Shown here: in pieces, positions 1 to 64,000 of the stretch | Numbering within the stretch: the stretch's first letter is position 1 | Layout: each line of letters begins with the position of its first letter | DNA from: a bacterium | GTDB taxonomy: Bacteria > JAAXHH01 | DNA: 64,000 nucleotides | Direction: 5' to 3' | Assembly (NCBI GenBank): GCA_965117045.1 | Contig: OZ220749.1 | Coordinates: 2,309,817-2,373,816 of the forward strand | Notes under the pieces: model-generated | What the model was told of the DNA's origin: nothing | The model's input: only the letters and a program-made list of their open reading frames with translations | Databases searched by the model: none | Program-made: the position numbers and the translations under genes

Positions 1-13
1 GCTATTACTGTGA

Positions 14-298
14 TCAGGAGCCGGATGACGCCGGTCCGCCCGCGCTACTCGCACCACGCGCACCACGCGCACCACTCGTGCCACTCGCACCACGCGCATT
101 ATTCGCTCCCGCAGGATCTTCGACGCCGGCGATGGCCGCTCTGAAATGGTTGATGGCACGCTCGAATTTCTCGAGGCAATCGGCATTGCAAAACCCCACA
201 ACGTGACCTTCAAATACCGTCAGTGAATCGGCCTGTACCGGCTTGCCTGACCAGGGGCAGGTCTCATTGATGCAATCGGCGATGTCGAGAACGGGCAT
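14..298 (-). CDS. Small YHS/TRASH-like putative metal-binding protein with Ala/Gly/Ser-rich C-terminal tail
   Basis: ORF translation shows the pattern CPWSGKPV...GHVVGFCNADCLEKF, which matches the YHS/TRASH Cys arrangement. The tail is encoded by a GC-rich tandem repeat (caccacgcg/caccactcg units, about nt 30-115). Confidence 0.3.
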   Translation of the reverse strand: MPVLDIADCINETCPWSGKPVQADSLTVFEGHVVGFCNADCLEKFERAINHFRAAIAGVEDPAGANNARGASGTSGARGARGASSAGGPASSGS

Positions 299-450
299 AG
301 TCCTTCCTTTGATAATGGATCGTATATCAATCAGCGTCTGAATGTGGTAACATCAAGATGCGCGAACGGTTGTTCCTCTCCACATAGCGCATCGGCTCAG
401 TGGCCGGCTGTTCCGCCATATACAGCGTCTCACCTCGGTTTAGCCGCTAC

Positions 451-2220
451 CTATTCCTCCTCGTACAGCGCCTCGCCCCGGCTCAGCCGCAGCGCGATCT
501 GCGCGGTCTGGTTGAGCGCCCGCTGCGTGGGGGCGTGGGCGGCGAGATACCGGGCCGTGGCGATCAGCACGTGGTCGGCTTCGGCGCGTCCCTTCAGTTC
601 CTCGTATTGCCGTATGCCGGCCTCCAGCATCTGGAAGCTGTGGAACTCGGCATCCTCCCGCAGCAGCGAGACCGAAAGCGTGCGGAACAGCCGGTCCACG
701 GGATGCCCGTCGGCCAGGAAGCGATAGACCAGCCTGGCGGCCGGCTCCACCTGCTGCTGCGTATCCAGTTCGGTCAGAAACGCGTCGAGAATCTCGTCGG
801 TCTCGCCGGCAAGATCCGCCGTAGCCCTGGCGGTCGGCAACCGCGCTGGCGGCACATTGAGGAAACGGTCCAGGTACACGGCCATGGCGCCGTGGAAGAC
901 GCCGCGGACCAGTTCCGGCGAACCCGTCCGCTTCAGGGCCTGGTGCAGGGCGTTCGCGTAGGTGAAGGTATGGAGCACCGTGATCCAGTCGTTGAACTCG
1001 TTCTGGGTGTGGAACCGGGCGATGCGCAGCGCGGCGGCGTAGGTGACCGCCTGGCTGAGTTGCAACGGCGTCATGCCGTCGCGGAGCCGGGCCAGCATGG
1101 TGTCCACCGTGGCCTGGGGATCGTCCCCGAGGATCACTTCGGCCAGTTCAGCGGGGCCGTCCCAGGCGTAACCGTTGGACGTCGATGCCAGCGCGCCGGG
1201 CAACGCGGCATTCGCCCCGCGAAGTATGGCCGCCAGGTCGACGGGATGGCGCCAGGCGTTTCGCTCCTCGCTGCGCGCCGCGGCGCATAACTGGCCGACC
1301 GTGCTGGGCAGCACTTCATCGGCGTGCTCCCAGCCGATGTGGTCCAGCAGTTCCGTGGACTTGTTGATAAAGTCCGCGACGTGACCGCCGTCCAGGAACA
1401 CGTGGTCCGTGGCGGCGCTCATCATCATGTCCACCAGCTGCGCGGGATCGCCGTCCATGGACACGGCCGTGAGCAGACACCGCGTGGCGCCTTCGGCGTC
1501 CCGCACCTCGACGAAGCGGCGGAACCAGCGCTTCAACTGTTCGAACGACAGGTTCTCCGTATCCAAAGGCTGCAGGTCGAACCTCGGCGGCTGTCCGTTG
1601 CTGTCCCGGGCGACGTGCGTCAGTCCCTGGTATAGCGGGAGGATCTGCTCGTCTCTGGGCAAATAGCCGCACAGGTTCGTCATCGCGGTCAGAATGGTCA
1701 GTCCCGGCCCCCATCCGGATGAGCGGTACCGCACGCCGTACCGGCCGCCGGTCTCGGCGATATCCTTGTAGGACACCCCCGATTTCAGCAGGGCGATCAC
1801 GGCCTTGGCATTGACCAGCGAGATGTTCTGCTCCAGGCCCTCTCTCAGGCGGTTGCGCCAGTACGCCGCGTCGCCCGACTGGTCCCGCGATCCAGAAACC
1901 CAAACGTCCCCGTTCCGGGTCTCGACCGCGTACACCGGCACGTCGTCCGCGAAGAGATCGAAGGTGCAGCCGCTCTCCAGGTCGAAGTCCGCATGGTGCC
2001 AGTGGCAGGTCAGAATGCCGTCCTTGATCGTGCCCCGGTGCAGCGGAAAACCCATGTGGGGGCACCGGTTGTCCACGGCGTGCACCTGTCCGTCACCGTG
2101 GTGGAACACGGCGATCGGACCGTCGTGCCCGTTGACGACGATGCTCCCCTTCTCCTTCAGTTCGTCCACCGATGCGACCCGGATCGGATCGCGCAAGGCT
2201 GTTTTTGAGGTGCCGTTCAT
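451..2220 (-). CDS. Rieske [2Fe-2S] domain protein fused to a ~470-aa C-terminal domain of unknown function
   Basis: N-terminus has CPHMGFPLH...CHWHH, the CxH...CxxH Rieske ligands. Probable start is the ATG at 2220 (MNGTSK...), preceded by GAGGAG. The track ORF runs on to 2319 through AT-rich non-coding-looking sequence. Confidence 0.65.
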   Translation of the reverse strand: MNGTSKTALRDPIRVASVDELKEKGSIVVNGHDGPIAVFHHGDGQVHAVDNRCPHMGFPLHRGTIKDGILTCHWHHADFDLESGCTFDLFADDVPVYAVETRNGDVWVSGSRDQSGDAAYWRNRLREGLEQNISLVNAKAVIALLKSGVSYKDIAETGGRYGVRYRSSGWGPGLTILTAMTNLCGYLPRDEQILPLYQGLTHVARDSNGQPPRFDLQPLDTENLSFEQLKRWFRRFVEVRDAEGATRCLLTAVSMDGDPAQLVDMMMSAATDHVFLDGGHVADFINKSTELLDHIGWEHADEVLPSTVGQLCAAARSEERNAWRHPVDLAAILRGANAALPGALASTSNGYAWDGPAELAEVILGDDPQATVDTMLARLRDGMTPLQLSQAVTYAAALRIARFHTQNEFNDWITVLHTFTYANALHQALKRTGSPELVRGVFHGAMAVYLDRFLNVPPARLPTARATADLAGETDEILDAFLTELDTQQQVEPAARLVYRFLADGHPVDRLFRTLSVSLLREDAEFHSFQMLEAGIRQYEELKGRAEADHVLIATARYLAAHAPTQRALNQTAQIALRLSRGEALYEEE

Positions 2221-2534
2221 GATGTTTCTCCTCAAGCTGCGATACGATGATCGTGCAATGTATCTGGAATGAATATACGTGTTATCTTTCAATATATGTA
2301 TCGCAAAGGAATAAATCAATATTATTATTTATATTATTTATTTATTTTTTATTGTTCCTTATTTGGGATAGGACGTTACAATACTATGGTGACGCGCGTG
2401 CAAAGGTAGTGTCTGCAAAGTGGTGTCTGCAAACAGGTATGTACTCGATGCATACAACACCAGATAGCCGGGATGCGCCGGGATGCGCCCGGATACACAT
2501 TGGATAAGCACCCGCTTCGTTCGCGGAGAATGAC
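2221..2534. promoter_or_regulatory. AT-rich divergent promoter/operator region with direct repeats
   Basis: A stretch at 2250-2400 is strikingly AT-rich in a high-GC genome and contains TACAAT. Direct repeats GTGTCTGCAAA x2 lie at about 2405-2433 and CCGGGATGCG x2-3 at about 2468-2495. The region sits between the divergent Rieske gene and the regulator gene. Confidence 0.45.
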
Positions 2535-3161
2535 ATGCCCGATTCGGAAGGCACCACCCGCCGTCAGATCCTGGAGTTGCTCAAGCGCAAGGGCGAAATG
2601 ACCGCCGGCCAACTCGCCGGGAAAATCGGGATAACTTCCATGGGCGTCCGCCAGCACCTCAGCGGCCTGGAGCGCGACGACCTGGTCGAGACGCGGGTCG
2701 TGCGGCAGGACCGGGGCAGGCCAGCCCACTATTTCGGACTGACAGATGCCGCTGAGCGCCTGTTCCCGGTACGGTATGGCCAAATCGCGGTGGAACTGCT
2801 CGAACAGATTGCCGAAACCGATGGGCCGGAGAAGGTCGACAGCCTCTTCGCGTTGCGCACGGAGCGACTGGAAACGGAATACAAACACCAGATGGCCGGG
2901 AAGCCCTTCTCGGAACAGGTGCGCGTTCTCGCTGAAATCCGGGACCGGGAGGGATACATGGCCGAATCCCACGCGGACGGCGATGAGTACATCCTGGTGG
3001 AACACCACTGCCCGATCTACGAAATAGCGCGCCGTTTCCCGAAGGTCTGTCAGTACGAACAGGAATTGTTCGAACGCACGCTCGATGCTGGGGTGCGCAG
3101 GGACGAGCACAAGATCGTCGGAGACGACCGCTGCCACTATCTGGTACGGAAACGAGATTAG
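2535..3161 (+). CDS. Winged-helix (ArsR-like) transcriptional regulator with Cys-containing C-terminal domain
   Basis: N-terminal RRQILELLKRKGEMTAGQLAGKIGITSMGVRQHLSGLERDDLV is a typical HTH. C-terminal Cys residues (HHCPIY, KVCQY, DDRCHY) are present. GGAGAA lies upstream of the ATG. Confidence 0.5.
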   Translation: MPDSEGTTRRQILELLKRKGEMTAGQLAGKIGITSMGVRQHLSGLERDDLVETRVVRQDRGRPAHYFGLTDAAERLFPVRYGQIAVELLEQIAETDGPEKVDSLFALRTERLETEYKHQMAGKPFSEQVRVLAEIRDREGYMAESHADGDEYILVEHHCPIYEIARRFPKVCQYEQELFERTLDAGVRRDEHKIVGDDRCHYLVRKRD

Positions 3162-3286
3162 CGGACCGCTGCCGCTAATTGGTACGAAAGTCCGACTGAG
3201 TGCCGAGTGACGGCCGGCTAAGTCACCTGGGCCGACAGCGAGCCTGACGGCCGGGTATACATCTGCCCGAATCCAGCGTTGTTACC

Positions 3287-4312
3287 ATGAGCAAACCACG
3301 CATCTGGTACCTGCCGACGCCGTCCCACACCGCGGGCGTCTTCAAGGATGAGACTTACCGGCGGTTACTGGCCGGCTTCGACGTGGTGGAGAACAGGACT
3401 GACCGCGCGTTGACCGCCGGAGAGGTGGAGGATGGGATCGCCGGCTTCGACGGCCTGGTTACCGGCTGGGGCGTCCGGCCGATCAGCGGGACCGCGCTGG
3501 AGCGGGCGGACAAGCTGAAGTTCGTCGTCCACTCCGCCGGATCGGTCAAGTACCTGTTCACCCCGGAGATGGTCACCGGCTGCCTGATGCCCCGGGGGAT
3601 CCGTGTCGTCAGCGCGCGGGGCGCCATCGCCCTCAACGTGGCGGAACACGCGGTCGGCGCGCTGATCATGATGAGCCGCAGGTGGGTCCACGACGCGCTC
3701 AACATCCGTAACAGGAGCATGTGGCGGGATCCGGACAAGAACTGGTCGAACCAGTTCCTGCGCGGCGCCACGGTGGGTATCGTCAGCGCCAGCATGGTGG
3801 GACGGGAGGTGATCCGGCTGCTCCGGCCCTTCAGCGTGCGCATACTCGTCTACGATCCCTACCTGAGCGATTGGGACGCCGGCCGTATGAACGTGGAACG
3901 GGTGGACCTGAACACGCTGTTCGAGGCGTCGGACATGGTGACCATCCATGCGCCGTCCATCCCGGAGACGGACCACATGATCGGCGCGGAGCAGCTGCGG
4001 CTGTTGCGGGACGACGGCGTCCTGGTCAATACCTCGCGGGGCTCCGTCCTGGACCACGACGCGCTGTACGAAGAAGCGAAGACCGGCAGGATCCAGGTCC
4101 AGCTGGACGTGACCACGCCAGAACCCCTGCCGCCCGATCACCGTTTACGTGCCCTCCCCAACGTGGTCATCACGCCCCACAGCTCGGGCACCGGCGCTTA
4201 TGGCCATCTCGAGATCGGCGAGATCACGCTGGGCGCGCTGGAACACTTCTTCTCGGGACAGGAACCGGTGCCGGGCGAGGTGGATTTGGAAAACTGGGCG
4301 CAGATTGCGTAA
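3287..4312 (+). CDS. D-isomer-specific 2-hydroxyacid dehydrogenase family (NAD-binding) protein
   Basis: Gly-rich NAD fold GATVGIVSASMVGREV. HAPSIPETDHMIGAEQL and SRGSVLD resemble the catalytic region of this family. Confidence 0.6.
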   Translation: MSKPRIWYLPTPSHTAGVFKDETYRRLLAGFDVVENRTDRALTAGEVEDGIAGFDGLVTGWGVRPISGTALERADKLKFVVHSAGSVKYLFTPEMVTGCLMPRGIRVVSARGAIALNVAEHAVGALIMMSRRWVHDALNIRNRSMWRDPDKNWSNQFLRGATVGIVSASMVGREVIRLLRPFSVRILVYDPYLSDWDAGRMNVERVDLNTLFEASDMVTIHAPSIPETDHMIGAEQLRLLRDDGVLVNTSRGSVLDHDALYEEAKTGRIQVQLDVTTPEPLPPDHRLRALPNVVITPHSSGTGAYGHLEIGEITLGALEHFFSGQEPVPGEVDLENWAQIA

Positions 4313-4315
4313 AAC

Positions 4316-5218
4316 CTACATCCGTCGCCGCGCCGCCATCACCGTATTCTCCATCAACATGGCCACGGTCATGGGACCGACGCCCCCGATGCGGGGCGTG
4401 ATCCATCCGGCGACTTCCGCCACATCCTCGTCCACGTCGCTCAGCAGCTTCTTGCCCTTGCGCGTGATGCCCGCGGCCACCACGGCCGCACCGGGCTTGA
4501 CCATGTCCTTCGTGATCAGTCCGGGCGAACCCGCGGCGGCGATGATGATATCGGCTTCGCGGAGGTGGGCGCCCATGTCGGGCACGGCCGAATGCAGTAC
4601 CGTGACCGCCGCGTTGCAGTGGGGCCGTTTCAAGGACAGCAGGAGGGCCAGCGGGCGGCCGATGGTCAGTCCTCGGCCCACGATCGCCACGTTTTTTCCT
4701 TCGATGGGCACGCCGTAATGGACCAGCAGGGCGAGGATGCCGTTGGGCGTGCAGGGCAGGGGCCCCGGCTTGCCGATCACCAGCCGGCCCAGGTTGATGG
4801 GATTGAGCCCGTCCGCGTCCTTGTCGGGCGCCACGGAGAGCAGCGCCTCGTCCTCGTCGAGTCCATCCGGCAGCGGGATCTGCACGAGGATGGCGTCGAC
4901 CTCCGGATCCTCGTTCATGCGGCCGATGGTCTGCAGCAGTTCTTCCTGCGAAGTGGATGCGGGCAGGTGGGTGTGTATGCTGCGGATACCGATTTCCTCG
5001 CATGCCCGGTGCTTCATGGAGATGTAGGTCGCGCTGGGTCCGTCGTCGCCGACCAGGATCGTGGCCAGGCCCGGCGTGATCCCTTGCGCGCGCATTTCGG
5101 CCGTTTCTTTCGCGAGCCTTTCCTGCATCTCGTCGGCCAGCTTGCGGCCGCTCATGATGACCGGGCCTTCGCCGGAACTCATCGGCTTTCCTTTCTTATC
5201 GACATCCAGATACTCCAT
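4316..5218 (-). CDS. folD: Bifunctional methylenetetrahydrofolate dehydrogenase/cyclohydrolase FolD
   Basis: Translation matches FolD along its full length (GLATILVGDDGPSATYISMKHRACEEIGI, PDKDADGLNPINLG, AIVGRGLTIGRPLALLL). The true start is probably the internal ATG at 5182 (MSSGEG...), which has AAGGAAAG 5 nt upstream. Confidence 0.85.
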   Translation of the reverse strand: MEYLDVDKKGKPMSSGEGPVIMSGRKLADEMQERLAKETAEMRAQGITPGLATILVGDDGPSATYISMKHRACEEIGIRSIHTHLPASTSQEELLQTIGRMNEDPEVDAILVQIPLPDGLDEDEALLSVAPDKDADGLNPINLGRLVIGKPGPLPCTPNGILALLVHYGVPIEGKNVAIVGRGLTIGRPLALLLSLKRPHCNAAVTVLHSAVPDMGAHLREADIIIAAAGSPGLITKDMVKPGAAVVAAGITRKGKKLLSDVDEDVAEVAGWITPRIGGVGPMTVAMLMENTVMAARRRM

Positions 5219-5290
5219 CCAGAATCACGATCGTCCTGCACCTCGTTGAATCCTTGCGCGGATTGAATCTCAGCATCCAGGAGCGCTTCT

Positions 5291-6730
5291 CTACTCGATC
5301 CCCGCGGCTTTCTTCGCAATATCCATGCACCGCAGCAGGTCGTATCCCCGGAAGATCGTGATCTTCTGCGCCTCGAGCGAACCCTCGGCATGGATGGCCA
5401 GCAGTTCGTGGTATCCACCGAAATCCGAAGCCGTGAGGTCGCGGATGAGATTGATGGCCTTCATCCGGTCCATGGTCGGCACGCCCTTGCGGCCGCCCAG
5501 GTAACGCTCCAGGTCGCCCTTCGTCTCTTCGTTGTGCCAGTCCGCTTCCGACGGGCCCGTGACCAGCAAAGCGCCGGCGATATCCTGCACGTCCCGCACG
5601 GCCTCGTGATAATTGTTGGCGAAATGGTACTTGGCGATGTTGGTCGTGAGCGTGTCCGGCACCGCGATACCGTCCACCACCTTGCAGTCCATGGCGGCCG
5701 CGCGGGTCAGGGCGCGGACCGTCTCCGTGTAGGTGATGAGCCGCGTGGCCTTGTCGCGGATGTGGCTCGCCTTCTCCACCCCGTTGTACACGGCGATCAG
5801 CGAGGCCGCGCCGATGAAGAGGTCGAGGAGCGGCGGCTTGTAGGACACGGCGGTGAACCGGTGGAACTCCACGAAGGCGTTCGCCAGCACCCCGGCGAAG
5901 TCCCACTCGCCGGCCAGGAAGACGCGCTCGTGCGGGACGAAGACATCGTCGAACACGGTCAGGGTCTCGACCAGGTGGTGCTTCGAGCTGACCGGGTGGT
6001 GATAGTTGCTTTCGCCCGAGAACCCGAAGGGACTGGCGATGAGCCGGACGCCCGGCGTGTTGACGGGCACGGCGAAGGCCACGGCGTAGTCCTTGTCCTC
6101 TTCCGAGATCGCCCGGGTGGGCAGCACGACCACTTCGTCCACGAAGGCGGTCCCCGTGGTATGGGCCTTGGCGCCGCGGACCACGATGCCGTCGGGACGG
6201 CGCTCCACGATGCGCACGTAGTAGTCGGGATGGGTCTGCTGGGACGGCAGGCGGCTGCGGTCCCCCTTGGCATCCGTCTGGGCCACGGCCATGCTCAGGT
6301 CGCGGTCGCGGCATTCGGCGTGGTAGTTCTTCACGCGGTCCAGGTACCCGGTGCCGTACTTCTCGTCGATCTGCCGCGAGACGAGCCGGAGCGAAAACAG
6401 GGCGTCCGTGCCGATCTCCTTGATGAGCAGGACCACGCCGCTGCCCTCGCGGGTGCTCGTCTCGATCATTTCCCGGCGCTTCAGCAGGTCCTCCGTGTTG
6501 GCCGGCGGGATGAAGTAACGGCTGACGCGCTCCCCCGTCTCGGGACATGTCGCCGTGAATAGCTCGCGGTGCGCCTCGTCTTCGGCGAGGTGATAGTCCA
6601 GGGCCGTGTGCTCGGCACCCGCGCGCAGTTCCGGGTGCTCCATGAGGTCCGGCACCCGCTCGCCGCGAAAGTAGATCGTCCTGCCGTCCTGCAATCCTTC
6701 CAGGTATTGTTCGGCCGTTCTCAATCCCAT
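5291..6730 (-). CDS. 4-hydroxyphenylacetate 3-monooxygenase oxygenase component / 4-hydroxybutyryl-CoA dehydratase family protein (HpaB-like)
   Basis: 479 aa with overall similarity to the HpaB-family flavin-dependent monooxygenase fold (acyl-CoA dehydrogenase-like), judged from memory of the family. Confidence 0.6.
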   Translation of the reverse strand: MGLRTAEQYLEGLQDGRTIYFRGERVPDLMEHPELRAGAEHTALDYHLAEDEAHRELFTATCPETGERVSRYFIPPANTEDLLKRREMIETSTREGSGVVLLIKEIGTDALFSLRLVSRQIDEKYGTGYLDRVKNYHAECRDRDLSMAVAQTDAKGDRSRLPSQQTHPDYYVRIVERRPDGIVVRGAKAHTTGTAFVDEVVVLPTRAISEEDKDYAVAFAVPVNTPGVRLIASPFGFSGESNYHHPVSSKHHLVETLTVFDDVFVPHERVFLAGEWDFAGVLANAFVEFHRFTAVSYKPPLLDLFIGAASLIAVYNGVEKASHIRDKATRLITYTETVRALTRAAAMDCKVVDGIAVPDTLTTNIAKYHFANNYHEAVRDVQDIAGALLVTGPSEADWHNEETKGDLERYLGGRKGVPTMDRMKAINLIRDLTASDFGGYHELLAIHAEGSLEAQKITIFRGYDLLRCMDIAKKAAGIE

Positions 6731-6811
6731 TGTCGGTCTCCGGTAAGTTTCATGATTTCAGTAATTTCGCCCGTTTTCTCCACGCGTCGTCAGGCGGTGC
6801 TGCAACTGCCG

Positions 6812-7600
6812 TCAGGCGGCACTCCATCCGCCGTCGACCATCAACACGGAACCGGTCGTAAAGGATGCCTGGTCGGAAGCCAGGTACAGGATGGCTTGCG
6901 CCACTTCTTCAGGCGTACCGAAACGGTCCATGGGGTGCTTTCTCTTCAGCCGTTCGTACATGGCGGCATGGGCCTGCACGGATTCCGTCATGGGGGTATC
7001 CACCCACCCCGGCGCTACGGCATTGACCCGAATCCCGCGATCTGCGAACTCGACGGCCAGGACACGCGTCAACTGGTCAAGTCCCGCCTTGGAAGCGCCA
7101 TAGGCCGCCGACTTCTTCATGCCCGACTGTCCGAGGATCGAGCTGACGTTGACGATACTCCCGGCGCCCCGGGAAACCATCCCCGGCAGGACCGCGCGAA
7201 TGAGCCGGAACGCTCCCGACAAGTTGGTCCCGATAATCTGGTCCCAGATTTCGTCAGTGGTTCTTTCGGCGTCCATCAATGGGCCGGTGCCCGCGTTGTT
7301 GACCAGCACGTCGATCTTCCCAAAGGTGGCCGTCGTCTGGTCGACCATCCGCTGGCAATCTTCGGTGATGGCCACATCCCCGGAAACGGCCAAAGCGCTT
7401 CCGCCATTGGCCTCTATGGCGGTTACGACTTCATCCAGCGGGGCCTTCCTGCGACCCGTGACGCAGACGTCCGCGCCTTCTTCGGCAAGAAGCTTCGCCG
7501 TAGCGGCCCCGATCCCCGTTCCGCCGCCCGTAATAAGCGCGACGCGCCCTTCCAGTTTCAATGCCGGCTCTCCTGGAGTGTGTGCCCGGTCAGCGGCCAT
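6812..7600 (-). CDS. SDR family oxidoreductase
   Basis: TGGGTGIGAATA is the Gly-rich NAD(P) motif, NNAG is present, and Y..SK (AYGASKAG) is the catalytic pair. Confidence 0.8.
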   Translation of the reverse strand: MAADRAHTPGEPALKLEGRVALITGGGTGIGAATAKLLAEEGADVCVTGRRKAPLDEVVTAIEANGGSALAVSGDVAITEDCQRMVDQTTATFGKIDVLVNNAGTGPLMDAERTTDEIWDQIIGTNLSGAFRLIRAVLPGMVSRGAGSIVNVSSILGQSGMKKSAAYGASKAGLDQLTRVLAVEFADRGIRVNAVAPGWVDTPMTESVQAHAAMYERLKRKHPMDRFGTPEEVAQAILYLASDQASFTTGSVLMVDGGWSAA

Positions 7601-8417
7601 CAGTCAATGCGCCTTCGGCCAGCGCGCCATTGATCAATTCGCCGCCGGTCAGCGCGCCCTCACCGAAGATGACGGGGAAGGTCTCGCCCGTTTTGACCGC
7701 CCGCGTGGCCGCGTCCATGTACGCGCTGCTAAACGCCCGCCGGGGATTGCCGGTGGGATTGCGCGCCGACCGGTGCAGGAGCAGGTTGTTCAGCAGAATG
7801 GCCTCGCCCGCTTCCGCCTCGAGGTAGATACAGTCCTCCTCCCGCGCGTACCGGGCCTGGTCGGCCTCCGACGGGAAGTGCATCTTGTTGATCACACCGT
7901 GCTTGTGGCTGCCCACCACCACCTGCATGCAGCCGTTTTCGACCGTCGCCGCATCGAGGGCGGTCCAAACGGTCGTCTCCGGGTTCGAATCCAGCCCCCA
8001 CCCGATGCCGACGTCCTGGTGCCAGGGGAGATGGGTGCCGTGCTCGGCCGGCTTGTTCATGAACATGGCCCGGAATATGGAGACGTTCGGGCCGACGAGG
8101 GCCTCCGTGACCTCCCGGAAAAACGGGTGCTGCATGTATCCAAGATAAAGCGGGTCCAACTGCAGATCGTCGATGCGCCGGTAAGCGAGCGTCTCCGCGC
8201 TTTCCTCGAACGTCCTCGTCGGCAGTTTCCCGTACTCGCCCGTGGTCGTGTCGCGCTGCATGGGCATGCCCTCGTAACGGACCTTGCCCAGCATGATGTC
8301 GTCGATGCGCTCGCGCATGGCCTGCAGGTGTTCGTCCGAAGCCACCCGGCCCAGGCGCAGGTAGCCTTCCTCGGCGAACCGGGCCAGCTCGCTCATGCCG
8401 AATTGCGGATTGGACAT
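7590..8417 (-). CDS. Phytanoyl-CoA dioxygenase (PhyH) family Fe(II)/2OG oxygenase
   Basis: WHQDVGIG...GSHKHG is the HxD...H facial triad in PhyH-like context. Confidence 0.6.
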   Translation of the reverse strand: MSNPQFGMSELARFAEEGYLRLGRVASDEHLQAMRERIDDIMLGKVRYEGMPMQRDTTTGEYGKLPTRTFEESAETLAYRRIDDLQLDPLYLGYMQHPFFREVTEALVGPNVSIFRAMFMNKPAEHGTHLPWHQDVGIGWGLDSNPETTVWTALDAATVENGCMQVVVGSHKHGVINKMHFPSEADQARYAREEDCIYLEAEAGEAILLNNLLLHRSARNPTGNPRRAFSSAYMDAATRAVKTGETFPVIFGEGALTGGELINGALAEGALTDGR

Positions 8418-8529
8418 TGGCTCCTCCTCTGCATCGTATCGGCGGATGGACCGGGCGGGCTGCTACTGCATTCGGCCAGGTCGCACCAGCAATGACCCTG
8501 GCGTGGCGCGACGGTCGCCCGGCGGACCG

Positions 8530-9240
8530 CTACAGCACCCCGGCCACGCGGAAGAAGTTCTCCAGGATCTTCCGGCCGTGCGGATAGACGTCGACGTAGT
8601 ATTCCGGGTGGAACTGCGTGCCGTACAGGGGCCGCTCCCGGTGCCTGATCGCCTGGATCCGGCAGTTCTCGTTCGACGCGATGAGGTCGAAGTCCGGCGG
8701 CACGGTTTTCATCTCCGCGTAGTGCGACTGCCGTACGACCACCGGATCGGGCAGCTCGTCGAACAGCGGATCGGCCATCACCGGACGCACCGGGTAGAAC
8801 CCCTCTTCGCAGAAATAACCGAGCGCATCGGGATTGGGATCGAGCACGTCGGGCTCGCCGGGCCGCAGGGGTCGCATCATCTCGTCTTCGAGTTTCGTCA
8901 GGTTGCGAAGTCCATGGTTGAACATGAACCCCATGAGCTGGTGGCTGGCGCACAGCCCCAGGGTGGGCACGTCGGCCATCGCGTTCAGCGTGTCTTCGAA
9001 GCCGTAGAACGTCTCCGGCCTGAAATGCTGGAAGAAGGTGCCGGCGCCGCTGAGCAGCATGGCCCGGGGCTTGAGCGGCTCGACGATCTCCGGCGTCATC
9101 TGCTCCTGGTGCAGCATCAGGCACGGCTGCCCGGAGATTTCCTCAAGCCGTCTCTTCAGCCGGAAATCCCGGCCGTCCTTGTTGTAGGATTCCAACGTCC
9201 CGATGCGAATCCAGATGATCAAAGGTTGCCAGCCTTCCAA
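8530..9240 (-). CDS. Class I glutamine amidotransferase-like (peptidase C26 / PuuD-like) protein
   Basis: GLCASHQLMG carries the Cys nucleophile and GTQFHPE carries the His-Glu. Confidence 0.6.
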   Translation of the reverse strand: MEGWQPLIIWIRIGTLESYNKDGRDFRLKRRLEEISGQPCLMLHQEQMTPEIVEPLKPRAMLLSGAGTFFQHFRPETFYGFEDTLNAMADVPTLGLCASHQLMGFMFNHGLRNLTKLEDEMMRPLRPGEPDVLDPNPDALGYFCEEGFYPVRPVMADPLFDELPDPVVVRQSHYAEMKTVPPDFDLIASNENCRIQAIRHRERPLYGTQFHPEYYVDVYPHGRKILENFFRVAGVL

Positions 9241-9455
9241 TGTGCGCGGGCCCGGAAGCCAGCCACGGGCGCAAGCGCCGTCAAGGACTTGCCGAACTGA
9301 ATATCACGATAAGGAAAACCGCGGAAATATCAAGGGTTAATACCTCGCCGGCATACTCGGAAAGGCTGCCCGATAATAACACTTTGCAATTCATTTCGTC
9401 CTCGTTACAATGCACTTGAATTTAACACTAAAACCCTCAATACAAGGACCACACA

Positions 9456-10388
9456 ATGATCGTCATGGCTACGAACAACGGCGACGTGGGCATCCGGCAG
9501 GCGGTGGCCGCGCTGAAGGAAGGCAAGACCGCGGTGGACGCCATCGAGATCGGCATCCGGGAGGTGGAGGTGCACCGGCCCGACCGCAGCGTCGGCCTGC
9601 ACGGCTATCCCAACATCCTCGGCTATCCCCAGCTGGACGCCCTCATCATGGACGGCCGTACCCGGAACGTGGGGGCCGTGGGCGCGGTGACGGGCTACGA
9701 TCATCCGATCTCGATCGCCCGCTGCGTCATGGAGAAGCTGATCCACGTCTTCCTCGTCGCCGACGGCGCGGAGCGGTTCGCCAGTGAAATGGGTTTCGAG
9801 AAGAGCACCTACGTGGACCCCGAGATGCCCGAGATCTACGCGAAGCACGTGCGCGAACAACTCGGGATCGACGACCCCGAGGAACTTCAGCACTCCAGGG
9901 AACTGTGGAAGCTGAGCCACCTGGCCGTCGATCCGCAGAAGGCAGGGGGCACGACCAACTTCATCGCGCAGGACGGCAACGGCGACATCTGCGTGGGCGT
10001 CAGCACGAGCGGATGGGGGTGGAAGTACCCGGGACGCCTGGGGGATTCGCCGGTCATCAGCGCGGGTGGTTTCGCCGACAACCGCTACGGCGCCGCGGCG
10101 TGTACGGGCACGGGCGAGCTGGCCATCCGGACCGGCGCGGCCCGGAACGTGGTGACCTACATGAAGATGGGCATGTCGCTCGAAGAGGCGACGGCCGAGG
10201 GGCTGCGGGACATGAACGAACTGGACGCCCAGCGCGTGGGCGGCGTGCAGATCATCTCCCTGGACGCCAGCGGCGCCCACATGGCGGGGACCACGAGCGA
10301 ACGGAAAGGCAGCCACGTCTACATGACGGCCGACATGGACGAGCCCGAGTTCGTCGATGGCATTTCCGTGCCGTACGGAGGTTCATAA
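9456..10388 (+). CDS. Isoaspartyl peptidase / L-asparaginase (Ntn-hydrolase, asparaginase-2 family)
   Basis: GAVGAVTGYDHPISIARCVMEK, the autoproteolysis region near GVSTSGWGWKYPGRLGDSPV, and the TGTGE motif. Confidence 0.8.
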   Translation: MIVMATNNGDVGIRQAVAALKEGKTAVDAIEIGIREVEVHRPDRSVGLHGYPNILGYPQLDALIMDGRTRNVGAVGAVTGYDHPISIARCVMEKLIHVFLVADGAERFASEMGFEKSTYVDPEMPEIYAKHVREQLGIDDPEELQHSRELWKLSHLAVDPQKAGGTTNFIAQDGNGDICVGVSTSGWGWKYPGRLGDSPVISAGGFADNRYGAAACTGTGELAIRTGAARNVVTYMKMGMSLEEATAEGLRDMNELDAQRVGGVQIISLDASGAHMAGTTSERKGSHVYMTADMDEPEFVDGISVPYGGS

Positions 10389-10421
10389 GGGAAATCGACG
10401 CGGACAATTGGAGCATCCCGG

Positions 10422-11153
10422 ATGAAGCTGGAAGACGCTAAGGCCCATCTCGACGAACACGGTTACGTCGTACTCAAAGAGGCGTTGAATCCGGAGCAGG
10501 CCAATGCCCTGCGTGACCGCTCGGCCGAGTTGGCCGCGGCGGAAAAGGCCGATGGGGAACACGTCTACTTCGATGGACAGGCGCAGCGGGTGTGGAACCT
10601 GGTCAACAAGGGCCGCATCTACGAGGAGATGATCCAACTGCCGCAAGTGCTCGCGCTCCACGAACACCTACTGGGCGACGACTGTATCTTAAGCAGCTTT
10701 ACCGTCAATCTCATCGGCCCGGGCGCACCGGCCGGCGGCCTGCACGTCGACTTCCCGCTGGGACGATTCCCTCAGCCTGCGCCGCCGTTCGCCTTCTGCT
10801 CCAACACGATTTTCGTACTCGACGACTTCACGCCCGAGAACGGGGCCACGCGGATCGTGCCGGGCAGCTACAAGCGCGGCACCCCGCCCGATCCGGAGAA
10901 GGAATACGACGACGTCATCCAACTGGATGCCCGCAAAGGCGATATCGTCATCATCCATGGCGCGACCTGGCACAGCAGCGGCGCCAATCGCACCAGTGAG
11001 GAACGAATGATCCTGCTGGGGTTCTTCTGCCGCTCGTTCATGAAACCGCAGCAGGACCAGTTCAGGCTGGCGGACCCCGAGGTCGTCAAGCGGGCGACGC
11101 CGACCCTGAAGCGCCTGCTGGGATTCGAATCGCAATCGGGCTTGCGGGCCTGA
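10422..11153 (+). CDS. Phytanoyl-CoA dioxygenase (PhyH) family protein
   Basis: LHVDFP...HGATWHSSGANRT, the HxD...H triad typical of PhyH. Confidence 0.6.
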   Translation: MKLEDAKAHLDEHGYVVLKEALNPEQANALRDRSAELAAAEKADGEHVYFDGQAQRVWNLVNKGRIYEEMIQLPQVLALHEHLLGDDCILSSFTVNLIGPGAPAGGLHVDFPLGRFPQPAPPFAFCSNTIFVLDDFTPENGATRIVPGSYKRGTPPDPEKEYDDVIQLDARKGDIVIIHGATWHSSGANRTSEERMILLGFFCRSFMKPQQDQFRLADPEVVKRATPTLKRLLGFESQSGLRA

Positions 11154-11156
11154 ACC

Positions 11157-11234
11157 GGCGGACCTGGACCGGCAGTATGCCAGCAGGCCTGGGGCGGCGG
11201 ACCTGGACCGGCGGTATGCCAGAAGGCCTGGGCC
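11157..11234. repeat. 2 x 39-bp direct tandem repeat immediately after the PhyH stop codon
   Basis: ggcggacctggaccggc(a/g)gtatgccag(c/a)aggcctggg(g/c)c appears twice, read directly from the sequence. Confidence 0.7.
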
Positions 11235-11353
11235 GGCAAATTGCCCGCTGATTTTCGCCCACGGGTCCGATCCTGTGGTCTCGAGCCCGTAGTACGCCCG
11301 TCGTCCAGTTCGCAACTCGATCATCCCCTTCATCCTCAAAAGAAAGATCACAC

Positions 11354-12112
11354 ATGCCTGACGCTCCATCTCAGAATATCGTCCCCAAGACCTATACCTG
11401 TTACCGTGCCTGCGGTCCCATCTCGATCGACGGAAAGTTGAGCGACCCGTCCTGGATCCGGGCGCCCCGCACCGACCTCTTCGTCGATATCGAAGGGGAC
11501 CTCAAGCCCATTCCCCGGTTCGGCACGCGCGCCATGATGCTGTGGGACGACGAGTACTTCTACGTGGCGGCCGACATGGAGGAACCGGACGTCTGGGGCA
11601 CCCTGACCAAGCGGGATTCCATCATCTGCAACGACAACGACTTCGAGGTGTTCATCGATCCCGACGGGGACACCAACCACTACATGGAGTTCGAGATCAA
11701 CCCCCTGAACGCCGTGTGGGACCTGTACCTGCCCAAACCCTACAGCAAGGGCGGGAAAGCCGACCACGACTGGGACTTCGAGGGCGTGCGCCACGCCGTC
11801 CACATCGACGGCACGGTCAACTGTTCCCACGACGTGGACCGCGGCTGGTCCACCGAAATCGCCTTCCCCTGGACCAGCATGGCCGAGTACGCCGGGGTGG
11901 ACTGCCCTCCGAAGCCCGGGGATTCCTGGCGGGTCAACTTCTCGCGGGTCGAGTGGGAATACGAACGCTACAAGGACGGCTATCTACGGAAAGAAGGCGT
12001 GCCCTGCGACAACTGGGTCTGGTCGCCCCAGGGTGAGATCAACATGCACATCCCCGAGATGTGGGGACACGTGGTGTTCTCGGATACGGTGGTGGGCACG
12101 GCGGAGATGTGA
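11354..12112 (+). CDS. Carbohydrate-binding family 9-like (CBM9/DOMON-like) domain protein
   Basis: WDDEYFYVAADMEEPDVW and NDFEVFIDPDGDTNHYMEFEINPLN resemble CBM9-like modules, judged from memory. Confidence 0.4.
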   Translation: MPDAPSQNIVPKTYTCYRACGPISIDGKLSDPSWIRAPRTDLFVDIEGDLKPIPRFGTRAMMLWDDEYFYVAADMEEPDVWGTLTKRDSIICNDNDFEVFIDPDGDTNHYMEFEINPLNAVWDLYLPKPYSKGGKADHDWDFEGVRHAVHIDGTVNCSHDVDRGWSTEIAFPWTSMAEYAGVDCPPKPGDSWRVNFSRVEWEYERYKDGYLRKEGVPCDNWVWSPQGEINMHIPEMWGHVVFSDTVVGTAEM

Positions 12113-12133
12113 TCGTGTTCCGCCCGTTGGGTT

Positions 12134-13093
12134 TCATTGTCCTGGCGGCCTGCCTGCGACCTGAGATTGAGACGGATTGTCTGGATAAGAGTAGGAACAC
12201 TCGTCCGAATTCGGCATGCATAGGGCTTTAATCGTATTCGAACTGGCATACCTGCCCCGTATACCGTCGATCGACATTTCCATCACCAGCCTGAACGCTC
12301 CCGATCTATTGGGGGTGTAGCTACATATTTCGCCGGTTTTGTGCGTTCCATCCACTTCGGCCCAGGGACTGGACGCGTTTTCTCTCCATTGCCAGTGTGA
12401 TTCGTGCACGAAGTACCGGATGCCGTTTACGGTGGCATCGAGCGGAATGCACGGGATGAAGCCTAGGGAAAAGCCGTGAATCTCTATTTTGCCGGCCGAT
12501 ACGCGAATCCATTCAAGTGGGGTATAGGGTCCGGTTAACGGTGGGTCCGGTGGGTCCGGCGGTTCAGGGGGTTCCGGTGGCTGGGGCGGCTCCGGCGGAT
12601 CTGGCGGCTCCGGCGGATCTGGTGGTTCAGGGGGCTCCGGTGGCGGGGGTGGCTCAGGTGGTTCCGATGTTTCAGGTGGTTCAGGTGGTTGATCTTCTTC
12701 CACATGAACACGGACGGGCTGAGTGGCGCTTAACCCATGGGAATCTGTCGCCGTAACCGTCACGGTCGCACTTCCCGGTGACATGGGTCTGATCGTCAAG
12801 ATAGCTCCAGATGTCCCGGCAGTCGCTATCGCGTCGTTGCTCGAAGCCGCGGTGTATCGCAGCAGATCTCCATCTACGTCCCTGAAGTATCGTGACACGT
12901 CCAACTCGACCGGGGTTCTCCCTGTGGTCAGGTTCTGGTTGGGGATCGCGCCCACGGCCTCGGGAGCGTGGTTCTCAGGCAGAGCCGGTTCATCCGGCTT
13001 CGGCCCGGCGGGATTGCTCTTCCCGCATCCCGAACTATAAACCAGTGAGCAGGCGATGACGATATGCAGGAAACTTAAGAACGTCCTGGGCAT
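12134..13093 (-). CDS. Lipoprotein with Ig-like domain and Pro-rich (PEPPEPP) linker
   Basis: Probable start is the ATG at 13093 (MPRTFLSFLHIVIACSLVYSSGC), giving a signal peptide plus lipobox Cys; the track ORF extends to 13231. A PEPPEPPDPPEPP repeat is encoded at about 12517-12700. Confidence 0.5.
   Translation of the reverse strand: MPRTFLSFLHIVIACSLVYSSGCGKSNPAGPKPDEPALPENHAPEAVGAIPNQNLTTGRTPVELDVSRYFRDVDGDLLRYTAASSNDAIATAGTSGAILTIRPMSPGSATVTVTATDSHGLSATQPVRVHVEEDQPPEPPETSEPPEPPPPPEPPEPPDPPEPPDPPEPPQPPEPPEPPDPPDPPLTGPYTPLEWIRVSAGKIEIHGFSLGFIPCIPLDATVNGIRYFVHESHWQWRENASSPWAEVDGTHKTGEICSYTPNRSGAFRLVMEMSIDGIRGRYASSNTIKALCMPNSDECSYSYPDNPSQSQVAGRPPGQ
12517..12700. repeat. Coding tandem repeat (ggtggntccggngg units) encoding the (PEPP)n linker of the lipoprotein
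   Basis: Read directly from the sequence; imperfect 12-15-nt units repeated about 12 times. Confidence 0.7.
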
Positions 13094-13328
13094 TTCCTCG
13101 ATCCCACGAATGAACGGTCCCGATGAACTCGTATCTGTAATATAGTTGAAAAAACACGACCAGCGGTATCTTTGGCGTTTCATTATAGGACGAATGCCCG
13201 CCAGGGAAGTTTCACTTATACAAGCTTCCACTTCCAGACGTCAGTGGTTGTTCGATCCCTTCCGGTAACTGACCGCTGAATGGCAGACCGGCGGGTTTCC
13301 GGTTCAAGCCCCGGCAGGAGCAAATGCA

Positions 13329-13781
13329 ATGATCGCTTATCGCCACACCCAGTTCGGCACGGTCAACGTCATCATCACTATCGCCATCCTGCCATTGGTC
13401 TTTATTCCCGCGTGGATGGCAGGAGCGGCGCCCTTCGCCTGGCTGATCCTGCTTTTCATGCTGGGGATCCTGGCGCTGTTCCACAACCTGACCGTCACCA
13501 TCGATGACCAGGACCTCCGCATCAGTTTCGGCATCGGCCTGATCCGGAAGCGGTTCCCCCTGGACCAGATCGAGTTCTGCCAGCCGGTCAGAAACTCCTG
13601 GCTTTACGGGTGGGGTATCCGGCTTACGCCGCGGGGCTGGCTATACAACGTATCGGGACTAGAGGCGGTGGAACTGAAGATGAAGAACGGCAAGACCTGT
13701 CGTATCGGAACGGACGAGCCCGGGGTCCTGGCCGCCGCGGTCCGGGAGGCGGTGGACAGGTCGAGTGAAGCGATGGGGTGA
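13329..13781 (+). CDS. Hypothetical membrane protein (two N-terminal TM helices)
   Basis: Hydrophobic stretches VNVIITIAILPLVFIPAWMA and FAWLILLFMLGILALF. Confidence 0.4.
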   Translation: MIAYRHTQFGTVNVIITIAILPLVFIPAWMAGAAPFAWLILLFMLGILALFHNLTVTIDDQDLRISFGIGLIRKRFPLDQIEFCQPVRNSWLYGWGIRLTPRGWLYNVSGLEAVELKMKNGKTCRIGTDEPGVLAAAVREAVDRSSEAMG

Positions 13782-13853
13782 GATGCTGAACGGGCGACCG
13801 TTGATCTCAAGAAGATCCAGACTACGCCGCCCGTGCGTAACCAGCACGGCCCG

Positions 13854-14093
13854 TCATGCGGAAGGAAGCGGATTTTTCCATGCGTACCAGACTTTATCCT
13901 GATATCCGTTCTTCAGTCTGATCTCGACTTCAATACCGAGAACCTCGATCTCTTCATCGGTTAACAGGTCCAGTATTTTGCTTTTCAGTATTTCGGCCTT
14001 TCGAGGGTCAATAAGCCGGCCTTGTTCATCAACCATAAGTAGACTCCTTTCAGCCCCGCCATAGTTGGAATATGATGGACATTCACGCCGCAA
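13854..14093 (-). CDS. Small hypothetical protein (60-79 aa) at island edge
   Basis: ORF with lower GC than its flanks; no recognisable motif. Start is uncertain (an internal Met gives MVDEQG...). Confidence 0.2.
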   Translation of the reverse strand: MRRECPSYSNYGGAERSLLMVDEQGRLIDPRKAEILKSKILDLLTDEEIEVLGIEVEIRLKNGYQDKVWYAWKNPLPSA

Positions 14094-14452
14094 GATCGAC
14101 GGCGCGATACTGCGGAAACTTGCATCTTCTATAGAAAAGAGTCGTTGAGAAACCAGGTTATCTCGTGTTTTATCTTTCGGCAGCCGGATAACCTGGGAAT
14201 CTATTGAACTGGTCCATCGGCTTCATCATTCGGCTCCACAGGTTCTGGCTTGATCCATTCATATCCAGCGAGGGGATTGTGCTAGCGGCGTAAATCGAGC
14301 TTTCTACTTGATTCTTCTTGTCGGTCCTTGCCGCAAAATTTCTTTACGTTTTGCATTTAATCTTTACTTTATGTGTTTTTCTTGGTATCTATTCTAAAGT
14401 AAAGTGAGTGATCTGAATTTCTGCCAATCGATCTACATCATCGGAGCGTATC

Positions 14453-14689
14453 GTGCCCAAAGTCAGTTCCAAGCGACAGATCACGCTTCCGGCCGATCAG
14501 TGCCGATTGGTCGGCATCGAGCCAGGCGACGAGTGCCAAAGCTACGTTGCCGACGGCCGCATTACCATTGTCCGCCAAGAGCCCGGCAGCGCCTGGGGAT
14601 GCCTGTCGCGTCTCGAAGCCGATCCGACGGTTTCAGACGAAGAGTCGCGCCAGGACGCGATTGAAGGGAAGCGGGACCAATTACCGTGA
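14453..14689 (+). CDS. AbrB/MazE/SpoVT-family antitoxin (VapB-like)
   Basis: N-terminal KRQITLPADQCRLVGIEPGDE swapped-hairpin motif. 4-nt GTGA overlap with the downstream PIN gene. Confidence 0.6.
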   Translation: MPKVSSKRQITLPADQCRLVGIEPGDECQSYVADGRITIVRQEPGSAWGCLSRLEADPTVSDEESRQDAIEGKRDQLP

Positions 14690-15087
14690 ACGCAATCGAC
14701 ACCAATGTCCTGCTGCGCTATCTCCTGAGAGACGACGAGGCGCAGGCTGAACGGGTGCGTCGCGTGTTTGAAGGCGGCGAGCGCGTGCTCATTACGGACG
14801 TGGTATTGGCGGAGACGGTGTGGACGTTAGCCGGCCGCCGCTATTGCGCGACCCGTACCGACCTGGTCGATCTGGTCAATAACCTGCTGCAGGATGCCAG
14901 CGTGCGCTTTGAGGATGACGAGGTCGTCTGGAGCGCTCTGCAGGCCTATCGGAGGACTGAAGGGGACTTCGCCGACGCCCTTATTGTGTGCAAAGCCGAA
15001 AAGCTGGCTGCCGAGGGCGACGAGTTGAGCACTGTTTATACCTTCGATGATGTCGCCTTGCAGTTGCCGGGTACTGCGAAGCCGTAG
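14686..15087 (+). CDS. vapC: PIN-domain toxin VapC
   Basis: AIDTNVLLRYLL places the N-terminal Asp in IDTN. It pairs with the upstream antitoxin, and its GTG start overlaps the TGA stop. Confidence 0.7.
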   Translation: MNAIDTNVLLRYLLRDDEAQAERVRRVFEGGERVLITDVVLAETVWTLAGRRYCATRTDLVDLVNNLLQDASVRFEDDEVVWSALQAYRRTEGDFADALIVCKAEKLAAEGDELSTVYTFDDVALQLPGTAKP

Positions 15088-15313
15088 TGTGGGGAGACGT
15101 AACGGTGCCAGGGAAGCATGCCGGTATCACTGTGGGCAGAGGGTTGATTATGTTTATGAGTTGAATGTGGCGTTGGTGGCGTTTGATTCGGACCGATTGT
15201 GTGATTCCCATGGATTTAACGTAATCCGCACCTGTGGCATTTACTTGCACGTAGTGAGCGTATGAACGTTATTTGGTTGGAGACGAACGCCAAACTTTGC
15301 CGAAGGGGCATTC

Positions 15314-15562
15314 ATGAGCAAGGGACTTGTCAGAACAGTGATCAACCTGGAAGACAAGCAGAAGGCATGGCTGGACCAGCAGGCCGCACTGCGACGTGTC
15401 TCCAGGGCCTCGTTGATTCGCCAGGCAGTCAGCGAATATCAGGCTAAGGAAAGGCGGGGCTCGGATGTTTCATTGCAAGAGGCACTCGAACAGACGGCGG
15501 GCATCTGGCAGTCAGGCGACGGCCTCGAGTACCAGGTGCGTATCCGCAAGGAATGGCTTTGA
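15314..15562 (+). CDS. Ribbon-helix-helix (CopG-like) antitoxin
   Basis: RRVSRASLIRQAVSEY is typical RHH. It lies 4 nt upstream of a PIN gene. Confidence 0.6.
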   Translation: MSKGLVRTVINLEDKQKAWLDQQAALRRVSRASLIRQAVSEYQAKERRGSDVSLQEALEQTAGIWQSGDGLEYQVRIRKEWL

Positions 15563-15565
15563 GTC

Positions 15566-15943
15566 ATGGCGAGATACCTGCTGGACTCGGTTATCGTCAT
15601 CGACCACTTCAACGGCGTTGATGCAGCGACGGAGTTCCTGACCGATCACGGTCGAGATTGCGTGATTTCCGTCATTACCCGCGCGGAGACTTTGGCTGGA
15701 TTCCCACCCGAATCTGAACCGTTGGCCCGTGAGCTTCTGGATCAGTTTGCGGCACTACCCGTTACCACCGAAGTCGCCGATGCCGCCGCAAGGTTGAGAC
15801 ACAACCACGGCATGAAACTACCGGATGCAATACAAGCGGCCATAGCAATGCAGGAAGGACTGTCCCTGGTCACTCGAAACACCAGAGACTTCAAGGCTGA
15901 CGGTCCGGTCGATGTGAAGATCCCCTATCGATTACCCCGATAA
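15566..15943 (+). CDS. vapC: PIN-domain toxin VapC
   Basis: LLDSVIVIDHF carries the N-terminal acidic residue. The ORF is about 125 aa and adjacent to an RHH antitoxin. Confidence 0.7.
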   Translation: MARYLLDSVIVIDHFNGVDAATEFLTDHGRDCVISVITRAETLAGFPPESEPLARELLDQFAALPVTTEVADAAARLRHNHGMKLPDAIQAAIAMQEGLSLVTRNTRDFKADGPVDVKIPYRLPR

Positions 15944-16232
15944 ACCCGCAAGGCAGATTGATTTCTCGAGGACGCCTACGCCATCGTCTCCGATGTATGG
16001 GTTCTACGAATGTTCGATGATGTAGAAACCTTTGACTTTTGCTTGGCGAGGCTACCAATCGCGAAATTGCCTTTGAAGTCGCTTACACTTCACCTACATA
16101 ACTATGAAAACCGCAAGTAATGGATTTTGTAGTTTCGTTTGGCCGTGAAACAGTCATGAGCTTGCCTGCAATTGCGGATCACATTCATAGTTCCCTATGG
16201 CGGTATTCTGCTAATTGCATTTGGACTAGGTA

Positions 16233-17309
16233 ATGATGAAAAACAACGTGTCACCATACAGAAAACCCCATGTAATCGTACCAAAAAACGAGGGCAAGGC
16301 TTGTGACGCCGTAATCAAGACAATGGAAAGACGTACCAGAGCGAAACGATCTGATATCCGTTTACCAGAGAGGGATAGAGTTGGAGTTCCAGTGGAACTA
16401 CGTCTAAAGTTGGGCGAACAGGAATACGCGATCGAACACACCATAATCGAACCATTCGAGAACAATATCCAAACCGAGCTAACAGTAGATGAGATTAGAA
16501 GGTACTTGGTTAGATCTCTCGAAGGTCGGTTGCTAAGTCCCATGTACTACGTGCTTCAAGTGCCAAAGGATGTTTGTTTACCGAAAAGGAAAAATAATCG
16601 AGTTAGGGCATTGAAGTTCCTTGCCGAATGGGTCCTAAGCAGTGCGGAGGTTATGTACGAAAGGATCACTGGATATTCATTGCCCATCGACTGCTATAAC
16701 ATCCCGTTCAGCCCTTACTGTTTTCCCGAAGATAGCGTCAAAGACGAACACTCGTGTTTAAACTGCACTGTCGAATTGCTGAGATGGCGGAACGGGACTG
16801 TGATAGGAAGAAAACCTGGCTTTGTTCAAACGGTACTTGACTATCCCAAAGACTTGGAGGGTTTTCGAACAGAACGGATACGTCGAGCTTTCTCAGACAA
16901 GTTTCCAAAGTTGGCGAAGTGTGGTGCTGAAGGAGCGCGAACAGTCTTGATACTGGAAAGCCGGGACGTAGCTCACACGAGATTCGATCTCATCGGGGCT
17001 CAGCTGCCAACCTTGCTGTCTGAGCACGCTTGCGTTCCTGACGAGATATTCTTGGTTGAACCATATGATTCACTCTGGTTTGTGTATCCGATGAAATACG
17101 ACAAGGGTCATTGGCCGGAAGAGGGGATGCCGCAGTGGGACAAAGGGCCGATTTATCATCCGGATAATCTGCCGACTGCTGGGATACCCAAAAGGTACCG
17201 TGATGCATTACAGTTGGACGAAATCTACGAGCCCTACCTGACTCGTGAGTGGATACCTGCCACCTACAAGCCGGAAGAATTGGAAGACCTTACGAATGCT
17301 AGTCTATAG
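16233..17309 (+). CDS. Hypothetical protein (358 aa), first gene of candidate two-gene defence module
   Basis: Low-GC ORF with no family recognised. Co-oriented with the 722-aa gene and 185 nt upstream of it. Confidence 0.5.
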   Translation: MMKNNVSPYRKPHVIVPKNEGKACDAVIKTMERRTRAKRSDIRLPERDRVGVPVELRLKLGEQEYAIEHTIIEPFENNIQTELTVDEIRRYLVRSLEGRLLSPMYYVLQVPKDVCLPKRKNNRVRALKFLAEWVLSSAEVMYERITGYSLPIDCYNIPFSPYCFPEDSVKDEHSCLNCTVELLRWRNGTVIGRKPGFVQTVLDYPKDLEGFRTERIRRAFSDKFPKLAKCGAEGARTVLILESRDVAHTRFDLIGAQLPTLLSEHACVPDEIFLVEPYDSLWFVYPMKYDKGHWPEEGMPQWDKGPIYHPDNLPTAGIPKRYRDALQLDEIYEPYLTREWIPATYKPEELEDLTNASL

Positions 17310-17494
17310 AGTCACTGTATGGTGAAGTTATCCCGATTTTGTAGATGGTATAGAGTTGGAATTCAGGACGACAATGAAGTAAGATCAGTACTGGATAATT
17401 ACAAGTTAATATCCTACAATGTGGAAGATGTATTGGAACAAAATGGTAGGTTCTTTTCGTTTGCCTTCGCAATAGTGTAAGTCAGGGAAATACA

Positions 17495-19663
17495 ATGAAT
17501 AATGAAAACGAACCAGAAGTTCGATCTGAACCTGAAATAGTTGCCGATTTAGAGAGTTTGAGCCAAGAACGGGGGTACATCTATTCCTTCTGTCGAATGG
17601 TTGATGAATACCTGTGGATGAAACCGAATGATCCCGAAATCCCTGATTGGCACAGCCAATTAAACCTACGTGAGCTGACTTTTTTATTGGGATTAATGGT
17701 CAAGTATCAATTGACTGTAACTGATCCTCCAACTAAATGGGAGTCTGACCTACATATCAACAAGACCAATGAGTTGTTTCATGAACTTCATCAAAATCAT
17801 GCATTTCCGAAAACTGAAGAAGTAAACGCCGCCCAAGTGAACTTAGAAGACTGGGAATCGGGGTTGAAAAACACCTATACCGATTGGATCAAAAGCGGTA
17901 AAGGTATCGTCGAGCCGGTTTTCTACGGGGAAGAAGGTGCATATGATTTTCAATTCCTAAAAATGGCTGCATGGAGATACAGATTTGATAATCAGTGGAT
18001 AAAGTCAAAAATAGGCATAGATGTTAATTCTATGACTGATATCGCAGGCAAAATAAAACAATTCACCGAACACCGGATCAATGATGTAACAAGGCCGTCA
18101 GACTTCAGGGAATCATGCCTTCGGTTATTGTCAGTCTTCTTAATCAAGCCGAATAATGTTCCTGGTGCTAACAGGGAGGAAATCGAAGTCTTTCTTGAAA
18201 CCTTTTCTGTTGAACCAGGGGATGGAGTTAATCAGAACCTTGACACGATTGGTAAATACAACACGGCGGACTCACACCCCATTATTAAGATCAGTAATGA
18301 CCTTTATTTCATTCCCATCTACTACAACCTAGCAAAATCCATCTACGAAAACCCTTTCTACTGGATTCTCAAAGACAACGATTACAAACAAACGGGGCTT
18401 AAGAACAGGGGTGATGTCACAGAGGAAATAGCATTCGAACTGTTACGAGGAGTATTTGGTATAGACAACGTTTTTCGAGGGGTAAAAGTACAACGTGGTA
18501 ACAGAGATATAACGGATATCGACGTTCTTGCAGTCTGTGGGAGTAAAGCTGTCATTGTTCAGGTTAAATCTAAGAAACTCACCGAGTTATCGAGGAGGGG
18601 TGACAGGAAGAGCATAGAGAAGGATTTCAAACATGCTGTTCAGGATGCTTACAACCAAGCGTTATTATCGAGAAACTACCTGCTCGAGACAGATGAAACT
18701 TTGACTGTTAATGAAGAAAGGGTTATTCAGGTCAAAGAGAACATCGATGATGCCTACATAATCTGTGCAACTGGTGATCATTATCCTGCAATTAACATTC
18801 AGACAAAGTCATACCTCAAAAAGAAGGCAACCGACCCTTACCCAGTCGTACAAAGTGTTTTTGACCTTGAAACTATATCGTTTTACCTCAGAGACCCTTA
18901 CGATTTCATTTACTACGCTCGTCAACGCACTATACATGCGAGTCACTTCGAGGCTGAATCAGAAATGGCCTTTCTTGGTTTTCATCTAAACCAAAAACTT
19001 TTTCCTACAGATGGATATGATGTCACTGTTATCTCAAGATACTACGCACATCTCATCGACCTTAGTTTTCCAGTTCTAAAAGGTGAGCATCCTTTTTCAG
19101 ATTCTGCATTCAAGGTTTTCCACAAGTGGAAAAACGACGATTTTGATGTACTAGTGAATGAAGTTAAAGTTAGGAGTATTGGTCATCCACAACTGACAGA
19201 TTTGATTTTCTTTTTGTTCGATCTAGCAGGATCTGTAGCTGACAAGATTTTCACAGTCTTCGGCGAAATAAAACGAACAACTCGTCATGACCTTCAGCCT
19301 CACGATGCTACTATTCCAATTAGTCATGTTAAGAAAGGTGTGACACTATTTAGTTACCCTTCCACACATGTACTTAGTGAGCCAATGATCCAAGAACAGT
19401 TTCGAGGCTTTGCAGTTGCTAGGAAATACAAATGCAAGGCTAGTGAATGGTTAGCGCTTGGATCATGTGCACAAAGTTCAAATCTGATTGACTGTCTCTG
19501 GTATAGTAAAGAAGAATGGTGTTATGATGAGAACTTAGAGCGTTTATCAAAAATTCTATTAAAACAAGGGCGGGCAATTCGTACTGACGGACGGAAAATA
19601 GGTAGGAACTCACCTTGCCCATGTGGCAGTGGATTGAAATTCAAAAAGTGCCACGGGAAATAG
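17495..19663 (+). CDS. NERD-like PD-(D/E/Q)xK nuclease-domain protein with C-terminal SEC-C zinc-binding motif (722 aa)
   Basis: Central DITDIDVLAVCGSKAVIVQVKSKK fits the NERD/PD-(D/E)xK pattern (D...D...QxK). The extreme C-terminus CPCGSGLKFKKCHGK is a canonical SEC-C motif. GGGAAA lies upstream of the ATG. Confidence 0.6.
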   Translation: MNNENEPEVRSEPEIVADLESLSQERGYIYSFCRMVDEYLWMKPNDPEIPDWHSQLNLRELTFLLGLMVKYQLTVTDPPTKWESDLHINKTNELFHELHQNHAFPKTEEVNAAQVNLEDWESGLKNTYTDWIKSGKGIVEPVFYGEEGAYDFQFLKMAAWRYRFDNQWIKSKIGIDVNSMTDIAGKIKQFTEHRINDVTRPSDFRESCLRLLSVFLIKPNNVPGANREEIEVFLETFSVEPGDGVNQNLDTIGKYNTADSHPIIKISNDLYFIPIYYNLAKSIYENPFYWILKDNDYKQTGLKNRGDVTEEIAFELLRGVFGIDNVFRGVKVQRGNRDITDIDVLAVCGSKAVIVQVKSKKLTELSRRGDRKSIEKDFKHAVQDAYNQALLSRNYLLETDETLTVNEERVIQVKENIDDAYIICATGDHYPAINIQTKSYLKKKATDPYPVVQSVFDLETISFYLRDPYDFIYYARQRTIHASHFEAESEMAFLGFHLNQKLFPTDGYDVTVISRYYAHLIDLSFPVLKGEHPFSDSAFKVFHKWKNDDFDVLVNEVKVRSIGHPQLTDLIFFLFDLAGSVADKIFTVFGEIKRTTRHDLQPHDATIPISHVKKGVTLFSYPSTHVLSEPMIQEQFRGFAVARKYKCKASEWLALGSCAQSSNLIDCLWYSKEEWCYDENLERLSKILLKQGRAIRTDGRKIGRNSPCPCGSGLKFKKCHGK

Positions 19664-19782
19664 CATCTGATCCCAAAATTCGTTTTGCGGATCCGCCACC
19701 TTCCGATGTAACTCCCAACACTTTCCTCTGTCTGTCACTGGCTTATACCTTCCTTACATTTCAAAAAACCTGCATCCTTTCA

Positions 19783-20520
19783 TCAGCTTGACGACAGAAT
19801 CACACTAGCCCTCGATAGAAGAGATGAAATGAAGTTGTTGAACGTAAGCTCCTCAGCTGGTTCGCTATAATCACCTTTCGTCCCAGTTATCCGATCCGAC
19901 AACAGAAAACATGCACCGTCATACAGTCGTTCACGTAAGAGCTTTGTTAACAGAATTTCATACCGCTCAGCGTAGGAGGCGTTTCTAAACTCGGGAAATA
20001 CTGAAAAGTGCGGTTGATGAACCTTAACGGGACTGGTCGATTTTACGGCATGTTCTAACAGCATCAGATAACCAAGCCAAGGACGTGTTGAAGGCTTGAA
20101 CGCTCCCTCTCGATATGCTGCCCAAAAATCAGTTGCATTGCCGATTGCTTCTTCTGTGCGATTGTTGAAGTTGTTTCCGAAAGATGGCCCCACCTGAGAT
20201 TTCAATTCCACCCCAGCTACAAGTATACCATCCGCGACTATTAGCAAGTCCCATTTTTTTTCAGCTCGATACCACCCGGGCAGTACCATCTTCTTCTGGT
20301 GATATATCATGGTATTCGAGATTCCAATTCTATTGAGAGCTTCCTTTATAACTTCAGCAAACCCATGTAATTGAGCTCCTCCGGTGACAGCGGCTCGTGC
20401 CCCAGTATCACGGACACCAGAGAAGGTACCCTGTGCCTGAGATTGGGAAGTTCGCGTATTCCAGAAATAACTGACAGCCCGTCGAATCTCGTCGTCAAAA
20501 TCTGCCGAATAGCTAGGCAT
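19783..20520 (-). CDS. Type II restriction endonuclease (PD-(D/E)xK), family unassigned
   Basis: DLLIVADGILVAGVELKSQ contains the PD...ExK core. The gene is 7 nt downstream of a DNA methyltransferase gene on the same strand. Confidence 0.5.
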   Translation of the reverse strand: MPSYSADFDDEIRRAVSYFWNTRTSQSQAQGTFSGVRDTGARAAVTGGAQLHGFAEVIKEALNRIGISNTMIYHQKKMVLPGWYRAEKKWDLLIVADGILVAGVELKSQVGPSFGNNFNNRTEEAIGNATDFWAAYREGAFKPSTRPWLGYLMLLEHAVKSTSPVKVHQPHFSVFPEFRNASYAERYEILLTKLLRERLYDGACFLLSDRITGTKGDYSEPAEELTFNNFISSLLSRASVILSSS

Positions 20521-20526
20521 TCAAGT

Positions 20527-21567
20527 TCACTCCAATATTCCATTTCGAATCAATGCTGAACCGAATAGGGATGAGGCCGACTGACAAAGGCGGTTGTACG
20601 CAAAGTCGAAGTAGTCAGAATCAATCTCAAAACCGATGCTATTTCTCCCCCATTTTGCAGCAGCAACTAACGTCGTACCCGTACCCATAAAAGGGTCCAA
20701 AACAGTATCGCCTACAAAACTAAACATCCGAATCAGTCGTTCAGAAACCTCAAGTGGGAACGGGGCTGGGTGGTTCCTTGTCGACGCGCCCGATATTCCC
20801 GTCCAAATCTGTTGAAACCACTTGTTATGATTTTCAACTGAAATCACACTTAGGACCCGGGCGCTAATACTTGGGGACCTGTAACCTCCTGGTTTTCGTT
20901 CCATAAGTACAAACTCAATATCGTTTTTTATGATTGCCCCAGGTTCATATGGTTTTCCGAGAAAACGAGACCCTCGTTCGACTTCGTAGGCGGCATTTGC
21001 TATTTTGTGCCAAATAATGGGAGCTAGATTGTCAAACCCTATATCGCGACAATGTTCTTGGATAGAGGAATGTAGAGGGATCACCGTGTGGCGCCCGTTG
21101 TTTTTACGACGAGAAACACATACATCACCAACAATACATACCAGTCGACCGCCAGGTACTAGCGCACGATAACATTGAGACCAGACCTTATCTAATTCCT
21201 TTAAAAACCTATTGTAACTGAGGAAATTACCAAGTTGGCCGTTGCGGACGGGATATTCCTTGAGATTCCAGTATGGTGGAGATGTTACAACGAGATGAAC
21301 ACTTTCCTTTTCAAGTGCAGACGCTAGACGGGCGTCACCCAGCCAAAGACTATGATTAGTAGGGATATTTTGTACAGCCTGCTCGATTTCTTTCGTATGC
21401 CGCGTGTTACTTGCGATACGTGGTATTTCTTTCTGAGGGTTTTTCAAATTACGTAGGGTACTTGGAACGTAAGGCGCAAGGTCTGCGGACAGAGTTGAAT
21501 TCTGTTCTTTTGAGGGATTTGGGGAGAAAGAAGTACACATTCTTAAGCTGGCCTTCGTCATAGTCAC
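20527..21567 (-). CDS. Beta-class N4-cytosine/N6-adenine DNA methyltransferase
   Basis: Motif IV VVTSPPYWN precedes motif I FMGTGTTLVAAAKWGRNSIGFEID. This circularly permuted order is the beta class, and SPPY suggests N4C. Confidence 0.85.
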   Translation of the reverse strand: MTMTKASLRMCTSFSPNPSKEQNSTLSADLAPYVPSTLRNLKNPQKEIPRIASNTRHTKEIEQAVQNIPTNHSLWLGDARLASALEKESVHLVVTSPPYWNLKEYPVRNGQLGNFLSYNRFLKELDKVWSQCYRALVPGGRLVCIVGDVCVSRRKNNGRHTVIPLHSSIQEHCRDIGFDNLAPIIWHKIANAAYEVERGSRFLGKPYEPGAIIKNDIEFVLMERKPGGYRSPSISARVLSVISVENHNKWFQQIWTGISGASTRNHPAPFPLEVSERLIRMFSFVGDTVLDPFMGTGTTLVAAAKWGRNSIGFEIDSDYFDFAYNRLCQSASSLFGSALIRNGILE

Positions 21568-21641
21568 TGATTTTTGCTATAGGATTTCAAGGCACTCACC
21601 ATACACAATTGAGATACGTTCAGTAGACTTCAGATACAAGT

Positions 21642-24600
21642 CTACTCATTTACAGAAAAGTCCATCGGACCTCTGTAGGTATAAGCAATTGAAGTTTCTC
21701 CACATACACGCGCTGTTAAAACGCCGTCAGGCTGACAACTTATTTTAGATTTTGACATACCGAGTGACTCAAAAGTGGGTGACAGAACCTCACATTGGCC
21801 ATTTCCCGCTATTCTCAGTCTTACGATATCGTCCAATCGAGGCGTAGTAGGTCCATGCCATATTACAGGGATTTCTCCAGAATGAACCGACCACAACAAC
21901 CTATCAGCAGGCACATGATGATTAACAAATTCCAACCAACGACTATGACTGTCGGTAGTCGGCCAGTTTTTGTCTTGGCTTAAAGTCAATACGTCAGGTG
22001 ATCTCAACCATTCTTGCAACTCGCGCGCATTGGTAAAATCAGCATCGGTGTCGGATACTGCCTTGATCGCGGCTAATCGGGACGTAAAGCCAGCCTGCAT
22101 CAATCGAGCTGCACATGGTTTAAGTGTACCTCTTTCCAAACAGGAACCTAAATCTCTTGTCTCTAACTCGTCTATATTATATGTGTCGTGCCCAACAGTT
22201 ATAGTATCCTCGTTGGCAACCGCACGAACTCGCACGGCATCAACAGCCCATGCTAGTTTGTAGACAACACCATTCTCGATGAATCGAAGTATATCATCAG
22301 TTTGGTTAACACTATAACAAGTGAGAGATTCTCCTAGTAGCCAAAGTCTTAATACATCACGCCAGTTGCTAAGATGAGGGTCAGGAACGAACGGTTCGAT
22401 CTCAAATAGCCGTTCTCCTAATTCTAGTATTGCGTCGACGGCTCGATCATTATCCTTATCAACAATAGCTGCATTCGCCACAATCAGTAATGGGTTAAGT
22501 TCTGTAGCAATTGCATCCATGTATTGACCGGATGCCAAACCTACTCCCGCCAGAAAGTAACCTCGTCGCTGTGCTTTACTGCTCTGCATCCAGATTGTAT
22601 TGGCGCGACCAACCAATGCAGCCTTCAAGAGTGTCTGATGACTTTCTTTTTTACGCGCTATCCGTTTTTGCCACAAAGAAGACGACAGTAACTGATCAAG
22701 GCGCATTGACAATTCTTCAACTGGGATATCTTCTTCACCAACTAGACTAAATATCGCGGTATCCAATACAGGTAGGTACTGATTCCACTGTGCGGCGTAT
22801 CGGTTTGTGGTTTTAGTACTCTCTCTTGGAACAACCGGAAAATCCCACGCCTCAGAGTTATTAAGTACGTAGTCGGTTAGTTCCTGTATATCTGGTTTTC
22901 CAAGAGCAACATGTAGTCGCTTCAAGAATATCATAAGAAGCTCAAATAACCCACTTTCGATATCGTGACCACCCTCTTTCGCTAGAAGCCCAGACCACTC
23001 TTGTCTGGATCGTGTGTGGTTTTTGAAAACTGGGTAAAGAATCAACCCTTCTACATCAACAAATGCTCTCCCTGCACGCCCGACTATGTTATGAAAGTCT
23101 GAAGCCTCAATTATCTTCCACCCACCATCCCTGAAATGGTGAATACTGTGCATTACAACTGCGGTCGCACTCAGGTTAAGTCCTTGTGCAAGAGTGGGGG
23201 AAGAAATCGTCACTTTAAGTGCGCCACTCCGTAGAAGGCGTTCCATTTCAATTCTAAAAGGTGTTGGTAACGCTCCATGGTGAATAGCGACACCGAGTTT
23301 TAGGCACCTAAGGATAGGATGATCACTACCAAGCCATTCCTGTCCAATACTCAAGACATCATCAAGTATGCACTCATCCACGTCAAGAGCGGATTCTATG
23401 AATCCCTTAGATTCAAGATCAATAATTGCATCTGCGTAGGGAGTAACGGAATTCCGTTGAGGACAGTAAATCAGAACCGACTGTTTATCTTCTAACAGAC
23501 GCCACGCTGTCGCGATGGCTAATTCTCTTTGGTCTCTTGGAAATGGTTCTGTCCGCCTTCCACGTAGTGGTTTTCTTTCCCTAAAGAACGTGGGCACGAA
23601 TGGTCGTTCTCCACCAACCCTTAGATCGAGGCGGGCCCGCCTGTCGCGCCAAATCACTTCACCGAAACGCTGCCGAGTAGGCCGCCAGTCGGACTTGAGC
23701 GCCACACCTTGATAACCTTTTCTTATCCAACTAGTAAAGTCATCGAGCTTGTTACCATCTGGTAGTATCGCTGACAGACAGATGATCCTTCGTTGAGTCG
23801 CGTCTTCCCTATTCAGTAGACGTTGAATCTGAATCTCATACCGAACCTCACGCTCACCGAGACCAATCATATGACCTTCGTCAAGTACAACAAGGCCCAC
23901 GTCATTGAGTATTGTAGGATCGTTTCGTAACGCAAAATCAAGTTTTTCAGGCGTTGCCACTACTATATCACGCTTAAGGAGAGTATCTTCTTCAAAGCCA
24001 CTCGTTCCCACACTCCCATATAGTCCGGAGACGGAGTATCCTAATGGGCCAAACGTGTTTTGAAGTGTGGACTCCGATTGTGCGGATAACGCGCGAAGCG
24101 GAGTTACAAAAACAACACGCTTACCGTCGCTCAGGCATCGAAGAATACATAGTTCTGCAATACGTGTTTTGCCGGCGCTTGTTGGGAGGGACACAACCAA
24201 GTTGTCTGAAGTATCAACAGCACGACGTGCTCCTTCGATCTGTGAAGGCCAAAGTTCGATTTCCGCTTTCGACCTACGACAGAGCAAAGCGATGAACATA
24301 CTGCGTGCCGCGAGCCATGAGGGGTTCTCACCATCAGGAAGGTCTTGGGGAAGCAGGTTATGAAAACTCGCCTGCCAAAGATCGTCAAATAGTTGGATAG
24401 CCAACCGAAAGCACCACCACTGCGGTACAAAATTCATTTCCGTAGCAACTCGCAATCCTGTCTGTAACTCTTCACGAGCCCTTGTCTCGAGTGCCTTCTC
24501 CCCTGTCTCAATAGCAAGAAGAAAGTAACATAGACCTGAATAAAACTGATCACAGAGCGCTAGATTCAGTGCGACAAGAACCGATTCCTCAAACTGATCG

Positions 24601-25163
24601 CTCGGTGCATCGGCACCAACAGTTGGTTCCTGAGAGGACAGGAACTCAACAAGTCTCTCATCCGAGGCTTCCCCTCTGGCTTTCCATTCGGTGATTTCGT
24701 CTTCAAGCTGATTAAAGTTCCTAAGAATAAGGAAAGATAAACCTCGTTCAATTTGCGACAGATTTGAACTGTGAATTGATTTTATCAGTAAAGAATACGC
24801 CCGGGCTGAAGAACGTCCAAGGTGGTAAGCAGCAGCGGCTAATATCCGTAGAAATCCACGTTGTGGATCGTCGGGGTCACCATTTGCCACGACCGCTTCG
24901 ATTGCCTCTCCAGACTGGATAAACGCACGGGACGCTAGCTGCTCATCACCGCCTTGTGTTCGGAGGTGAATGGCATGTAGCAAGAGTGCATCACCGTAAA
25001 CTATTAAATCATAAGACAGCATCTCCGTAAACGCTGGTGCGCCACGGGGTAGAACACCATCTCGCCAAATCAACGATCGTGCTTGGCCTCGTGCCAGAAG
25101 TTGTGCACGAAAGGCGGGCTCGAGCGCTGAAGCAACTACACTCTCTAGTTGTTCAAGATTCAT
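21642..25163 (-). CDS. Large SF2 DExH (DEGH) helicase, HamB-like, 1173 aa
   Basis: Walker A TSAGKTRIAE, motif II VVLDEGHMIG and motif VI HNIVGRAGRAF. About 300 aa of helical N-terminus and about 450 aa of C-terminal extension. The start overlaps the upstream 257-aa ORF by 11 nt. Confidence 0.85.
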   Translation of the reverse strand: MNLEQLESVVASALEPAFRAQLLARGQARSLIWRDGVLPRGAPAFTEMLSYDLIVYGDALLLHAIHLRTQGGDEQLASRAFIQSGEAIEAVVANGDPDDPQRGFLRILAAAAYHLGRSSARAYSLLIKSIHSSNLSQIERGLSFLILRNFNQLEDEITEWKARGEASDERLVEFLSSQEPTVGADAPSDQFEESVLVALNLALCDQFYSGLCYFLLAIETGEKALETRAREELQTGLRVATEMNFVPQWWCFRLAIQLFDDLWQASFHNLLPQDLPDGENPSWLAARSMFIALLCRRSKAEIELWPSQIEGARRAVDTSDNLVVSLPTSAGKTRIAELCILRCLSDGKRVVFVTPLRALSAQSESTLQNTFGPLGYSVSGLYGSVGTSGFEEDTLLKRDIVVATPEKLDFALRNDPTILNDVGLVVLDEGHMIGLGEREVRYEIQIQRLLNREDATQRRIICLSAILPDGNKLDDFTSWIRKGYQGVALKSDWRPTRQRFGEVIWRDRRARLDLRVGGERPFVPTFFRERKPLRGRRTEPFPRDQRELAIATAWRLLEDKQSVLIYCPQRNSVTPYADAIIDLESKGFIESALDVDECILDDVLSIGQEWLGSDHPILRCLKLGVAIHHGALPTPFRIEMERLLRSGALKVTISSPTLAQGLNLSATAVVMHSIHHFRDGGWKIIEASDFHNIVGRAGRAFVDVEGLILYPVFKNHTRSRQEWSGLLAKEGGHDIESGLFELLMIFLKRLHVALGKPDIQELTDYVLNNSEAWDFPVVPRESTKTTNRYAAQWNQYLPVLDTAIFSLVGEEDIPVEELSMRLDQLLSSSLWQKRIARKKESHQTLLKAALVGRANTIWMQSSKAQRRGYFLAGVGLASGQYMDAIATELNPLLIVANAAIVDKDNDRAVDAILELGERLFEIEPFVPDPHLSNWRDVLRLWLLGESLTCYSVNQTDDILRFIENGVVYKLAWAVDAVRVRAVANEDTITVGHDTYNIDELETRDLGSCLERGTLKPCAARLMQAGFTSRLAAIKAVSDTDADFTNARELQEWLRSPDVLTLSQDKNWPTTDSHSRWLEFVNHHVPADRLLWSVHSGEIPVIWHGPTTPRLDDIVRLRIAGNGQCEVLSPTFESLGMSKSKISCQPDGVLTARVCGETSIAYTYRGPMDFSVNE

Positions 25164-25926
25164 GCACGTTCATTGCTTTCTTAAAGACATTCTCGATAAA
25201 CTTTTGGTGTTTTAGTACCTGCAGTCCTACTGCTCTCTGCATAATTGGTCCGTTATACTTCTTAAGATCTGTGGTTAAAAAGGATTCAGGTTCATTTCCA
25301 GTAAAAGTAAATAACAAGTGCTCAACGTGACTGTGCCTTATGTCCTTAACTAATTGAGCAACTGTTATCGCATCAGAAAGGACGGTGTCACCGAGTTCCA
25401 ATAGACGTTCAGCAACAAAGCTAAGCGCGTGACCGGAGGGTAAACCGTTGTCGCGGTCTAAACATTGTCGCGCTTCTGTAATTGTGCGCTTGTTCAGAAA
25501 TTTACGGCTTTTAGCTTCAGTTTTTAAGAACCGAAGTGGAGTGCCGTCACGTGGGTCTTTGATTCCAATTACATCATCGCCTCGCATAGGCATCTCGCGT
25601 GAATCCTTCCATCGCAGACGCTTTATGGGGACGACATAGTCGGTCTTTTCGCCAATATATTCGGTTGCAAGTATCTCCCCCAGATCTCCGGACCGGATTG
25701 GTTTTGAGTGAGGGAGTTTTTGTTGTAACAGATTCGCTACACCTTCCTTATCAAGCAATTTGAATACCTGCTGAAGACGCTGCTCACTGACGTAATGCTG
25801 CGGAAGAACAGCAGCTGTGCATCGACACCCCGCCTCGACGGAATTTTCGTCTGCTCTGAGTAGTTGTAACGCATGAGTGTTGATGTTCTTGTTCTGTTCA
25901 TGCGTCCAATCAGATAGGAATAGCAC
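25153..25926 (-). CDS. Small putative PD-(D/E)xK protein, HamA (DUF1837)-like
   Basis: GDDVIGIKD...RFLKTEAK fits D-x(19)-E-A-K. It is translationally coupled to the helicase. Assignment to DUF1837 is from memory of Hachiman architecture, not from a search. Confidence 0.4.
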   Translation of the reverse strand: MLFLSDWTHEQNKNINTHALQLLRADENSVEAGCRCTAAVLPQHYVSEQRLQQVFKLLDKEGVANLLQQKLPHSKPIRSGDLGEILATEYIGEKTDYVVPIKRLRWKDSREMPMRGDDVIGIKDPRDGTPLRFLKTEAKSRKFLNKRTITEARQCLDRDNGLPSGHALSFVAERLLELGDTVLSDAITVAQLVKDIRHSHVEHLLFTFTGNEPESFLTTDLKKYNGPIMQRAVGLQVLKHQKFIENVFKKAMNVHES

Positions 25927-26069
25927 CTAGCAAAAAACCTTGTAGCGCATTATTTTTCGTTTAGAGTTGAACAAAACCCTTCGGAAACGGATACCGACTT
26001 GGTATTTTGGGTTTCCAAGTAACAAATAAGGAATCTTCATTTCGGGCGATTGTACTATAAGCAAATCTA

Positions 26070-26855
26070 TCACCCCACCCCCACCTCAATCCCAATCGGA
26101 CAGTGGTCCGACCCCATGACGTCGGGCATGATCCATGCCTTCGAGACGGCGGGCATCAGGTCCTCGGTCACGTAGAAGTAATCGATCCGCCAGCCCACGT
26201 TCCTTTTTCTCGCTCCTGACATGAGGTGCCACCAGGTGTAGTTGTCCGGCCCTTCGTCGAATTGTCGGAAGGTATCCACGTAGCCCTGGTCGACGATCTT
26301 GTCGATCCAATCGCGTTCCATGGGGAGGAACCCGGAGATCTTCTCGTTGTCCTTGGGCCGGGCCAGGTCGACGGCCTTGTGGGCCGTATTCACGTCGCCG
26401 CAGATGACCAGCTTCTTGCCGTCCGCGCGCAGCGATTCCCAGTGGGCCAGGATGGCCTCGTAGAAATCCATCTTGTACTGCAGCCGCTGGGCGTTCTGCT
26501 TTCCATTCGGGAAGTACACGTTGAACAGGGTGAAATCCGGATACTCCAGCACCAGGGTCCGGCCTTCCGAATCGAACCGGTCCTCGCCGAATCCCTTCTC
26601 GACGCTGAGGGGTTCGTGGCGCGTGTAGACCCCTACACCGCTGTATCCTTTTTTCTCCGCTTCCGACCAGAAGCTCGTATATCTGTCGACCTCCGTGATC
26701 TTGGCATCCAGCTGCGACTCCTGGGACTTGGTTTCCTGGATACACAGGATGTCCGGCGCCTCCTCCTGAAGCCACTCGATGAATCCCTTCTTCGCCACCG
26801 CCCTTACGCCGTTCACGTTCCAGCTCAACAGTTTCCATGAAGACATGAAGATCAC
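26070..26855 (-). CDS. xth: Exodeoxyribonuclease III
   Basis: LLSWNVNGVRA, ILCIQETK and the C-terminal SDHCPI region are characteristic of the ExoIII/APE1 family. Confidence 0.85.
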   Translation of the reverse strand: MIFMSSWKLLSWNVNGVRAVAKKGFIEWLQEEAPDILCIQETKSQESQLDAKITEVDRYTSFWSEAEKKGYSGVGVYTRHEPLSVEKGFGEDRFDSEGRTLVLEYPDFTLFNVYFPNGKQNAQRLQYKMDFYEAILAHWESLRADGKKLVICGDVNTAHKAVDLARPKDNEKISGFLPMERDWIDKIVDQGYVDTFRQFDEGPDNYTWWHLMSGARKRNVGWRIDYFYVTEDLMPAVSKAWIMPDVMGSDHCPIGIEVGVG

Positions 26856-26873
26856 CTTTCCTGGTTGATGCCG

Positions 26874-29087
26874 TTATTGGTTTGAAGTGTTCTGGTCGTT
26901 CCCGATTACAAACTCCACGCTCACAATACCAGTCCGCTCGATCCGGTCACCCCTCGCACGGTGACTTCGAATGGGGAAATCGTCCACCTTCACGTGCTCC
27001 CGAGTCTCCTCTCCGGCCTCGGTATCTGCGTCTTGATCACCCGCGTCACGCTTGACGATCAGCACGATCTCCGGATCGGCCTCCGGCGTGAAGGCCAGGA
27101 GCGAGGAGTCGCCCGGCACGAGTTCGTAGAGCTGGTTGATCCGGCAGCGGTCCATGGTGCAGCGCTTGATGCAGGCGTAGCCTTCGAGATCGCGGTAGGC
27201 GACGGTGAAGACCTGTCCCGGTTCCTCCATGGCGCAGTACAGGATATCGAGGTCGACGTACATTTTGTCAAGGGTATTGTGGACGCCCGCGACCCCCCCG
27301 GAGCGCACGATCACGACGCGGTCGTAGAGGGAGACGTTGAAGAGGGGCCGGCCGCGCTCGATGGTGTAGCCCATGTACCCCGATTCGGTGTCGTAGCGGA
27401 GCACCAGATCGCGAGCTGCGGCGTCCCGTTCCTGCACCGGCGTGAAGGGCTTGACCTCCGAGCGGCGGGGGTGTTCGTCGCGGTAGCTTCGGATGAGCTG
27501 TTCCAGGAATCCGATGGCGAAATCCGTCAGGTGATGCAGGTTGTGGAGCACCGTCCTGAGCTGGCCTTCGATCTCCCGCATCTCGGCTTCGGCCCGGTCG
27601 ATGCCGTACCGCGTGATACGGTAGATCGGGATATCGAGGAGCCGGTCCAGGTCCTCCTTCGTCAGGCTGTCGGCCGTGATGATGTCTTCCACGGCGGCCA
27701 TGCGCCGCGTCGCGGTGAGCTCGTGGCGGATCGCCGCCAGCAGCGACCGCACCAGGCGGCGGTGCGCCTCCGGTCCATGGCCGACCGCGTCCAGGTTCCG
27801 GGCGATCATCTCCCGGCTCGGTCCGTAATGTTCGAAATCCAGGCTGCGGTACACGGTCGTCAGCAGGCTGCGGGCCGCGTCGCGGATCTCCGGCGGCGCC
27901 TCGTTGAGTTCGATCATGCCCCGGTCCACGGCGCGGGCCGTGGTCGATACGGGGCTGTACCGGGCGATAGCCTCGCGCACGGCGGTATATACACCCTCGA
28001 TGTCCTCGACGTCCTCGATTTCCTTGTATATACGGTTTTCGATGAAGACCTGCTCGAGCCTCCGGGCCCGGAGTTGGGCGCGCAGGTCACGCTCCTTGAT
28101 CTTCAGTTCGGCTTCGAGGATCTCGAGCAGCCGGTTCGTGCTGTGCCGGATCATGTCCGACACGGTCATCACGCGGGGATGGCCGTCGCTGATGACCAGC
28201 AGGTTGGCGGAGATGGCGACCTCGCAGGACGTGAAGGCGTACAGGCCGCGCAGGATGTCATCAATCTCCGCGTCAGGGTTCGTGCGGATCTCGATCTCCA
28301 CGTCGCCGGTGGTGTAGTCGGTCAGGCCCCGCACGGCAATGCGCTTCGACCGGGCGGCCTCCTCGATCGATTTCATCAGGCTTTCCGTCGTTTCGCCAAA
28401 GGGCAGCGCGCGGACCATGACCAGGCCTTCCTCGCGGGGCTCCAGCCGCGCGCGGGTATATACGCGCCCGTTTCCGTCCTCGTATTCGCTCACGTCCATG
28501 AGCCCGCCGGTGGCGAAGTCGGGGTACAGCTGGAAGGGCTCGCCCTTGAGGCAGGACACCTGGGCCTCCATGACCTCGATGGGGTTGTGGGGCAGGATGC
28601 GGGTGGACATGCCCACGGCGATGCCTTCGGCGCCGAGGATGAGCGCCACCGGCACCTTGGCCGGAAAGACCACCGGTTCGCGGGCACGCCCGTCGTAGGA
28701 GTCCACGTACTCCGTGATTTCCGGGCTGAGCAGCACTTCCCGGGCGAGGGGCGTGAGCCGGCATTCGATGTAGCGCGCGGCCGAGGCCTGGCCGCCCGTG
28801 AGCACCGATCCGAAATTGCCCTGCTTGTCGATGAACAGGTCCTTGTTGGCGAGCGAGACCAGGGCGCCGAAGATGGACTGGTCGCCGTGGGGATGGAACC
28901 GCATGGTCTGGCCGACGACGTTGGCCACCTTGTGGTACTTGCCGTCGTCGATCTCGAAGAGGGTGTGGAGGATGCGGCGCTGAACGGGTTTCAGGCCGTC
29001 GTCGATTTCCGGAATCGCCCGGTTCTTGACGACGTAGGTGGCGTATTCGAGGAAGTAGCGGTCGTATAGGGTTTCGACGTCGGCCAA
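26874..29087 (-). CDS. Type IIA topoisomerase subunit A (ParC/GyrA-like, 737 aa)
   Basis: LKPVQRRIL...HPHGD...AARYIECRL carries the catalytic Tyr. At 737 aa the length is closer to ParC than to GyrA. Confidence 0.8.
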   Translation of the reverse strand: MADVETLYDRYFLEYATYVVKNRAIPEIDDGLKPVQRRILHTLFEIDDGKYHKVANVVGQTMRFHPHGDQSIFGALVSLANKDLFIDKQGNFGSVLTGGQASAARYIECRLTPLAREVLLSPEITEYVDSYDGRAREPVVFPAKVPVALILGAEGIAVGMSTRILPHNPIEVMEAQVSCLKGEPFQLYPDFATGGLMDVSEYEDGNGRVYTRARLEPREEGLVMVRALPFGETTESLMKSIEEAARSKRIAVRGLTDYTTGDVEIEIRTNPDAEIDDILRGLYAFTSCEVAISANLLVISDGHPRVMTVSDMIRHSTNRLLEILEAELKIKERDLRAQLRARRLEQVFIENRIYKEIEDVEDIEGVYTAVREAIARYSPVSTTARAVDRGMIELNEAPPEIRDAARSLLTTVYRSLDFEHYGPSREMIARNLDAVGHGPEAHRRLVRSLLAAIRHELTATRRMAAVEDIITADSLTKEDLDRLLDIPIYRITRYGIDRAEAEMREIEGQLRTVLHNLHHLTDFAIGFLEQLIRSYRDEHPRRSEVKPFTPVQERDAAARDLVLRYDTESGYMGYTIERGRPLFNVSLYDRVVIVRSGGVAGVHNTLDKMYVDLDILYCAMEEPGQVFTVAYRDLEGYACIKRCTMDRCRINQLYELVPGDSSLLAFTPEADPEIVLIVKRDAGDQDADTEAGEETREHVKVDDFPIRSHRARGDRIERTGIVSVEFVIGNDQNTSNQ

Positions 29088-29419
29088 GTTCGGACCCCGG
29101 CAGTGGCTGGAACACGTATCGGTTTCCGTACGAATGCGAACCGGAATCTGTACGGGCGCGAATCAGATTCCGGGTGAATAAAGCAATCGCTGCATTGAAC
29201 TTATACGATTTCGGGTCGGATTACAATACATTTGTACCGGTGTCCTGCGGTAAGGGTTGCCCACGGACCCGTTCGCATGCATAATGGACCTGATTGCACG
29301 TGGTGATTCCGCCACCTGGCCCGGGGACCTGTCGAACCGGCCAACCACTGACCGAGACTACCGGACCGAGACCACCGGACGAGACCACCGGACGAAACGA
29401 ACCAGGGAGCCTCATTTCC

Positions 29420-31279
29420 ATGCCTTCCCACTGGGTACGAATCGAAGAAGGTATCTACCGATTTCAGGACAGTTGCGTCGTGTACGCCGTCGAAGGGCCG
29501 GAGGGCCTTGTGCTGGTCAACGCCGGCACCGGCGAGGCCGCGGATCATCTCGAAGAGATCGCGGGCGGCAGGCCGGTGACGGTCCTGCTCACCCATCACT
29601 TCCGCGACCACACGGACGGCGCCATCAGGTTGCGCGAGAAGGGGGCCCGGATCCTCGGTCCGTACTGGGACCAGGAGTACCTTGTAGATCCCGATCAGCA
29701 CTTCCGCGAACGGCAGCACTGGAACTCCTACGACAACCGGTGGGACCGCTTCTCGCCCGTCCGGCCCGTGCCGGTCGACAACTGGATGATGGATTACGAG
29801 ACGCGCGGCATCGCGGGACTGTCGTGGGAGGTCGTGCCCACGCCGGGTATGACCAACGGCGCGAGCAGCTACGTCGTGACCGTGGGCGGCCGGCGCATCG
29901 GATTCGTCGGGGAAGTGATCTGCGGGACCGGGAAGACGACCCGCCTGGCGCCCCTGCAGTACAACTACAATGACTACACCGGCGCGTGGAACCTGTACCA
30001 CGCGGCTAACCGCCTGCGCGCTACCGGGGCGGACCGGCTGCTCCCGAGCCTGGGGGACCCGGTAGACGACCCGGCCCGCGCCATTGCGGCCTTCAAGGAG
30101 AACCTGAAGCGTCTCGAGGAGATCCAGCCCGGCGTCGCCGAACCGATGGAGGATCCGGACGAGGACGACATCGAAGAGGTCCTGACCCACCTGTACCGCT
30201 CGAAGTATGCCGGGGCAGAGACCCATTTCGTGCTCAGCGACACCGGCAAGGTCATGTCCATCGACTACGGCTACAACCTGAAGACCGGGTTCCGGCCCGG
30301 CAAGTCGCATGTATCCAACCGAAGGCCGATCCTCCACGGCATCAGCGGGCTGAAGAAGCGCTTCGGGATCGACCGGATCGACGCGACGCTCGTCTCCCAT
30401 TTCCACGACGACCACGTCAACGGCATCCCCATGCTCCAGCGTCTCTACGGGACGGAGGTCCTGGCGGGCAAACAGTTCAGCGACCTGCTCGAGCACCCGG
30501 TGAAGTACGACCGGCCCTGTCTCTGGCACGAGCCGATCCGGGTGGGCCGGCACTTCCCCAACGGGACAACGGTCCACTGGGAGAACATCCCCATCACGCT
30601 CTATCCCATGTCGGGGCACACCCGCTTCGCCACGATGATCTGCATGGAGATCGACGGCACTCGCGTGGTCCACACGGGCGACCAGGCCTTCTTCGAAGTG
30701 GAAGGCGGCGTGGGCTACCAGGCCGGCGCCCGCATGTTCACGAACCACGTCTACAAGAACGGGCTCGATCTGGGGTGCTACAAACGGTTCCTGGAAGACC
30801 TGAAGCGCTTCGAGCCCGAACTGGTGATCACGGGCCATACGCGACCCTACCACACGTCCCCCGAATGGTATGCCGAGATCGGCCGGGCCGCAGAGGCCTT
30901 CGACGACGTGCACACCACGCTCATGCTGCTGGCGGACGACGAAGCCCACTTCGGCGCCGAGTCCCAGGGCGGCAAGCTCGTGCCTTATCGGGCCCACGCG
31001 CCCGAGGGCGGACCGATCGAATTCAGCGGCTGGGTGCTCAATCCCTTCCCCACGGAGCAGCCGGCCCGCATCCGGCTGGTGGGACCCGATGGCTGGCAGA
31101 GCGAGACGGTGACCCTGTCCCTGGGACCGCGGGAACAGAAGGAGATCCGCCTGGTGCTTCACGTACCGGAGGGCACGCAATGCCGGCGGCAGCCCGTGGC
31201 GCTGAACCTGACCGTGGGCGGGCGGCCCTTCGGGCAGGTGACCGAAGCCCTGGTGACGGTGGGGATGCCGAAGTGGTGA
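29420..31279 (+). CDS. Tandem metallo-beta-lactamase-fold hydrolase with C-terminal beta-sandwich domain
   Basis: Two MBL motifs, LLTHHFRDHTDG and VSHFHDDHVNG. Probable start is the ATG at 29420 (MPSHWV), with AGGGAG upstream; the track ORF begins at 29294. Confidence 0.7.
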   Translation: MPSHWVRIEEGIYRFQDSCVVYAVEGPEGLVLVNAGTGEAADHLEEIAGGRPVTVLLTHHFRDHTDGAIRLREKGARILGPYWDQEYLVDPDQHFRERQHWNSYDNRWDRFSPVRPVPVDNWMMDYETRGIAGLSWEVVPTPGMTNGASSYVVTVGGRRIGFVGEVICGTGKTTRLAPLQYNYNDYTGAWNLYHAANRLRATGADRLLPSLGDPVDDPARAIAAFKENLKRLEEIQPGVAEPMEDPDEDDIEEVLTHLYRSKYAGAETHFVLSDTGKVMSIDYGYNLKTGFRPGKSHVSNRRPILHGISGLKKRFGIDRIDATLVSHFHDDHVNGIPMLQRLYGTEVLAGKQFSDLLEHPVKYDRPCLWHEPIRVGRHFPNGTTVHWENIPITLYPMSGHTRFATMICMEIDGTRVVHTGDQAFFEVEGGVGYQAGARMFTNHVYKNGLDLGCYKRFLEDLKRFEPELVITGHTRPYHTSPEWYAEIGRAAEAFDDVHTTLMLLADDEAHFGAESQGGKLVPYRAHAPEGGPIEFSGWVLNPFPTEQPARIRLVGPDGWQSETVTLSLGPREQKEIRLVLHVPEGTQCRRQPVALNLTVGGRPFGQVTEALVTVGMPKW

Positions 31280-31353
31280 GGCAGCCAGGGTCGTTGTGCA
31301 GTTTATTCGTGTAATCTATCACCGGATTTACAGCCACTCGAAAGGACACCTCC

Positions 31354-32436
31354 ATGATCGGTCAGACCAGCCTGGCGTCGCTGCCCTCGCTACGCGCCTA
31401 TGACAGCCGCCGTATTTCCAGCTGGAATACCTCCGGAGAAAACGCCGATTTCTGGCGCATCGAAGCCGGCGAGAAACACGTCATCGGCGAAATCAACGGA
31501 CCGGGATGCATCAAGCATATCTGGATGACGCTCGGGCTCCCGACCGAGGACTACTGCCGGCGTATCGTGCTGCGTATATTCTGGGACGGCTGCACCGAAC
31601 CGAGCGTGGAGTGCCCCATCGGCGATTTCTTCGGGCTCGGCCATGGCATGCGGAAGGATTTCATCACCGCGCCGCTGCAGATGAGCCCGCAGGACGGCAA
31701 GGGGTTCAACGCCTGGTGGCCCATGCCCTTCCGGGAGAAGGCCGTGATCGAAGTGGAGAACCAGGGGACCGAGGGATACAACCACTATTTCTACATCGAT
31801 TACGAGACGTATCCCACGGTTGAAGCGGTGGCGGACCAGGCGTACTTCCACGTGCAGTGGCGCCGTGAAGCCGACACGAAGGGCTGGGCCTTCGAGGAAG
31901 GGCTCAAGCCGGAGGCCTACCGGAACGATCCGCGCTGGGCGAATTTGAGCGAGCAAGAAAACTACGTCATCTGCGACGTCGAGGGCAACGGCGTCTACTG
32001 CGGCGCCCATCTGGATATCGACTGCTTTCAGCGGAACCCGAACGACTGGTACGGCGAAGGCGACGACATGATGTTCATCGACGGCGAGGCCTGGCCTCCG
32101 TCGCTGCACGGGACCGGCACGGAGGACTGGTACCATTGCGCCTACTGCCCGACGGACGAGTACAACGCGCCTTATCACGGCATTATCCTGTACAGCGGAA
32201 GCGATGAATGGCGGTGGAAGGGCAAGAACACGGTCTACCGCTACCATATCGAGGATCCGATCCGGTTTCGGAAGAGCTTCAACATTTCCATCGAGCACGG
32301 ACACGCCAACAAGCTGAGCAACGACTACGCGAGCACGGCCTACTACTACCTGTCCGAGCCGCGGCGGGGCGGCCCGGCCCTGTTGCCGGTCGAGAAGCGT
32401 CTGCCGCGTCCGGACGAGCCTAAGTACGGCGAGTGA
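31354..32436 (+). CDS. DUF2961 / glycoside hydrolase family 172-like protein, paralog 1
   Basis: About 360 aa with GPGCIKHIWMT, GDDMMFIDGE and HGTGTEDWYH. Assigned to DUF2961 from memory. Confidence 0.45.
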   Translation: MIGQTSLASLPSLRAYDSRRISSWNTSGENADFWRIEAGEKHVIGEINGPGCIKHIWMTLGLPTEDYCRRIVLRIFWDGCTEPSVECPIGDFFGLGHGMRKDFITAPLQMSPQDGKGFNAWWPMPFREKAVIEVENQGTEGYNHYFYIDYETYPTVEAVADQAYFHVQWRREADTKGWAFEEGLKPEAYRNDPRWANLSEQENYVICDVEGNGVYCGAHLDIDCFQRNPNDWYGEGDDMMFIDGEAWPPSLHGTGTEDWYHCAYCPTDEYNAPYHGIILYSGSDEWRWKGKNTVYRYHIEDPIRFRKSFNISIEHGHANKLSNDYASTAYYYLSEPRRGGPALLPVEKRLPRPDEPKYGE

Positions 32437-32500
32437 TGGACGACTTACGGCATCGCCGCGTCGGGACGAGCCGCGGCCATTCATCCGCAAAGGAGGATCC

Positions 32501-33580
32501 ATGATCGGCCAGACCAGCCTGGCGTCGCTGCCTGCGCTGCGTACGTACAAGAGCCACCGGATTTCGAGCTGGGACACGACGGGCGCCAACACCGATGCCT
32601 GGCGGATCGAGGCCGGTGAGAAACGCGTGATCGGGCAGATTGACGGCCCGGGTTGCATCAAGCATATCTGGATGACGCTCGGGATCCCGTCCGAGGACTA
32701 CTGCCGCCGTATCGTGCTGCGTATGTACTGGGACGGTTGCGCGGAACCGAGCGTGGAGTGTCCCATCGGCGATTTCTTCGGCCTGGGTCACGGCATGCGC
32801 AAGGATTTCATCACCGCGCCGCTGCAGATGAGCCCGCAGGACGGCAAGGGATTCAACGCGTGGTGGCCCATGCCTTTTCAGAAAAAAGCCGTGCTGGAAG
32901 TGGAAAACCAGGGCGACGAAGGCTACTTCCATTACTTCTACATCGACTACGAGGCCTATCCCACCGTTGACGCGGTGGCCGATCAGGCTTATTTTCACGT
33001 GCAGTGGCGCAGGGAAGCCGACACGAAGGGCTGGGCCTTCGAGGAAGGACTCAAACCCGACGAGTATCGGAACGACCCGCGCTGGCAGAACACGAGCGAC
33101 GAGGATAACTACGTCATTTGCGACGTCGAGGGCGACGGCATCTATTGCGGCGCCCACCTGGACATCGACTGCTTTCAGCGGAACCCGAACGACTGGTACG
33201 GCGAAGGCGACGATATGATGTTCATCGACGGCGAGGCCTGGCCGCCGTCGCTCCACGGAACCGGTACCGAGGACTGGTATCACGGCGCGTACGGCCCGAC
33301 GACGGAGTTCCAGGCCCCATACCACGGGATCATTCTCTACAGCGGGAACCCCGAATGGAGGTTCAAGGGCAAGAACACCGTGTACCGGTATCACGTTGAA
33401 GATCCGATCCGGTTTCGCAAAAGTTTCCGCATGTCCATCGAGCACGGCCATGCGAACAAGCTGAGCAACGACTACGCCAGCACCGCGTACTATTACCTGT
33501 CCGAACCACGGGCCGGCGGACCGGATCTGCTGCCGGTCGTAGACCGCCTGCCGCGGCCGAACGAGGAGCGGTACGGGTGA
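32501..33580 (+). CDS. DUF2961 / GH172-like protein, paralog 2 (tandem duplicate)
   Basis: About 85% identical over 359 aa to the gene immediately upstream, by direct comparison of the translations. Confidence 0.45.
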   Translation: MIGQTSLASLPALRTYKSHRISSWDTTGANTDAWRIEAGEKRVIGQIDGPGCIKHIWMTLGIPSEDYCRRIVLRMYWDGCAEPSVECPIGDFFGLGHGMRKDFITAPLQMSPQDGKGFNAWWPMPFQKKAVLEVENQGDEGYFHYFYIDYEAYPTVDAVADQAYFHVQWRREADTKGWAFEEGLKPDEYRNDPRWQNTSDEDNYVICDVEGDGIYCGAHLDIDCFQRNPNDWYGEGDDMMFIDGEAWPPSLHGTGTEDWYHGAYGPTTEFQAPYHGIILYSGNPEWRFKGKNTVYRYHVEDPIRFRKSFRMSIEHGHANKLSNDYASTAYYYLSEPRAGGPDLLPVVDRLPRPNEERYG

Positions 33581-33654
33581 AGCGACACTGAGACCGGGGC
33601 GGCTGGAATCAGATGGAATAGCGGACGACGAGCGTCCAATTTACGGAGGTCCAA

Positions 33655-34509
33655 ATGTTAACCCAGCAGCAGGTTGAATTCTATCACGAGAACGGTTACA
33701 TGACCGTCGAAAAGGTGCTTTCGGATGCAGAAGTCGCGGATCTGCAGCGGGTGACCGACGAATTTGTCGACAAGGCGCGGATCGTCACCGAGCACACGGA
33801 TCTTTACGACCTCGAGCCCGGACACTCGGCGGATGATCCGCAGGTGCGCCGCCTCAAGAGCCCGATCGAGCACCACGACGTGTACATGCGCACCATCAGG
33901 CACGACGGGATCCTCGACATCGTAGCCCAGTTGATCGGCGACGGCATTCGGACCAACGGCAACAAGCTCAATATGAAGTCCGCGGACTACGGCAGCCCGG
34001 TGGAATGGCACCAGGACTGGTCCTTTTATCCCCATACCAACGACGATATCCTGGCCGTCGGCGTCTGCATCGATGAAATGACCGAAGCCAACGGCGCCCT
34101 GCTGGTGGTGCCGGGCTCCCACAAGGGGCCCACCTACGACCACCACCAGGACGGCCGGTTCTGCGGCGCGGTGACCGATCCCGACTTTACCCCGGAAAAC
34201 GTCGTGGCGCTCGAAGTGCCCGCGGGAGGGATATCCATCCATCACGTCCGGACGCTGCACGGTTCGGCGCCGAACTATTCCGGCGCGCCGCGGCGCCTGC
34301 TCCTGTTCCAGTACGCCGCCGCCGACGCCTGGCCATTGTCCGGTGCGGGCGAATGGGACGACTTCAACAGGAACCTGCTCCGGGGCGAACCGACCAACGT
34401 GCCGCGCATGGCCGACCTGCCCGTCCGCATGCCCAGTCCCGGACCGGTTAGAGGCGGCTCGATCTACGAGACCCAGTCGGTCCTCGAAAAAAAGACCTGG
34501 GCCCGGTAG
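33655..34509 (+). CDS. Phytanoyl-CoA dioxygenase (PhyH) family protein
   Basis: WHQDWSF...GSHKGP...HHVRTLHGS, the facial triad in PhyH context. Confidence 0.6.
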   Translation: MLTQQQVEFYHENGYMTVEKVLSDAEVADLQRVTDEFVDKARIVTEHTDLYDLEPGHSADDPQVRRLKSPIEHHDVYMRTIRHDGILDIVAQLIGDGIRTNGNKLNMKSADYGSPVEWHQDWSFYPHTNDDILAVGVCIDEMTEANGALLVVPGSHKGPTYDHHQDGRFCGAVTDPDFTPENVVALEVPAGGISIHHVRTLHGSAPNYSGAPRRLLLFQYAAADAWPLSGAGEWDDFNRNLLRGEPTNVPRMADLPVRMPSPGPVRGGSIYETQSVLEKKTWAR

Positions 34510-34588
34510 CCGACCTGCGTCATGAAGAACGCAGTCTGGCAGCCGACCTGTGTCATGAAGAACGCGGCCCGGTAAAGGACGCGGAGCG

Positions 34589-35125
34589 GTGAACGACTCG
34601 GCCCATCTTGAATCGGAACGATCGGACCAGGAAGGCCATGCCGTCCAGCGCCATCCCATTCTGTTTTTCGATGGCTTGTGCGGCCTTTGCAACCGGTTCG
34701 TCGACTTCATGTTGAAGGCGGATAACCGGAATCGGTTTCTATACGCACCGCTTCAGGGTGAAACCGCACGACGCCTGCTGTGGATGGACGGCGAGGCCGG
34801 AGACCACCAGGCCAACGACCCGCCGCCAGGCGGTCCCCAAGGCGGCTCCCAGGGCGGTCCCGAGACGGGCGGCCTCCAGGCGGACGGTCCCCGGTCTTTC
34901 ATTTTCCTCGAAAAAGACGCGTTTTACGAACAGTCCAATGCCGTTCTGCTGGCCATGAGGCGTCTGGGCGGCGGATGGCGGCTGATCGCCGTGCTCTACG
35001 TATTCCCACGGCCACTTCGCGATTTCGTCTATCGCATCATCGCGCGTAACCGGTATCGCTGGTTCGGCCGGCGCGACGCGTGCAGGCTGCCCACGCCCGA
35101 AGAGCGCGATCGGTTCCTGTCGTGA
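34589..35125 (+). CDS. DCC1-like thiol-disulfide oxidoreductase (DUF393) with low-complexity insertion
   Basis: PILFFDGLCGLCNRFVDFM is the DUF393 CxxC signature. A G/P/Q-rich insertion is encoded by imperfect repeats at about 34789-34880. Confidence 0.6.
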   Translation: MNDSAHLESERSDQEGHAVQRHPILFFDGLCGLCNRFVDFMLKADNRNRFLYAPLQGETARRLLWMDGEAGDHQANDPPPGGPQGGSQGGPETGGLQADGPRSFIFLEKDAFYEQSNAVLLAMRRLGGGWRLIAVLYVFPRPLRDFVYRIIARNRYRWFGRRDACRLPTPEERDRFLS

Positions 35126-36003
35126 CCACCCGATTCACTTCCGATTATCATCCCTTCGTGACCCCTGACCAGGTCAACGCGCTTCCGAGCAAGCCCGCGG
35201 AGGTCCGATCCAGGTACGGGCCAGCGCCTGCCCAGTTCGGTGAATTGCGGCTGCCGTCCGGGCGAGGCCCTCATCCTGTGGCCGTGGTCATGCACGGGGG
35301 ATGCTGGCTGTCGATTTACGCCGACCTGCGCAACGCGGACGCGCTGGCCGACGCCTTGCGGGACGAGGGCATCGCGACCTGGAACGTGGAATACCGTTGC
35401 GTGGACCAGGAAGGCGGCGGATGGCCGGGGACTTTTCTGGACGCCGGGCACGCGGTAGACCACCTGCGTGCGCTGTCCGCCGATCACGACCTGGATCTGG
35501 ACCGCGTGATCACCATCGGTCATTCGGCGGGCGGTCACCTGGCGCTCTGGACGGCCGCGCGCCACCGGCTGCCCGGGGAAAGCCCGCTCTGGACTGCGGA
35601 CCCGTTGCCGTTGCGTGGGACGGTCGTACTGGCCGGTCCTGGCGATCTGAAGCGTTTCGCTCCCCATGCGGATGCGGAATGCCGGCAAGGCGTCGTATCG
35701 GAACTGCTTGGCAGCCCTGGCGTATCATCCGGAGAGATCGATGAGCCTGTGGAAGAGCGGTTTCGATGCGGATCGCCCGTGGAACTGCTGCCCCTTGGTG
35801 TGCGGCAGGTCATGATCAGCACGCAACACGACTGGGTCGTGCCGCCCGATCTGGGTGAGGCCTACGCGGCCGCGGCCCACGCGACCGGCGATCCCGTCGA
35901 TCACATCATCATCCCGAACGCCGGTCACCACGAACCCATGGTTCCCGATTCCGTGGCATGGCCCGCTGTACGCCAGGCCGTGCAATCGTTACTCGGCACC
36001 TGA
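35122..36003 (+). CDS. Alpha/beta hydrolase (esterase/lipase-type)
   Basis: HGGCW is the oxyanion HGG motif and GHSAGGHLA is the nucleophile elbow GxSxG. Likely GTG start at 35122 overlapping the previous stop as GTGA; the track ORF starts at 35080. Confidence 0.6.
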   Translation: MTTRFTSDYHPFVTPDQVNALPSKPAEVRSRYGPAPAQFGELRLPSGRGPHPVAVVMHGGCWLSIYADLRNADALADALRDEGIATWNVEYRCVDQEGGGWPGTFLDAGHAVDHLRALSADHDLDLDRVITIGHSAGGHLALWTAARHRLPGESPLWTADPLPLRGTVVLAGPGDLKRFAPHADAECRQGVVSELLGSPGVSSGEIDEPVEERFRCGSPVELLPLGVRQVMISTQHDWVVPPDLGEAYAAAAHATGDPVDHIIIPNAGHHEPMVPDSVAWPAVRQAVQSLLGT

Positions 36004-36056
36004 GACGATCGGAGCCTGAGACGATCGGCGCCTGAGACGATCGGCGCCTGAGACTG
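35999..36056. repeat. 3.5 x 16-bp tandem repeat (cctgagacgatcggNg) spanning the stop codon of the hydrolase gene
   Basis: Read directly from the sequence. The stop TGA at 36001-36003 lies inside copy 1. Confidence 0.7.
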
Positions 36057-36114
36057 CCTGCAGGTCCAGTTTATATCTGCCAGCAGGTCCGGTCCTTAAT
36101 GGAAAGGCCAGGAT

Positions 36115-36504
36115 ATGCCCAACATCACGGTAAGACCCGACTGCAATAACGCACCGAAGAAGGCGTTGTTGCGAGACTTCATCTCCGCTTTCGCGAACGC
36201 CGATATCGACGGCATCCTGTCGCCGATGAGCGATGATATCGTCTGGAACCTGGTGGGCGACAGCGTGATCGAGGGAAAAGAAAATGTTCGCGCATTGCTG
36301 GAGGCGATGCAAGGTATTGGAACGAGCGACCTGGTCATCGAATCCATCATCACCCATGGCCGGGAGGCCGTGGTCAACGGCGTGATCCGGTCGAACTCGG
36401 GCCAGGCCCACGCCTTCTGCGACGTCGTTCGGTTTACCAGCGCGGGGAGCATGAAGATAAAGACCATGACCTCCTACTCGATTGCCATAGACGAGAAAGG
36501 TTAG
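36115..36504 (+). CDS. SnoaL/NTF2-like domain protein
   Basis: Size and hydrophobic pattern are typical of NTF2-like small proteins. Weak call. Confidence 0.35.
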   Translation: MPNITVRPDCNNAPKKALLRDFISAFANADIDGILSPMSDDIVWNLVGDSVIEGKENVRALLEAMQGIGTSDLVIESIITHGREAVVNGVIRSNSGQAHAFCDVVRFTSAGSMKIKTMTSYSIAIDEKG

Positions 36505-36507
36505 GCC

Positions 36508-36984
36508 GTGCAAAAGATCGTCACCAATCTCTGGTTCGACGGGCGCGTGGAAGAAGCGCTGGATCTCTATACCTCCCTCCTGCGCGATTCGCGTGTCCTC
36601 GGCATCACCCGGTACAATAATGCCGGCATGGGCACGCCGGGAGATATCATGACCGCGAACTTCGAACTGTCGGGGCAGGTATTCACGATCATCAATGGCG
36701 GCCCCCATTTTCAGCACAGTCCGGCCATGTCCCTTTGCGTCAGCTGCGTCGACCAGGACGAGGTGGACAGGTTGTGGGAGGGGCTGACTTCCGGTGGTGG
36801 CAAAGAAAGCCGCTGCGGCTGGCTGGTCGACCGTTTCGGCGTCTCCTGGCAGATCATCCCTGCGCGACTCGGCGCGATGCTGGGCAGCGACGACGCGGCG
36901 GCCGTCGAGCGGGTAACGGCGTCGTTTCTGAAGATGAATAAGCTCGACATTGCCGAACTGGAAAAGGCCTTCCGCGATGCGTAG
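36508..36984 (+). CDS. VOC-family (PhnB-like / 3-demethylubiquinone-9 3-methyltransferase-domain) protein
   Basis: NLWFDG...FTIINGGPHFQ...GWLVDRFGVSWQI is characteristic of PhnB-like VOC proteins. Confidence 0.55.
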   Translation: MQKIVTNLWFDGRVEEALDLYTSLLRDSRVLGITRYNNAGMGTPGDIMTANFELSGQVFTIINGGPHFQHSPAMSLCVSCVDQDEVDRLWEGLTSGGGKESRCGWLVDRFGVSWQIIPARLGAMLGSDDAAAVERVTASFLKMNKLDIAELEKAFRDA

Positions 36985-37376
36985 GACGAAGCCGACCCGG
37001 CACGCCCCGGAGGAGGTGGACGCCTACCTGGCCTCGCTTCCGGATGACTTCCGCATCACGCTGCAGCGACTGCGGGCACGGCTGGCGGAACTGGAAGGTG
37101 TTAAAAAGGAGGACTCAACGTGACAGAACGCAGACCCCGTGCCCAAATGCCCGCATTCGTGAAGGCATTGGTCGCCATGATGTTCGGCATCCTTGCCGGC
37201 GGCGCGTTCAATTTCCTGCTGGGCGATCAAGGCGCAGACACGCCCGCCTTCGCGATCTACGGTGGGGCATTGGCGCTTGTGATCTACATCGTTCAGGCCA
37301 GGCTTCGATCGCGGAAAAAGTAACTACTGGGGCCTGGGCTGGCGACCCTGGCCTGGTAACCCTGACCTGGCAACCG

Positions 37377-37829
37377 CTACGGATCGAGACGCAGCGTCCA
37401 GTTGTTCCACTTGCGGTCCGGCACGCCGCCCAGGGACCGGTAGAACTTCTCCGCGGCGGCGTTCCCGGTCATGACCGTCCAGATGATTTCAGACGCGCCC
37501 ATGGACCGTGCGTGCGCGGTCACCGACGCCATCAGGGCCTTCCCCGCGCCCATATTCCGGGCGGAATCGACGACAAACAGTTCTTTGAGCACGAGTTTTG
37601 GCCGTAGCGTGTAGGTCCAGTGGACCGGATAGGTTACGGCCATCCCGATCAGATCGTTTTCGTGTTCGGCAACCAACGCGGTGAACAAACGCTCTTCGCC
37701 AAAACCATGCTCGAGGATGCTCTCCCGCGTCACGGCGAACTGGTCGATGTAGTCTTCGTACCGCGCCAGCCCCTTCATGAGCTCGAGCAGGCGATCGGTG
37801 TCTTCGGGAACGGCTAGTCTGACGTGCAT
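37377..37829 (-). CDS. GNAT family N-acetyltransferase
   Basis: ELFVVDSARNMGAGKALM is the acetyl-CoA-binding motif A. Confidence 0.6.
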   Translation of the reverse strand: MHVRLAVPEDTDRLLELMKGLARYEDYIDQFAVTRESILEHGFGEERLFTALVAEHENDLIGMAVTYPVHWTYTLRPKLVLKELFVVDSARNMGAGKALMASVTAHARSMGASEIIWTVMTGNAAAEKFYRSLGGVPDRKWNNWTLRLDP

Positions 37830-37864
37830 CTGGAATCGTCCAACTTCGGGGAACGCACTCGATT

Positions 37865-38929
37865 CTACGCGGCCAGCACTTCCTTCAGTGCATCGAGAAA
37901 TGCGTCATTCTCCTCCGGCAGGCCGATCGTCACCCGCATGCCCCGCTCCAGCATGGGATAGCGGCTGACGTCGCGGATGAGCACGCCGCGGTCGATGAGT
38001 CCGTGGAAGATCTCGGCGACCGGTCGCTCCGCCTCGAATAAGACGAAGTTGGCATGCGAGGGATAGGGCCGGATACCGGGCAGGTCCTGAAGACTTTCGA
38101 AGACCCGCTGTCGTTCCGACCGGATCAGCGACGCACGTTCTTCGATCAAGGCTTCCTGTGCGATCAACTTCCTCGCCGCCATAAGGGAGATGATATTGAC
38201 GTTGTATGGGAGTTTGACTTTCTCGATCTCGCGTGCCACGGAAGGATCGGCGACGAGATAACCCAATCGCAGGCCGGCCGCACCGAGTGCCTTGGAAAAG
38301 GTACGCGTGATCACCAGGTTGGGATGACGGTCCAGCAGTTCGATGCACGACACGCCGCCGAACTCGAAATAAGCCTCGTCCACCACGACCAGGCCGGTGG
38401 CCGCTTCGGCGATCCGCGCCGTATCTTCCGGAGTGATTATCGAGCCGGTCGGGTTGTTCGGCGAACACAGCACGACCAGCCTGACGTCCGGATGGGCGCT
38501 TTCGTCCTCCAGCCGATCGACGTCGAAGCTCAGGTCGCCAGCGAGATGTACCGTCCGAATATCGGCACCCGCGACCCTGCCCATGAGGGCGTAGAGGGTG
38601 AAGGTCGGCGCGGACAGCACGACCGCATCGCCTGCCGAGACCGTAGCCTGGAAGATCGCCTGGATCAGTTCGTTGGAGCCGTTGCCGATGAGGACGTGCT
38701 CTGGACCCAGCCCATGTCGCTTGCCGATGGCCGCCTTGACCTCGCCGGGAACGAACCCGGGATAGCGGCCCCAGTTGCTCGCCAGGGCCTCGTCCACGAT
38801 CTCCTGCTTGAGATCCGCTGGCACATCGAAGGGGCATTCGTTCTGGTTGAGCTTGACCGGGCAGTCCGGCTGGACCAGCGTGTAACCGGACATGGCACGG
38901 ACGGCGGGTTTTATGATCGGAGCAGCCAC
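37865..38929 (-). CDS. hisC: Histidinol-phosphate aminotransferase
   Basis: Class II aminotransferase pattern (NECPF, LCSPNNPTG, TFSKALGAAGLRLGY with the PLP Lys). Adjacent to hisG. Confidence 0.8.
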   Translation of the reverse strand: MAAPIIKPAVRAMSGYTLVQPDCPVKLNQNECPFDVPADLKQEIVDEALASNWGRYPGFVPGEVKAAIGKRHGLGPEHVLIGNGSNELIQAIFQATVSAGDAVVLSAPTFTLYALMGRVAGADIRTVHLAGDLSFDVDRLEDESAHPDVRLVVLCSPNNPTGSIITPEDTARIAEAATGLVVVDEAYFEFGGVSCIELLDRHPNLVITRTFSKALGAAGLRLGYLVADPSVAREIEKVKLPYNVNIISLMAARKLIAQEALIEERASLIRSERQRVFESLQDLPGIRPYPSHANFVLFEAERPVAEIFHGLIDRGVLIRDVSRYPMLERGMRVTIGLPEENDAFLDALKEVLAA

Positions 38930-38931
38930 CG

Positions 38932-39801
38932 TCAGTAGATCACCTTGTTCAGCGGATACTCCACCAGCCCCTGGGCGCCGGCCCGCTTGAGCGCCGGGAT
39001 CAGCTGCCTAATGGTGTGCTCCTCGATCATCACTTCGATGGCGACCCACTCCTCGTCGGCCAGGGGGGATATGGTGGGGTTCTGCAGCGCGGGCAGCAGG
39101 GCGGTTACGGCAGCCAGGTCCGCCCTTTTCACGTTCATCTTGAGGCCGACCATCTCCTCGGCGAGCATGGCGCCTTTGAGCAGCAGGGCGATGTTCTCGA
39201 TTTTGCGCCGCTTGTCCGGGTCCTGCCAGGCCGTCTTGTTGGCGATGAGCCGGTTGGTGGACACCATCAGCGTATCGAGGACCCGAAGCTTGTTGGCCCG
39301 GATCGAACCGCCCGTTTCCGTGATTTCCACGATGGCGTCCGCCAGTTCAGGGGCCTTGGCCTCCGTGGCGCCCCAGGAGAACTCCACCTTGGCGGTCACG
39401 CCGTGTTTCTTCAGGTAGGCTTCCGTGATGTTGACGACTTCCGTGGCGATGCGCTTGCCTTCCAGGTCCTGGACGCTGTGGATGTCCGACGCCTCGGGTG
39501 CGGCCAGCACCCACCGCAGGGGCCGCCGGGTGTGCTTGGCGTAGACCAGTTCCGCCACCTCCACCACGTCCGCGCCGGTCTCCACGATCCAGTCCTTGCC
39601 CGTAAGCCCCGCGTCGAAGACCTCGTCCTCGACGTAACGACCGATCTCCTGGGCTCGGATCAGCATGATCTCCAGTTCTTCATCGTCCACCCAGGGGGAA
39701 TAGGACCGGCTGCTGACCGTGCAATGAAACCCCGCCTTCCGCATGAGCTCAAAGGTGGATTCCTGCAGGCTTCCCTTCGGCAGCGCCAGTTTGACTAACA
39801 T
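38932..39801 (-). CDS. hisG: ATP phosphoribosyltransferase (long form)
   Basis: N-terminal [10 protein letters not shown], a length of 289 aa and the C-terminal regulatory domain. The gene ends 2 nt before the hisC start. Confidence 0.85.
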
Positions 39802-40118
39802 TTCCGTATTCTCCTTGTGGGACTTGTAGGGATCGATTCCCCTTGTTACTTTGCCAATATCTCGTGGCTTTTGTATCAGTTCCGTGTTTTCTAAATCAGT
39901 TCAGCATCAGTGTAGCGCAACTTCGACCCGATAGCGATTCAGTTACCGATGATGACCTGTCCATCACAAAGCCGCCTGAAAATAGCACGACACGCCGGGA
40001 ATGTCCATTACTATTGAGACCAGGACCGATCTTAAACCGGTGCCAGACCGTGCGTAAACACGGGACTGAACACTATGCCTGTCAAATATAGCATTGTACA
40101 ATTGTACAACTATTCGAA

Positions 40119-40355
40119 ATGAAAACGACTTCAAAAATCGCCGTGATATTCGATATCGACGGAACCCTGGTCGAAAGTTCAGGATTCGAAGACGACTTGT
40201 ACGTCGCCGCGGTAAGAGACGTGCTGGGAGATGTGTGCATCCGCAAAACGTGGAATACATACAGACATGTAACCGACACCGGCATCCTGCTTCAGATCAT
40301 GGAAGAGAACCGGATTCAGGGCGAGGATACAATGGAAATGCTGCATGCCCGGTAA
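40119..40355 (+). pseudogene. Truncated HAD-family hydrolase fragment (78 aa)
   Basis: Motif I VIFDIDGTL is intact, but the ORF stops after 78 aa, far short of a HAD core. Confidence 0.35.
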
Positions 40356-40367
40356 CGGAGTCGCGTC

Positions 40368-42770
40368 TTGCTGAAACACTACTTCACGATCAGTGCGAGA
40401 CATCTGCTCAGGCATAAACCCTATGCCGCGCTCAATGTCCTGAATCTGGCCGTAGGCATGACCTGTGCGGTCCTCATCGGGCTGTACATACAGGACGAGC
40501 GTGCCTTTGACCGGTATCATGCGAACGCGGACCGCATCTACCGCGTCGTGAACGGGTCCAACGCGAAGACGACCCCGGTGCTCGGGCCTGCCATACAGCA
40601 ACTCCTTCCTGAAGTTCAGTCATTCGCCCGTCTCAGTCCGCCCTTCGGTGGGTGGATTATACGGTACGAAGACCAGGCGTACTTCGAAGACCGCGTATTC
40701 TGGGCGGATCCTGAAGTCTTCGATGTTTTTACCTTTACCCTGGTGCGGGGCAATCCCGCGCAGGCGCTGAAGGATCCGGGGACGGTGGTCATCACCGAAT
40801 TGATGGCGCGCAAGTACTTCGGGAACGCGGATCCGCTCGGTGAGACCATTACGCTGGATACGTATCCCTTCACCGTCACCGGGGTGATGCTGGATCTGCC
40901 CGAGCACTCGCATTTCCAAGCGGACTTCTTCCTCGGGATCGAGGGGTCGCTCGGTATCCTGGGAAATGATTACCTGGAGCAGTGGGATTGGCCTTCGTTC
41001 TATACCTACCTGCTGCTGTCGGTGGATGCGGATCCCATCGCCTTCGCGCAGAAACTCCCGGATGTGCTGGAAGACCGGTTCGGCACGCGTTGGGAAGCGG
41101 AAAACATCACGATGATCCCCGGGTTACAGCCGCTGACCGACATCTACCTCTACTCCCAACTCGAGAACGAGGCCGGAGAGAACGGCAACGGCACCTACCT
41201 GCTGCTGCTCGGTGCGCTGGCCGTCGTCATCGTCCTGCTGGCCTGTTTCAACTTCATGAATATGGCGACCGCCCGTTCGCTCACGCGTAACCGGGAGGTT
41301 GCGCTGCGGAAGGCCTTCGGCGCGAACCGCGGGCAGCTGGTCCGCCAGTTCATGGGCGAGTCCTTTGCAATCACGTGCGTCGCCATTGTAGCCGCACTGG
41401 TCCTCGTCGCGATCAGTTTGCCGCTCTTCCAGGACCTCACGGGAAAGACCATCGCACTCGACATCTTCCGCTCCTGGTCATTCTGGACGGGCATCGCCGC
41501 GGTAACCCTCCTGGTGGGATTCATTTCCGGCAGCTATCCCGCCTTTTTCACGGCGGCCTTTACGCCGGCGCAACACCTGAAGGGCAGGAACGTGATCGGT
41601 GCAACCCGGCACTTCGTACGAAGGCTGCTGGTCATGGGCCAGTGCATGATGGTGATCCTGCTGCTCGGCAGCACGTGGGTGTTCACCGCGCAGCTGGACT
41701 ACATACAGGGCAAGCGGCTGGGGCTGCAGCCGGCACGGGTGCTCGTGGGGCCGTCCAGTTTTCCAACCTTCGTGGACCAGTACCCGGTTTTCCGGGAAAC
41801 GCTCGAGCAATTTCCTCAAATCGAAAGCGTCGGTACCACCCTGATGCTGCCCGGCCGCACGGGGCGCAAGGGTCTGCTCGCCACAACGGGGACGCGAAGG
41901 ACCGACCGGCCGCAGGCGGAAACGCAGAACATGCTCGACTGGGCGATCACCGACGATTTCGTCGAAGTATTCGGGATGGAGCTGCTGGCCGGCCGGAGGC
42001 TGTCGAGTTCGCGCCTGGCGGACCGGCGGGAAGCCGTGATGATCAACGAAACCGCCATGCGGCTTTTGGGATGGAACGCCCCCGAAGAGGCCATCGATCA
42101 GGAGGTCCTGATCCACATCGGCCATCCCTGGGCGCACGATCGCCGGATCATTGGCGTGATCGCGGATTTCCACATGCGGTCGCTGCACCATCGCATCGAA
42201 CCGATGATTATCAGGCACTGGCCCCGAGAAAACCTGCCCTTCTACGCGATCCGAATCCGTTCAGATGACGTGACCGGCACCGTCTCATGGATCCAGGAAA
42301 CCTGGAAGCAACAGATGCCGGACGTTCCCATGGTGTATTCGTTTCTCGACGAGGATTACGACAGGCTCTACGCGGCCGAAGTGACACTCCGCGAGGTCTT
42401 CGGCGTTTTTTCGTCTGTTGCGGTCTTCATGGCCTGTGCCGGGCTGTTCGGCCTGGCCTCATTCATGACGGCGCGACGCACGCGGGAAATCGGCATGCGG
42501 AGGATTCTGGGCGCCACGGTCGTTCAGTCGACCGGCCTGCTCCTGAAGGAGTTCGTCTACCTCGTGCTGATCGCTACGGTACTGGCCGCGCCCATCGCCT
42601 ACTTCGCCATGCGTCAATGGCTCCAGTTGTTCTCCTATCGGGCGGACGTTGGTCCGGCCGCCTTTATTGCCGCCGGTGCGATCGTCCTGGCCATCGCCTT
42701 GATGACGGTGAGTTTCCGTGTCGTCGGCGTGGCCCGGGCGAACCCGGTGGACACGCTGAGGGATGAATGA
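40368..42770 (+). CDS. FtsX-family ABC transporter permease (MacB-like, 800 aa, duplicated FtsX domains)
   Basis: N-terminal YFTISARHLLRHKPYAALNVLNLAVGMT. TTG start. Several TM blocks are visible in the translation. Confidence 0.8.
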   Translation: MLKHYFTISARHLLRHKPYAALNVLNLAVGMTCAVLIGLYIQDERAFDRYHANADRIYRVVNGSNAKTTPVLGPAIQQLLPEVQSFARLSPPFGGWIIRYEDQAYFEDRVFWADPEVFDVFTFTLVRGNPAQALKDPGTVVITELMARKYFGNADPLGETITLDTYPFTVTGVMLDLPEHSHFQADFFLGIEGSLGILGNDYLEQWDWPSFYTYLLLSVDADPIAFAQKLPDVLEDRFGTRWEAENITMIPGLQPLTDIYLYSQLENEAGENGNGTYLLLLGALAVVIVLLACFNFMNMATARSLTRNREVALRKAFGANRGQLVRQFMGESFAITCVAIVAALVLVAISLPLFQDLTGKTIALDIFRSWSFWTGIAAVTLLVGFISGSYPAFFTAAFTPAQHLKGRNVIGATRHFVRRLLVMGQCMMVILLLGSTWVFTAQLDYIQGKRLGLQPARVLVGPSSFPTFVDQYPVFRETLEQFPQIESVGTTLMLPGRTGRKGLLATTGTRRTDRPQAETQNMLDWAITDDFVEVFGMELLAGRRLSSSRLADRREAVMINETAMRLLGWNAPEEAIDQEVLIHIGHPWAHDRRIIGVIADFHMRSLHHRIEPMIIRHWPRENLPFYAIRIRSDDVTGTVSWIQETWKQQMPDVPMVYSFLDEDYDRLYAAEVTLREVFGVFSSVAVFMACAGLFGLASFMTARRTREIGMRRILGATVVQSTGLLLKEFVYLVLIATVLAAPIAYFAMRQWLQLFSYRADVGPAAFIAAGAIVLAIALMTVSFRVVGVARANPVDTLRDE

Positions 42771-42799
42771 GTCGGCCGCGGTCACTAACGAAGCGCCGC

Positions 42800-43819
42800 T
42801 CAAAGCAATCCGGCTTGGCCCAGCCGTGCCCGCAATCCCGATATGCCTTCCTCCACGAGATCCTCCTTTCCTTCCTCCAGCCCGTAGATGATCCCGTGAC
42901 AGGAAGCCATCCAGGTGTAGAAGCGGAGCCTGTTCGCGAAATTGACGTCCAATGGGTGATGACCGCCTGACGAGCGCTGGGCGTCCAGTGAGTGCTGGAA
43001 GTCTTGCGCGTGATGACCGCCCGACGCGCGATGACCGCCTGTCCCGTGCTGATAGCCGTCTCGAATCCTCTCAACGGTCTCCATGCCATACGTGACGTAG
43101 ACTCCGACGAAATCGATGGTCGGATCGCCGACGGTCACGTCTTCGAAATCAATGAGTCCGGTCACGGTGGCTCTGTCATCGCCTACCAGGATGTGCTCGC
43201 AGCCCAGGTCGCAGTGCACCGGGGCGACGGCATCGAGCGTAGCGAGTTCCTCGTCGAGAAACCGGTTGAAACCGCGTTCGACCGCGGCAGCGGTGGTCGA
43301 TTCTAGCTGTGGCATCACGCTGACACGGACTTCATCTCTCAGTGCACGGTAGCGCTGCCGCCACCCATCGACGGTGGGTTCCACGGCACAGGCCTCGGCG
43401 ACCAGCGAGGCGGGTATGCCATGCAGTGCGGAGAGCGCGGACGCTATGGATCTGGCGGTTGCGTCGGATAGATCGCGACCGGTAAATGGGCGGCCGGACA
43501 GGGGACAACCGGGAATCCGCCGGTACCCTGCATAGGGCTGGCCGCGCCAGGTTCCCATATGCTCGAAACGCGGGACCGCAAAGTCTACCCGAGGGCCGAC
43601 AACGGGCAGAACCGCCTGCTCTTTTTGCAGGTTTTCCGCGACGACGCCGTTTCTGGGGAATCGAAAGATCCAGCCCGGAGTCGAGGACTCTGCGTATTCA
43701 TCGTGGCCACTTTGCTCGACTTCGAAAGTCCAGTAGGACCAGCCGCCCGTGATGGGGTGGATCCGGCCATGATCCAGACCGAGGCTGAGGAGCAGGTCTT
43801 CAACATCCCGGGTTGTCAC
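42800..43819 (-). CDS. Aminoglycoside phosphotransferase (APH)/choline-kinase-like family protein
   Basis: HCDLGCEHILV is Brenner's HxDxxxxN motif and IDFEDV is the DFG-like motif. Contains an SGGHH low-complexity repeat. Confidence 0.6.
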   Translation of the reverse strand: MTTRDVEDLLLSLGLDHGRIHPITGGWSYWTFEVEQSGHDEYAESSTPGWIFRFPRNGVVAENLQKEQAVLPVVGPRVDFAVPRFEHMGTWRGQPYAGYRRIPGCPLSGRPFTGRDLSDATARSIASALSALHGIPASLVAEACAVEPTVDGWRQRYRALRDEVRVSVMPQLESTTAAAVERGFNRFLDEELATLDAVAPVHCDLGCEHILVGDDRATVTGLIDFEDVTVGDPTIDFVGVYVTYGMETVERIRDGYQHGTGGHRASGGHHAQDFQHSLDAQRSSGGHHPLDVNFANRLRFYTWMASCHGIIYGLEEGKEDLVEEGISGLRARLGQAGLL

Positions 43820-43872
43820 GATTGAGTACTGAATGATGGGGTTGCCTTTTCTTGTCAGAAGGATGCGACAAT

Positions 43873-44826
43873 CTACCTGGCAATCTGTTCAAACGGCCCC
43901 AGCACAGTTTTGAACTTCTCTACACAGCACTGAGCTTCACGCATGTCGCCGGTCTCCAGGCAATAGCACAGCCCGCCGAGTTCCCTGTAGGGTAGGTGCA
44001 GTTCAACGCGCGAAAGGGCTTCAGAGCCAAACTCGCCTCCCTTCGCCTGGTATGCCTCAAGCATGCAGGTCATATATTCACGACCCAGGCGCATCTGTGG
44101 CACGAAATCGATCATTGGATCATCGAATCCCGCGTGTTCCCAGTCGAGAACCCCGGTGATCCTTGGCTCACCGGCCGAGTTGAACAGTACGTGTTCTTGC
44201 CACAGGTCACCGTGAATAAACCGGGGGTCCGGACGAACTCGTTCCAGGTCCCGGCAGTACTGCTCCCACCAGTCTTCAACTGTGCCCAGTTCGCGTGGCG
44301 TAAGGGTCGATTCCAGGTAGGATTGCGCATATGACCAGGTCTCCTCGGGCCGGGGAGCGTCGGATGATGGCAGGTCCGGCAGATCGTCCTCCCTGATCTT
44401 CTGTATGGCATGAATCAACACTCCAATTGAAGACGCGATCGGCTGAGCCCGCGTTGATCGATTTAACACTGTGCTTTGATTTGGCCCCTCGATTTCCTTC
44501 TGCATCATGACACCGAACGGGAAGTCGTCCGTTGCCTCGCAATAACCCAGGATATCCGGCACCTCAAAGGGAAGGTGGGACTTGAGCCTTGGGAGGATGT
44601 AACACTCCCTTCTGTGTCCTTTTTGTGCCTTGCTGTTCAGCGCCACCCGGAAGACCAGGCCAGCGGGACTTCCCAGGACGACGCTTTTAAAACCCGTACC
44701 AATCTTGCGAAGTGGAAGCACAGAACTGCCGAGGTCAAAGGTGCGGCGGATGCGTTCGGCCAGTGCGCTGTCGTTTTTGAATAGGTCTGAATGGGTCATC
44801 TGTAATCTGCTCTGTTGACGTAGCAT
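43873..44826 (-). CDS. APH-family phosphotransferase
   Basis: IHGDLWQEHVLFN and VLDWEHAGFDDP. Confidence 0.6.
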   Translation of the reverse strand: MLRQQSRLQMTHSDLFKNDSALAERIRRTFDLGSSVLPLRKIGTGFKSVVLGSPAGLVFRVALNSKAQKGHRRECYILPRLKSHLPFEVPDILGYCEATDDFPFGVMMQKEIEGPNQSTVLNRSTRAQPIASSIGVLIHAIQKIREDDLPDLPSSDAPRPEETWSYAQSYLESTLTPRELGTVEDWWEQYCRDLERVRPDPRFIHGDLWQEHVLFNSAGEPRITGVLDWEHAGFDDPMIDFVPQMRLGREYMTCMLEAYQAKGGEFGSEALSRVELHLPYRELGGLCYCLETGDMREAQCCVEKFKTVLGPFEQIAR

Positions 44827-44849
44827 GGATGCGGGGCTATTATGCTACT

Positions 44850-45143
44850 ATGATCATTTCGTTCCGGGGTAATGGCACTGAGGATATCTTTAATGGACGG
44901 GAAACACGCGCGGCGCGATCCACATGTCCTTCCTCACTGTGGTCTGTTGCCGTACGTAAACTTGAACAGCTGGATTCGGTAGATAGACTAGGCGACATGA
45001 ACCGTCCCCCTGGCAATCGTCTCGAGGCCCTGCGGGGTGCGCGTTTCGGGCAACACAGCATTCGAATCAACGACCAATACCGCGTGTGCTTCGTTTGGTC
45101 AGATGCTGGTCCTCGGGATGTTGAAATCGTTGATTATCACTAA
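44850..45143 (+). CDS. higB: HigB-type toxin (RelE/ParE superfamily)
   Basis: MIISFRGNG...IRINDQYRVCFVW...DVEIVDYH matches the HigB plasmid-maintenance killer. It lies directly upstream of an HTH antitoxin. Confidence 0.7.
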   Translation: MIISFRGNGTEDIFNGRETRAARSTCPSSLWSVAVRKLEQLDSVDRLGDMNRPPGNRLEALRGARFGQHSIRINDQYRVCFVWSDAGPRDVEIVDYH

Positions 45144-45165
45144 ACCGCGTTGTGAGGTGTTCATT

Positions 45166-45480
45166 ATGGTACGTGTTCCTACAGATCGTATTCCGACCCA
45201 TCCGGGTGAGATGCTGCTGGAGGAGTTCCTTATTCCGATGAAGTTGACGCAGCGTGAGTTGGCTGCCGCCCTTAACGTTCCGTACCAGCGCGTGAACGAA
45301 CTGGTCAACGGAAGACGCGGTGTTACACCAAGCACGGCGCTGCGGCTGGCCAAGTACTTCGACGTGTCGCCCTCGTTCTGGCTTAATCTCCAGCTACGTT
45401 GGGATCTGTATCACGCCATGCGGTCGGAGGCCAGTGAGTTGGAAGTGATCGAGCCTCGTAGTGTGGGCATCGAATTGTAA
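45166..45480 (+). CDS. higA: HigA-type HTH (XRE) antitoxin
   Basis: THPGEMLLEEFL...LTQRELAAALNVPYQRVNELVNGRR. GAGGTG lies upstream of the ATG at 45166. Confidence 0.75.
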   Translation: MVRVPTDRIPTHPGEMLLEEFLIPMKLTQRELAAALNVPYQRVNELVNGRRGVTPSTALRLAKYFDVSPSFWLNLQLRWDLYHAMRSEASELEVIEPRSVGIEL

Positions 45481-45539
45481 ACGACGGTCAGGCATACTGA
45501 ACTGTAGTCAGGAGAAAGATACGTGAGTTCCCGGCAACT

Positions 45540-47942
45540 TCACCCCGCCCGCAACGCATCTACCGGGTTGGCCGTGGCGGCCTTCAGCGCGTGGTATCCC
45601 ACCGTCAGCCAGGTGATGAGAAGCGCCGCAAGGCCGGCAGACACGAAAATCCATATACTCAGTTCGATGCGGTAGGGGAAGTTGTCCAGCCACGCCTGCA
45701 TCACGTAATACCCAGCCGAAGCGCCGATGACGAACGCAAGCGTAAAGAGCCTGGTGAATTCCTTCGACAGCAGCAGGACAACGTTTGAAATCGTAGCCCC
45801 GAGGACCTTGCGTACACCGATCTCCCTGGTCCGCTGCTCCGCCATGTAGGACGCGAGTCCCAGAAGTCCCAGGCAAGCGATCAGAATGGAAAGCACCGCG
45901 CCGGCGATGAAGACGGATCCCAGCCTTTGCTCGGCGGCATATTGTCGCTCGAGTTCCTGGTCCAGGAAGTAGAAATCCATGTCGGGGTGGCCTGGATACG
46001 TTTCCCGCCACTGGTCCCGAAGGATTTCAAGTCCGTGGGGAAGGTTCTGTCCCCGCAGCCTGACCACCATGAACCTGCCTTCATTCCAGTACATTACGAT
46101 CAATGGCTCAATGCGTTGATGCAGAGACTGTTGGTGAAAATCACGCATGACGCCAACGACATTCCTGGGTGGATAGGTATCGGGTGCGCCTGGATAACTG
46201 AAGGTCTTACCGATGGGATCTTCCCATCCGAAGGTTCGCGCGGCGGTTTCGTTGATCATCACGGCGTTGTTGTCCGAGACGAATTCACGCGATAACGAAC
46301 GGCCGGACTTGATTTCGATGTCCATAGTTTCCACGAAGTCGAAGTCCGCCCAGATCGTGGAGACCAGGGGCGACTGATCCTCGGGGAATCCATCGGGTTG
46401 AATCAGATTGAACGAGGTTGGCGTACCCGGCACACTGGCCGATGAGCTTACGTTTACGATTTCCGGATACTGCATGGCTCCGCGCTTATAGGCGGGATAG
46501 CCGAGCACGGCCGCTTGATCGGGAAGTCGTATGACCACCAGGTGTTCTTTGTCGAAGCCAAGCTTCTTGCTCTGTATGTACTCCACCTGATCTAGCACCA
46601 CGGCGGTACCAATGATCATGATGATCGAAACAACGAACTGGAAGATGATCAGCGCCTTTCTCAGCACCGATTGAGAAACGCCGGCATTCAACGCGCCACC
46701 CACCACCGCCGCCGGCCTGAAGGACGCGAGGACGAAGGCGGGGTACCCGCCGGCAGCGAGTCCCGTAATAAAAGCGATGGCCGCCAGGGCGGGAAGCAAC
46801 CAGGCGGATTCGTAATTCATCTCCAGCACTTTGCCGGACAACTGGTTGAACTGTGGCAGAAGCAGGTGGACCAGCCCCAGCGCCACGGCCAGCGCAACGA
46901 AAGAGAACAAGACCGACTCGCCGACAAACTGCCTGAACAGTTGAACCCGGTGGGCGCCCAGTACCTTTCGAATGCCGACCTCCTGCGTCCGCCGGGCGGC
47001 GCGGGCAGTGGAAAGGTTCATGAAATTGAAGCAGGCGAGGAGCAGTATGAAAGCGGCCACCGAGGAGAAGATGTAAACGTACCGGATATCGCTGTTCGCT
47101 TCGATCTCGTTATTCAGATTCGAATGAAGGTGGATATCGGTGAGAGATTGCAGATTGGGTCTCATTTCGACCCCGACGGACTTGAGGCGCTCGCCGAAGT
47201 ACTTGTCCATAAACTGGGGGAGTTTTCTTTCCAGATCGCCGGCTGTATATCCTTCCTTGAGCAGGAGGTAGGTATACATGGTGGAATTCAGGTTCTGTAT
47301 CGTGGTCGGCTCGAAATATATGCCCGCCGCGGCCGTTGTGGCAAAGGAGGCCAAAAAGTCCGCTCGGAAATGCGAGTTCGTCGGCAGATCCCGCATGATC
47401 CCCGTGACCGTAAACATGTACTTGTCGTCCGCGGCGATCACTTTGCCGATGGGGTTTTCATCTCCGAAGTACTTCCTAACCATGGATTCTGAAACCACCA
47501 CGGCATGGGGCTCGGCCAGGGCGGTTTTCGCATTGCCCTGAACGAGCGGGATGGTGAAAATGTCAAAGACCGATGAATCCGCCACGACAAAGTGTTTCTC
47601 ATATGACCGCTTATCGCCGTACCGAACGAGCCAACGTGAGTTCGGGGGCTTAAGCCGGGTGAAATGCTCGATTTCGGGGTATTCCATCGCCAGTACCGGC
47701 GCCCAGGAGGGAGGGGTAAACGCCGACTCGTTGATCTTGCCATCCGCGGTGTCGGTTTTCACCAGGCGGTAGATTCTATCTTTCTTCTCATGGTGCTGGT
47801 CGTAGCTGAGCTCGTCCTGCACGTAGAGCATGATTAGAATGCAACTGGTGATGCCGACGGCCAGTCCCAGCACGTTGATCGCCGAATAGCCTTTGTACCT
47901 GAGCAGGTGCCTTATCGCGGTGGCCAGGTAGTTTCTGAACAT
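45540..47942 (-). CDS. FtsX-family ABC transporter permease (800 aa), paralog of 40368-42770
   Basis: MFRNYLATAIRHLLRYKGYSAINVLGLAVGIT has the same architecture as the other 800-aa FtsX permease. Confidence 0.8.
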   Translation of the reverse strand: MFRNYLATAIRHLLRYKGYSAINVLGLAVGITSCILIMLYVQDELSYDQHHEKKDRIYRLVKTDTADGKINESAFTPPSWAPVLAMEYPEIEHFTRLKPPNSRWLVRYGDKRSYEKHFVVADSSVFDIFTIPLVQGNAKTALAEPHAVVVSESMVRKYFGDENPIGKVIAADDKYMFTVTGIMRDLPTNSHFRADFLASFATTAAAGIYFEPTTIQNLNSTMYTYLLLKEGYTAGDLERKLPQFMDKYFGERLKSVGVEMRPNLQSLTDIHLHSNLNNEIEANSDIRYVYIFSSVAAFILLLACFNFMNLSTARAARRTQEVGIRKVLGAHRVQLFRQFVGESVLFSFVALAVALGLVHLLLPQFNQLSGKVLEMNYESAWLLPALAAIAFITGLAAGGYPAFVLASFRPAAVVGGALNAGVSQSVLRKALIIFQFVVSIIMIIGTAVVLDQVEYIQSKKLGFDKEHLVVIRLPDQAAVLGYPAYKRGAMQYPEIVNVSSSASVPGTPTSFNLIQPDGFPEDQSPLVSTIWADFDFVETMDIEIKSGRSLSREFVSDNNAVMINETAARTFGWEDPIGKTFSYPGAPDTYPPRNVVGVMRDFHQQSLHQRIEPLIVMYWNEGRFMVVRLRGQNLPHGLEILRDQWRETYPGHPDMDFYFLDQELERQYAAEQRLGSVFIAGAVLSILIACLGLLGLASYMAEQRTREIGVRKVLGATISNVVLLLSKEFTRLFTLAFVIGASAGYYVMQAWLDNFPYRIELSIWIFVSAGLAALLITWLTVGYHALKAATANPVDALRAG

Positions 47943-48120
47943 GGCGCTGTCCCGGCAAGCTCGACTATCCCGGTCGTTCGGGGTATTCGGCGTGTAATGA
48001 TGCGGAAGCGTCAGGCCCGTATAATCCCGTCTGTTAGACGATTCTCATCGGACAAATGTCAAATATAACTAAAACGACTCGTGGTGTGTATCCGCGATTC
48101 GCTGCCGGCGGCCGTTCGCC

Positions 48121-48206
48121 GCGGCCACAGCTTGTGGTTCCCGGCCACAGCTTGTGGTTCCCGGCCACAGCTTGTGGTTCCCGGCTACAGCTTGTAGTTC
48201 CCGGCG
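48121..48206. repeat. 4 x 20-bp tandem repeat (ccggccacagcttgtggttc) overlapping the 3' end of the minus-strand gene
   Basis: Three perfect copies plus one degenerate copy. The degenerate copy encodes the C-terminus ...AGNYKL and the stop. Each unit contains the hairpin CCACA-gct-TGTGG. Confidence 0.8.
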
Positions 48207-49456
48207 TTGATGGTGAGTGTTCCGTCGTCGTGCTCCTCGTGCTCTTCTTGCTCCCCCTGCGCTTCATCGTCACTTTCCGCCTCTTCGGCCGCCTCGTGCA
48301 TCGTGCCTTCATTGACGACCATTCTTGCTTCTACCGCGCTCATCTGGTCCGGAAAGCAGGTTATCGTACCCCAGTTGTAAACTGCGACCAGACGATCATA
48401 CAGCATCCTGGCGTCCACGTCTTCATCGATGGTCACGTTTCCCGAATTGTACAACGTGGCGGTCCCGTCGATCAGATCCAGGCGCGACTGACGTAGCGTA
48501 AGATCGGTCTCCACGGCCCAGAGAGCGCCGCCATAGAAGATGACATCGGTGTTCAATGTATCGCATATGCCCGAGAAGACTTCGCCCAGCGGTTCCGGAC
48601 ACAGGACCCTGCCCGCGCAGACGAGTCTGTCGAGCGCCCTGGCCAATGCGTCTGCGTCCACATTCTCCTGAATGGTGACGTTGCCGCTGGCGTAGACCTT
48701 TCTCCCCTTCCATGACCGGATGCTTCCGGCGGTCAGCGACAGGTCGCGTTCGACCAGTTCATGTTCTTCAGGCACGACGGCCGTCTCTGGAGTACGGGTC
48801 CCGGAATCATACTTGGAACGAAGCACACGGACGTTTTCCGCGCAGCAGAGGACATTGCCCCTGACGTGGACGGTATTGATCTTCCGGTCGAGCGCGTCGT
48901 CCGGCACAGGCTCCGGAATCCGGAGACTCCCGGTGATGACAAGGTCCGCGCTATCGGCCAGCGATGCCAGATAGACTTCATCCAGCACGACGTCGCCGTG
49001 AACGAGTTGCGCAGAGGCCCTGTACGACGTGAGTTCGCCCATATTGGACGTCAGTTTGGTCGTAATCGGCCCGGCCACGTGCTCCGGATACAGGATGGTC
49101 CCCATGTTGATGATTTCACTCCATGATTCGTTCACTCCCTCGGCGGTGACATCCGGTTCCAGCGTGATGTTGCTCATGTTTATGACAAGAAACGGCTCTT
49201 CTCCGCCGGAAAACGCATCCCGGCCCATGATCTCATCTGACATGACCGTCTTCAGCCTGCCTTCTTTGGAGACCTCAATCACGTTTCCCAGGTTGTTGGA
49301 AAACATAGACAGATAGCCCCTGGTTTCCGGCGTCACGAGTACGTTGCCGGCATTGATATGCAAGATCCTGGACGCCACCTGTTCCGTGGTTTCCCGCATG
49401 TCCAGGTTACCGCAGTTTAGCCGAACTGAACGGGGGTCGCGTTCTTCGAGGTTCAT
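48185..49456 (-). CDS. Repeat-containing putative adhesin-like (DUF4097-like) protein, probable anti-sigma-factor partner
   Basis: Internal repeats (GNVLVTPE, GNVIEV, GNVTIQENVDADAL, GNVTIDEDVDARML) and an acidic tail. Immediately downstream of an ECF sigma gene. Start at ATG 49456 with AGGAGG upstream. Confidence 0.4.
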   Translation of the reverse strand: MNLEERDPRSVRLNCGNLDMRETTEQVASRILHINAGNVLVTPETRGYLSMFSNNLGNVIEVSKEGRLKTVMSDEIMGRDAFSGGEEPFLVINMSNITLEPDVTAEGVNESWSEIINMGTILYPEHVAGPITTKLTSNMGELTSYRASAQLVHGDVVLDEVYLASLADSADLVITGSLRIPEPVPDDALDRKINTVHVRGNVLCCAENVRVLRSKYDSGTRTPETAVVPEEHELVERDLSLTAGSIRSWKGRKVYASGNVTIQENVDADALARALDRLVCAGRVLCPEPLGEVFSGICDTLNTDVIFYGGALWAVETDLTLRQSRLDLIDGTATLYNSGNVTIDEDVDARMLYDRLVAVYNWGTITCFPDQMSAVEARMVVNEGTMHEAAEEAESDDEAQGEQEEHEEHDDGTLTINAGNYKL

Positions 49457-49554
49457 CGTTTTCCTCCTGTGCTTTGGCATGCATCCGCAATCGGGAATTT
49501 ACAACTGGGCCGCCTCGGCATCGTACTTTCCGTGTATTCGATGCCGGGGCATCG

Positions 49555-50067
49555 TCAGGCGAATCGGGTTTTTCGCGCACGCAGCTTCCTGATGGCCACG
49601 TGCAGGCGGAAACGGACCGTGGAAGCCGGAATACCCGTCCGACTGGCGATTTCCTCGCTGGTCATCCCCATCACGAAACGCATATGAAAGAGATCATGAT
49701 CTTTCTCCGGTATGTGCCTCATCATCTCCGGTAAGCTGATCGTTTCGAATAAACGTGCATCCGAATCAGACCGCCATCCGGCGGTTTTGTGGATCGACTC
49801 CTCCTTTAGGATATGATGTAATGTCCCTAGAAATGCCCTTTCCCTTTGCCGGGTACGCTGCTTGTCCACGAACAGATTGCCCATGGTCCGGAACAGCCAG
49901 GCACGTCTCCGGTGGGGCGACAGTGATTTGAGCAGACTGAGGTTTCTCATGGCCCGAATGAACGTTTCCTGTAGCAGATCGTCCGCGTTGTCTTGGTCCG
50001 CGGTCAGCCGTCGAGCGTGCTTCATCAGTTGAGCGGCATACGTTTCATAAAGATCACCGACAGTCAT
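49555..50067 (-). CDS. ECF-subfamily RNA polymerase sigma-70 factor
   Basis: Region 2 (DLLQETFIRAMRNL) and region 4 HTH (EEIASRTGIPASTVRFRLHVAIRKL). Confidence 0.8.
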   Translation of the reverse strand: MTVGDLYETYAAQLMKHARRLTADQDNADDLLQETFIRAMRNLSLLKSLSPHRRRAWLFRTMGNLFVDKQRTRQRERAFLGTLHHILKEESIHKTAGWRSDSDARLFETISLPEMMRHIPEKDHDLFHMRFVMGMTSEEIASRTGIPASTVRFRLHVAIRKLRARKTRFA

Positions 50068-50332
50068 GCGCGGATCCGATCATCAACCTGAAAGCAAATG
50101 AAATCGAAGCGGTTCTCATGTTTACGGCGACCTGGCGTCCAGGACGGTCTGCCGCGAGTGGCGCTCTACTTATTACGACGAGTCACAATGAGAAACCGTT
50201 TGAAAAAAGAACGTGAATACCTTTGTGGACGAAACTAAAACCCGGCCAGGCAAGTCAATACAGAGCGATACCTGGCACTCATGCCGTTGTGACTGATCAC
50301 CCCATCTACGAGATACCGGTCAGGGAGGGTAT

Positions 50333-51994
50333 ATGTGGCCAGCGTTGCGGGATTTCCTGAACGTACCCGAAGAGTTGACGGGAAAAGGCGTCCGTATCGC
50401 CGTCGTCGACGGCGATTTCCCGAATCACCCCGATATAACCGCGAACCCACACCGCACGACGTACAAAGTAATGGTGATGGATCCAGATCCGGAACCCAAG
50501 GAGTTCACCGCCGAACCCGGACCGTGGAAAGGCGGCGCGCACGGGCTCTGGGCCGCGGCCGCCGCGGCGGGCTCCGGTGCCGAATCCTGGGGATTGTTCA
50601 AGGGTCTGGCTCCGGATGCCGAACTCTTTCTCATCGCCCAGTATTTCCCTGGCCAGAGCCGGCAGCCGGAAAAACGCGAAGAAGCACACGTAAGATCGCT
50701 GGAGTGGATCAGGGACAACTGGCGGAAGTATGAGATACGGGGGGTTTTATCGGCAAGAAAAAGCGTTATAGACGCAAGTCTTCTGCCCTGGCAGACGGAC
50801 GCCGTCAAGATCTTGTGTGAAGAAATCGCGTCCGAGGGGGTGCTTCTTGTATCCGGTTCGGGTAACATTCCCGACCGGACGGTCGCTATGGCAGAAGCAG
50901 CGGCCCCTTCCGTTCTTTCTGTCGGCGGGGTCGTGATTCCATCGAATGGGGCTCCCCGGAGCGCGGGAGTTTTTCCCGGATGCCGGGGAACGACTTTCGA
51001 AGGTAAGTGGATACCGGAAATCCTGGCTCCGGCTGCAAACATCGTGCTGCCCCATGGGACCGACGAAGAGATCGAGCAACACTACTATGGAAAGACGGAT
51101 GAACTGCCGAACCGATATGCGCGGCTGCACGGGACCTCGTTTGCCGGACCGATCGTCCTCGGCGCCGCGGCCTGTCTGTGGCAGGCGCGGCCCGAATGGA
51201 CGAGCCAGGTAATGAAATCGGCCCTCATCGAATCGTCCATGCATCAGCCGGGGTGGGCCGACCTGCGCGCCGGCCTCGTTTCGGTCCGGGCCGCCCTGGG
51301 CTCGAAGCCATCGGCAGTCCGGCGTGACCACGTAATCTGGCCCCGCCAGATCCGGACCGTGTTACGCTCGCTATCGGTAGCGTCCAGACTGGGGATGCTG
51401 GGAGATAGCGATCCGGAACACGTGATAGCGGCCATCCTATCTTACGTTGGGGGCGAGGACGCGCTGCCGGACGAAGTCCTGATACCCTTCCGGACGTGCT
51501 TGCGACATCCGGATCCCCGCGTCCGCGCCGCTGCGCTGTGTGCCCTTGCCATGGGAACCTCTCCGGTAAACGCTTCCGAGATTCTCGAAGCGCTCAGAGA
51601 CGATTCTCCCTTCGTCCGCGCCGCCATCATATACCTGCTGTGCAATCATTCGGATCTGTGGTCCGACAGCGCCAAGGTGTTGCCGGACCTCTTCAACGAT
51701 ACGAATCCGGATGTCCGCTACGCGGCTCTTCAACTCGCCGGACGGATGGCGGACCCGCGAATGGCCGGCGCAATCCTGGCCGGCATGGAGGAGGACGCCT
51801 GGGCGAATCGAATCTCGAGCTTTGGAGCCCGGAGAGTGGCCCTGGAGGCGATAACAGGCCATCGGCTGGATGTGAAGCCGCCTTACAGGCACGGTGAGCC
51901 GTTCTATTCCGACGACCGCCGCGCATCCAGGCTGGATCTCGCACGCCGGTGGAACGAGTGGATCCGGGAAGAGTGGTTGCCGGGGCGTGCGTAG
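50333..51994 (+). CDS. S8 (subtilisin-like) serine peptidase fused to C-terminal HEAT-repeat domain
   Basis: Catalytic triad context: VVDGDFPNHPD (Asp), HGLWAAA (His) and GTSFAGPIV (Ser). The C-terminal third has PDPRVRAAALCAL, DSPFVRAAIIYLL and NPDVRYAALQLAG, which are HEAT-like. Confidence 0.7.
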   Translation: MWPALRDFLNVPEELTGKGVRIAVVDGDFPNHPDITANPHRTTYKVMVMDPDPEPKEFTAEPGPWKGGAHGLWAAAAAAGSGAESWGLFKGLAPDAELFLIAQYFPGQSRQPEKREEAHVRSLEWIRDNWRKYEIRGVLSARKSVIDASLLPWQTDAVKILCEEIASEGVLLVSGSGNIPDRTVAMAEAAAPSVLSVGGVVIPSNGAPRSAGVFPGCRGTTFEGKWIPEILAPAANIVLPHGTDEEIEQHYYGKTDELPNRYARLHGTSFAGPIVLGAAACLWQARPEWTSQVMKSALIESSMHQPGWADLRAGLVSVRAALGSKPSAVRRDHVIWPRQIRTVLRSLSVASRLGMLGDSDPEHVIAAILSYVGGEDALPDEVLIPFRTCLRHPDPRVRAAALCALAMGTSPVNASEILEALRDDSPFVRAAIIYLLCNHSDLWSDSAKVLPDLFNDTNPDVRYAALQLAGRMADPRMAGAILAGMEEDAWANRISSFGARRVALEAITGHRLDVKPPYRHGEPFYSDDRRASRLDLARRWNEWIREEWLPGRA

Positions 51995-52023
51995 GGTCTC
52001 GCCCATTCATTTACGAAGAAGAA

Positions 52024-52192
52024 ATGGGTATCAATGTACGGCTATATCTCTTGTCGTTTAACGGTAAGCGTTGTACTTAAAGTGCGGCGATCGCGCTGGC
52101 CAGTACAGCATAAGGATAAACGCAAAGTGGCGTATATGCTTCACGTAGAGAAACGGCGATGCATACGATGTTGAAATCGTGGAATATCATTT
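52024..52192 (+). pseudogene. higB: Decayed higB toxin remnant upstream of intact higA
   Basis: Conceptual translation across frames gives ...FNGKRCT*...DRAGQYSIRINAKWRICFT*...DAYDVEIVEYH. This parallels the intact HigB (LRGARFGQHSIRINDQYRVCFVW...DVEIVDYH) but has a deletion, two in-frame stops and a frameshift. Confidence 0.55.
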
Positions 52193-52204
52193 GGAGACCG
52201 TGCC

Positions 52205-52525
52205 ATGCGTAATGAGAAACTGGCTCCTGTACACCCAGGCGGGATTCTTATGGAAGAGTTCCTTAAGCCGATGAATCTGAGTCAGAACCGGCTTGCACTT
52301 TCCATGGGCGTACCCGCACGTTGCATCAACGAAATCGTCCTTGGGAAGCGAGTAATTACCGCCGATACCGCCCTTAGACTGGCGCGCTACTTCGGCATGC
52401 CGCCCCAATTTTGGATGGGCATTCAGATGGACTATGCGCTTGATGTTGCCGAAGACGAACTCTCAGATCGACTGGCGCACGAGGTTCGACCTCATCCAGA
52501 TTCGAAACGGGTGACATCTTCTTGA
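52205..52525 (+). CDS. higA: HigA-type HTH antitoxin (orphan, paralog of 45166-45480)
   Basis: VHPGGILMEEFLKPMNLSQNRLALSMGVPARCINEIVLGKR is about 55% identical to the first HigA. Confidence 0.75.
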   Translation: MRNEKLAPVHPGGILMEEFLKPMNLSQNRLALSMGVPARCINEIVLGKRVITADTALRLARYFGMPPQFWMGIQMDYALDVAEDELSDRLAHEVRPHPDSKRVTSS

Positions 52526-53214
52526 ACATCACCGCAATTTCCTTCGACGTCGACCAGACCCTGATCGACACGGACCGGATCATCATGCGATCCATGGAGT
52601 CCGTTCGCGATGAACTGATTAAGCGCGTACCGGGCTTGCGAACCAGGAGCCTGACGGTAGAGGAGATGTGGTCTATTCGCGATCGGGAAGAGAAAGGTTA
52701 CACGGGAAATGTGAGAGACTTCGACGAGATCCGGCGGAGGTCTTTCCTCCGGATGCTTGATCATGTCGGATACACGGGCCCCGATCTCTCGACGCGTCTC
52801 AACGAAGTATACCTGGAGCACCGGTACAACGACCTCGAGCCTTACGAAGATGTCGTCCCCATGCTCAATGCCCTCGGTCCGTGCTTCAAACTCGGTCTGC
52901 TGTCGAACGGCAACAACTACCCGGAGTACTTCGGACTCGCGGATCGTTTTGACTTTTCCGTCTATGCCCAGGATATCGGTATTGAGAAGCCGGATCCGAG
53001 GACGTTTCAGATTGCGGTCGAACAGTCGGGTTGTAGTCTGGACGAACTGCTACACGTGGGAGATTCGCTGGAATCCGACATCGAAGGCGCGCAGGCCGTC
53101 GGGATACGCGCGGTGTGGCTGAACCGCCATGGCGCGTCCAACGATACGGGTATCAAACCCGACTATGAAATCCGCTCATTAACCGAACTGCCTGGCCTGT
53201 TGAGTTTGGGTTGA
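52522..53214 (+). CDS. HAD-family hydrolase
   Basis: Motif I FDVDQTL, motif III K, and motif IV GDSLESD. TTG start overlapping the higA stop. Confidence 0.65.
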   Translation: MNITAISFDVDQTLIDTDRIIMRSMESVRDELIKRVPGLRTRSLTVEEMWSIRDREEKGYTGNVRDFDEIRRRSFLRMLDHVGYTGPDLSTRLNEVYLEHRYNDLEPYEDVVPMLNALGPCFKLGLLSNGNNYPEYFGLADRFDFSVYAQDIGIEKPDPRTFQIAVEQSGCSLDELLHVGDSLESDIEGAQAVGIRAVWLNRHGASNDTGIKPDYEIRSLTELPGLLSLG

Positions 53215-53286
53215 GACGAATTCGAGACGTATTCACGTGCAGCCAAAGTCAAGAAACATCATTCGGACTGGGAACATCATTCGGAC

Positions 53287-53868
53287 ATGTCAGATCCCTT
53301 TGCCGGACACCAGATACATCTGCAAACCGCTCGCCTACGTCTTCGTCCTTTCCGGGAGGCGGATTTCGAGGTCGCGGCGGCCTATTACCAGGATCCCGAA
53401 TTCCTGAATGCCATGGAAGGAGAACCGCCGGACGAGCCTCCGACGGCGAATTCACTCAAACGGGTGGGCAGGATCATGGCGGAGCAAGGGTTCCTCTTTG
53501 CCATCGTGGAAAGGGCGAGCGGCCGGACGATCGGCGAAGTTTGCCTTCAGTGGATGAATCTGGACCGCGCGAAAGTCGTGGGCGAGAAGGTGATGCGCAT
53601 GCCGATCGGGATTTGGGACAAGTCCTTGTGGGGCCGGGGATACGGCAAGGAAGTAGTATGCTGTTTGATGGAATATGCGTTTCAGATGCTGGAAATCGAC
53701 CGGCTTCGTCCCGTGGATGTTTCCGCGGACAACGCCCGTTCCGTCGCGCTATGGCAAGCCTGCGGACTGACGATCGCTGGTGAATCGTCGGACGGAAAGT
53801 TAGATTTCGAGATCACGCGGTCGGAATACGTCCCCCAACGCCCGTTTCATCCTACAAAGAACCCATAA
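53287..53868 (+). CDS. GNAT family N-acetyltransferase (RimJ/RimL-like)
   Basis: LRLRPFREADFE and WGRGYGKEVVCCLMEYAF match the GNAT core. Confidence 0.6.
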   Translation: MSDPFAGHQIHLQTARLRLRPFREADFEVAAAYYQDPEFLNAMEGEPPDEPPTANSLKRVGRIMAEQGFLFAIVERASGRTIGEVCLQWMNLDRAKVVGEKVMRMPIGIWDKSLWGRGYGKEVVCCLMEYAFQMLEIDRLRPVDVSADNARSVALWQACGLTIAGESSDGKLDFEITRSEYVPQRPFHPTKNP

Positions 53869-53897
53869 GAGCGACTCGACGAAGGAACGGATTCGAT

Positions 53898-54383
53898 CTA
53901 CTCCACTCGGCAGAACGCCAGCCGCTCTCCGACGAATCCCTCGCGCCAGACGCTGTTGCACGCCTCCACCATCTCCTCGAGGTTCTCCGTGACTTCGGCG
54001 AAACGATTTCCGGGGACCAGCCCCATGTTGGGCGACAGGATCAGATTATCCCGACCGTAGAAGATCGCGAGATCGACCAGGCCCGTGCTAAAGGCGGCCT
54101 CACACAACAATGGGACGTTGACGGCGCCGGGCGGGAAGTAGAAGTAGAGCAGGTCGCCGGTGATCGGGGTAATAGTGGGATTCTCCATACCTGGCTCGCA
54201 CGCCGCGAAGGGTGGGACAAGGGTATAGACCTCGTTGCTCGCGTACTTGGCGTGATAGGCATCATTCTCCTGCGGCAGGGCATTCCACATCGCCTCGCAC
54301 GTCTTCGGTGCAAGGTCATCGAGCAGCCGTGCGACGCAACTCACACCGCGTTTTCTCAAGGTCACTTCGATAAATCGATCCAT
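53898..54383 (-). CDS. Hypothetical protein, possibly cyclophilin-like DUF3830 family
   Basis: 161 aa. The DUF3830 assignment is from memory of family length and pattern only. Confidence 0.25.
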   Translation of the reverse strand: MDRFIEVTLRKRGVSCVARLLDDLAPKTCEAMWNALPQENDAYHAKYASNEVYTLVPPFAACEPGMENPTITPITGDLLYFYFPPGAVNVPLLCEAAFSTGLVDLAIFYGRDNLILSPNMGLVPGNRFAEVTENLEEMVEACNSVWREGFVGERLAFCRVE

Positions 54384-54465
54384 GCCGGTCTCCTATCGTC
54401 CTTGTAAAGCATCCTGGTTTCAGGCAAAACTGGTTCTTTCCCTTTCGAACACATCCGTCCGGATA

Positions 54466-55209
54466 CTATCCGTCAAGATCAGCGGCATGCCACGACTTCC
54501 ATAACCGACCCAGCTTGGACTGTGGCGCCGACCTGTTCGCCAGCCGCAGGGCCTCCCACATCGTCACCTGGTTCGCGGTCAACACCGTTTTGCCCACCGC
54601 AGCTTCGAGCTCCTGCAGAAATCCTGCGGTGTGCAGCGCGGTGTCTGGAATCAGTACGGCTTCCGCGTCGGGATGATCGTTGGCCCGGGCAAAGCGCAGC
54701 ACCTCTTCGCGACCGATAAGCGCGGATTCGTCCCCCGACCATACATCAAGACATCCCAGGTGGACCACTTCCCTGCCATCCGTCTCCAGGAAATCCCGGA
54801 AGAGTGATGACAGTGCTTCGGGGTAGGTCGCGGCCACGGCGACCCGTTTCAAACCGAGGGCTCTGCATGCGCTGAGGAAGGCCAGCGACGTACTCGATGA
54901 CGGTACACCGAGCGCATCTGCCAGATCCTTCACCTGGCGACGCGCACCTTCCACACCGAACGCGAAGCTTGCACTGGTGCAGGCCCAAAGGCAGATATCG
55001 ACTTCGTGGGGACGCAGTTCCTCCGCGCCCGCCAACAGGTGTTCCCGGCTGCCGGTGACCTGCGTCTCGTCGATACGATGCAGGTTAGGGCTTTCGGTAT
55101 GCACCACCCGGACATCCACCGCTGGCTTCAATGCGGCGCCGAGACGAGGGTAGTCGTCTTCCGCGGAATACGCAGGATAGAGGACGCCGACCATCAGCCT
55201 GTCTTCCAT
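54466..55209 (-). CDS. Asp/Glu/hydantoin racemase superfamily protein (maleate isomerase / arylmalonate decarboxylase-like)
   Basis: Two Cys-containing half-site motifs (LWACTSASF and the C-terminal region) in an Asp/Glu-racemase-like fold, judged from the sequence pattern. Confidence 0.55.
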   Translation of the reverse strand: MEDRLMVGVLYPAYSAEDDYPRLGAALKPAVDVRVVHTESPNLHRIDETQVTGSREHLLAGAEELRPHEVDICLWACTSASFAFGVEGARRQVKDLADALGVPSSSTSLAFLSACRALGLKRVAVAATYPEALSSLFRDFLETDGREVVHLGCLDVWSGDESALIGREEVLRFARANDHPDAEAVLIPDTALHTAGFLQELEAAVGKTVLTANQVTMWEALRLANRSAPQSKLGRLWKSWHAADLDG

Positions 55210-55212
55210 ACG

Positions 55213-55992
55213 TCACGAATCCTCACTCAGGTAGTCGTAAACAATCCGTGCATATCCCTCGGAATAGCTGCTCTCCATGTGGAAAGCGTCTCCGTATTCG
55301 AGCGGCGCCAGCGGCGTGAGGTCGCACCGCGGGGCGACACCGAGATCGATAGTGCCCTTCCCCTGCGCGGCCGAATGCACTTCCACGTTCTGGGCCGTTT
55401 CGGTGCAGTCGATCAACTGCTTTATCGCAGACCCCGGACCGTCTGCCCGGGGGATGATCTTCAACCGCCAGGCCGGGGTAAGGGCCGGCATGGCGTCGTG
55501 CGCGTCGTGCGCGTCGTGCGCGTCGTGGGCGTCGTGGGCGGCACGGACGAACATGGTCGAACTGATCTTCAACACGGGCACACCGCCATAGGAAGTTTCC
55601 GTCACCATGGACCGATCGTCATGGGTCACCTTCATGTCCGCGTACACCTTCGGCGTCCCGTAAATCTCCCGGCCCGCGGCGATGCCGGCGGGGCCGTTAT
55701 GGAATACATGGGAACAGTAGTACCCGGTTTGATCCCGGAAATGGCATTTCATCACGATAAACGACTCTTCGAAGGACCCGTAGTGCTCACAATCGGGTAC
55801 CTCCAATCCGGAGGCCACGCACAGCCCGTCCTCCGCCGCTTCCAGTGGCTCAGGCAGGAAACGCTGAACCGCGGCCGGTTCGGCGTGGAAGAAGACAAAC
55901 TGGAACCGCACGTTTCGGTAGACCGCCGGCAGAGGCGGATAGAAGGGGTTGGACGCCGGTATGTTCCAGCCGTCTTCGTGTTTGAGTCTCAT
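55213..55992 (-). CDS. Acetoacetate decarboxylase (ADC) family protein with internal (HDA)5 repeat
   Basis: ADC-like N-terminus FYPPLPAVYRNVRFQF and a Lys-containing C-terminal half. The HDAHDAHDAHDAHDA insertion is encoded by a 9-bp x5 repeat. Confidence 0.55.
   Translation of the reverse strand: MRLKHEDGWNIPASNPFYPPLPAVYRNVRFQFVFFHAEPAAVQRFLPEPLEAAEDGLCVASGLEVPDCEHYGSFEESFIVMKCHFRDQTGYYCSHVFHNGPAGIAAGREIYGTPKVYADMKVTHDDRSMVTETSYGGVPVLKISSTMFVRAAHDAHDAHDAHDAHDAMPALTPAWRLKIIPRADGPGSAIKQLIDCTETAQNVEVHSAAQGKGTIDLGVAPRCDLTPLAPLEYGDAFHMESSYSEGYARIVYDYLSEDS
55493..55537. repeat. 5 x 9-bp perfect/near-perfect in-frame tandem repeat (gcgtcgtgc) inside the ADC-family gene
   Basis: Read directly from the sequence; it encodes (His-Asp-Ala)5 on the minus strand. 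Confidence 0.8.
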
Positions 55993-56172
55993 GTGTGGGC
56001 CCCGGGCCGCGGCGGGCGATGCGATTCATTTAACGTTCAGGACCATGCTTCTTGTCATTAACTTACAGACCTGCCATATTAGGTACAGGATGAATTCGCC
56101 AGCAGCTGCTCAAACATCTTCGCCATCGGTTACGCCAACGTTAATTGTTACCACATCAACCGGAAGCGGGTC

Positions 56173-57684
56173 GTGCCAGACTGCTTCCATGACCATCATA
56201 ACCTGACCATGCCCAATTCCACGCCCAACATCATCTACATCCTCGCCGACGACATGGGATACGGCGACATGGGGTGCAACAACCCCGATTCGAAGATCCC
56301 GACGCCCCACCTGGACATGCTCGCCGGGGAAGGCATGCGGTTCACCGACGCCCACGCCCCGTCGAGCGTATGCACGCCGAGCCGTTACGCCCTGCTGACC
56401 GGCCGGTACTGCTGGCGCACGCCCCTTCAGAACAGCGTCCTGTGGCCCTACGATCCGCCGCTGATCGAACCCGGGCGGCTCACGGCGGCGGAGTTGCTAC
56501 GCCAGCAAGGATACCGGACTGCTTGCATCGGGAAATGGCACCTGGGCTGGGAGTGGGCCACCACGGACGGGAAGCCCGCCCACGAGGGCACGGCAGTGGG
56601 CAGGCTGGACCGGGAACTGCGGGAGGAACGGGAACGGCAGGTCGATTTCGGCCAGCCCATGCGCGGCGGGCCGGTAGATTGCGGGTTCGACACCTATTTC
56701 GGCGTGGACGTACCGAATTTCCCTCCCTACACCTGGTTCGAGCAGGACCGCCTCGCCGGGGAGCCTTCGGTAACCAAGCCCGAGGACATGTTCGGATGGC
56801 CCGGCGCCGCAAAACCCGGCTGGTCGCTCGAGGAGATGATCCCCGCATTCATACGCCGCGCGGTAAATTACATCGAATCCTCCGGACCCGATCCGTTTTT
56901 CCTCTACTTCCCGCTCACGTCGCCTCACACGCCCATCGTGCCCAATGCGCCGTTCATCGGCCGCAGCGGCTCGGGGCTATACGGCGACTTCGTGTGCGAG
57001 GTGGACTGGGTGGTGGGCCAGATCATGGCGGCCCTGGAGCGCCGCGGCATCGCCGACGACACCCTGCTGATCTTCACGAGCGACAACGGGCCGGAATGCG
57101 CCCCGGCCGCGGACGGCGGAAGCTACGAGCACGCACGTATACACGGCCACTACAGCATGGGGAACTTGCGCGGCGTCAAGCGCGACGTGTGGGAGGGCGG
57201 ACACCGCGTTCCCTTCCTTGCCCGGTGGCCGAGTGTTGTGCCCGCCGGTTCGGTCTGCGACCAGCTTACTACCTTGGGCGATTTCATGGCGACCTGCGCA
57301 GAGATTACCGACTTCGGTCTGCGCGAGGACGAAGGCGAGGACAGTGTAAGCATGCTGCCGCTGCTGCAGGGTGATACGGACGCCCCGGTGCGGGATTTCG
57401 CAATACACCACAGTTGCCACGGGACCTTCGCCATTCGCAGGGACGATTGGGTCTACATCGACGCCCCGGACGGGGACGACAACAACGAACCCGACTGGTT
57501 CAAGGAGGAGCGGGGCTATACCGCCCACGATTTTCCCGGTGAACTGTTCAATCTCGACGTCGACATTTCGGAACGGATAAACCGGTACGGTGACCATCCC
57601 GAGCTCGTCCGGGAGATGTCGCAGATGCTGGAACGGGTGAAGTCGGAAGACATCGCGGAAAGGCCGTCTCCGGAAGTGGGTTGA
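56173..57684 (+). CDS. Arylsulfatase (formylglycine-dependent sulfatase family)
   Basis: SSVCTPSRYALLTGRY is the CxPxR signature. N-terminal IIYILADDMGYGD. No obvious signal peptide. An alternative start is the ATG at 56209. Confidence 0.85.
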   Translation: MPDCFHDHHNLTMPNSTPNIIYILADDMGYGDMGCNNPDSKIPTPHLDMLAGEGMRFTDAHAPSSVCTPSRYALLTGRYCWRTPLQNSVLWPYDPPLIEPGRLTAAELLRQQGYRTACIGKWHLGWEWATTDGKPAHEGTAVGRLDRELREERERQVDFGQPMRGGPVDCGFDTYFGVDVPNFPPYTWFEQDRLAGEPSVTKPEDMFGWPGAAKPGWSLEEMIPAFIRRAVNYIESSGPDPFFLYFPLTSPHTPIVPNAPFIGRSGSGLYGDFVCEVDWVVGQIMAALERRGIADDTLLIFTSDNGPECAPAADGGSYEHARIHGHYSMGNLRGVKRDVWEGGHRVPFLARWPSVVPAGSVCDQLTTLGDFMATCAEITDFGLREDEGEDSVSMLPLLQGDTDAPVRDFAIHHSCHGTFAIRRDDWVYIDAPDGDDNNEPDWFKEERGYTAHDFPGELFNLDVDISERINRYGDHPELVREMSQMLERVKSEDIAERPSPEVG

Positions 57685-57702
57685 TGTTTATTCTCCATCC
57701 TA

Positions 57703-58146
57703 ATGGAGCCCGTCCTCTTGAACGAGTCCAGGTACCCCGAACCCACCGCCGGCGCGCTGATTCAGGATCCCGAGGGCAGGATCCTGCTGCTCAAGTCCCA
57801 CAAGTTCAATGACCTGTATGCCATACCCGGCGGACATATCGAACTCGGGGAGACGGCGGAGGAAGCGCTGCGCAGAGAGATCCGGGAAGAAACCGGGCTC
57901 GAAATACATGACGTGGAGTTTTTGCTCTACCAGGATTTCGTTTTCGACGACGCCTTCTGGAAGAAAAAGCATTTTATTTTCCTGGATTTCATCTGCCGGT
58001 CCGACTGTACAGAAGTGGAGATAAACGAAGAAGCGCAGGACTACGTATGGTCGGCCCCGGAAGATGCACTGGCGCTTCCGATCGACCGCTACACGGCCAG
58101 GGCCATCGAGGCCCTGTTGGCCAGGCGGAGTTCGAACGGGAAATGA
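57703..58146 (+). CDS. NUDIX hydrolase
   Basis: Nudix box GGHIELGETAEEALRREIREETGL. Confidence 0.8.
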   Translation: MEPVLLNESRYPEPTAGALIQDPEGRILLLKSHKFNDLYAIPGGHIELGETAEEALRREIREETGLEIHDVEFLLYQDFVFDDAFWKKKHFIFLDFICRSDCTEVEINEEAQDYVWSAPEDALALPIDRYTARAIEALLARRSSNGK

Positions 58147-58808
58147 TTCGATGTGTGCTCTTTGATCTGGATGGTACGCTGATCGACACGTTGGAACTGT
58201 ACATTCAGGCCGCGAAACGTACCCTTAGAGAGATCTTGTTCGACGAAGTGTCCACTGAGCGTCTTACGACGTTGCGGCCGAACTCCGAACCGCGGCTTCT
58301 GGGGCATTTTGTACCACCTGGCGAAGTGGATGCCGCCCATCGCCGGTTTCTGGCAAATTATGACCTGCTTCACGGTGAGTACTTCGACGGGGTCTATCCC
58401 GGCGTTGACGGGCTGTTGACATTGTTGCGCAGCCGGGGCATCAAGACGGGAATCGTTTCCGGAAAAAGCCGTGGCGCCTGGGAGATCACGCTTCGCCACG
58501 TCCCACTGCCGCCATTCGACACGCTGGTCTTCGATGACGACGTTTCCATGCCCAAGCCGGACTGCGAGGGTATCTTAAAGGCGCTGGCCAACCTGGAGGC
58601 TTCGCCGGCCGAGACTGTCTACGTCGGTGATTCGACGAGTGACTTGGAAGCGTCAGCTCGAGCTGGAGTCCGGTTTCTGGCTGCAACGTGGTCGAAGGCC
58701 GACACGGAAACCGATTCGTTTGAAAAGGCCGCAGCCGCGATCGGTCCGTATACAGGTGTGGACCATCCCGGTGAGGTCGAACGGTATCTGCAGCACGCCA
58801 GAAGCTGA
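58143..58808 (+). CDS. HAD-family hydrolase (phosphoglycolate phosphatase-like)
   Basis: Motif I LFDLDGTLIDT, then SGKSR, then GDSTSD. The ATG at 58143 overlaps the NUDIX stop as ATGA; the track ORF starts at 58047. Confidence 0.75.
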   Translation: MIRCVLFDLDGTLIDTLELYIQAAKRTLREILFDEVSTERLTTLRPNSEPRLLGHFVPPGEVDAAHRRFLANYDLLHGEYFDGVYPGVDGLLTLLRSRGIKTGIVSGKSRGAWEITLRHVPLPPFDTLVFDDDVSMPKPDCEGILKALANLEASPAETVYVGDSTSDLEASARAGVRFLAATWSKADTETDSFEKAAAAIGPYTGVDHPGEVERYLQHARS

Positions 58809-58824
58809 CGCGGCAGAATACACC

Positions 58825-59664
58825 ATGCCCGACTACAACTACCATTTCCATCGCGATGATATTGGGGCGGCCCTTGCCTGCCTGGATGAACACGGCTTCT
58901 GCGTCATCCAGCAACTGATCGGTCCGGACATGGTCGCCGCGCTGAAGGATTCCATCGACCGGCACCTGGATCCGGAAGGCGACCTGCCCCCGGCATCAAA
59001 CCGGTATCACATGGCCTTCGCCGAGGACAGCGAGCCCGTCTGGGACCTGGTCGACCACCCGGCCTACATGCAGTTCATTCGCACCGTGCACGGCACGGAC
59101 GATCTCTGCCTGCATCGCTCCGCGGCCATCCTGCGCACACCGGGCGAGGGCATGGGCCGCTGGCACCAGGACCACCGGGGTCACATCGAGAAACCGCAAC
59201 GGGCCAATGACGTCCTGAACCGGTTTCCCATTCCGAGTGGCGCATGGTTCTATCTCAACGGAAGCCATCCGGATCGCAGCGGCATCGCGGTCATCGAGAA
59301 GTCGCACCATCTCGAGTGGGACGGCCCCGAAGGGTTCGTCATGGGACCGGATCGAGCCGGCCTGTACCCCGAGGGCGGTACGCCCGATACCCCCTATGAC
59401 GGGATGACCGTGCCCGGCTACGTCCCGGTCATCGCCGACCCCGGCGACCTGATCTGCTTCGCCGCGCTCACCTGGCACGCCAACATGGCCACCCGCGAGC
59501 GGCGCTATTCCTGCGGTATCGGTTTCCGCCCCAAATCCTGGCGCATCGACGCGCCATGGCCGTTGCCCGATACGGCCGCCGCCCTCGCCGAACGTCTTCC
59601 TGATCGCCTCAAGCATTTCACCGACGGCTATACGGGTTTCGACGGGGAATGGAAGGCGGGGTGA
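58825..59664 (+). CDS. Phytanoyl-CoA dioxygenase (PhyH) family protein
   Basis: WHQDHRGH...LTWHAN gives the HxD...H. Start at ATG 58825 (MPDYNYHF); the track ORF starts at 58627. Confidence 0.55.
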   Translation: MPDYNYHFHRDDIGAALACLDEHGFCVIQQLIGPDMVAALKDSIDRHLDPEGDLPPASNRYHMAFAEDSEPVWDLVDHPAYMQFIRTVHGTDDLCLHRSAAILRTPGEGMGRWHQDHRGHIEKPQRANDVLNRFPIPSGAWFYLNGSHPDRSGIAVIEKSHHLEWDGPEGFVMGPDRAGLYPEGGTPDTPYDGMTVPGYVPVIADPGDLICFAALTWHANMATRERRYSCGIGFRPKSWRIDAPWPLPDTAAALAERLPDRLKHFTDGYTGFDGEWKAG

Positions 59665-59695
59665 GGTTGCCGGCCTCGACAGACGCGGGTAAGCC

Positions 59696-60514
59696 ATGAG
59701 TTTTCAATCACCAGAACCCGCCGATCTTCCCGATCCCGTCCAGTCTCGCCTCAGGGGTTATTCCTCCGACGGCCGAAATCTCCGGACCGAGTCGTGCTCG
59801 AATGTGTACCTCTTCACGCACCGGTTGGGGCGGAAGCCAGGTCTGATCCTCAAGACGCGAGACGTCCGGCTGAGACCGCAGGAACCGGACCTGCTGGCGG
59901 AGACCGTGGCCCTGACGTGGTTGCAGGACAAGCTCCCGGTACCCGAATACCGTTGTTTTCACGTGGAAGGAGATATGCAATACCTGCTCATGACACAGTT
60001 GGATGGCGTAACAGGGATTCATCAGGAAGCGACGAAAGATCCAGCTCGTCTCGTTGCGGAATTCGCACGGGGCCTGCGCGAAGCGCACGCGCTGGATATC
60101 GGATCCTGTCCCATGGATTGGCGCATGTCGCGGTTCTTTCCCTGGGCGGAGGGCCTGATCAACGGAGGTTCGTTTGACGATCGGATCCCGGCAGGTGGGA
60201 CCAGAGACCGTCTAAGGGAAGAACTCGATGCGGTCAGAGCCGCTCTGCCCGAGGAGGAAGACCTGGTCTTCACCCACGGTGATTACTGCCTGCCCAACGT
60301 CATGTTCCAGGACGGCATGCTGACCGGTTACATAGACTTTGGTTTCGCGGGAATCGGCGACCGGTACATGGATTTCGTGTCTGCGAGCTGGACGATACAG
60401 AGGAACCTGGGCGAGGTATGGATCGCCCCGTTCTTCCACGCTTATGGTCTCGAGCATCCCGACCAGGAGAAAATGGGGGCCTGGCAAAGCGTGTTCGAAT
60501 TTGTCTTTCGATAG
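59696..60514 (+). CDS. Aminoglycoside 3'-phosphotransferase-like kinase (APH(3') family)
   Basis: THGDYCLPNVMF...GYIDFGFAGIGDRYMD closely parallels the catalytic and DFG-like regions of APH(3') enzymes. Confidence 0.65.
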   Translation: MSFQSPEPADLPDPVQSRLRGYSSDGRNLRTESCSNVYLFTHRLGRKPGLILKTRDVRLRPQEPDLLAETVALTWLQDKLPVPEYRCFHVEGDMQYLLMTQLDGVTGIHQEATKDPARLVAEFARGLREAHALDIGSCPMDWRMSRFFPWAEGLINGGSFDDRIPAGGTRDRLREELDAVRAALPEEEDLVFTHGDYCLPNVMFQDGMLTGYIDFGFAGIGDRYMDFVSASWTIQRNLGEVWIAPFFHAYGLEHPDQEKMGAWQSVFEFVFR

Positions 60515-60550
60515 GATGAAGGCTCACGAACGCCACACCGACGGGAGGCG

Positions 60551-61465
60551 ATGTCCGTGAACGTACCCCACGACCAGGTCCAAACCATCCTTCGCGAGGC
60601 GGCCGACCAGATCGTCATGCCGCTCTGGCGGAACCTGGGTCAGGACGACGTCACCGAGAAGAGCGCGGGCGATTTGACAACGGTCGCGGATACCCGGTGC
60701 GAGGCGTTCCTGGCGTCTCACCTGCCCGGACTGATCGAAGGTTCGCTGGTCCTGGGCGAAGAGAGCGTCCATGAAGATCCCGGTCTGCTGGCCGCCCTGC
60801 ACACGGACGCCCCGGTCTGGGTCATCGACCCGCTGGACGGTACGCGGTACTTTGCTGCGGGCGAGCCAAAATTCGCCATCATGGTCTGTCTCATCCAATC
60901 GGGGATGACCATCGGGGCATGGATTCTCAATCCACTAAGCGGTGTACTGACCAATGCGGAGCGGGGATGTGGCGCTTTTGAGCAGGATGAGCACGCGGTC
61001 CGTGAATCCACGCGCCTGGGCACCGGCCCCACGACCCTGGACACCGACTGCACGAGCCAGGGCGCCGACCCCAAACGCCTGGTCGTCGACCCATCGCCCT
61101 TACCCCTGGAACGCACCCGCGGCGTGGCCATGACGTGGTACCTCCCGGACTCGCTTAAGCCCACCGCAGATGCGGCGCTCGATACCTTCCTGTTCATAGA
61201 ACGCACCCGGTGCGCAGGCCACAACTATCCTTCCTTTGCGAAGAACGAACTGCATTTCCTGTTCTTCTACCGTACCCTGGTCTGGGATCACGCGCCGGGG
61301 GTTCTGATCGCGCAGGAAGCAGGCGGCCTGGTTCGCCGCCTGGATGGTACGGAGTATTCCCCTGTGGACGACCGCAAGGGGTTGTTGTGCGCCAACAGCC
61401 CGAAAATGTGGACATCGGTACAGCGGACGCTGGTGCCGTCCATCGAGGTTGCAGGCACGATCTAG
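60551..61465 (+). CDS. Inositol monophosphatase / CysQ family phosphatase
   Basis: WVIDPLDGT metal-binding motif and a downstream WD..AG region. GGGAGG lies upstream of the ATG. Confidence 0.8.
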   Translation: MSVNVPHDQVQTILREAADQIVMPLWRNLGQDDVTEKSAGDLTTVADTRCEAFLASHLPGLIEGSLVLGEESVHEDPGLLAALHTDAPVWVIDPLDGTRYFAAGEPKFAIMVCLIQSGMTIGAWILNPLSGVLTNAERGCGAFEQDEHAVRESTRLGTGPTTLDTDCTSQGADPKRLVVDPSPLPLERTRGVAMTWYLPDSLKPTADAALDTFLFIERTRCAGHNYPSFAKNELHFLFFYRTLVWDHAPGVLIAQEAGGLVRRLDGTEYSPVDDRKGLLCANSPKMWTSVQRTLVPSIEVAGTI

Positions 61466-61478
61466 TCGCGTTCTATCG

Positions 61479-61513
61479 AAAAAAAACAGGCGGGCTGTGC
61501 TGCTGCCCGCCTG
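61479..61513 (-). terminator. Rho-independent terminator for the minus-strand gene 61608-62381
   Basis: Hairpin CAGGCGGGC-tgtgctgct-GCCCGCCTG (9-bp GC-rich stem) followed on the minus strand by an 8-nt U-run (A8 on the plus strand at 61479-61486). Confidence 0.45.
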
Positions 61514-61607
61514 CCATTGTGGCTGAGCCTAAGCTTGACGCGGCCCCGCTTCTTCCACGGCGCCGCGCCCGGCCGCGAAGGGCCAGTTCACGATACGAGG
61601 CGTGCCT

Positions 61608-62381
61608 TCACCTCGTATCGATCGGCTGGGCCGTACTTGTGATATAGGCCGGCGGATCAAGCCGCCATACCCGTGATTCGTCCACGACCTTTTTCAGGAT
61701 CTCATACGCGCTGTCGACCGAATCCGAAGCCTCTTCAAACCGATCAGCGGGTGCGGGATATACACCGGCAGATCCTCCCATGGATTCGGACGACTTCGAA
61801 TTCCCGGTGGATGCGTCATACACCAGCCCAAGGTTGAATAACACCGGTTTGCTCTCCGATTTGCCGTCACTGGCATAGATGACCGCCGGCAGAACGGGAA
61901 CGATACCGACGTTCCCGTATACAGACGCGAATTCGGCCGGCGTTACGTTACTCCGGGGCCGGATGACGAATCGACTGCCGTACCGATCGACACAGAGCAG
62001 CGCTTCCTCGGGGGATCGAATGCCCAGCCTGCCTGGAATCGCGATACCGAACCGGTATGTAACAATGTCCTCCTCATAGTCCGACGCCGGATCCCCCTCG
62101 AACTCCAAGTCCGTCCCGGGACCCGCAGGGAACAGGACGACGCGTGAACGACCACAGACCGGGCCGTTTACGACCGGAGGGTGATTGGGACCGTGGTGCA
62201 CGAGTCGAACCACGGATTCCGGCAGGGAAACGGGCGAAGTTGATTGCCCATGCCGCGCCGGTTCCATCTGGCGCTCAGGCAGCGATTCCGGCACAGGAAT
62301 GCCGTCGATGGCCCACGCGATCGCAAACGTCGCGACGAGTATGGGGACGAACAGGTATGAGAAAACAGAACGCCGTCGCAT
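61608..62381 (-). CDS. Hypothetical membrane-anchored/secreted protein
   Basis: N-terminal hydrophobic segment VFSYLFVPILVATFAIAWAI. No family recognised. Confidence 0.35.
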   Translation of the reverse strand: MRRRSVFSYLFVPILVATFAIAWAIDGIPVPESLPERQMEPARHGQSTSPVSLPESVVRLVHHGPNHPPVVNGPVCGRSRVVLFPAGPGTDLEFEGDPASDYEEDIVTYRFGIAIPGRLGIRSPEEALLCVDRYGSRFVIRPRSNVTPAEFASVYGNVGIVPVLPAVIYASDGKSESKPVLFNLGLVYDASTGNSKSSESMGGSAGVYPAPADRFEEASDSVDSAYEILKKVVDESRVWRLDPPAYITSTAQPIDTR

Positions 62382-62777
62382 AGGTAGCTCCTTGTTGCAT
62401 GGTAAGAGAGGTTAGCCAGGAACTACGAACACGAAGGTCCGGAGGAGAGCGTGACTGCCAGCTGCTGTTGATGACATCCGGCAGCCCGGCTTTTATGTCT
62501 GAATCGTTTTCGACAATGATGACAGGGGATGAAGAGACCGGCAGCAGGATCTCGCGCGAAAGGGAATTGACGTGCAATCCGCACAAATCCACCACCAGGT
62601 CCAGAGACAGCCTGTCCTGCATAAACGAGAAGCATTTGCACACCCAGATCCTGATCATGATCATTCCTCGCGGAGGCGTCGTGACGGACGGTGTCTCTAC
62701 CCTGTTTTACTACCGCGGTGATTTACGGGTTCCCGGAAAATGCGAACGGACGAATTCGGGTCGGTTCATGCCGCCAT

Positions 62778-63983
62778 TCAGGCACGGGGAACATTGGGTG
62801 GCCGCAATCCGGTATACCTGGCCCGCGGCCGGATGAGCTGGTCCCTTTCGTACTGCTCGATCGCGTGTCCGATCCATCCGGCCGTGCGGCCGAGAGCGAA
62901 CAGGGCCATGGCGCTGCCTTCGGGCATGTTGAGGACGCGCACCAGTGCCGTGAGGGCCAGGTCGATGTTGTACCGGTCCGGGACCAGGCGGTGGGCCGTT
63001 TCGATGATTTCCCGCGCAAGCTGCAGGTCCTTTGATCCCGGAAACCGATCCTCCAGCTTGCGCAACAGCAGGCTCGCCCGCGGGTCCACGTCGCGGTAAA
63101 CGGCGTGGCCGAAACCGGGGATCTTCTCACCGATCCGCAACCGGTTTGCAATCGCCCGTTCAACGCTGCCGATTGATTCCGCCTCCTGAAACAGGGCTTC
63201 GACGCGCTCGCTGGCGGCGCCGTGCTTGTAGCCGCGCAGCGCGGCGAGTCCCGCGCAGACCGCACTGTAGGGCGTCGTACCGGCCGATGCGGCGCATCGC
63301 ACGGTAAAGGTCGATACATTCAACTCGTGATCCGCGAACAGCACCAGGGTCGTGTTGATCAGCTCCGCCGCGCCATCAATGTCCGGCGCCCAGGCCCTTC
63401 GCAAGGCCTGGGCGATCCCGCCCATCGGATCTTCGCCCGTGGCCACACCCGTCATGAACCAGAGAATCCGCATGCCCGTCGCGGCAACCGTGTCCCGCCG
63501 CAGGTCCAGCGCGGCCAGGTCATCCGCTTCGGCCAGGGGAAGCAGTGTCTGAAAGCGTTCGACGGGCTTGAGCTTATCCAATTTCAACCAGCTTTCGCGG
63601 TAATCTCTCTGATAGGTGTTCGAGAAAATCGGAAAGGAAAACCGCTTGTCATTCGTCCAGAGCAGGGCCGCGACGCGCTCGAACGATTCGTTCGCCGCAA
63701 GGATCGTCGCGTCCCGTCCCCGGTAGAACAGCCGTTCATCCGTGATCAGCGTTATCGCCGATTCCAGGATCGGATCCCCGGAGTGCAGGGCCCGTTTTAC
63801 CGCCCATCCCGGATTCCGGCGGGCTCTCTTGCGGGTCTTCAACCGCTCGATATCCTCACTGCGGTACAGTCGCTTTCGCCGGCCTTCGCCGCTTTCTTCG
63901 GACCGGACCATGCCGCGGCTCACATAGGCATAGAGCGTCGACAGACTGATATTCAGCGCGGAAGCCGCTTCGGTGGATGTCAT
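62778..63983 (-). CDS. Helix-turn-helix (MerR/excisionase-type) domain fused to citrate-synthase-like domain protein
   Basis: N-terminal AASALNISLSTLYAYVSRGMV is an HTH. The C-terminal half has IPGFGHAVY, which matches the citrate synthase GFGH(R/A)VY signature. Confidence 0.55.
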   Translation of the reverse strand: MTSTEAASALNISLSTLYAYVSRGMVRSEESGEGRRKRLYRSEDIERLKTRKRARRNPGWAVKRALHSGDPILESAITLITDERLFYRGRDATILAANESFERVAALLWTNDKRFSFPIFSNTYQRDYRESWLKLDKLKPVERFQTLLPLAEADDLAALDLRRDTVAATGMRILWFMTGVATGEDPMGGIAQALRRAWAPDIDGAAELINTTLVLFADHELNVSTFTVRCAASAGTTPYSAVCAGLAALRGYKHGAASERVEALFQEAESIGSVERAIANRLRIGEKIPGFGHAVYRDVDPRASLLLRKLEDRFPGSKDLQLAREIIETAHRLVPDRYNIDLALTALVRVLNMPEGSAMALFALGRTAGWIGHAIEQYERDQLIRPRARYTGLRPPNVPRA

Positions 63984-64000
63984 GTATCTTCTGCTGTTCA

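Follow-up and report, generated by a model that had tools for sequence, protein, structure and literature searches.

A chromosomal HigBA locus with a partly deleted toxin gene and an intact orphan antitoxin gene in an uncultivated bacterial lineage

Background

HigBA is a type II toxin-antitoxin module, the toxin of which inhibits growth by ribosome-dependent mRNA cleavage and is neutralised by the antitoxin. Such modules ordinarily decay through loss of the toxin first, and both this order of decay and the orphan antitoxins that it leaves are known phenomena. The 64,000-nucleotide stretch of bacterial DNA analysed here (the window) carries two higA genes, one preceded by an intact higB (locus 1) and the other by only a fragment of one (locus 2). 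This raises the question of whether locus 2 arose by duplication of locus 1, one toxin copy then decaying, as a first-pass annotation of the letters had proposed, and whether its antitoxin is still maintained. Our reading, to which we give a probability of about 0.85, is that locus 2 is a chromosomal type II module of the GraTA/Pseudomonas aeruginosa HigBA type in mid-decay and not a copy of locus 1.

Results and discussion

An intact module and an orphan antitoxin gene

HigB1 matched PF05015 with 51.3 bits (cut-off 27) over profile positions 17-91 of 91, and HigA1 matched TIGR02607 with 106.7 bits (cut-off 47.7). These matches bear out the intact higB-higA pair that had been described at 44850-45480, and a full-length toxin is present only at this locus. 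Orthologues of HigB1 in two related genomes (L004 and L018) are 86-88% identical to it. The promoter and inverted-repeat element of higBA1 (Table 1) is also kept 5' of higB1 orthologues, and in a further relative (L083) it is present although higB1 itself has been deleted.

At locus 2 the open reading frame of higA2 is complete and its product matched TIGR02607 with 97.1 bits, well over the 47.7 cut-off, so higA2 is an intact antitoxin gene with no functional cognate toxin gene adjacent. The start codon of a downstream HAD hydrolase gene (TTG, 52522) overlaps the higA2 stop codon. Both loci have the toxin-first order, with 45143 as the last position of higB1 and 45166 as the first of higA1 at locus 1, and with 52190-93 and 52205 as the corresponding positions of the higB2 remnant and higA2 at locus 2.

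Table 1. Features of the two higBA loci (positions in the window)
Feature	Position	Strand	Evidence or remark
higBA1 promoter-like site, TTGACG-17-TATTAT	44815-44843	+	Conserved 5' of higB1 orthologues; kept in L083
Inverted repeat GTAGCAT-N15-ATGCTAC, putative HigA1 operator	44820-44848	+	Overlaps higBA1 promoter-like site
higB1, intact, 97-aa HigB/RelE-type toxin	44850-45143	+	PF05015, E = 1.7e-13
higA1, intact, 104-aa HTH-XRE antitoxin	45166-45480	+	TIGR02607, E = 4.1e-31; PF01381
Ancestral higBA2 promoter/operator remnant	52051-52079	+	Alignments with 17 related and 52 intact loci
Ancestral higB2 start codon GTG, retained	52082-52084	+	Locus alignment; GTG also in L004
higB2 pseudogene remnant (codons 59-93 = 52086-52190)	52086-52193	+	tblastn, PF05015, translation
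higA2 ribosome-binding site, GGAGA	52193-52197	+	7 nt before ATG; (T)AGGAGA in all relatives aligned
higA2, intact, 106-aa orphan antitoxin	52205-52525	+	TIGR02607, E = 4e-28

Lesions in higB2

A tblastn search of the window with intact orthologous HigB2 proteins (from L004 and L015) found residues 59-93 at 52086-52190, with 80% identity (E = 1e-16 to 2e-17). The same stretch was found with HigB1, at 54% identity (E = 1.7e-8). The translated remnant matched PF05015 over positions 58-91 of 91 (E = 5.9e-5) with 23.9 bits, which is under the 27-bit gathering cut-off. The relic is thus homologous to HigB.

Alignment showed that a 170-nt out-of-frame deletion (junction 52084|52085) took codons 2-58 of higB2, and the retained GTG is now joined out of frame to codon 58/59. 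Within the remnant there is one nonsense change (TGG>TAG, 52146-52148), and the ancestral stop codon has been lost (TAG>TTG, 52191-52193); no intact toxin reading frame is left at locus 2. The first-pass annotation had reported a 170-nt relic with a deletion, two in-frame stops and a frameshift. The remnant is real, but its coding part amounts to 105 nt, all in one frame; the TAG at 52146-52148 is the only in-frame stop within it, and two other stops sit in the promoter/operator, 5' of the ancestral start. The deletion also stands, and what had been taken for a separate frameshift is that deletion itself, out of frame with the GTG. A 46-aa open reading frame at 52034-52174, considered as a functional small gene in the remnant, arises merely by reading out of frame from the former start region, and was rejected. 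No match at E ≤ 0.1 was obtained in an Rfam search of 43500-54000, and a tRNA search of the window found none.

Compared with intact orthologues, the remnant has a dN/dS of 0.06-0.11, so the loss of higB2 in this window looks recent.

Sequencing or assembly errors in a gene that is really intact would give the same picture, and long-read metagenome assemblies do have a general error rate. However, the lesions are also present in a second, independent ENA assembly (L001). It is 98.4% identical to the window overall and differs from it in other places, but from 47217 to 53044 it has zero mismatches, which excludes an assembly error confined to a single record. In addition, a 170-nt deletion is unlike a homopolymer-type error, and other, independent deletions of higB2 occur in related genomes. 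An intact higB2 hidden by error is therefore hardly credible.

Two separate HigBA lineages

The two loci encode members of the same families and are separated by 6.7 kb on one strand, as would be expected of a recent duplicate in which one toxin copy then decayed. Their sequences point elsewhere. The antitoxins, which had been called closely related, share just 50% amino acid identity over 72 aa, and HigB1 and HigB2 are 44-54% identical. By tblastn the remnant is far nearer to orthologous HigB2 than to HigB1. Pairwise nucleotide alignment of the two loci gave similarity at the family level only and no sign of duplication. Each locus has its own orthologues in related genomes, 84-91% identical and in varying relative positions. 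The operators are also unlike: that of locus 1 is GTAGCAT-N15-ATGCTAC, and that of locus 2 is AACG-N5-CGTT. A recent duplication is thus extremely improbable, and the proposal of a duplicated HigBA falls with it. Judged by these low identities and separate orthologues, loci 1 and 2 are old, separate HigBA lineages, and locus 2 is a new instance of the known toxin-first decay that leaves an orphan antitoxin.

Promoter and operator of locus 2

Much of the ancestral higBA2 control region has survived. It comprises a -35 element (TTGTCG, 52051-56) and a putative operator palindrome (AACG-GTAAG-CGTT, 52060-72; family consensus TTGACGTTTAACG-N5-CGTTATATAT), which is still exact in the window. The -10 element is degraded: TACTTA (52074-79) as against TATATT or TATACT in relatives and TATAnT in the family. 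Putative palindromic operators overlapping promoters are present as conserved sequence elements at both loci, with the -10 of locus 2 degraded in the window. A sigma-70 scan of 51700-52700 returned no site. It likewise gave no consensus within what remains of the 3' part of higB2, so an internal promoter there was rejected. With its own -10 degraded, higA2 probably needs read-through transcription from the S8 peptidase gene that precedes it.

Recurrent toxin loss in related genomes

Across 17 other related genomes (species-level assemblies), at least six different deletions have removed higB2 and left higA2 intact. Distinct breakpoints were seen in L003/L082/L083, L005/L032, L008/L010, L009, L012, L018 and L007. 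The promoter/operator is kept in most toxin-less loci in a 17-locus alignment. Of 83 loci, 51 had a full-length higB and 20 a partial one, and 12 had none. The suggestion that the antitoxin is retained after toxin loss holds in the window, where higA2 is intact beside a higB2 remnant, and the comparative data support retention as recurrent in this lineage. A later stage of decay also occurs, in which the antitoxin is itself truncated, and some loci in the lineage carry two orphan antitoxins in tandem.

Three genomes (L003, L082 and L083) have one common toxin-less junction. Among them the orphan higA2 has a dN/dS of 0.07-0.12 over a dS of 0.4-0.6 (binomial test against neutrality, P = 5e-9 to 9e-11). 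All three have also lost higB1, that is, both local toxins are absent. The dN/dS of the remnants in L082 and L083 is uninterpretable, since indels break register. A deletion endpoint common to these genomes and the window was considered, given an apparent match at codons 58-59. This match is better explained by flank homology: the left flank of the L003-type junction is homologous to the 3' flank of higA1, which makes the junctions different, although this reading is somewhat ambiguous.

Maintenance or drift of HigA2

At locus 2 the 170-nt deletion inactivated higB2, which then gained the nonsense codon and lost its stop codon. The higA2 reading frame and its ribosome-binding site were spared, as was most of the promoter/operator. 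Loss of the toxin before the antitoxin would be forced: losing the antitoxin first would poison the cell, so toxin-first lesions alone would be tolerated. Once the toxin had gone, the antitoxin could either drift or be retained in a different role. Candidate roles for HigA2 in the clade are those of an autoregulated HTH repressor, immunity to incoming HigBA2-type modules and neutralisation of a paralogous toxin.

The orphan HigA2 of the window might be actively maintained. It could protect the cell from incoming HigBA2-type modules (anti-addiction or immunity), neutralise HigB1 or another paralogous toxin, or serve as a transcription factor. Strong purifying selection on orphan HigA2 in the relatives with a common old toxin loss argues for some selectable role there and, like retention of the promoter/operator in most toxin-less loci, fits this possibility. 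Homologues 64-87% identical to HigA2 occur in other genomes and across many phyla, making incoming homologous modules plausible. Roles of this kind have been proposed for orphan antitoxins (PMC7192599, PMC2654758), and P. aeruginosa HigA (PaHigA) regulates other genes (PMC6987408). This selection does not, however, argue specifically for HigB1 neutralisation: in L003, L082 and L083 HigA2 remains constrained despite the loss of higB1, and the constraint there cannot come from a local HigB1. The low identities between the two toxins and between the two antitoxins also tell against cross-neutralisation.

The window's own copy fits maintenance less well. It has five lineage-specific replacements (E13G, R40C, G50V, S66P and E91A). 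Among the 119 nearest cluster representatives, E13G, G50V and S66P were each found in none and R40C in two. HigA2 aligns gaplessly to residues 5-96 of PaHigA (6JPI/7CSV; E = 6e-19), with position 40 corresponding to Thr40 and position 50 adjoining Arg49. PaHigA cannot bind DNA specifically without these two residues (PMC6987408), and two of the replacements at positions 13, 40, 50 and 66 fall in the DNA-reading region of HigA2. On the window's higA2 branch 5 changes are nonsynonymous and 2 synonymous, as against 5 and 16 pooled over three sister branches, a difference that is not significant (Fisher P = 0.063). HigA2 is no extreme outlier at conserved positions: its rank is within the top 7 of 120, and 6 of the 119 other homologues deviate as much or more at positions that are ≥ 95% conserved. 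Incipient decay is for this reason only suggestive, and the data give hints of relaxed constraint. Recent toxin loss, the degraded -10 and conserved-position replacements, including those in the DNA-reading head, make it slightly more likely that the HigA2 of the window is drifting than that it is a maintained, fully functional antitoxin. Active maintenance in the window is accordingly a tentative reading, appreciably short of an even chance.

A wider proposal, which we hold to be somewhat more doubtful still, is that after repeated independent deletions of HigB, with the operator and antitoxin kept under purifying selection, orphan HigA has been domesticated in this uncultivated lineage, either to provide standing immunity to mobile elements that carry HigBA or to act as a stand-alone regulator. 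If so, the window would be one fresh instance of the process.

For annotation, locus 2 should be entered as a higB pseudogene and an orphan higA and not as a duplicated toxin-antitoxin pair, which is by itself a routine point. The comparative set, with its independent deletions, kept operators, orphan dN/dS of about 0.1 and a truncated-antitoxin stage, is a modestly useful natural experiment on the death of type II modules. It could serve to test whether selection keeps orphan antitoxins as immunity factors or regulators, or whether they simply decay slowly.

Comparison with known systems

GraTA of P. putida and HigBA of P. aeruginosa (PDB 6F8S, 6FIX, 6JPI, 7CSV) likewise pair a PF05015 toxin with a TIGR02607 HTH-XRE antitoxin, the toxin gene being first, and an intact HigB2 orthologue matched GraT (6F8S_B) with E = 1.2e-22. 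The operators of PaHigA and GraA have TAAC/GTTA-type half-sites overlapping the promoter (PMC6987408), as at locus 2. Instead of the contiguous TTAAC GTTAA, locus 2 has AACG-N5-CGTT within the -35/-10 spacer. The locus-2 toxin, unlike those of GraTA and PaHigBA, is a pseudogene, and the HigBA described here is known from its sequence.

Among systems in decay, ccdO157 of Escherichia coli is, as presented in PMC2654758, a chromosomal one (Mine et al. 2009), and Klebsiella often carries orphan antitoxins (Horesh et al. 2020, PMC7192599). Locus 2 resembles these in being a chromosomal type II module with an inactivated toxin and a persisting antitoxin reading frame, in that orphans are frequent in the population or clade, and in the roles proposed, namely anti-addiction, cross-talk or mere remnant. 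It differs in that the module is HigBA and not CcdAB and others, and in that the genomes compared are species-level ones of an uncultivated lineage and not strains of one species. Most inactivations here are also deletions, which have distinct breakpoints and leave the promoter/operator in place. The closest parallel for a protective role is ccdEch of Erwinia chrysanthemi, in the account cited in PMC2654758 an anti-addiction module against the ccd of the F plasmid (Saavedra De Bast et al. 2008). As with ccdEch, the antitoxin of locus 2 is chromosomal and might neutralise a homologous toxin arriving on a mobile element; ccdEch, however, is a complete toxin-antitoxin pair with demonstrated protection, whereas HigA2 is an orphan known only as a predicted protein.

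A higB2 remnant lies upstream of an intact higA2

Locus 1 has the toxin-first gene order and both of its genes are intact, as the first-pass annotation had described. An inverted repeat (GTAGCAT-N15-ATGCTAC) overlaps its promoter-like site. In both Hig families the higB start codon falls 6-9 nt past the end of the -10 hexamer (window 44838-44852; 52 related loci) and no Shine-Dalgarno sequence was found 5' of higB (window and the same 52 loci); given this proximity and lack, higB mRNAs are probably leaderless. Unlike higB, higA is preceded by a strong GGAGA site.

At locus 2, the region 5' of higA2 translates in a single frame as GDRAGQYSIRINAKWRICFT*RNGDAYDVEIVEYH. When the whole window was searched with tblastn, intact HigB2 of relatives matched 52086-52190 with 80% identity (residues 59-93 of 93, E = 1e-16 to 2e-17) and HigB1 matched the same segment with 54% identity (E = 1.7e-8). 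On these E-values the homology of the remnant to HigB is far beyond chance, which upholds the higB relic reported upstream of the second higA.

Features of the two Hig loci and of the genes between them
Feature	Position	Strand	Remark
Locus 1 promoter-like site	44815-44843		TTGACG-17-TATTAT, 5' of higB1
higB1	44850-45143	+	97 aa; PF05015 HigB-like toxin, E = 1.7e-13
higA1	45166-45480	+	104 aa; TIGR02607 HigA equivalog, E = 4e-31
431-aa protein gene	48185-49480	-	acidic C-terminal tail; no Pfam match on record
ECF-type sigma-70 gene	49555-50067	-	directly upstream of 431-aa protein gene
Locus 2 -35	52051-56	+	TTGTCG; alignment with relatives
Locus 2 putative operator palindrome	52060-72	+	AACG-GTAAG-CGTT; alignment with relatives
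Locus 2 degraded -10	52074-79	+	TACTTA; family consensus TATAnT
higB2 start codon, retained	52082-84	+	ancestral GTG; alignment with relatives
higA2	52205-52525	+	106 aa, intact; TIGR02607, E = 4e-28

The anatomy of the relic was resolved by aligning the 400 nt 5' of higA2 from 17 related loci, together with a focused alignment. Immediately 3' of the ancestral start codon, an out-of-frame deletion has taken away 170 nt, corresponding to codons 2-57 and two bases of codon 58. What survives of the coding sequence is codons 59-93, with TGG changed to TAG at 52146-48, and the ancestral stop codon is now TTG (52191-93). Several details of the first-pass annotation change accordingly: the coding remnant is 105 nt rather than 170 nt; the deletion is real (170 nt lost) but the frameshift listed beside it is the deletion itself; and the two in-frame stops lie in the promoter and are not coding lesions, the TAG being the only one within the remnant. 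Assembly error as the source of the lesions is ruled out, since a second assembly (L001, another ENA record), 98.4% identical over 12.3 kb, has no mismatch within 47217-53044 yet differs elsewhere.

Alignments of relatives, together with the sequences preceding full-length higB at 52 loci, gave a strongly conserved putative promoter/operator for locus 2, TTGAC(G/A)-TTTAACG-N5-CGTTA-TATAnT, in which a palindrome fills the -35/-10 spacer; most of it is still present in the window. A simple sigma-70 scan of 51700-52700 found no promoter, and its sole 'terminator-like' match was the operator palindrome itself. The S8 peptidase gene lies on the same strand and ends at 51994; higA2 is now probably transcribed by read-through from it. 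As the TGA stop of higA2 overlaps the TTG start called for a downstream HAD hydrolase gene (52522-52525; likewise in L082, a related locus), the HAD-GNAT genes may be co-transcribed with it.

Two distinct HigBA lineages

The two loci had been described as a duplication with closely related higA copies. However, HigA1 and HigA2 share only 50% identity over 72 residues, and intact HigB2 orthologues match HigB1 at 44-47% identity. HigA2 shares 64-87% identity with its homologues in many other genomes (Latescibacterota, Anaerolineae, cyanobacteria, Planctomycetota and other record labels). Each locus has its own orthologues in related genomes, 84-91% identical and in varying relative positions, and the operators are dissimilar. 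A duplication is thus not upheld; from these comparisons, locus 1 and locus 2 are old, distinct HigBA lineages that happen to be 6.7 kb apart.

The surrounding genes (window 42800-54400) were compared with related loci L002-L018, L028, L032, L082 and L083. The same genes recur in species-level relatives in a different order and orientation, the junctions falling at the Hig loci; the set comprises two APH kinases, a MacB/FtsX permease, the 431-aa protein, the ECF sigma factor, an S8 peptidase with HEAT repeats, HAD, GNAT and DUF3830. The S8-higBA2 adjacency is also found in L014 and L016 (6-Mb Latescibacterota loci). The pairing of the ECF sigma gene with the 431-aa protein gene is also kept by relatives (54-57% identity); the two may form a sigma/anti-sigma or sigma-regulated unit.

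Toxin loss recurs among relatives

Scanning a single genome for each species yielded 80 loci. The window's clade, defined as genomes with the 106-aa form of HigA2, consists mostly of 3.7-3.9 Mb chromosomes titled 'MAG: bacterium', Latescibacterota or Gemmatimonadota. Of the 83 loci in total, 51 have a full-length higB, 20 a partial one (truncated by contig ends in two cases) and 12 none.

Within the clade, higB2 is full length in L002, L004, L015 and L028. It is almost wholly deleted in L005 and L032, which keep about ten N-terminal codons, and nearly lost in L007. Central deletions occur in L008 and L010 and, differently, in L012; L009 has a 3' deletion, L018 lacks everything from the promoter through to codon 69, and in L003, L082 and L083 the 3' flank of higA1 is fused to approximately codon 66 of a heavily mutated relic. 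Grouped by synonymous distance, these represent at least six independent losses, the window excluded. As read from the alignments, deletion has removed the toxin and spared the antitoxin, recurrently in the clade, which bears out the proposal of antitoxin retention after toxin loss at a locus where higB2 is deleted and higA2 intact. Early-stage lesions are seen in L006 (3708-4000), where the full-length ORF has lost its stop codon (to CAG) and has a changed C-terminus (VENEDYH), and in L011 (3711-3985), with a frameshift close to codon 65.

The closest relatives carry two tandem orphan antitoxins (L003 3380-4320; L082 4380-5320; L083 4340-5320). L003 and L083 have lost higB1 by deletion but keep its promoter and higA1; HigA1 of L082 is also short of about 25 N-terminal codons, a later decay stage. 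Judged from these loci, the pattern of toxin loss with the antitoxin kept also holds for the locus-1 family.

Selection on orphan HigA2

All pairwise comparisons of higA2 gave dN/dS of 0.04-0.2. L003, L082 and L083 have a single toxin-less junction in common, so their divergence postdates toxin loss; at dS 0.4-0.6 their omega is 0.07-0.12 and neutrality is rejected (P = 5e-9 to 9e-11). Other pairs with a shared deletion gave 0.13 (L005/L032) and 0.08 (L008/L010). Such low omega after toxin loss indicates that orphan HigA2 is maintained in relatives. Local HigB1 cannot explain this in L003, L082 and L083, as these also lack higB1.

Most differences between the window's 35-codon remnant and intact orthologues are synonymous (omega 0.06-0.11), which points to comparatively recent inactivation of higB2. 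HigA2 itself carries E13G, G50V and S66P, each in none of the 119 nearest cluster representatives, and R40C, in two of them. It aligns without gaps to HigA of P. aeruginosa, where position 40 is Thr40 and position 50 adjoins Arg49; mutagenesis showed both Thr40 and Arg49 to be essential for specific operator binding (PMC6987408). The window branch of higA2 has five nonsynonymous and two synonymous changes, against 5 and 16 for three sister branches pooled (Fisher P = 0.063). In a control counting deviations at ≥ 95% conserved positions (120 sequences), the window was among the top seven but not unique, and the four other most deviant homologues looked up were all toxin-less or had a truncated HigB. 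The replacements, this ranking and the degraded -10 are suggestive, but not conclusive, of relaxed constraint. R40C, at the counterpart of the DNA-contacting Thr40, occurs in three homologues (P0036, P0038 and the window; loci L086-L088), all without an intact toxin, and the two most deviant homologues, P0089 and P0081, are likewise orphans.

Comparison with known systems

Type II toxin-antitoxin modules can decay only toxin-first, as the stable toxin is set free once the labile antitoxin is gone; orphan antitoxins are numerous and have been proposed to be anti-addiction modules, cross-interacting partners or simple remnants (PMC2654758; PMC7192599). In this clade orphan HigA2 probably does something that selection can act on, as an autoregulated repressor, in immunity or both, and the window's copy may already be drifting. 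HigA2 might neutralize HigB1, but the idea is unsupported, as the proteins diverge by 50% and HigA2 remains constrained even in relatives that have lost HigB1.

The window proteins are members of the GraTA/PaHigBA branch of HigBA. The decay of locus 2 matches that documented for ccdO157 and the orphan antitoxins of Klebsiella. It is nothing categorically new but a well-resolved new instance from an uncultivated lineage, to which the repeated, independent deletion of toxin genes with the operator left in place makes a modestly interesting addition.

What the first reader, a model, noticed from the sequence alone, without database searches (positions are those of the whole stretch)
48121..48206. 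20-bp x4 tandem array derived from and overlapping a gene 3' end, each unit a small hairpin
The last about 20 nt of the minus-strand gene, encoding ...AGNYKL plus the stop, are reiterated three more times downstream with two point differences. Each unit contains the CCACA-gct-TGTGG stem-loop. Similar 3'-terminal tandem arrays occur at 35999-36056 (16 bp x3.5, with the stop codon inside copy 1) and 11157-11234 (39 bp x2). This looks like a recurrent replication-slippage hotspot or an undescribed 3'-end element in this genome.
Basis: seen in the sequence. Interest (0 to 1): 0.5.

Follow-up and report, generated by a model that had tools for sequence, protein, structure and literature searches.

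The report
Strain-variable tandem duplication at gene end
The last 20 bases of a gene, stop codon included, were copied head-to-tail three more times by replication slippage; this is a recent, strain-variable and probably harmless repeat, not a new genetic element.

Summary
A 20-bp x 4.2 array lies at 48122-48205 (TRF score 154; best of 40 shuffled windows 67). Copy 1 is the conserved end of a 423-aa gene (...INAGNYKL plus TAG).

The array is young and unstable:
- An independent assembly of the same strain has 4 copies.
- A 96%-identical strain has 3 copies with different variants.
- All 12 species-level relatives examined have one copy.

Two outgroups keep the likely substrate: GCCGGG direct repeats 20 nt apart, flanking the palindrome CTACA-AGC-TGTAG. 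That fits slipped-strand duplication.

The two "point differences" are the two sides of one stem base pair (T-A to C-G). The other strain carries the T/G intermediate. Quasipalindrome template switching, or weak selection for the hairpin, could explain this.

The unit is not dispersed. There is no Rfam match and no terminator on the gene strand.

Other arrays in the window that contain a stop codon are real, but share no sequence with this one. The 16-mer array varies from 1 to 4.9 copies among relatives.

Arrays overlap stop codons more often than random placement predicts (8 of 23 against 3.2 expected, p = 0.009). That count includes the arrays that prompted the idea; without the window it is 4 of 16 against 2.1 (p = 0.15). 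Purifying selection alone can explain it.

Verdict: an ordinary variable tandem repeat, of low interest.

The parts
48183..48202 (-). Copy 1, the source copy: GGGAACTACAAGCTGTAGCC. It holds codons G-N-Y-K-L, the stop codon TAG (48185-48187) and CC. Hairpin CTACA-AGC-TGTAG.
   Evidence: The C-terminus is conserved in 17 homologues.
48163..48182 (-). Copy 2: GGGAACCACAAGCTGTGGCC. Relative to copy 1 it has T to C and A to G, the two sides of one stem pair.
48143..48162 (-). Copy 3, identical to copy 2.
48123..48142 (-). Copy 4, identical to copy 2. It is followed by GCGGCGAACGG..., the ancestral sequence downstream of the stop.
48200..48205 (-). Proximal GCCGGG (codons Ala-Gly). It recurs at every unit junction. 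In outgroups L002 and L004 the same hexamer (CCGGG after TAG) directly follows the stop, giving direct repeats 20 nt apart.
   Evidence: In the fold of the 29-mer, CCGG:CCGG pairs at the base of the hairpin.
48185..49456 (-). Source gene: 423 aa counted from M9 (the ORF extends to 49480). No Pfam domain. Conserved family found next to an ECF sigma factor.
48095..48122 (-). GC-rich stretch (GCGGCGAACGGCCGCCGGCAGCGAATCG) that follows the stop directly, or after a short insert, in relatives. The array was inserted between the stop and this stretch.
48021..48068 (-). Conserved promoter-like block upstream of the MacB/FtsX permease gene (45540-47942, minus strand). It is untouched by the array.
   Evidence: Conserved in L002, L004, L006, L009 and L010.
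35993..36054 (+). Second array containing a stop: 16 bp x 3.9 at the end of the BD-FAE hydrolase gene (stop 36001-36003). Relatives have 1, about 1.9, 3.9 and 4.9 copies.
11147..11237 (+). Third array: 39 bp x 2.3 starting 4 nt before the stop of the PhyH gene (11151-11153). Its ends carry the 13-nt near-repeat GGCCTGRRCCGGC.
6788..6835 (-). Fourth case: 22 bp x 2.2 (80% identity). Copy 1 holds the last 6 codons and the stop (6812-6814) of an SDR gene.

Best explanation
This is a recent, lineage-specific tandem duplication of variable copy number (VNTR/minisatellite type). It covers the last 20 nt of a protein-coding gene and was made by slipped-strand mispairing during replication.

**Substrate.** The ancestral sequence was GCCGGG-AACTACAAGCTGTA-GCCGGG. 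Two 6-nt direct repeats lay 20 nt apart and bracketed a 13-nt palindrome, CTACA-AGC-TGTAG. The palindrome arose by chance from the codons Tyr-Lys-Leu-stop. The CCGG cores of the two repeats can pair at the base of the hairpin. That brings the repeats together and would favour misalignment.

**Why it survives.** The first copy keeps the whole C-terminus and the stop codon, so the protein is unchanged. The extra copies sit in the tolerant stretch between the stop and the next gene's promoter. The duplication is therefore neutral or nearly so, and it expands and contracts freely.

**The paired change.** The T-A to C-G change in the downstream copies most likely arose in three steps:
1. an A to G substitution in a distal copy;
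2. a T to C correction of the resulting quasipalindrome by intramolecular template switching;
3. amplification of that copy.

**What is shown.** Tandem structure, the source copy, the derived state, copy-number polymorphism, and the presence of the direct-repeat and palindrome substrate in outgroups.

**What is inferred.** The slippage mechanism itself, neutrality, and the template-switch origin of the paired change.
For: 1. **Real and non-random.** TRF score is 154 against at most 67 in 40 shuffles.
2. **Copy 1 is the source.** I424 and N425 are invariant, and A426, G427, Y429, K430 and L431 are at least 90% conserved in 18 sequences. In the AlphaFold model this segment is the last, confident beta-strand.
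3. **The array is derived.** All 12 species-level relatives (L002-L013, 54-82% aa identity) have a single copy followed by the same GC-rich sequence that follows copy 4 in the window.
4. **The substrate exists in outgroups.** L004 reads GCCGGGAACTACAAGCTGTAGCCGGGG, and L002 reads ...TAGCCGGGTCGAACGG. The 29-mer folds with CCGG:CCGG at the base of the hairpin, -5.7 kcal/mol.
5. **It is polymorphic within one species.** The window and L024 (100% nt identity) have 4 copies: TAC/TAG once, then CAC/TGG three times. L001 (96.4% nt identity) has 3 copies: TAC/TAG, TAC/TAG with a G to A change at the junction, and TAC/TGG.
6. **The intermediate TAC/TGG exists in L001.** As DNA it does not form the hairpin (-0.5 kcal/mol), while CAC/TGG folds best (-3.8). 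Published work describes quasipalindromes being made perfect by template switching (PMC7202029).
7. **It is not a shared element.** The unit occurs nowhere else in the window. In the JGI scan it appears only as chance single hits. There is no Rfam hit.
8. **The other stop-containing arrays behave the same way.** The 16-mer array ranges from 1 to 4.9 copies among relatives. The relatives' loci hold similar arrays overlapping stop codons, such as L004 13875-13925 and L010 16725-16841.
Against: - Only one informative strain comparison exists for this array (3 against 4 copies). The JGI scan and the exact-protein look-ups found no further strains.
- The paired T-A to C-G change, with a T/G (U.G in sense RNA) intermediate, is also the classic signature of selection on an RNA stem. 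By my own estimate, the chance that two random substitutions hit both sides of one of the 5 stem pairs is about 5/190, or 0.03. Some non-random process acted, and selection cannot be told apart from template switching here.
- L004 has the full substrate but no duplication, so the substrate is not sufficient on its own.
- The excess of arrays at stop codons (8 against 3.2 expected) rests on my own crude gene calls over about 275 kb.
Confidence: 0.8

Rival explanations
1. The array is a selected structural element in the 3' UTR. Three extra small hairpins on the sense transcript would stabilise the mRNA against 3' exonucleases, or modulate read-through into the downstream permease gene. The slippage product would then have been kept, and improved, by selection.
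For: - The change is compensatory, U-A to U.G to C-G on the sense (minus) strand, and the wobble intermediate is seen in L001.
- The derived stem is stronger, -3.8 against -2.4 kcal/mol.
- The whole region folds better than shuffled sequence, z = -2.7.
Against: - The stems are only 5 bp, and individually they are not significant against shuffles.
- No U-tract follows, and no terminator was found on the minus strand.
- All 12 relatives lack the array, including five with the same downstream gene.
- Copy number is not fixed within the species.
- A repeat of palindromes will always give a low z-score.
Confidence: 0.1
2. The 20-bp palindromic units are binding sites (an operator- or iteron-like array, spaced about two helical turns apart) for a regulator of the downstream MacB-type permease promoter.
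For: - The units are dyad-symmetric with a 20-bp period.
- They lie about 55-140 bp upstream of a conserved promoter-like block.
- An ECF sigma gene is nearby, and the unit contains GGAAC, which I recall as the usual ECF -35 motif.
Against: - The sequence is dictated by the conserved codons G-N-Y-K-L.
- Relatives with the same promoter block and permease have no array.
- No ECF-type -10 motif follows GGAAC at the right spacing (read).
- The motif occurs nowhere else in the window.
Confidence: 0.04
3. DNA just past stop codons is a true mutational hotspot for tandem duplication in this clade, for example through polymerase stalling where translation and transcription uncouple. The excess of stop-containing arrays would then be mutational rather than a filter of selection.
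For: - 8 of 23 mostly non-coding arrays overlap a stop, against 3.2 expected (p = 0.009), while only 2 overlap a start against 3.8 expected.
- The window's top three TRF scores all overlap stop codons.
- Convergent spacers hold 8 arrays in 6.4 kb, against 7 in 12.4 kb for divergent spacers.
Against: - The test includes the arrays that prompted the hypothesis. Relatives alone give 4 of 16 against 2.1 (p = 0.15).
- A filter model predicts a similar share. Duplications inside genes or promoters are removed, while those that carry the stop in copy 1 are silent. By my rough estimate that gives 15-25% of surviving arrays.
- The same pattern is reported across 5374 prokaryotic genomes (PMC12418385).
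Confidence: 0.05
4. The array is an assembly artefact.
For: Short tandem repeats are a known source of assembly errors. The short-read contig L025 ends inside the array.
Against: - The identical 4-copy array appears in an independent ENA assembly (L024).
- A 3-copy allele with distinct variants appears in another sample's long contig (L001).
Confidence: 0.01

Closest known systems
Bacterial VNTR/minisatellite loci made by slipped-strand mispairing (the kind used for MLVA typing)
   Same: Head-to-tail units of 10-40 bp, mostly intergenic. Copy number differs between closely related strains. Outgroups lack the array. It arose between short direct repeats.
   Different: Copy 1 is the end of a coding sequence and carries the stop codon. 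The unit is itself a small palindrome. No phenotype or typing use is known.
Quasipalindrome-associated template-switch mutations (Ripley model; E. coli lacZ QP reporters, PMC7202029)
   Same: An imperfect inverted repeat (TAC...TGG, seen in L001) becomes a perfect one (CAC...TGG, in the window) through a single templated base change.
   Different: Here it is inferred from two natural alleles, not measured. Selection on an RNA stem would give the same outcome.
Enrichment of tandem repeats in prokaryotic intergenic DNA near start and stop codons (PMC12418385, NAR 2025)
   Same: Arrays concentrate downstream of stop codons and are rare inside coding regions.
   Different: That survey concerns repeat coverage near gene ends in general. 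It does not single out arrays whose first copy contains the stop codon.
REP/BIME-type dispersed intergenic palindromes, and intrinsic terminators
   Same: Small GC-rich hairpins located just after a stop codon.
   Different: There are no dispersed copies, no conservation, no U-tract, and only a weak 5-bp stem. The array is not a member of either class.

Membership tests
VNTR / slipped-strand tandem duplication | Head-to-tail copies of high identity, beyond chance | tested here: met
   TRF: 20 bp x 4.2, 96% matches, score 154. Best score in 40 shuffles was 67.
VNTR / slipped-strand tandem duplication | Copy number differs between close strains | tested here: met
   4 copies in the window and L024. 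3 copies in L001, which is 96.4% nt identical.
VNTR / slipped-strand tandem duplication | Derived state: outgroups carry a single unit | tested here: met
   All of L002-L013 have a single copy.
VNTR / slipped-strand tandem duplication | Short direct repeats at the unit borders of the ancestral sequence | tested here: met
   GCCGGG ... GCCGGG 20 nt apart in L004. L002 has GCGGGG/GCCGGG.
Quasipalindrome template-switch mutation | A base change that converts an imperfect inverted repeat into a perfect one, templated by the opposite arm | tested here: inconclusive
   The TAC..TGG (L001) and CAC..TGG (window) alleles fit the pattern. Neither the direction nor the mechanism can be proved from two alleles.
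Dispersed intergenic repeat (REP/BIME/MITE-like) | Many copies at unrelated loci in the genome | tested here: not met
   At up to 2 mismatches the only match outside the array is a chance-level one. The 10 JGI hits are single matches inside an unrelated coding gene. The whole genome was not available.
Intrinsic (Rho-independent) terminator | GC-rich stem-loop followed by a U-tract on the transcribed strand | tested here: not met
   No terminator-like site on the minus strand. The two plus-strand hits are the repeat junctions themselves.
Any Rfam RNA family | Covariance-model match | tested here: not met
   No match at E <= 1 in 47700-48400.
Operator / iteron array | Conserved together with the regulated promoter in relatives | tested here: not met
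   L002, L004, L006, L009 and L010 keep the promoter-like block and the permease but have no array.
CRISPR array | Repeats separated by unique spacers | tested here: not met
   The units abut directly, with no spacers.

The most novel reading that the evidence does not exclude
Arrays containing a stop codon would be more than survivors of selection. In this sponge- and coral-associated Gemmatimonadota/Latescibacterota clade, the first bases after stop codons would be a real duplication hotspot. The resulting hairpin arrays would then be tuned by selection, as in the U-A to U.G to C-G change, to act as variable 3'-UTR stabilisers or as spacers that set expression of the next gene.
Probability: 0.08. 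Interest if true: 0.45.

Novelty: new member of a known kind. Interest (0 to 1): 0.15.

Why it matters
It matters little beyond this genome.

- It is a clean natural example of a known process. A chance palindrome made by conserved terminal codons, flanked by 6-nt direct repeats, seeds a tandem duplication. The duplication is invisible to the protein because copy 1 keeps the stop codon.
- The two alleles may also show a quasipalindrome being perfected.
- In practice, loci like this are useful strain markers in metagenomes, and they are places where short-read assemblies break.
- They also caution against reading function into small hairpin arrays at the 3' ends of genes.

Tried and rejected
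- **JGI metagenome scan** with GGAACYACAAGCTGTRGCC, to find more strains. The 10 hits were all unrelated single matches inside a coding gene, so no strain data came from it.
- **Exact-protein look-ups.** The 431-aa ORF and P0040 were not on record. The 423-aa version was found.
- **Rfam** at a permissive threshold gave nothing.
- **Terminator scan** found nothing on the gene strand.
- **ECF promoter idea.** The unit contains GGAAC and an ECF sigma gene is nearby. I rejected this because GGAAC is forced by the Gly-Asn codons, no -10 motif follows at the right spacing, and relatives lack the array.
- **C-terminal extension or read-through idea.** Copies 2-4 have TGG where copy 1 has TAG. I rejected this because a 20-nt period shifts the frame, and the protein end is conserved and structured.
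- **A common element behind the three arrays.** I rejected this because the units share no sequence.
- **'Stop in all three frames' idea** for the 16-mers (TGA every 16 nt). I noted it, but the 20-mer array has lost its stops, so it is not general.
- **Assembly artefact.** Rejected.
- **PDB fold search** for the source protein gave no significant match.

Full report
**1. Observation**

The array is real. TRF reports 48122-48205 with period 20, 4.2 copies, 96% matches and score 154, the highest score in the window. In 40 dinucleotide-preserving shuffles of the window, the best TRF score averaged 45 and never exceeded 67.

On the minus strand the sequence reads ...ATC AAC GCC GGG AAC TAC AAG CTG TAG CC, then GGGAACCACAAGCTGTGGCC three times, then GCGGCGAACGG.... 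Copy 1 (48183-48202) therefore holds the last five codons and the stop (48185-48187) of the ORF 48185..49480. Copies 2-4 are identical to each other. They differ from copy 1 at two positions.

Those two positions are the partners of a single base pair in the 5-bp stem: C[T/C]ACA-AGC-TGT[A/G]G. The difference is one compensatory T-A to C-G exchange.

The hairpins are weak. DNA free energy is -2.4 and -3.8 kcal/mol, not significantly better than shuffles.

**2. Direction: the gene end is the source**

The ORF encodes a protein with no Pfam domain. It has 25 homologues in Gemmatimonadota-type metagenome genomes. Homologues start at M9, which gives 423 aa.

The terminus ...INAGNYKL is conserved family-wide. 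I424 and N425 are invariant, and A426, G427, Y429, K430 and L431 are at least 90% conserved. In an AlphaFold model (mean pLDDT 88), residues 422-430 form the final beta-strand of a beta/alpha solenoid, after a disordered acidic linker. The coding copy is therefore ancestral, and the downstream copies derive from it.

**3. Age and variability**

All 12 species-level relatives have one copy only (L002-L013, 54-82% aa identity; 10 of them came from the genome-contig scan). In those that keep the same spacer, the stop is followed, directly or after a short insert, by the GC-rich sequence (..CGAACGGCCGCCGGC..) that follows copy 4 in the window.

Within the window's own species:
- L024, an independent ENA assembly with 100% nt identity, has the same four copies.
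- L001, from another sample and 96.4% nt identical, has three copies: TAC..TAG, then (A)GGAAC TAC..TAG, then TAC..TGG.
- A short-read Logan contig stops inside copy 2.

The array is thus derived, recent, polymorphic in copy number and in variants, and not an assembly artefact.

**4. Mechanism**

Outgroup L004 reads GCCGGGAACTACAAGCTGTAGCCGGGG, and L002 reads GCGGGGACCTATAAGCTATAGCCGGGTCG. The ancestral unit was therefore bracketed by GCCGGG direct repeats exactly 20 nt apart. This is the classic substrate for slipped-strand duplication.

Between the repeats lies the 13-nt palindrome made by the codons TAC-AAG-CTG-TAG. Lineages with CTA for Leu have a broken palindrome. The 29-mer folds with the CCGG cores of the two repeats paired at the base of the hairpin (-5.7 kcal/mol). 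That juxtaposes the repeats.

I infer slippage between the GCCGGG repeats, followed by expansion and contraction.

The allele series is TAC/TAG, then TAC/TGG (L001, last copy), then CAC/TGG (window). This fits an A to G substitution in a distal copy, followed by T to C. Two processes would produce that second change:
- Quasipalindrome template switching, which makes imperfect inverted repeats perfect (PMC7202029).
- Selection for a stem, since the intermediate is U.G on the sense RNA.

By my own estimate, two random changes would hit one of the five stem pairs with probability of about 5/190. Chance alone is therefore unlikely, but the two mechanisms cannot be separated here.

**5. Tests for a functional element**

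- The 13-mer core occurs only in the array within the window.
- A scan of JGI metagenomes with the unit found 10 single, unrelated matches inside a coding gene.
- There is no Rfam match.
- There is no terminator on the gene strand.
- Five relatives (L002, L004, L006, L009, L010) keep the downstream MacB/FtsX permease and a conserved promoter-like block (window 48021-48068), but have no array.

These results argue against an operator, a terminator or a dispersed element.

**6. The other arrays**

The arrays at 35993-36054 (16 x 3.9) and 11147-11237 (39 x 2.3) overlap the stops of real genes, a BD-FAE hydrolase and a PhyH dioxygenase. The C-termini of both proteins sit at the family-typical position.

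The 16-mer array is a variable tandem repeat with a longer history:

| Locus | aa identity to window | Copies |
|---|---|---|
| L030 | 84% | 1 |
| L031 | 84% | about 1.9 |
| L026 | 92% | 3.9 (diverged) |
| window | - | 3.9 |
| L027 | 90% | 4.9 |

For the 39-mer, L029 has no array and L028 has a differently built repeat region.

Further cases:
- 6788-6835 (22 x 2.2) carries the last six codons and the stop of an SDR gene.
- 53213-53234 (11 x 2) overlaps the stop of a HAD hydrolase gene.
- 37333-37375 (14 x 3.1) starts 2 nt after the stop of a GNAT gene.
- In relatives, L004 13875-13925 (GGGTGAGGCCGTACAA x 3.2) has the stop of the permease orthologue in copy 1.
- L010 16725-16841 repeats 47 nt of a permease gene's 3' end.

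None of these units share sequence.

**7. Enrichment at stop codons**

I used my own crude gene calls (window: 58 genes, 89% coding) on the window plus 11 relatives' loci, about 275 kb in all. I considered arrays with TRF score of at least 50 and at most 50% coding.

| Set | Arrays | Overlap a stop | Expected | p |
|---|---|---|---|---|
| All loci | 23 | 8 | 3.2 | 0.009 |
| Window only | 7 | 4 | 1.06 | 0.012 |
| Relatives only | 16 | 4 | 2.1 | 0.15 |

The expected value comes from random placement at mostly non-coding positions. Start codons were overlapped by 2 of 23 arrays against 3.8 expected.

In tandem-oriented spacers, 6 arrays lie nearer the stop and 2 nearer the start (p = 0.14). Convergent spacers hold 8 arrays in 6.4 kb, against 7 in 12.4 kb for divergent spacers.

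The signal is consistent but modest, and the significant part includes the arrays that prompted the idea. A filter model explains it. Duplications inside ORFs are removed unless the period is a multiple of three. In line with this, seven of the nine fully coding arrays in the window with score of at least 46 have a period that is a multiple of three. Duplications in promoters and ribosome-binding sites are selected against. Duplications carrying the stop in copy 1 are silent. A published survey of 5374 prokaryotic genomes already shows tandem repeats enriched downstream of stop codons (PMC12418385).

**8. Verdict**

The slippage interpretation is supported. The 'undescribed 3'-end element' is not supported, and the 'hotspot' is only weakly supported. 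This is an ordinary variable tandem repeat with a well-resolved origin. It is a new member of a known kind and of low interest.

Noticed in passing
window 16000-26000: Low-GC island (41-48% GC against about 61% elsewhere) that looks like an acquired defence island. It holds HamA (25153-25926) with a DEAD/ResIII helicase of 1173 aa (21642-25163), which resembles a Hachiman system. It also holds an XhoI-type restriction endonuclease (19783-20520) with an N6/N4 methylase (20527-21567), and a NERD/SEC-C protein (17495-19663).
   Followed up: partly
window 48185-49456 (-): The source gene encodes a 423-aa protein with no Pfam domain, conserved in Gemmatimonadota/'Latescibacterota' MAGs. It follows an ECF sigma factor gene in every locus where neighbouring genes were listed. 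AlphaFold gives a confident model (pLDDT 88) of a beta/alpha solenoid. A disordered acidic, His-rich linker (399-411) precedes a final strand formed by the conserved INAGNYKL end. No significant PDB match was found; the best hits are weak LRR matches with TM below 0.2. It could be an ECF partner or anti-sigma-like protein.
   Followed up: partly
window 48021-48068 (-): Conserved intergenic block upstream of the MacB/FtsX permease gene: TTATATTTGACATTTGTCCGATGAGAATCGTCTAACAGACGGGATTA. It is shared with L002, L004, L006, L009 and L010. It contains TATATTTG, which resembles what I recall as the Bacteroidetes-type -7 motif TAnnTTTG, and a small CGTCT-AAC-AGACG hairpin.
   Followed up: no
window 48228-48265 (-), inside the same gene: In-frame 9/18-nt repeats (GAGGAGCAC-like) encode the acidic E/H-rich linker. 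Homologues differ here by indels of 3-9 residues (alignment columns 401-420), so in-frame slippage also acts a few codons upstream of the array.
   Followed up: no
window 12539-12690 (-): A 9-nt x 16.9 coding repeat gives a (PPE/PPD)n proline-rich linker in a Big_9 (bacterial Ig) domain protein, 12134-13231.
   Followed up: partly
L004 13875-13925; L010 16725-16841: Relatives have their own arrays containing a stop codon. In L004, GGGTGAGGCCGTACAA x 3.2 carries the permease stop TGA in copy 1. In L010, a 47-nt copy of a permease gene's 3' end (encoding NPVDALRYE plus the stop) is repeated 78 nt downstream.
   Followed up: partly
window 35993-36054; L004 13875-13925: In the two 16-nt arrays every unit keeps TGA. 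Because 16 is not a multiple of 3, three successive copies put a stop codon in all three reading frames after the gene. The 20-mer array does not share this feature, since its copies 2-4 have TGG.
   Followed up: no
L025 4125-4154; L024 3413-4947: The short-read Logan contig ends inside the array, so the repeat breaks k-mer assemblies. In L024, several genes are called shorter than in L001 (ADC 184 aa against 265, HAD 121 against 216), which suggests frameshift errors in that long-read assembly.
   Followed up: no
window 55493-55540 (-): A 9-nt x 5.3 repeat of 97% identity lies inside the coding gene 55213-55992. It is a young in-frame expansion.
   Followed up: no
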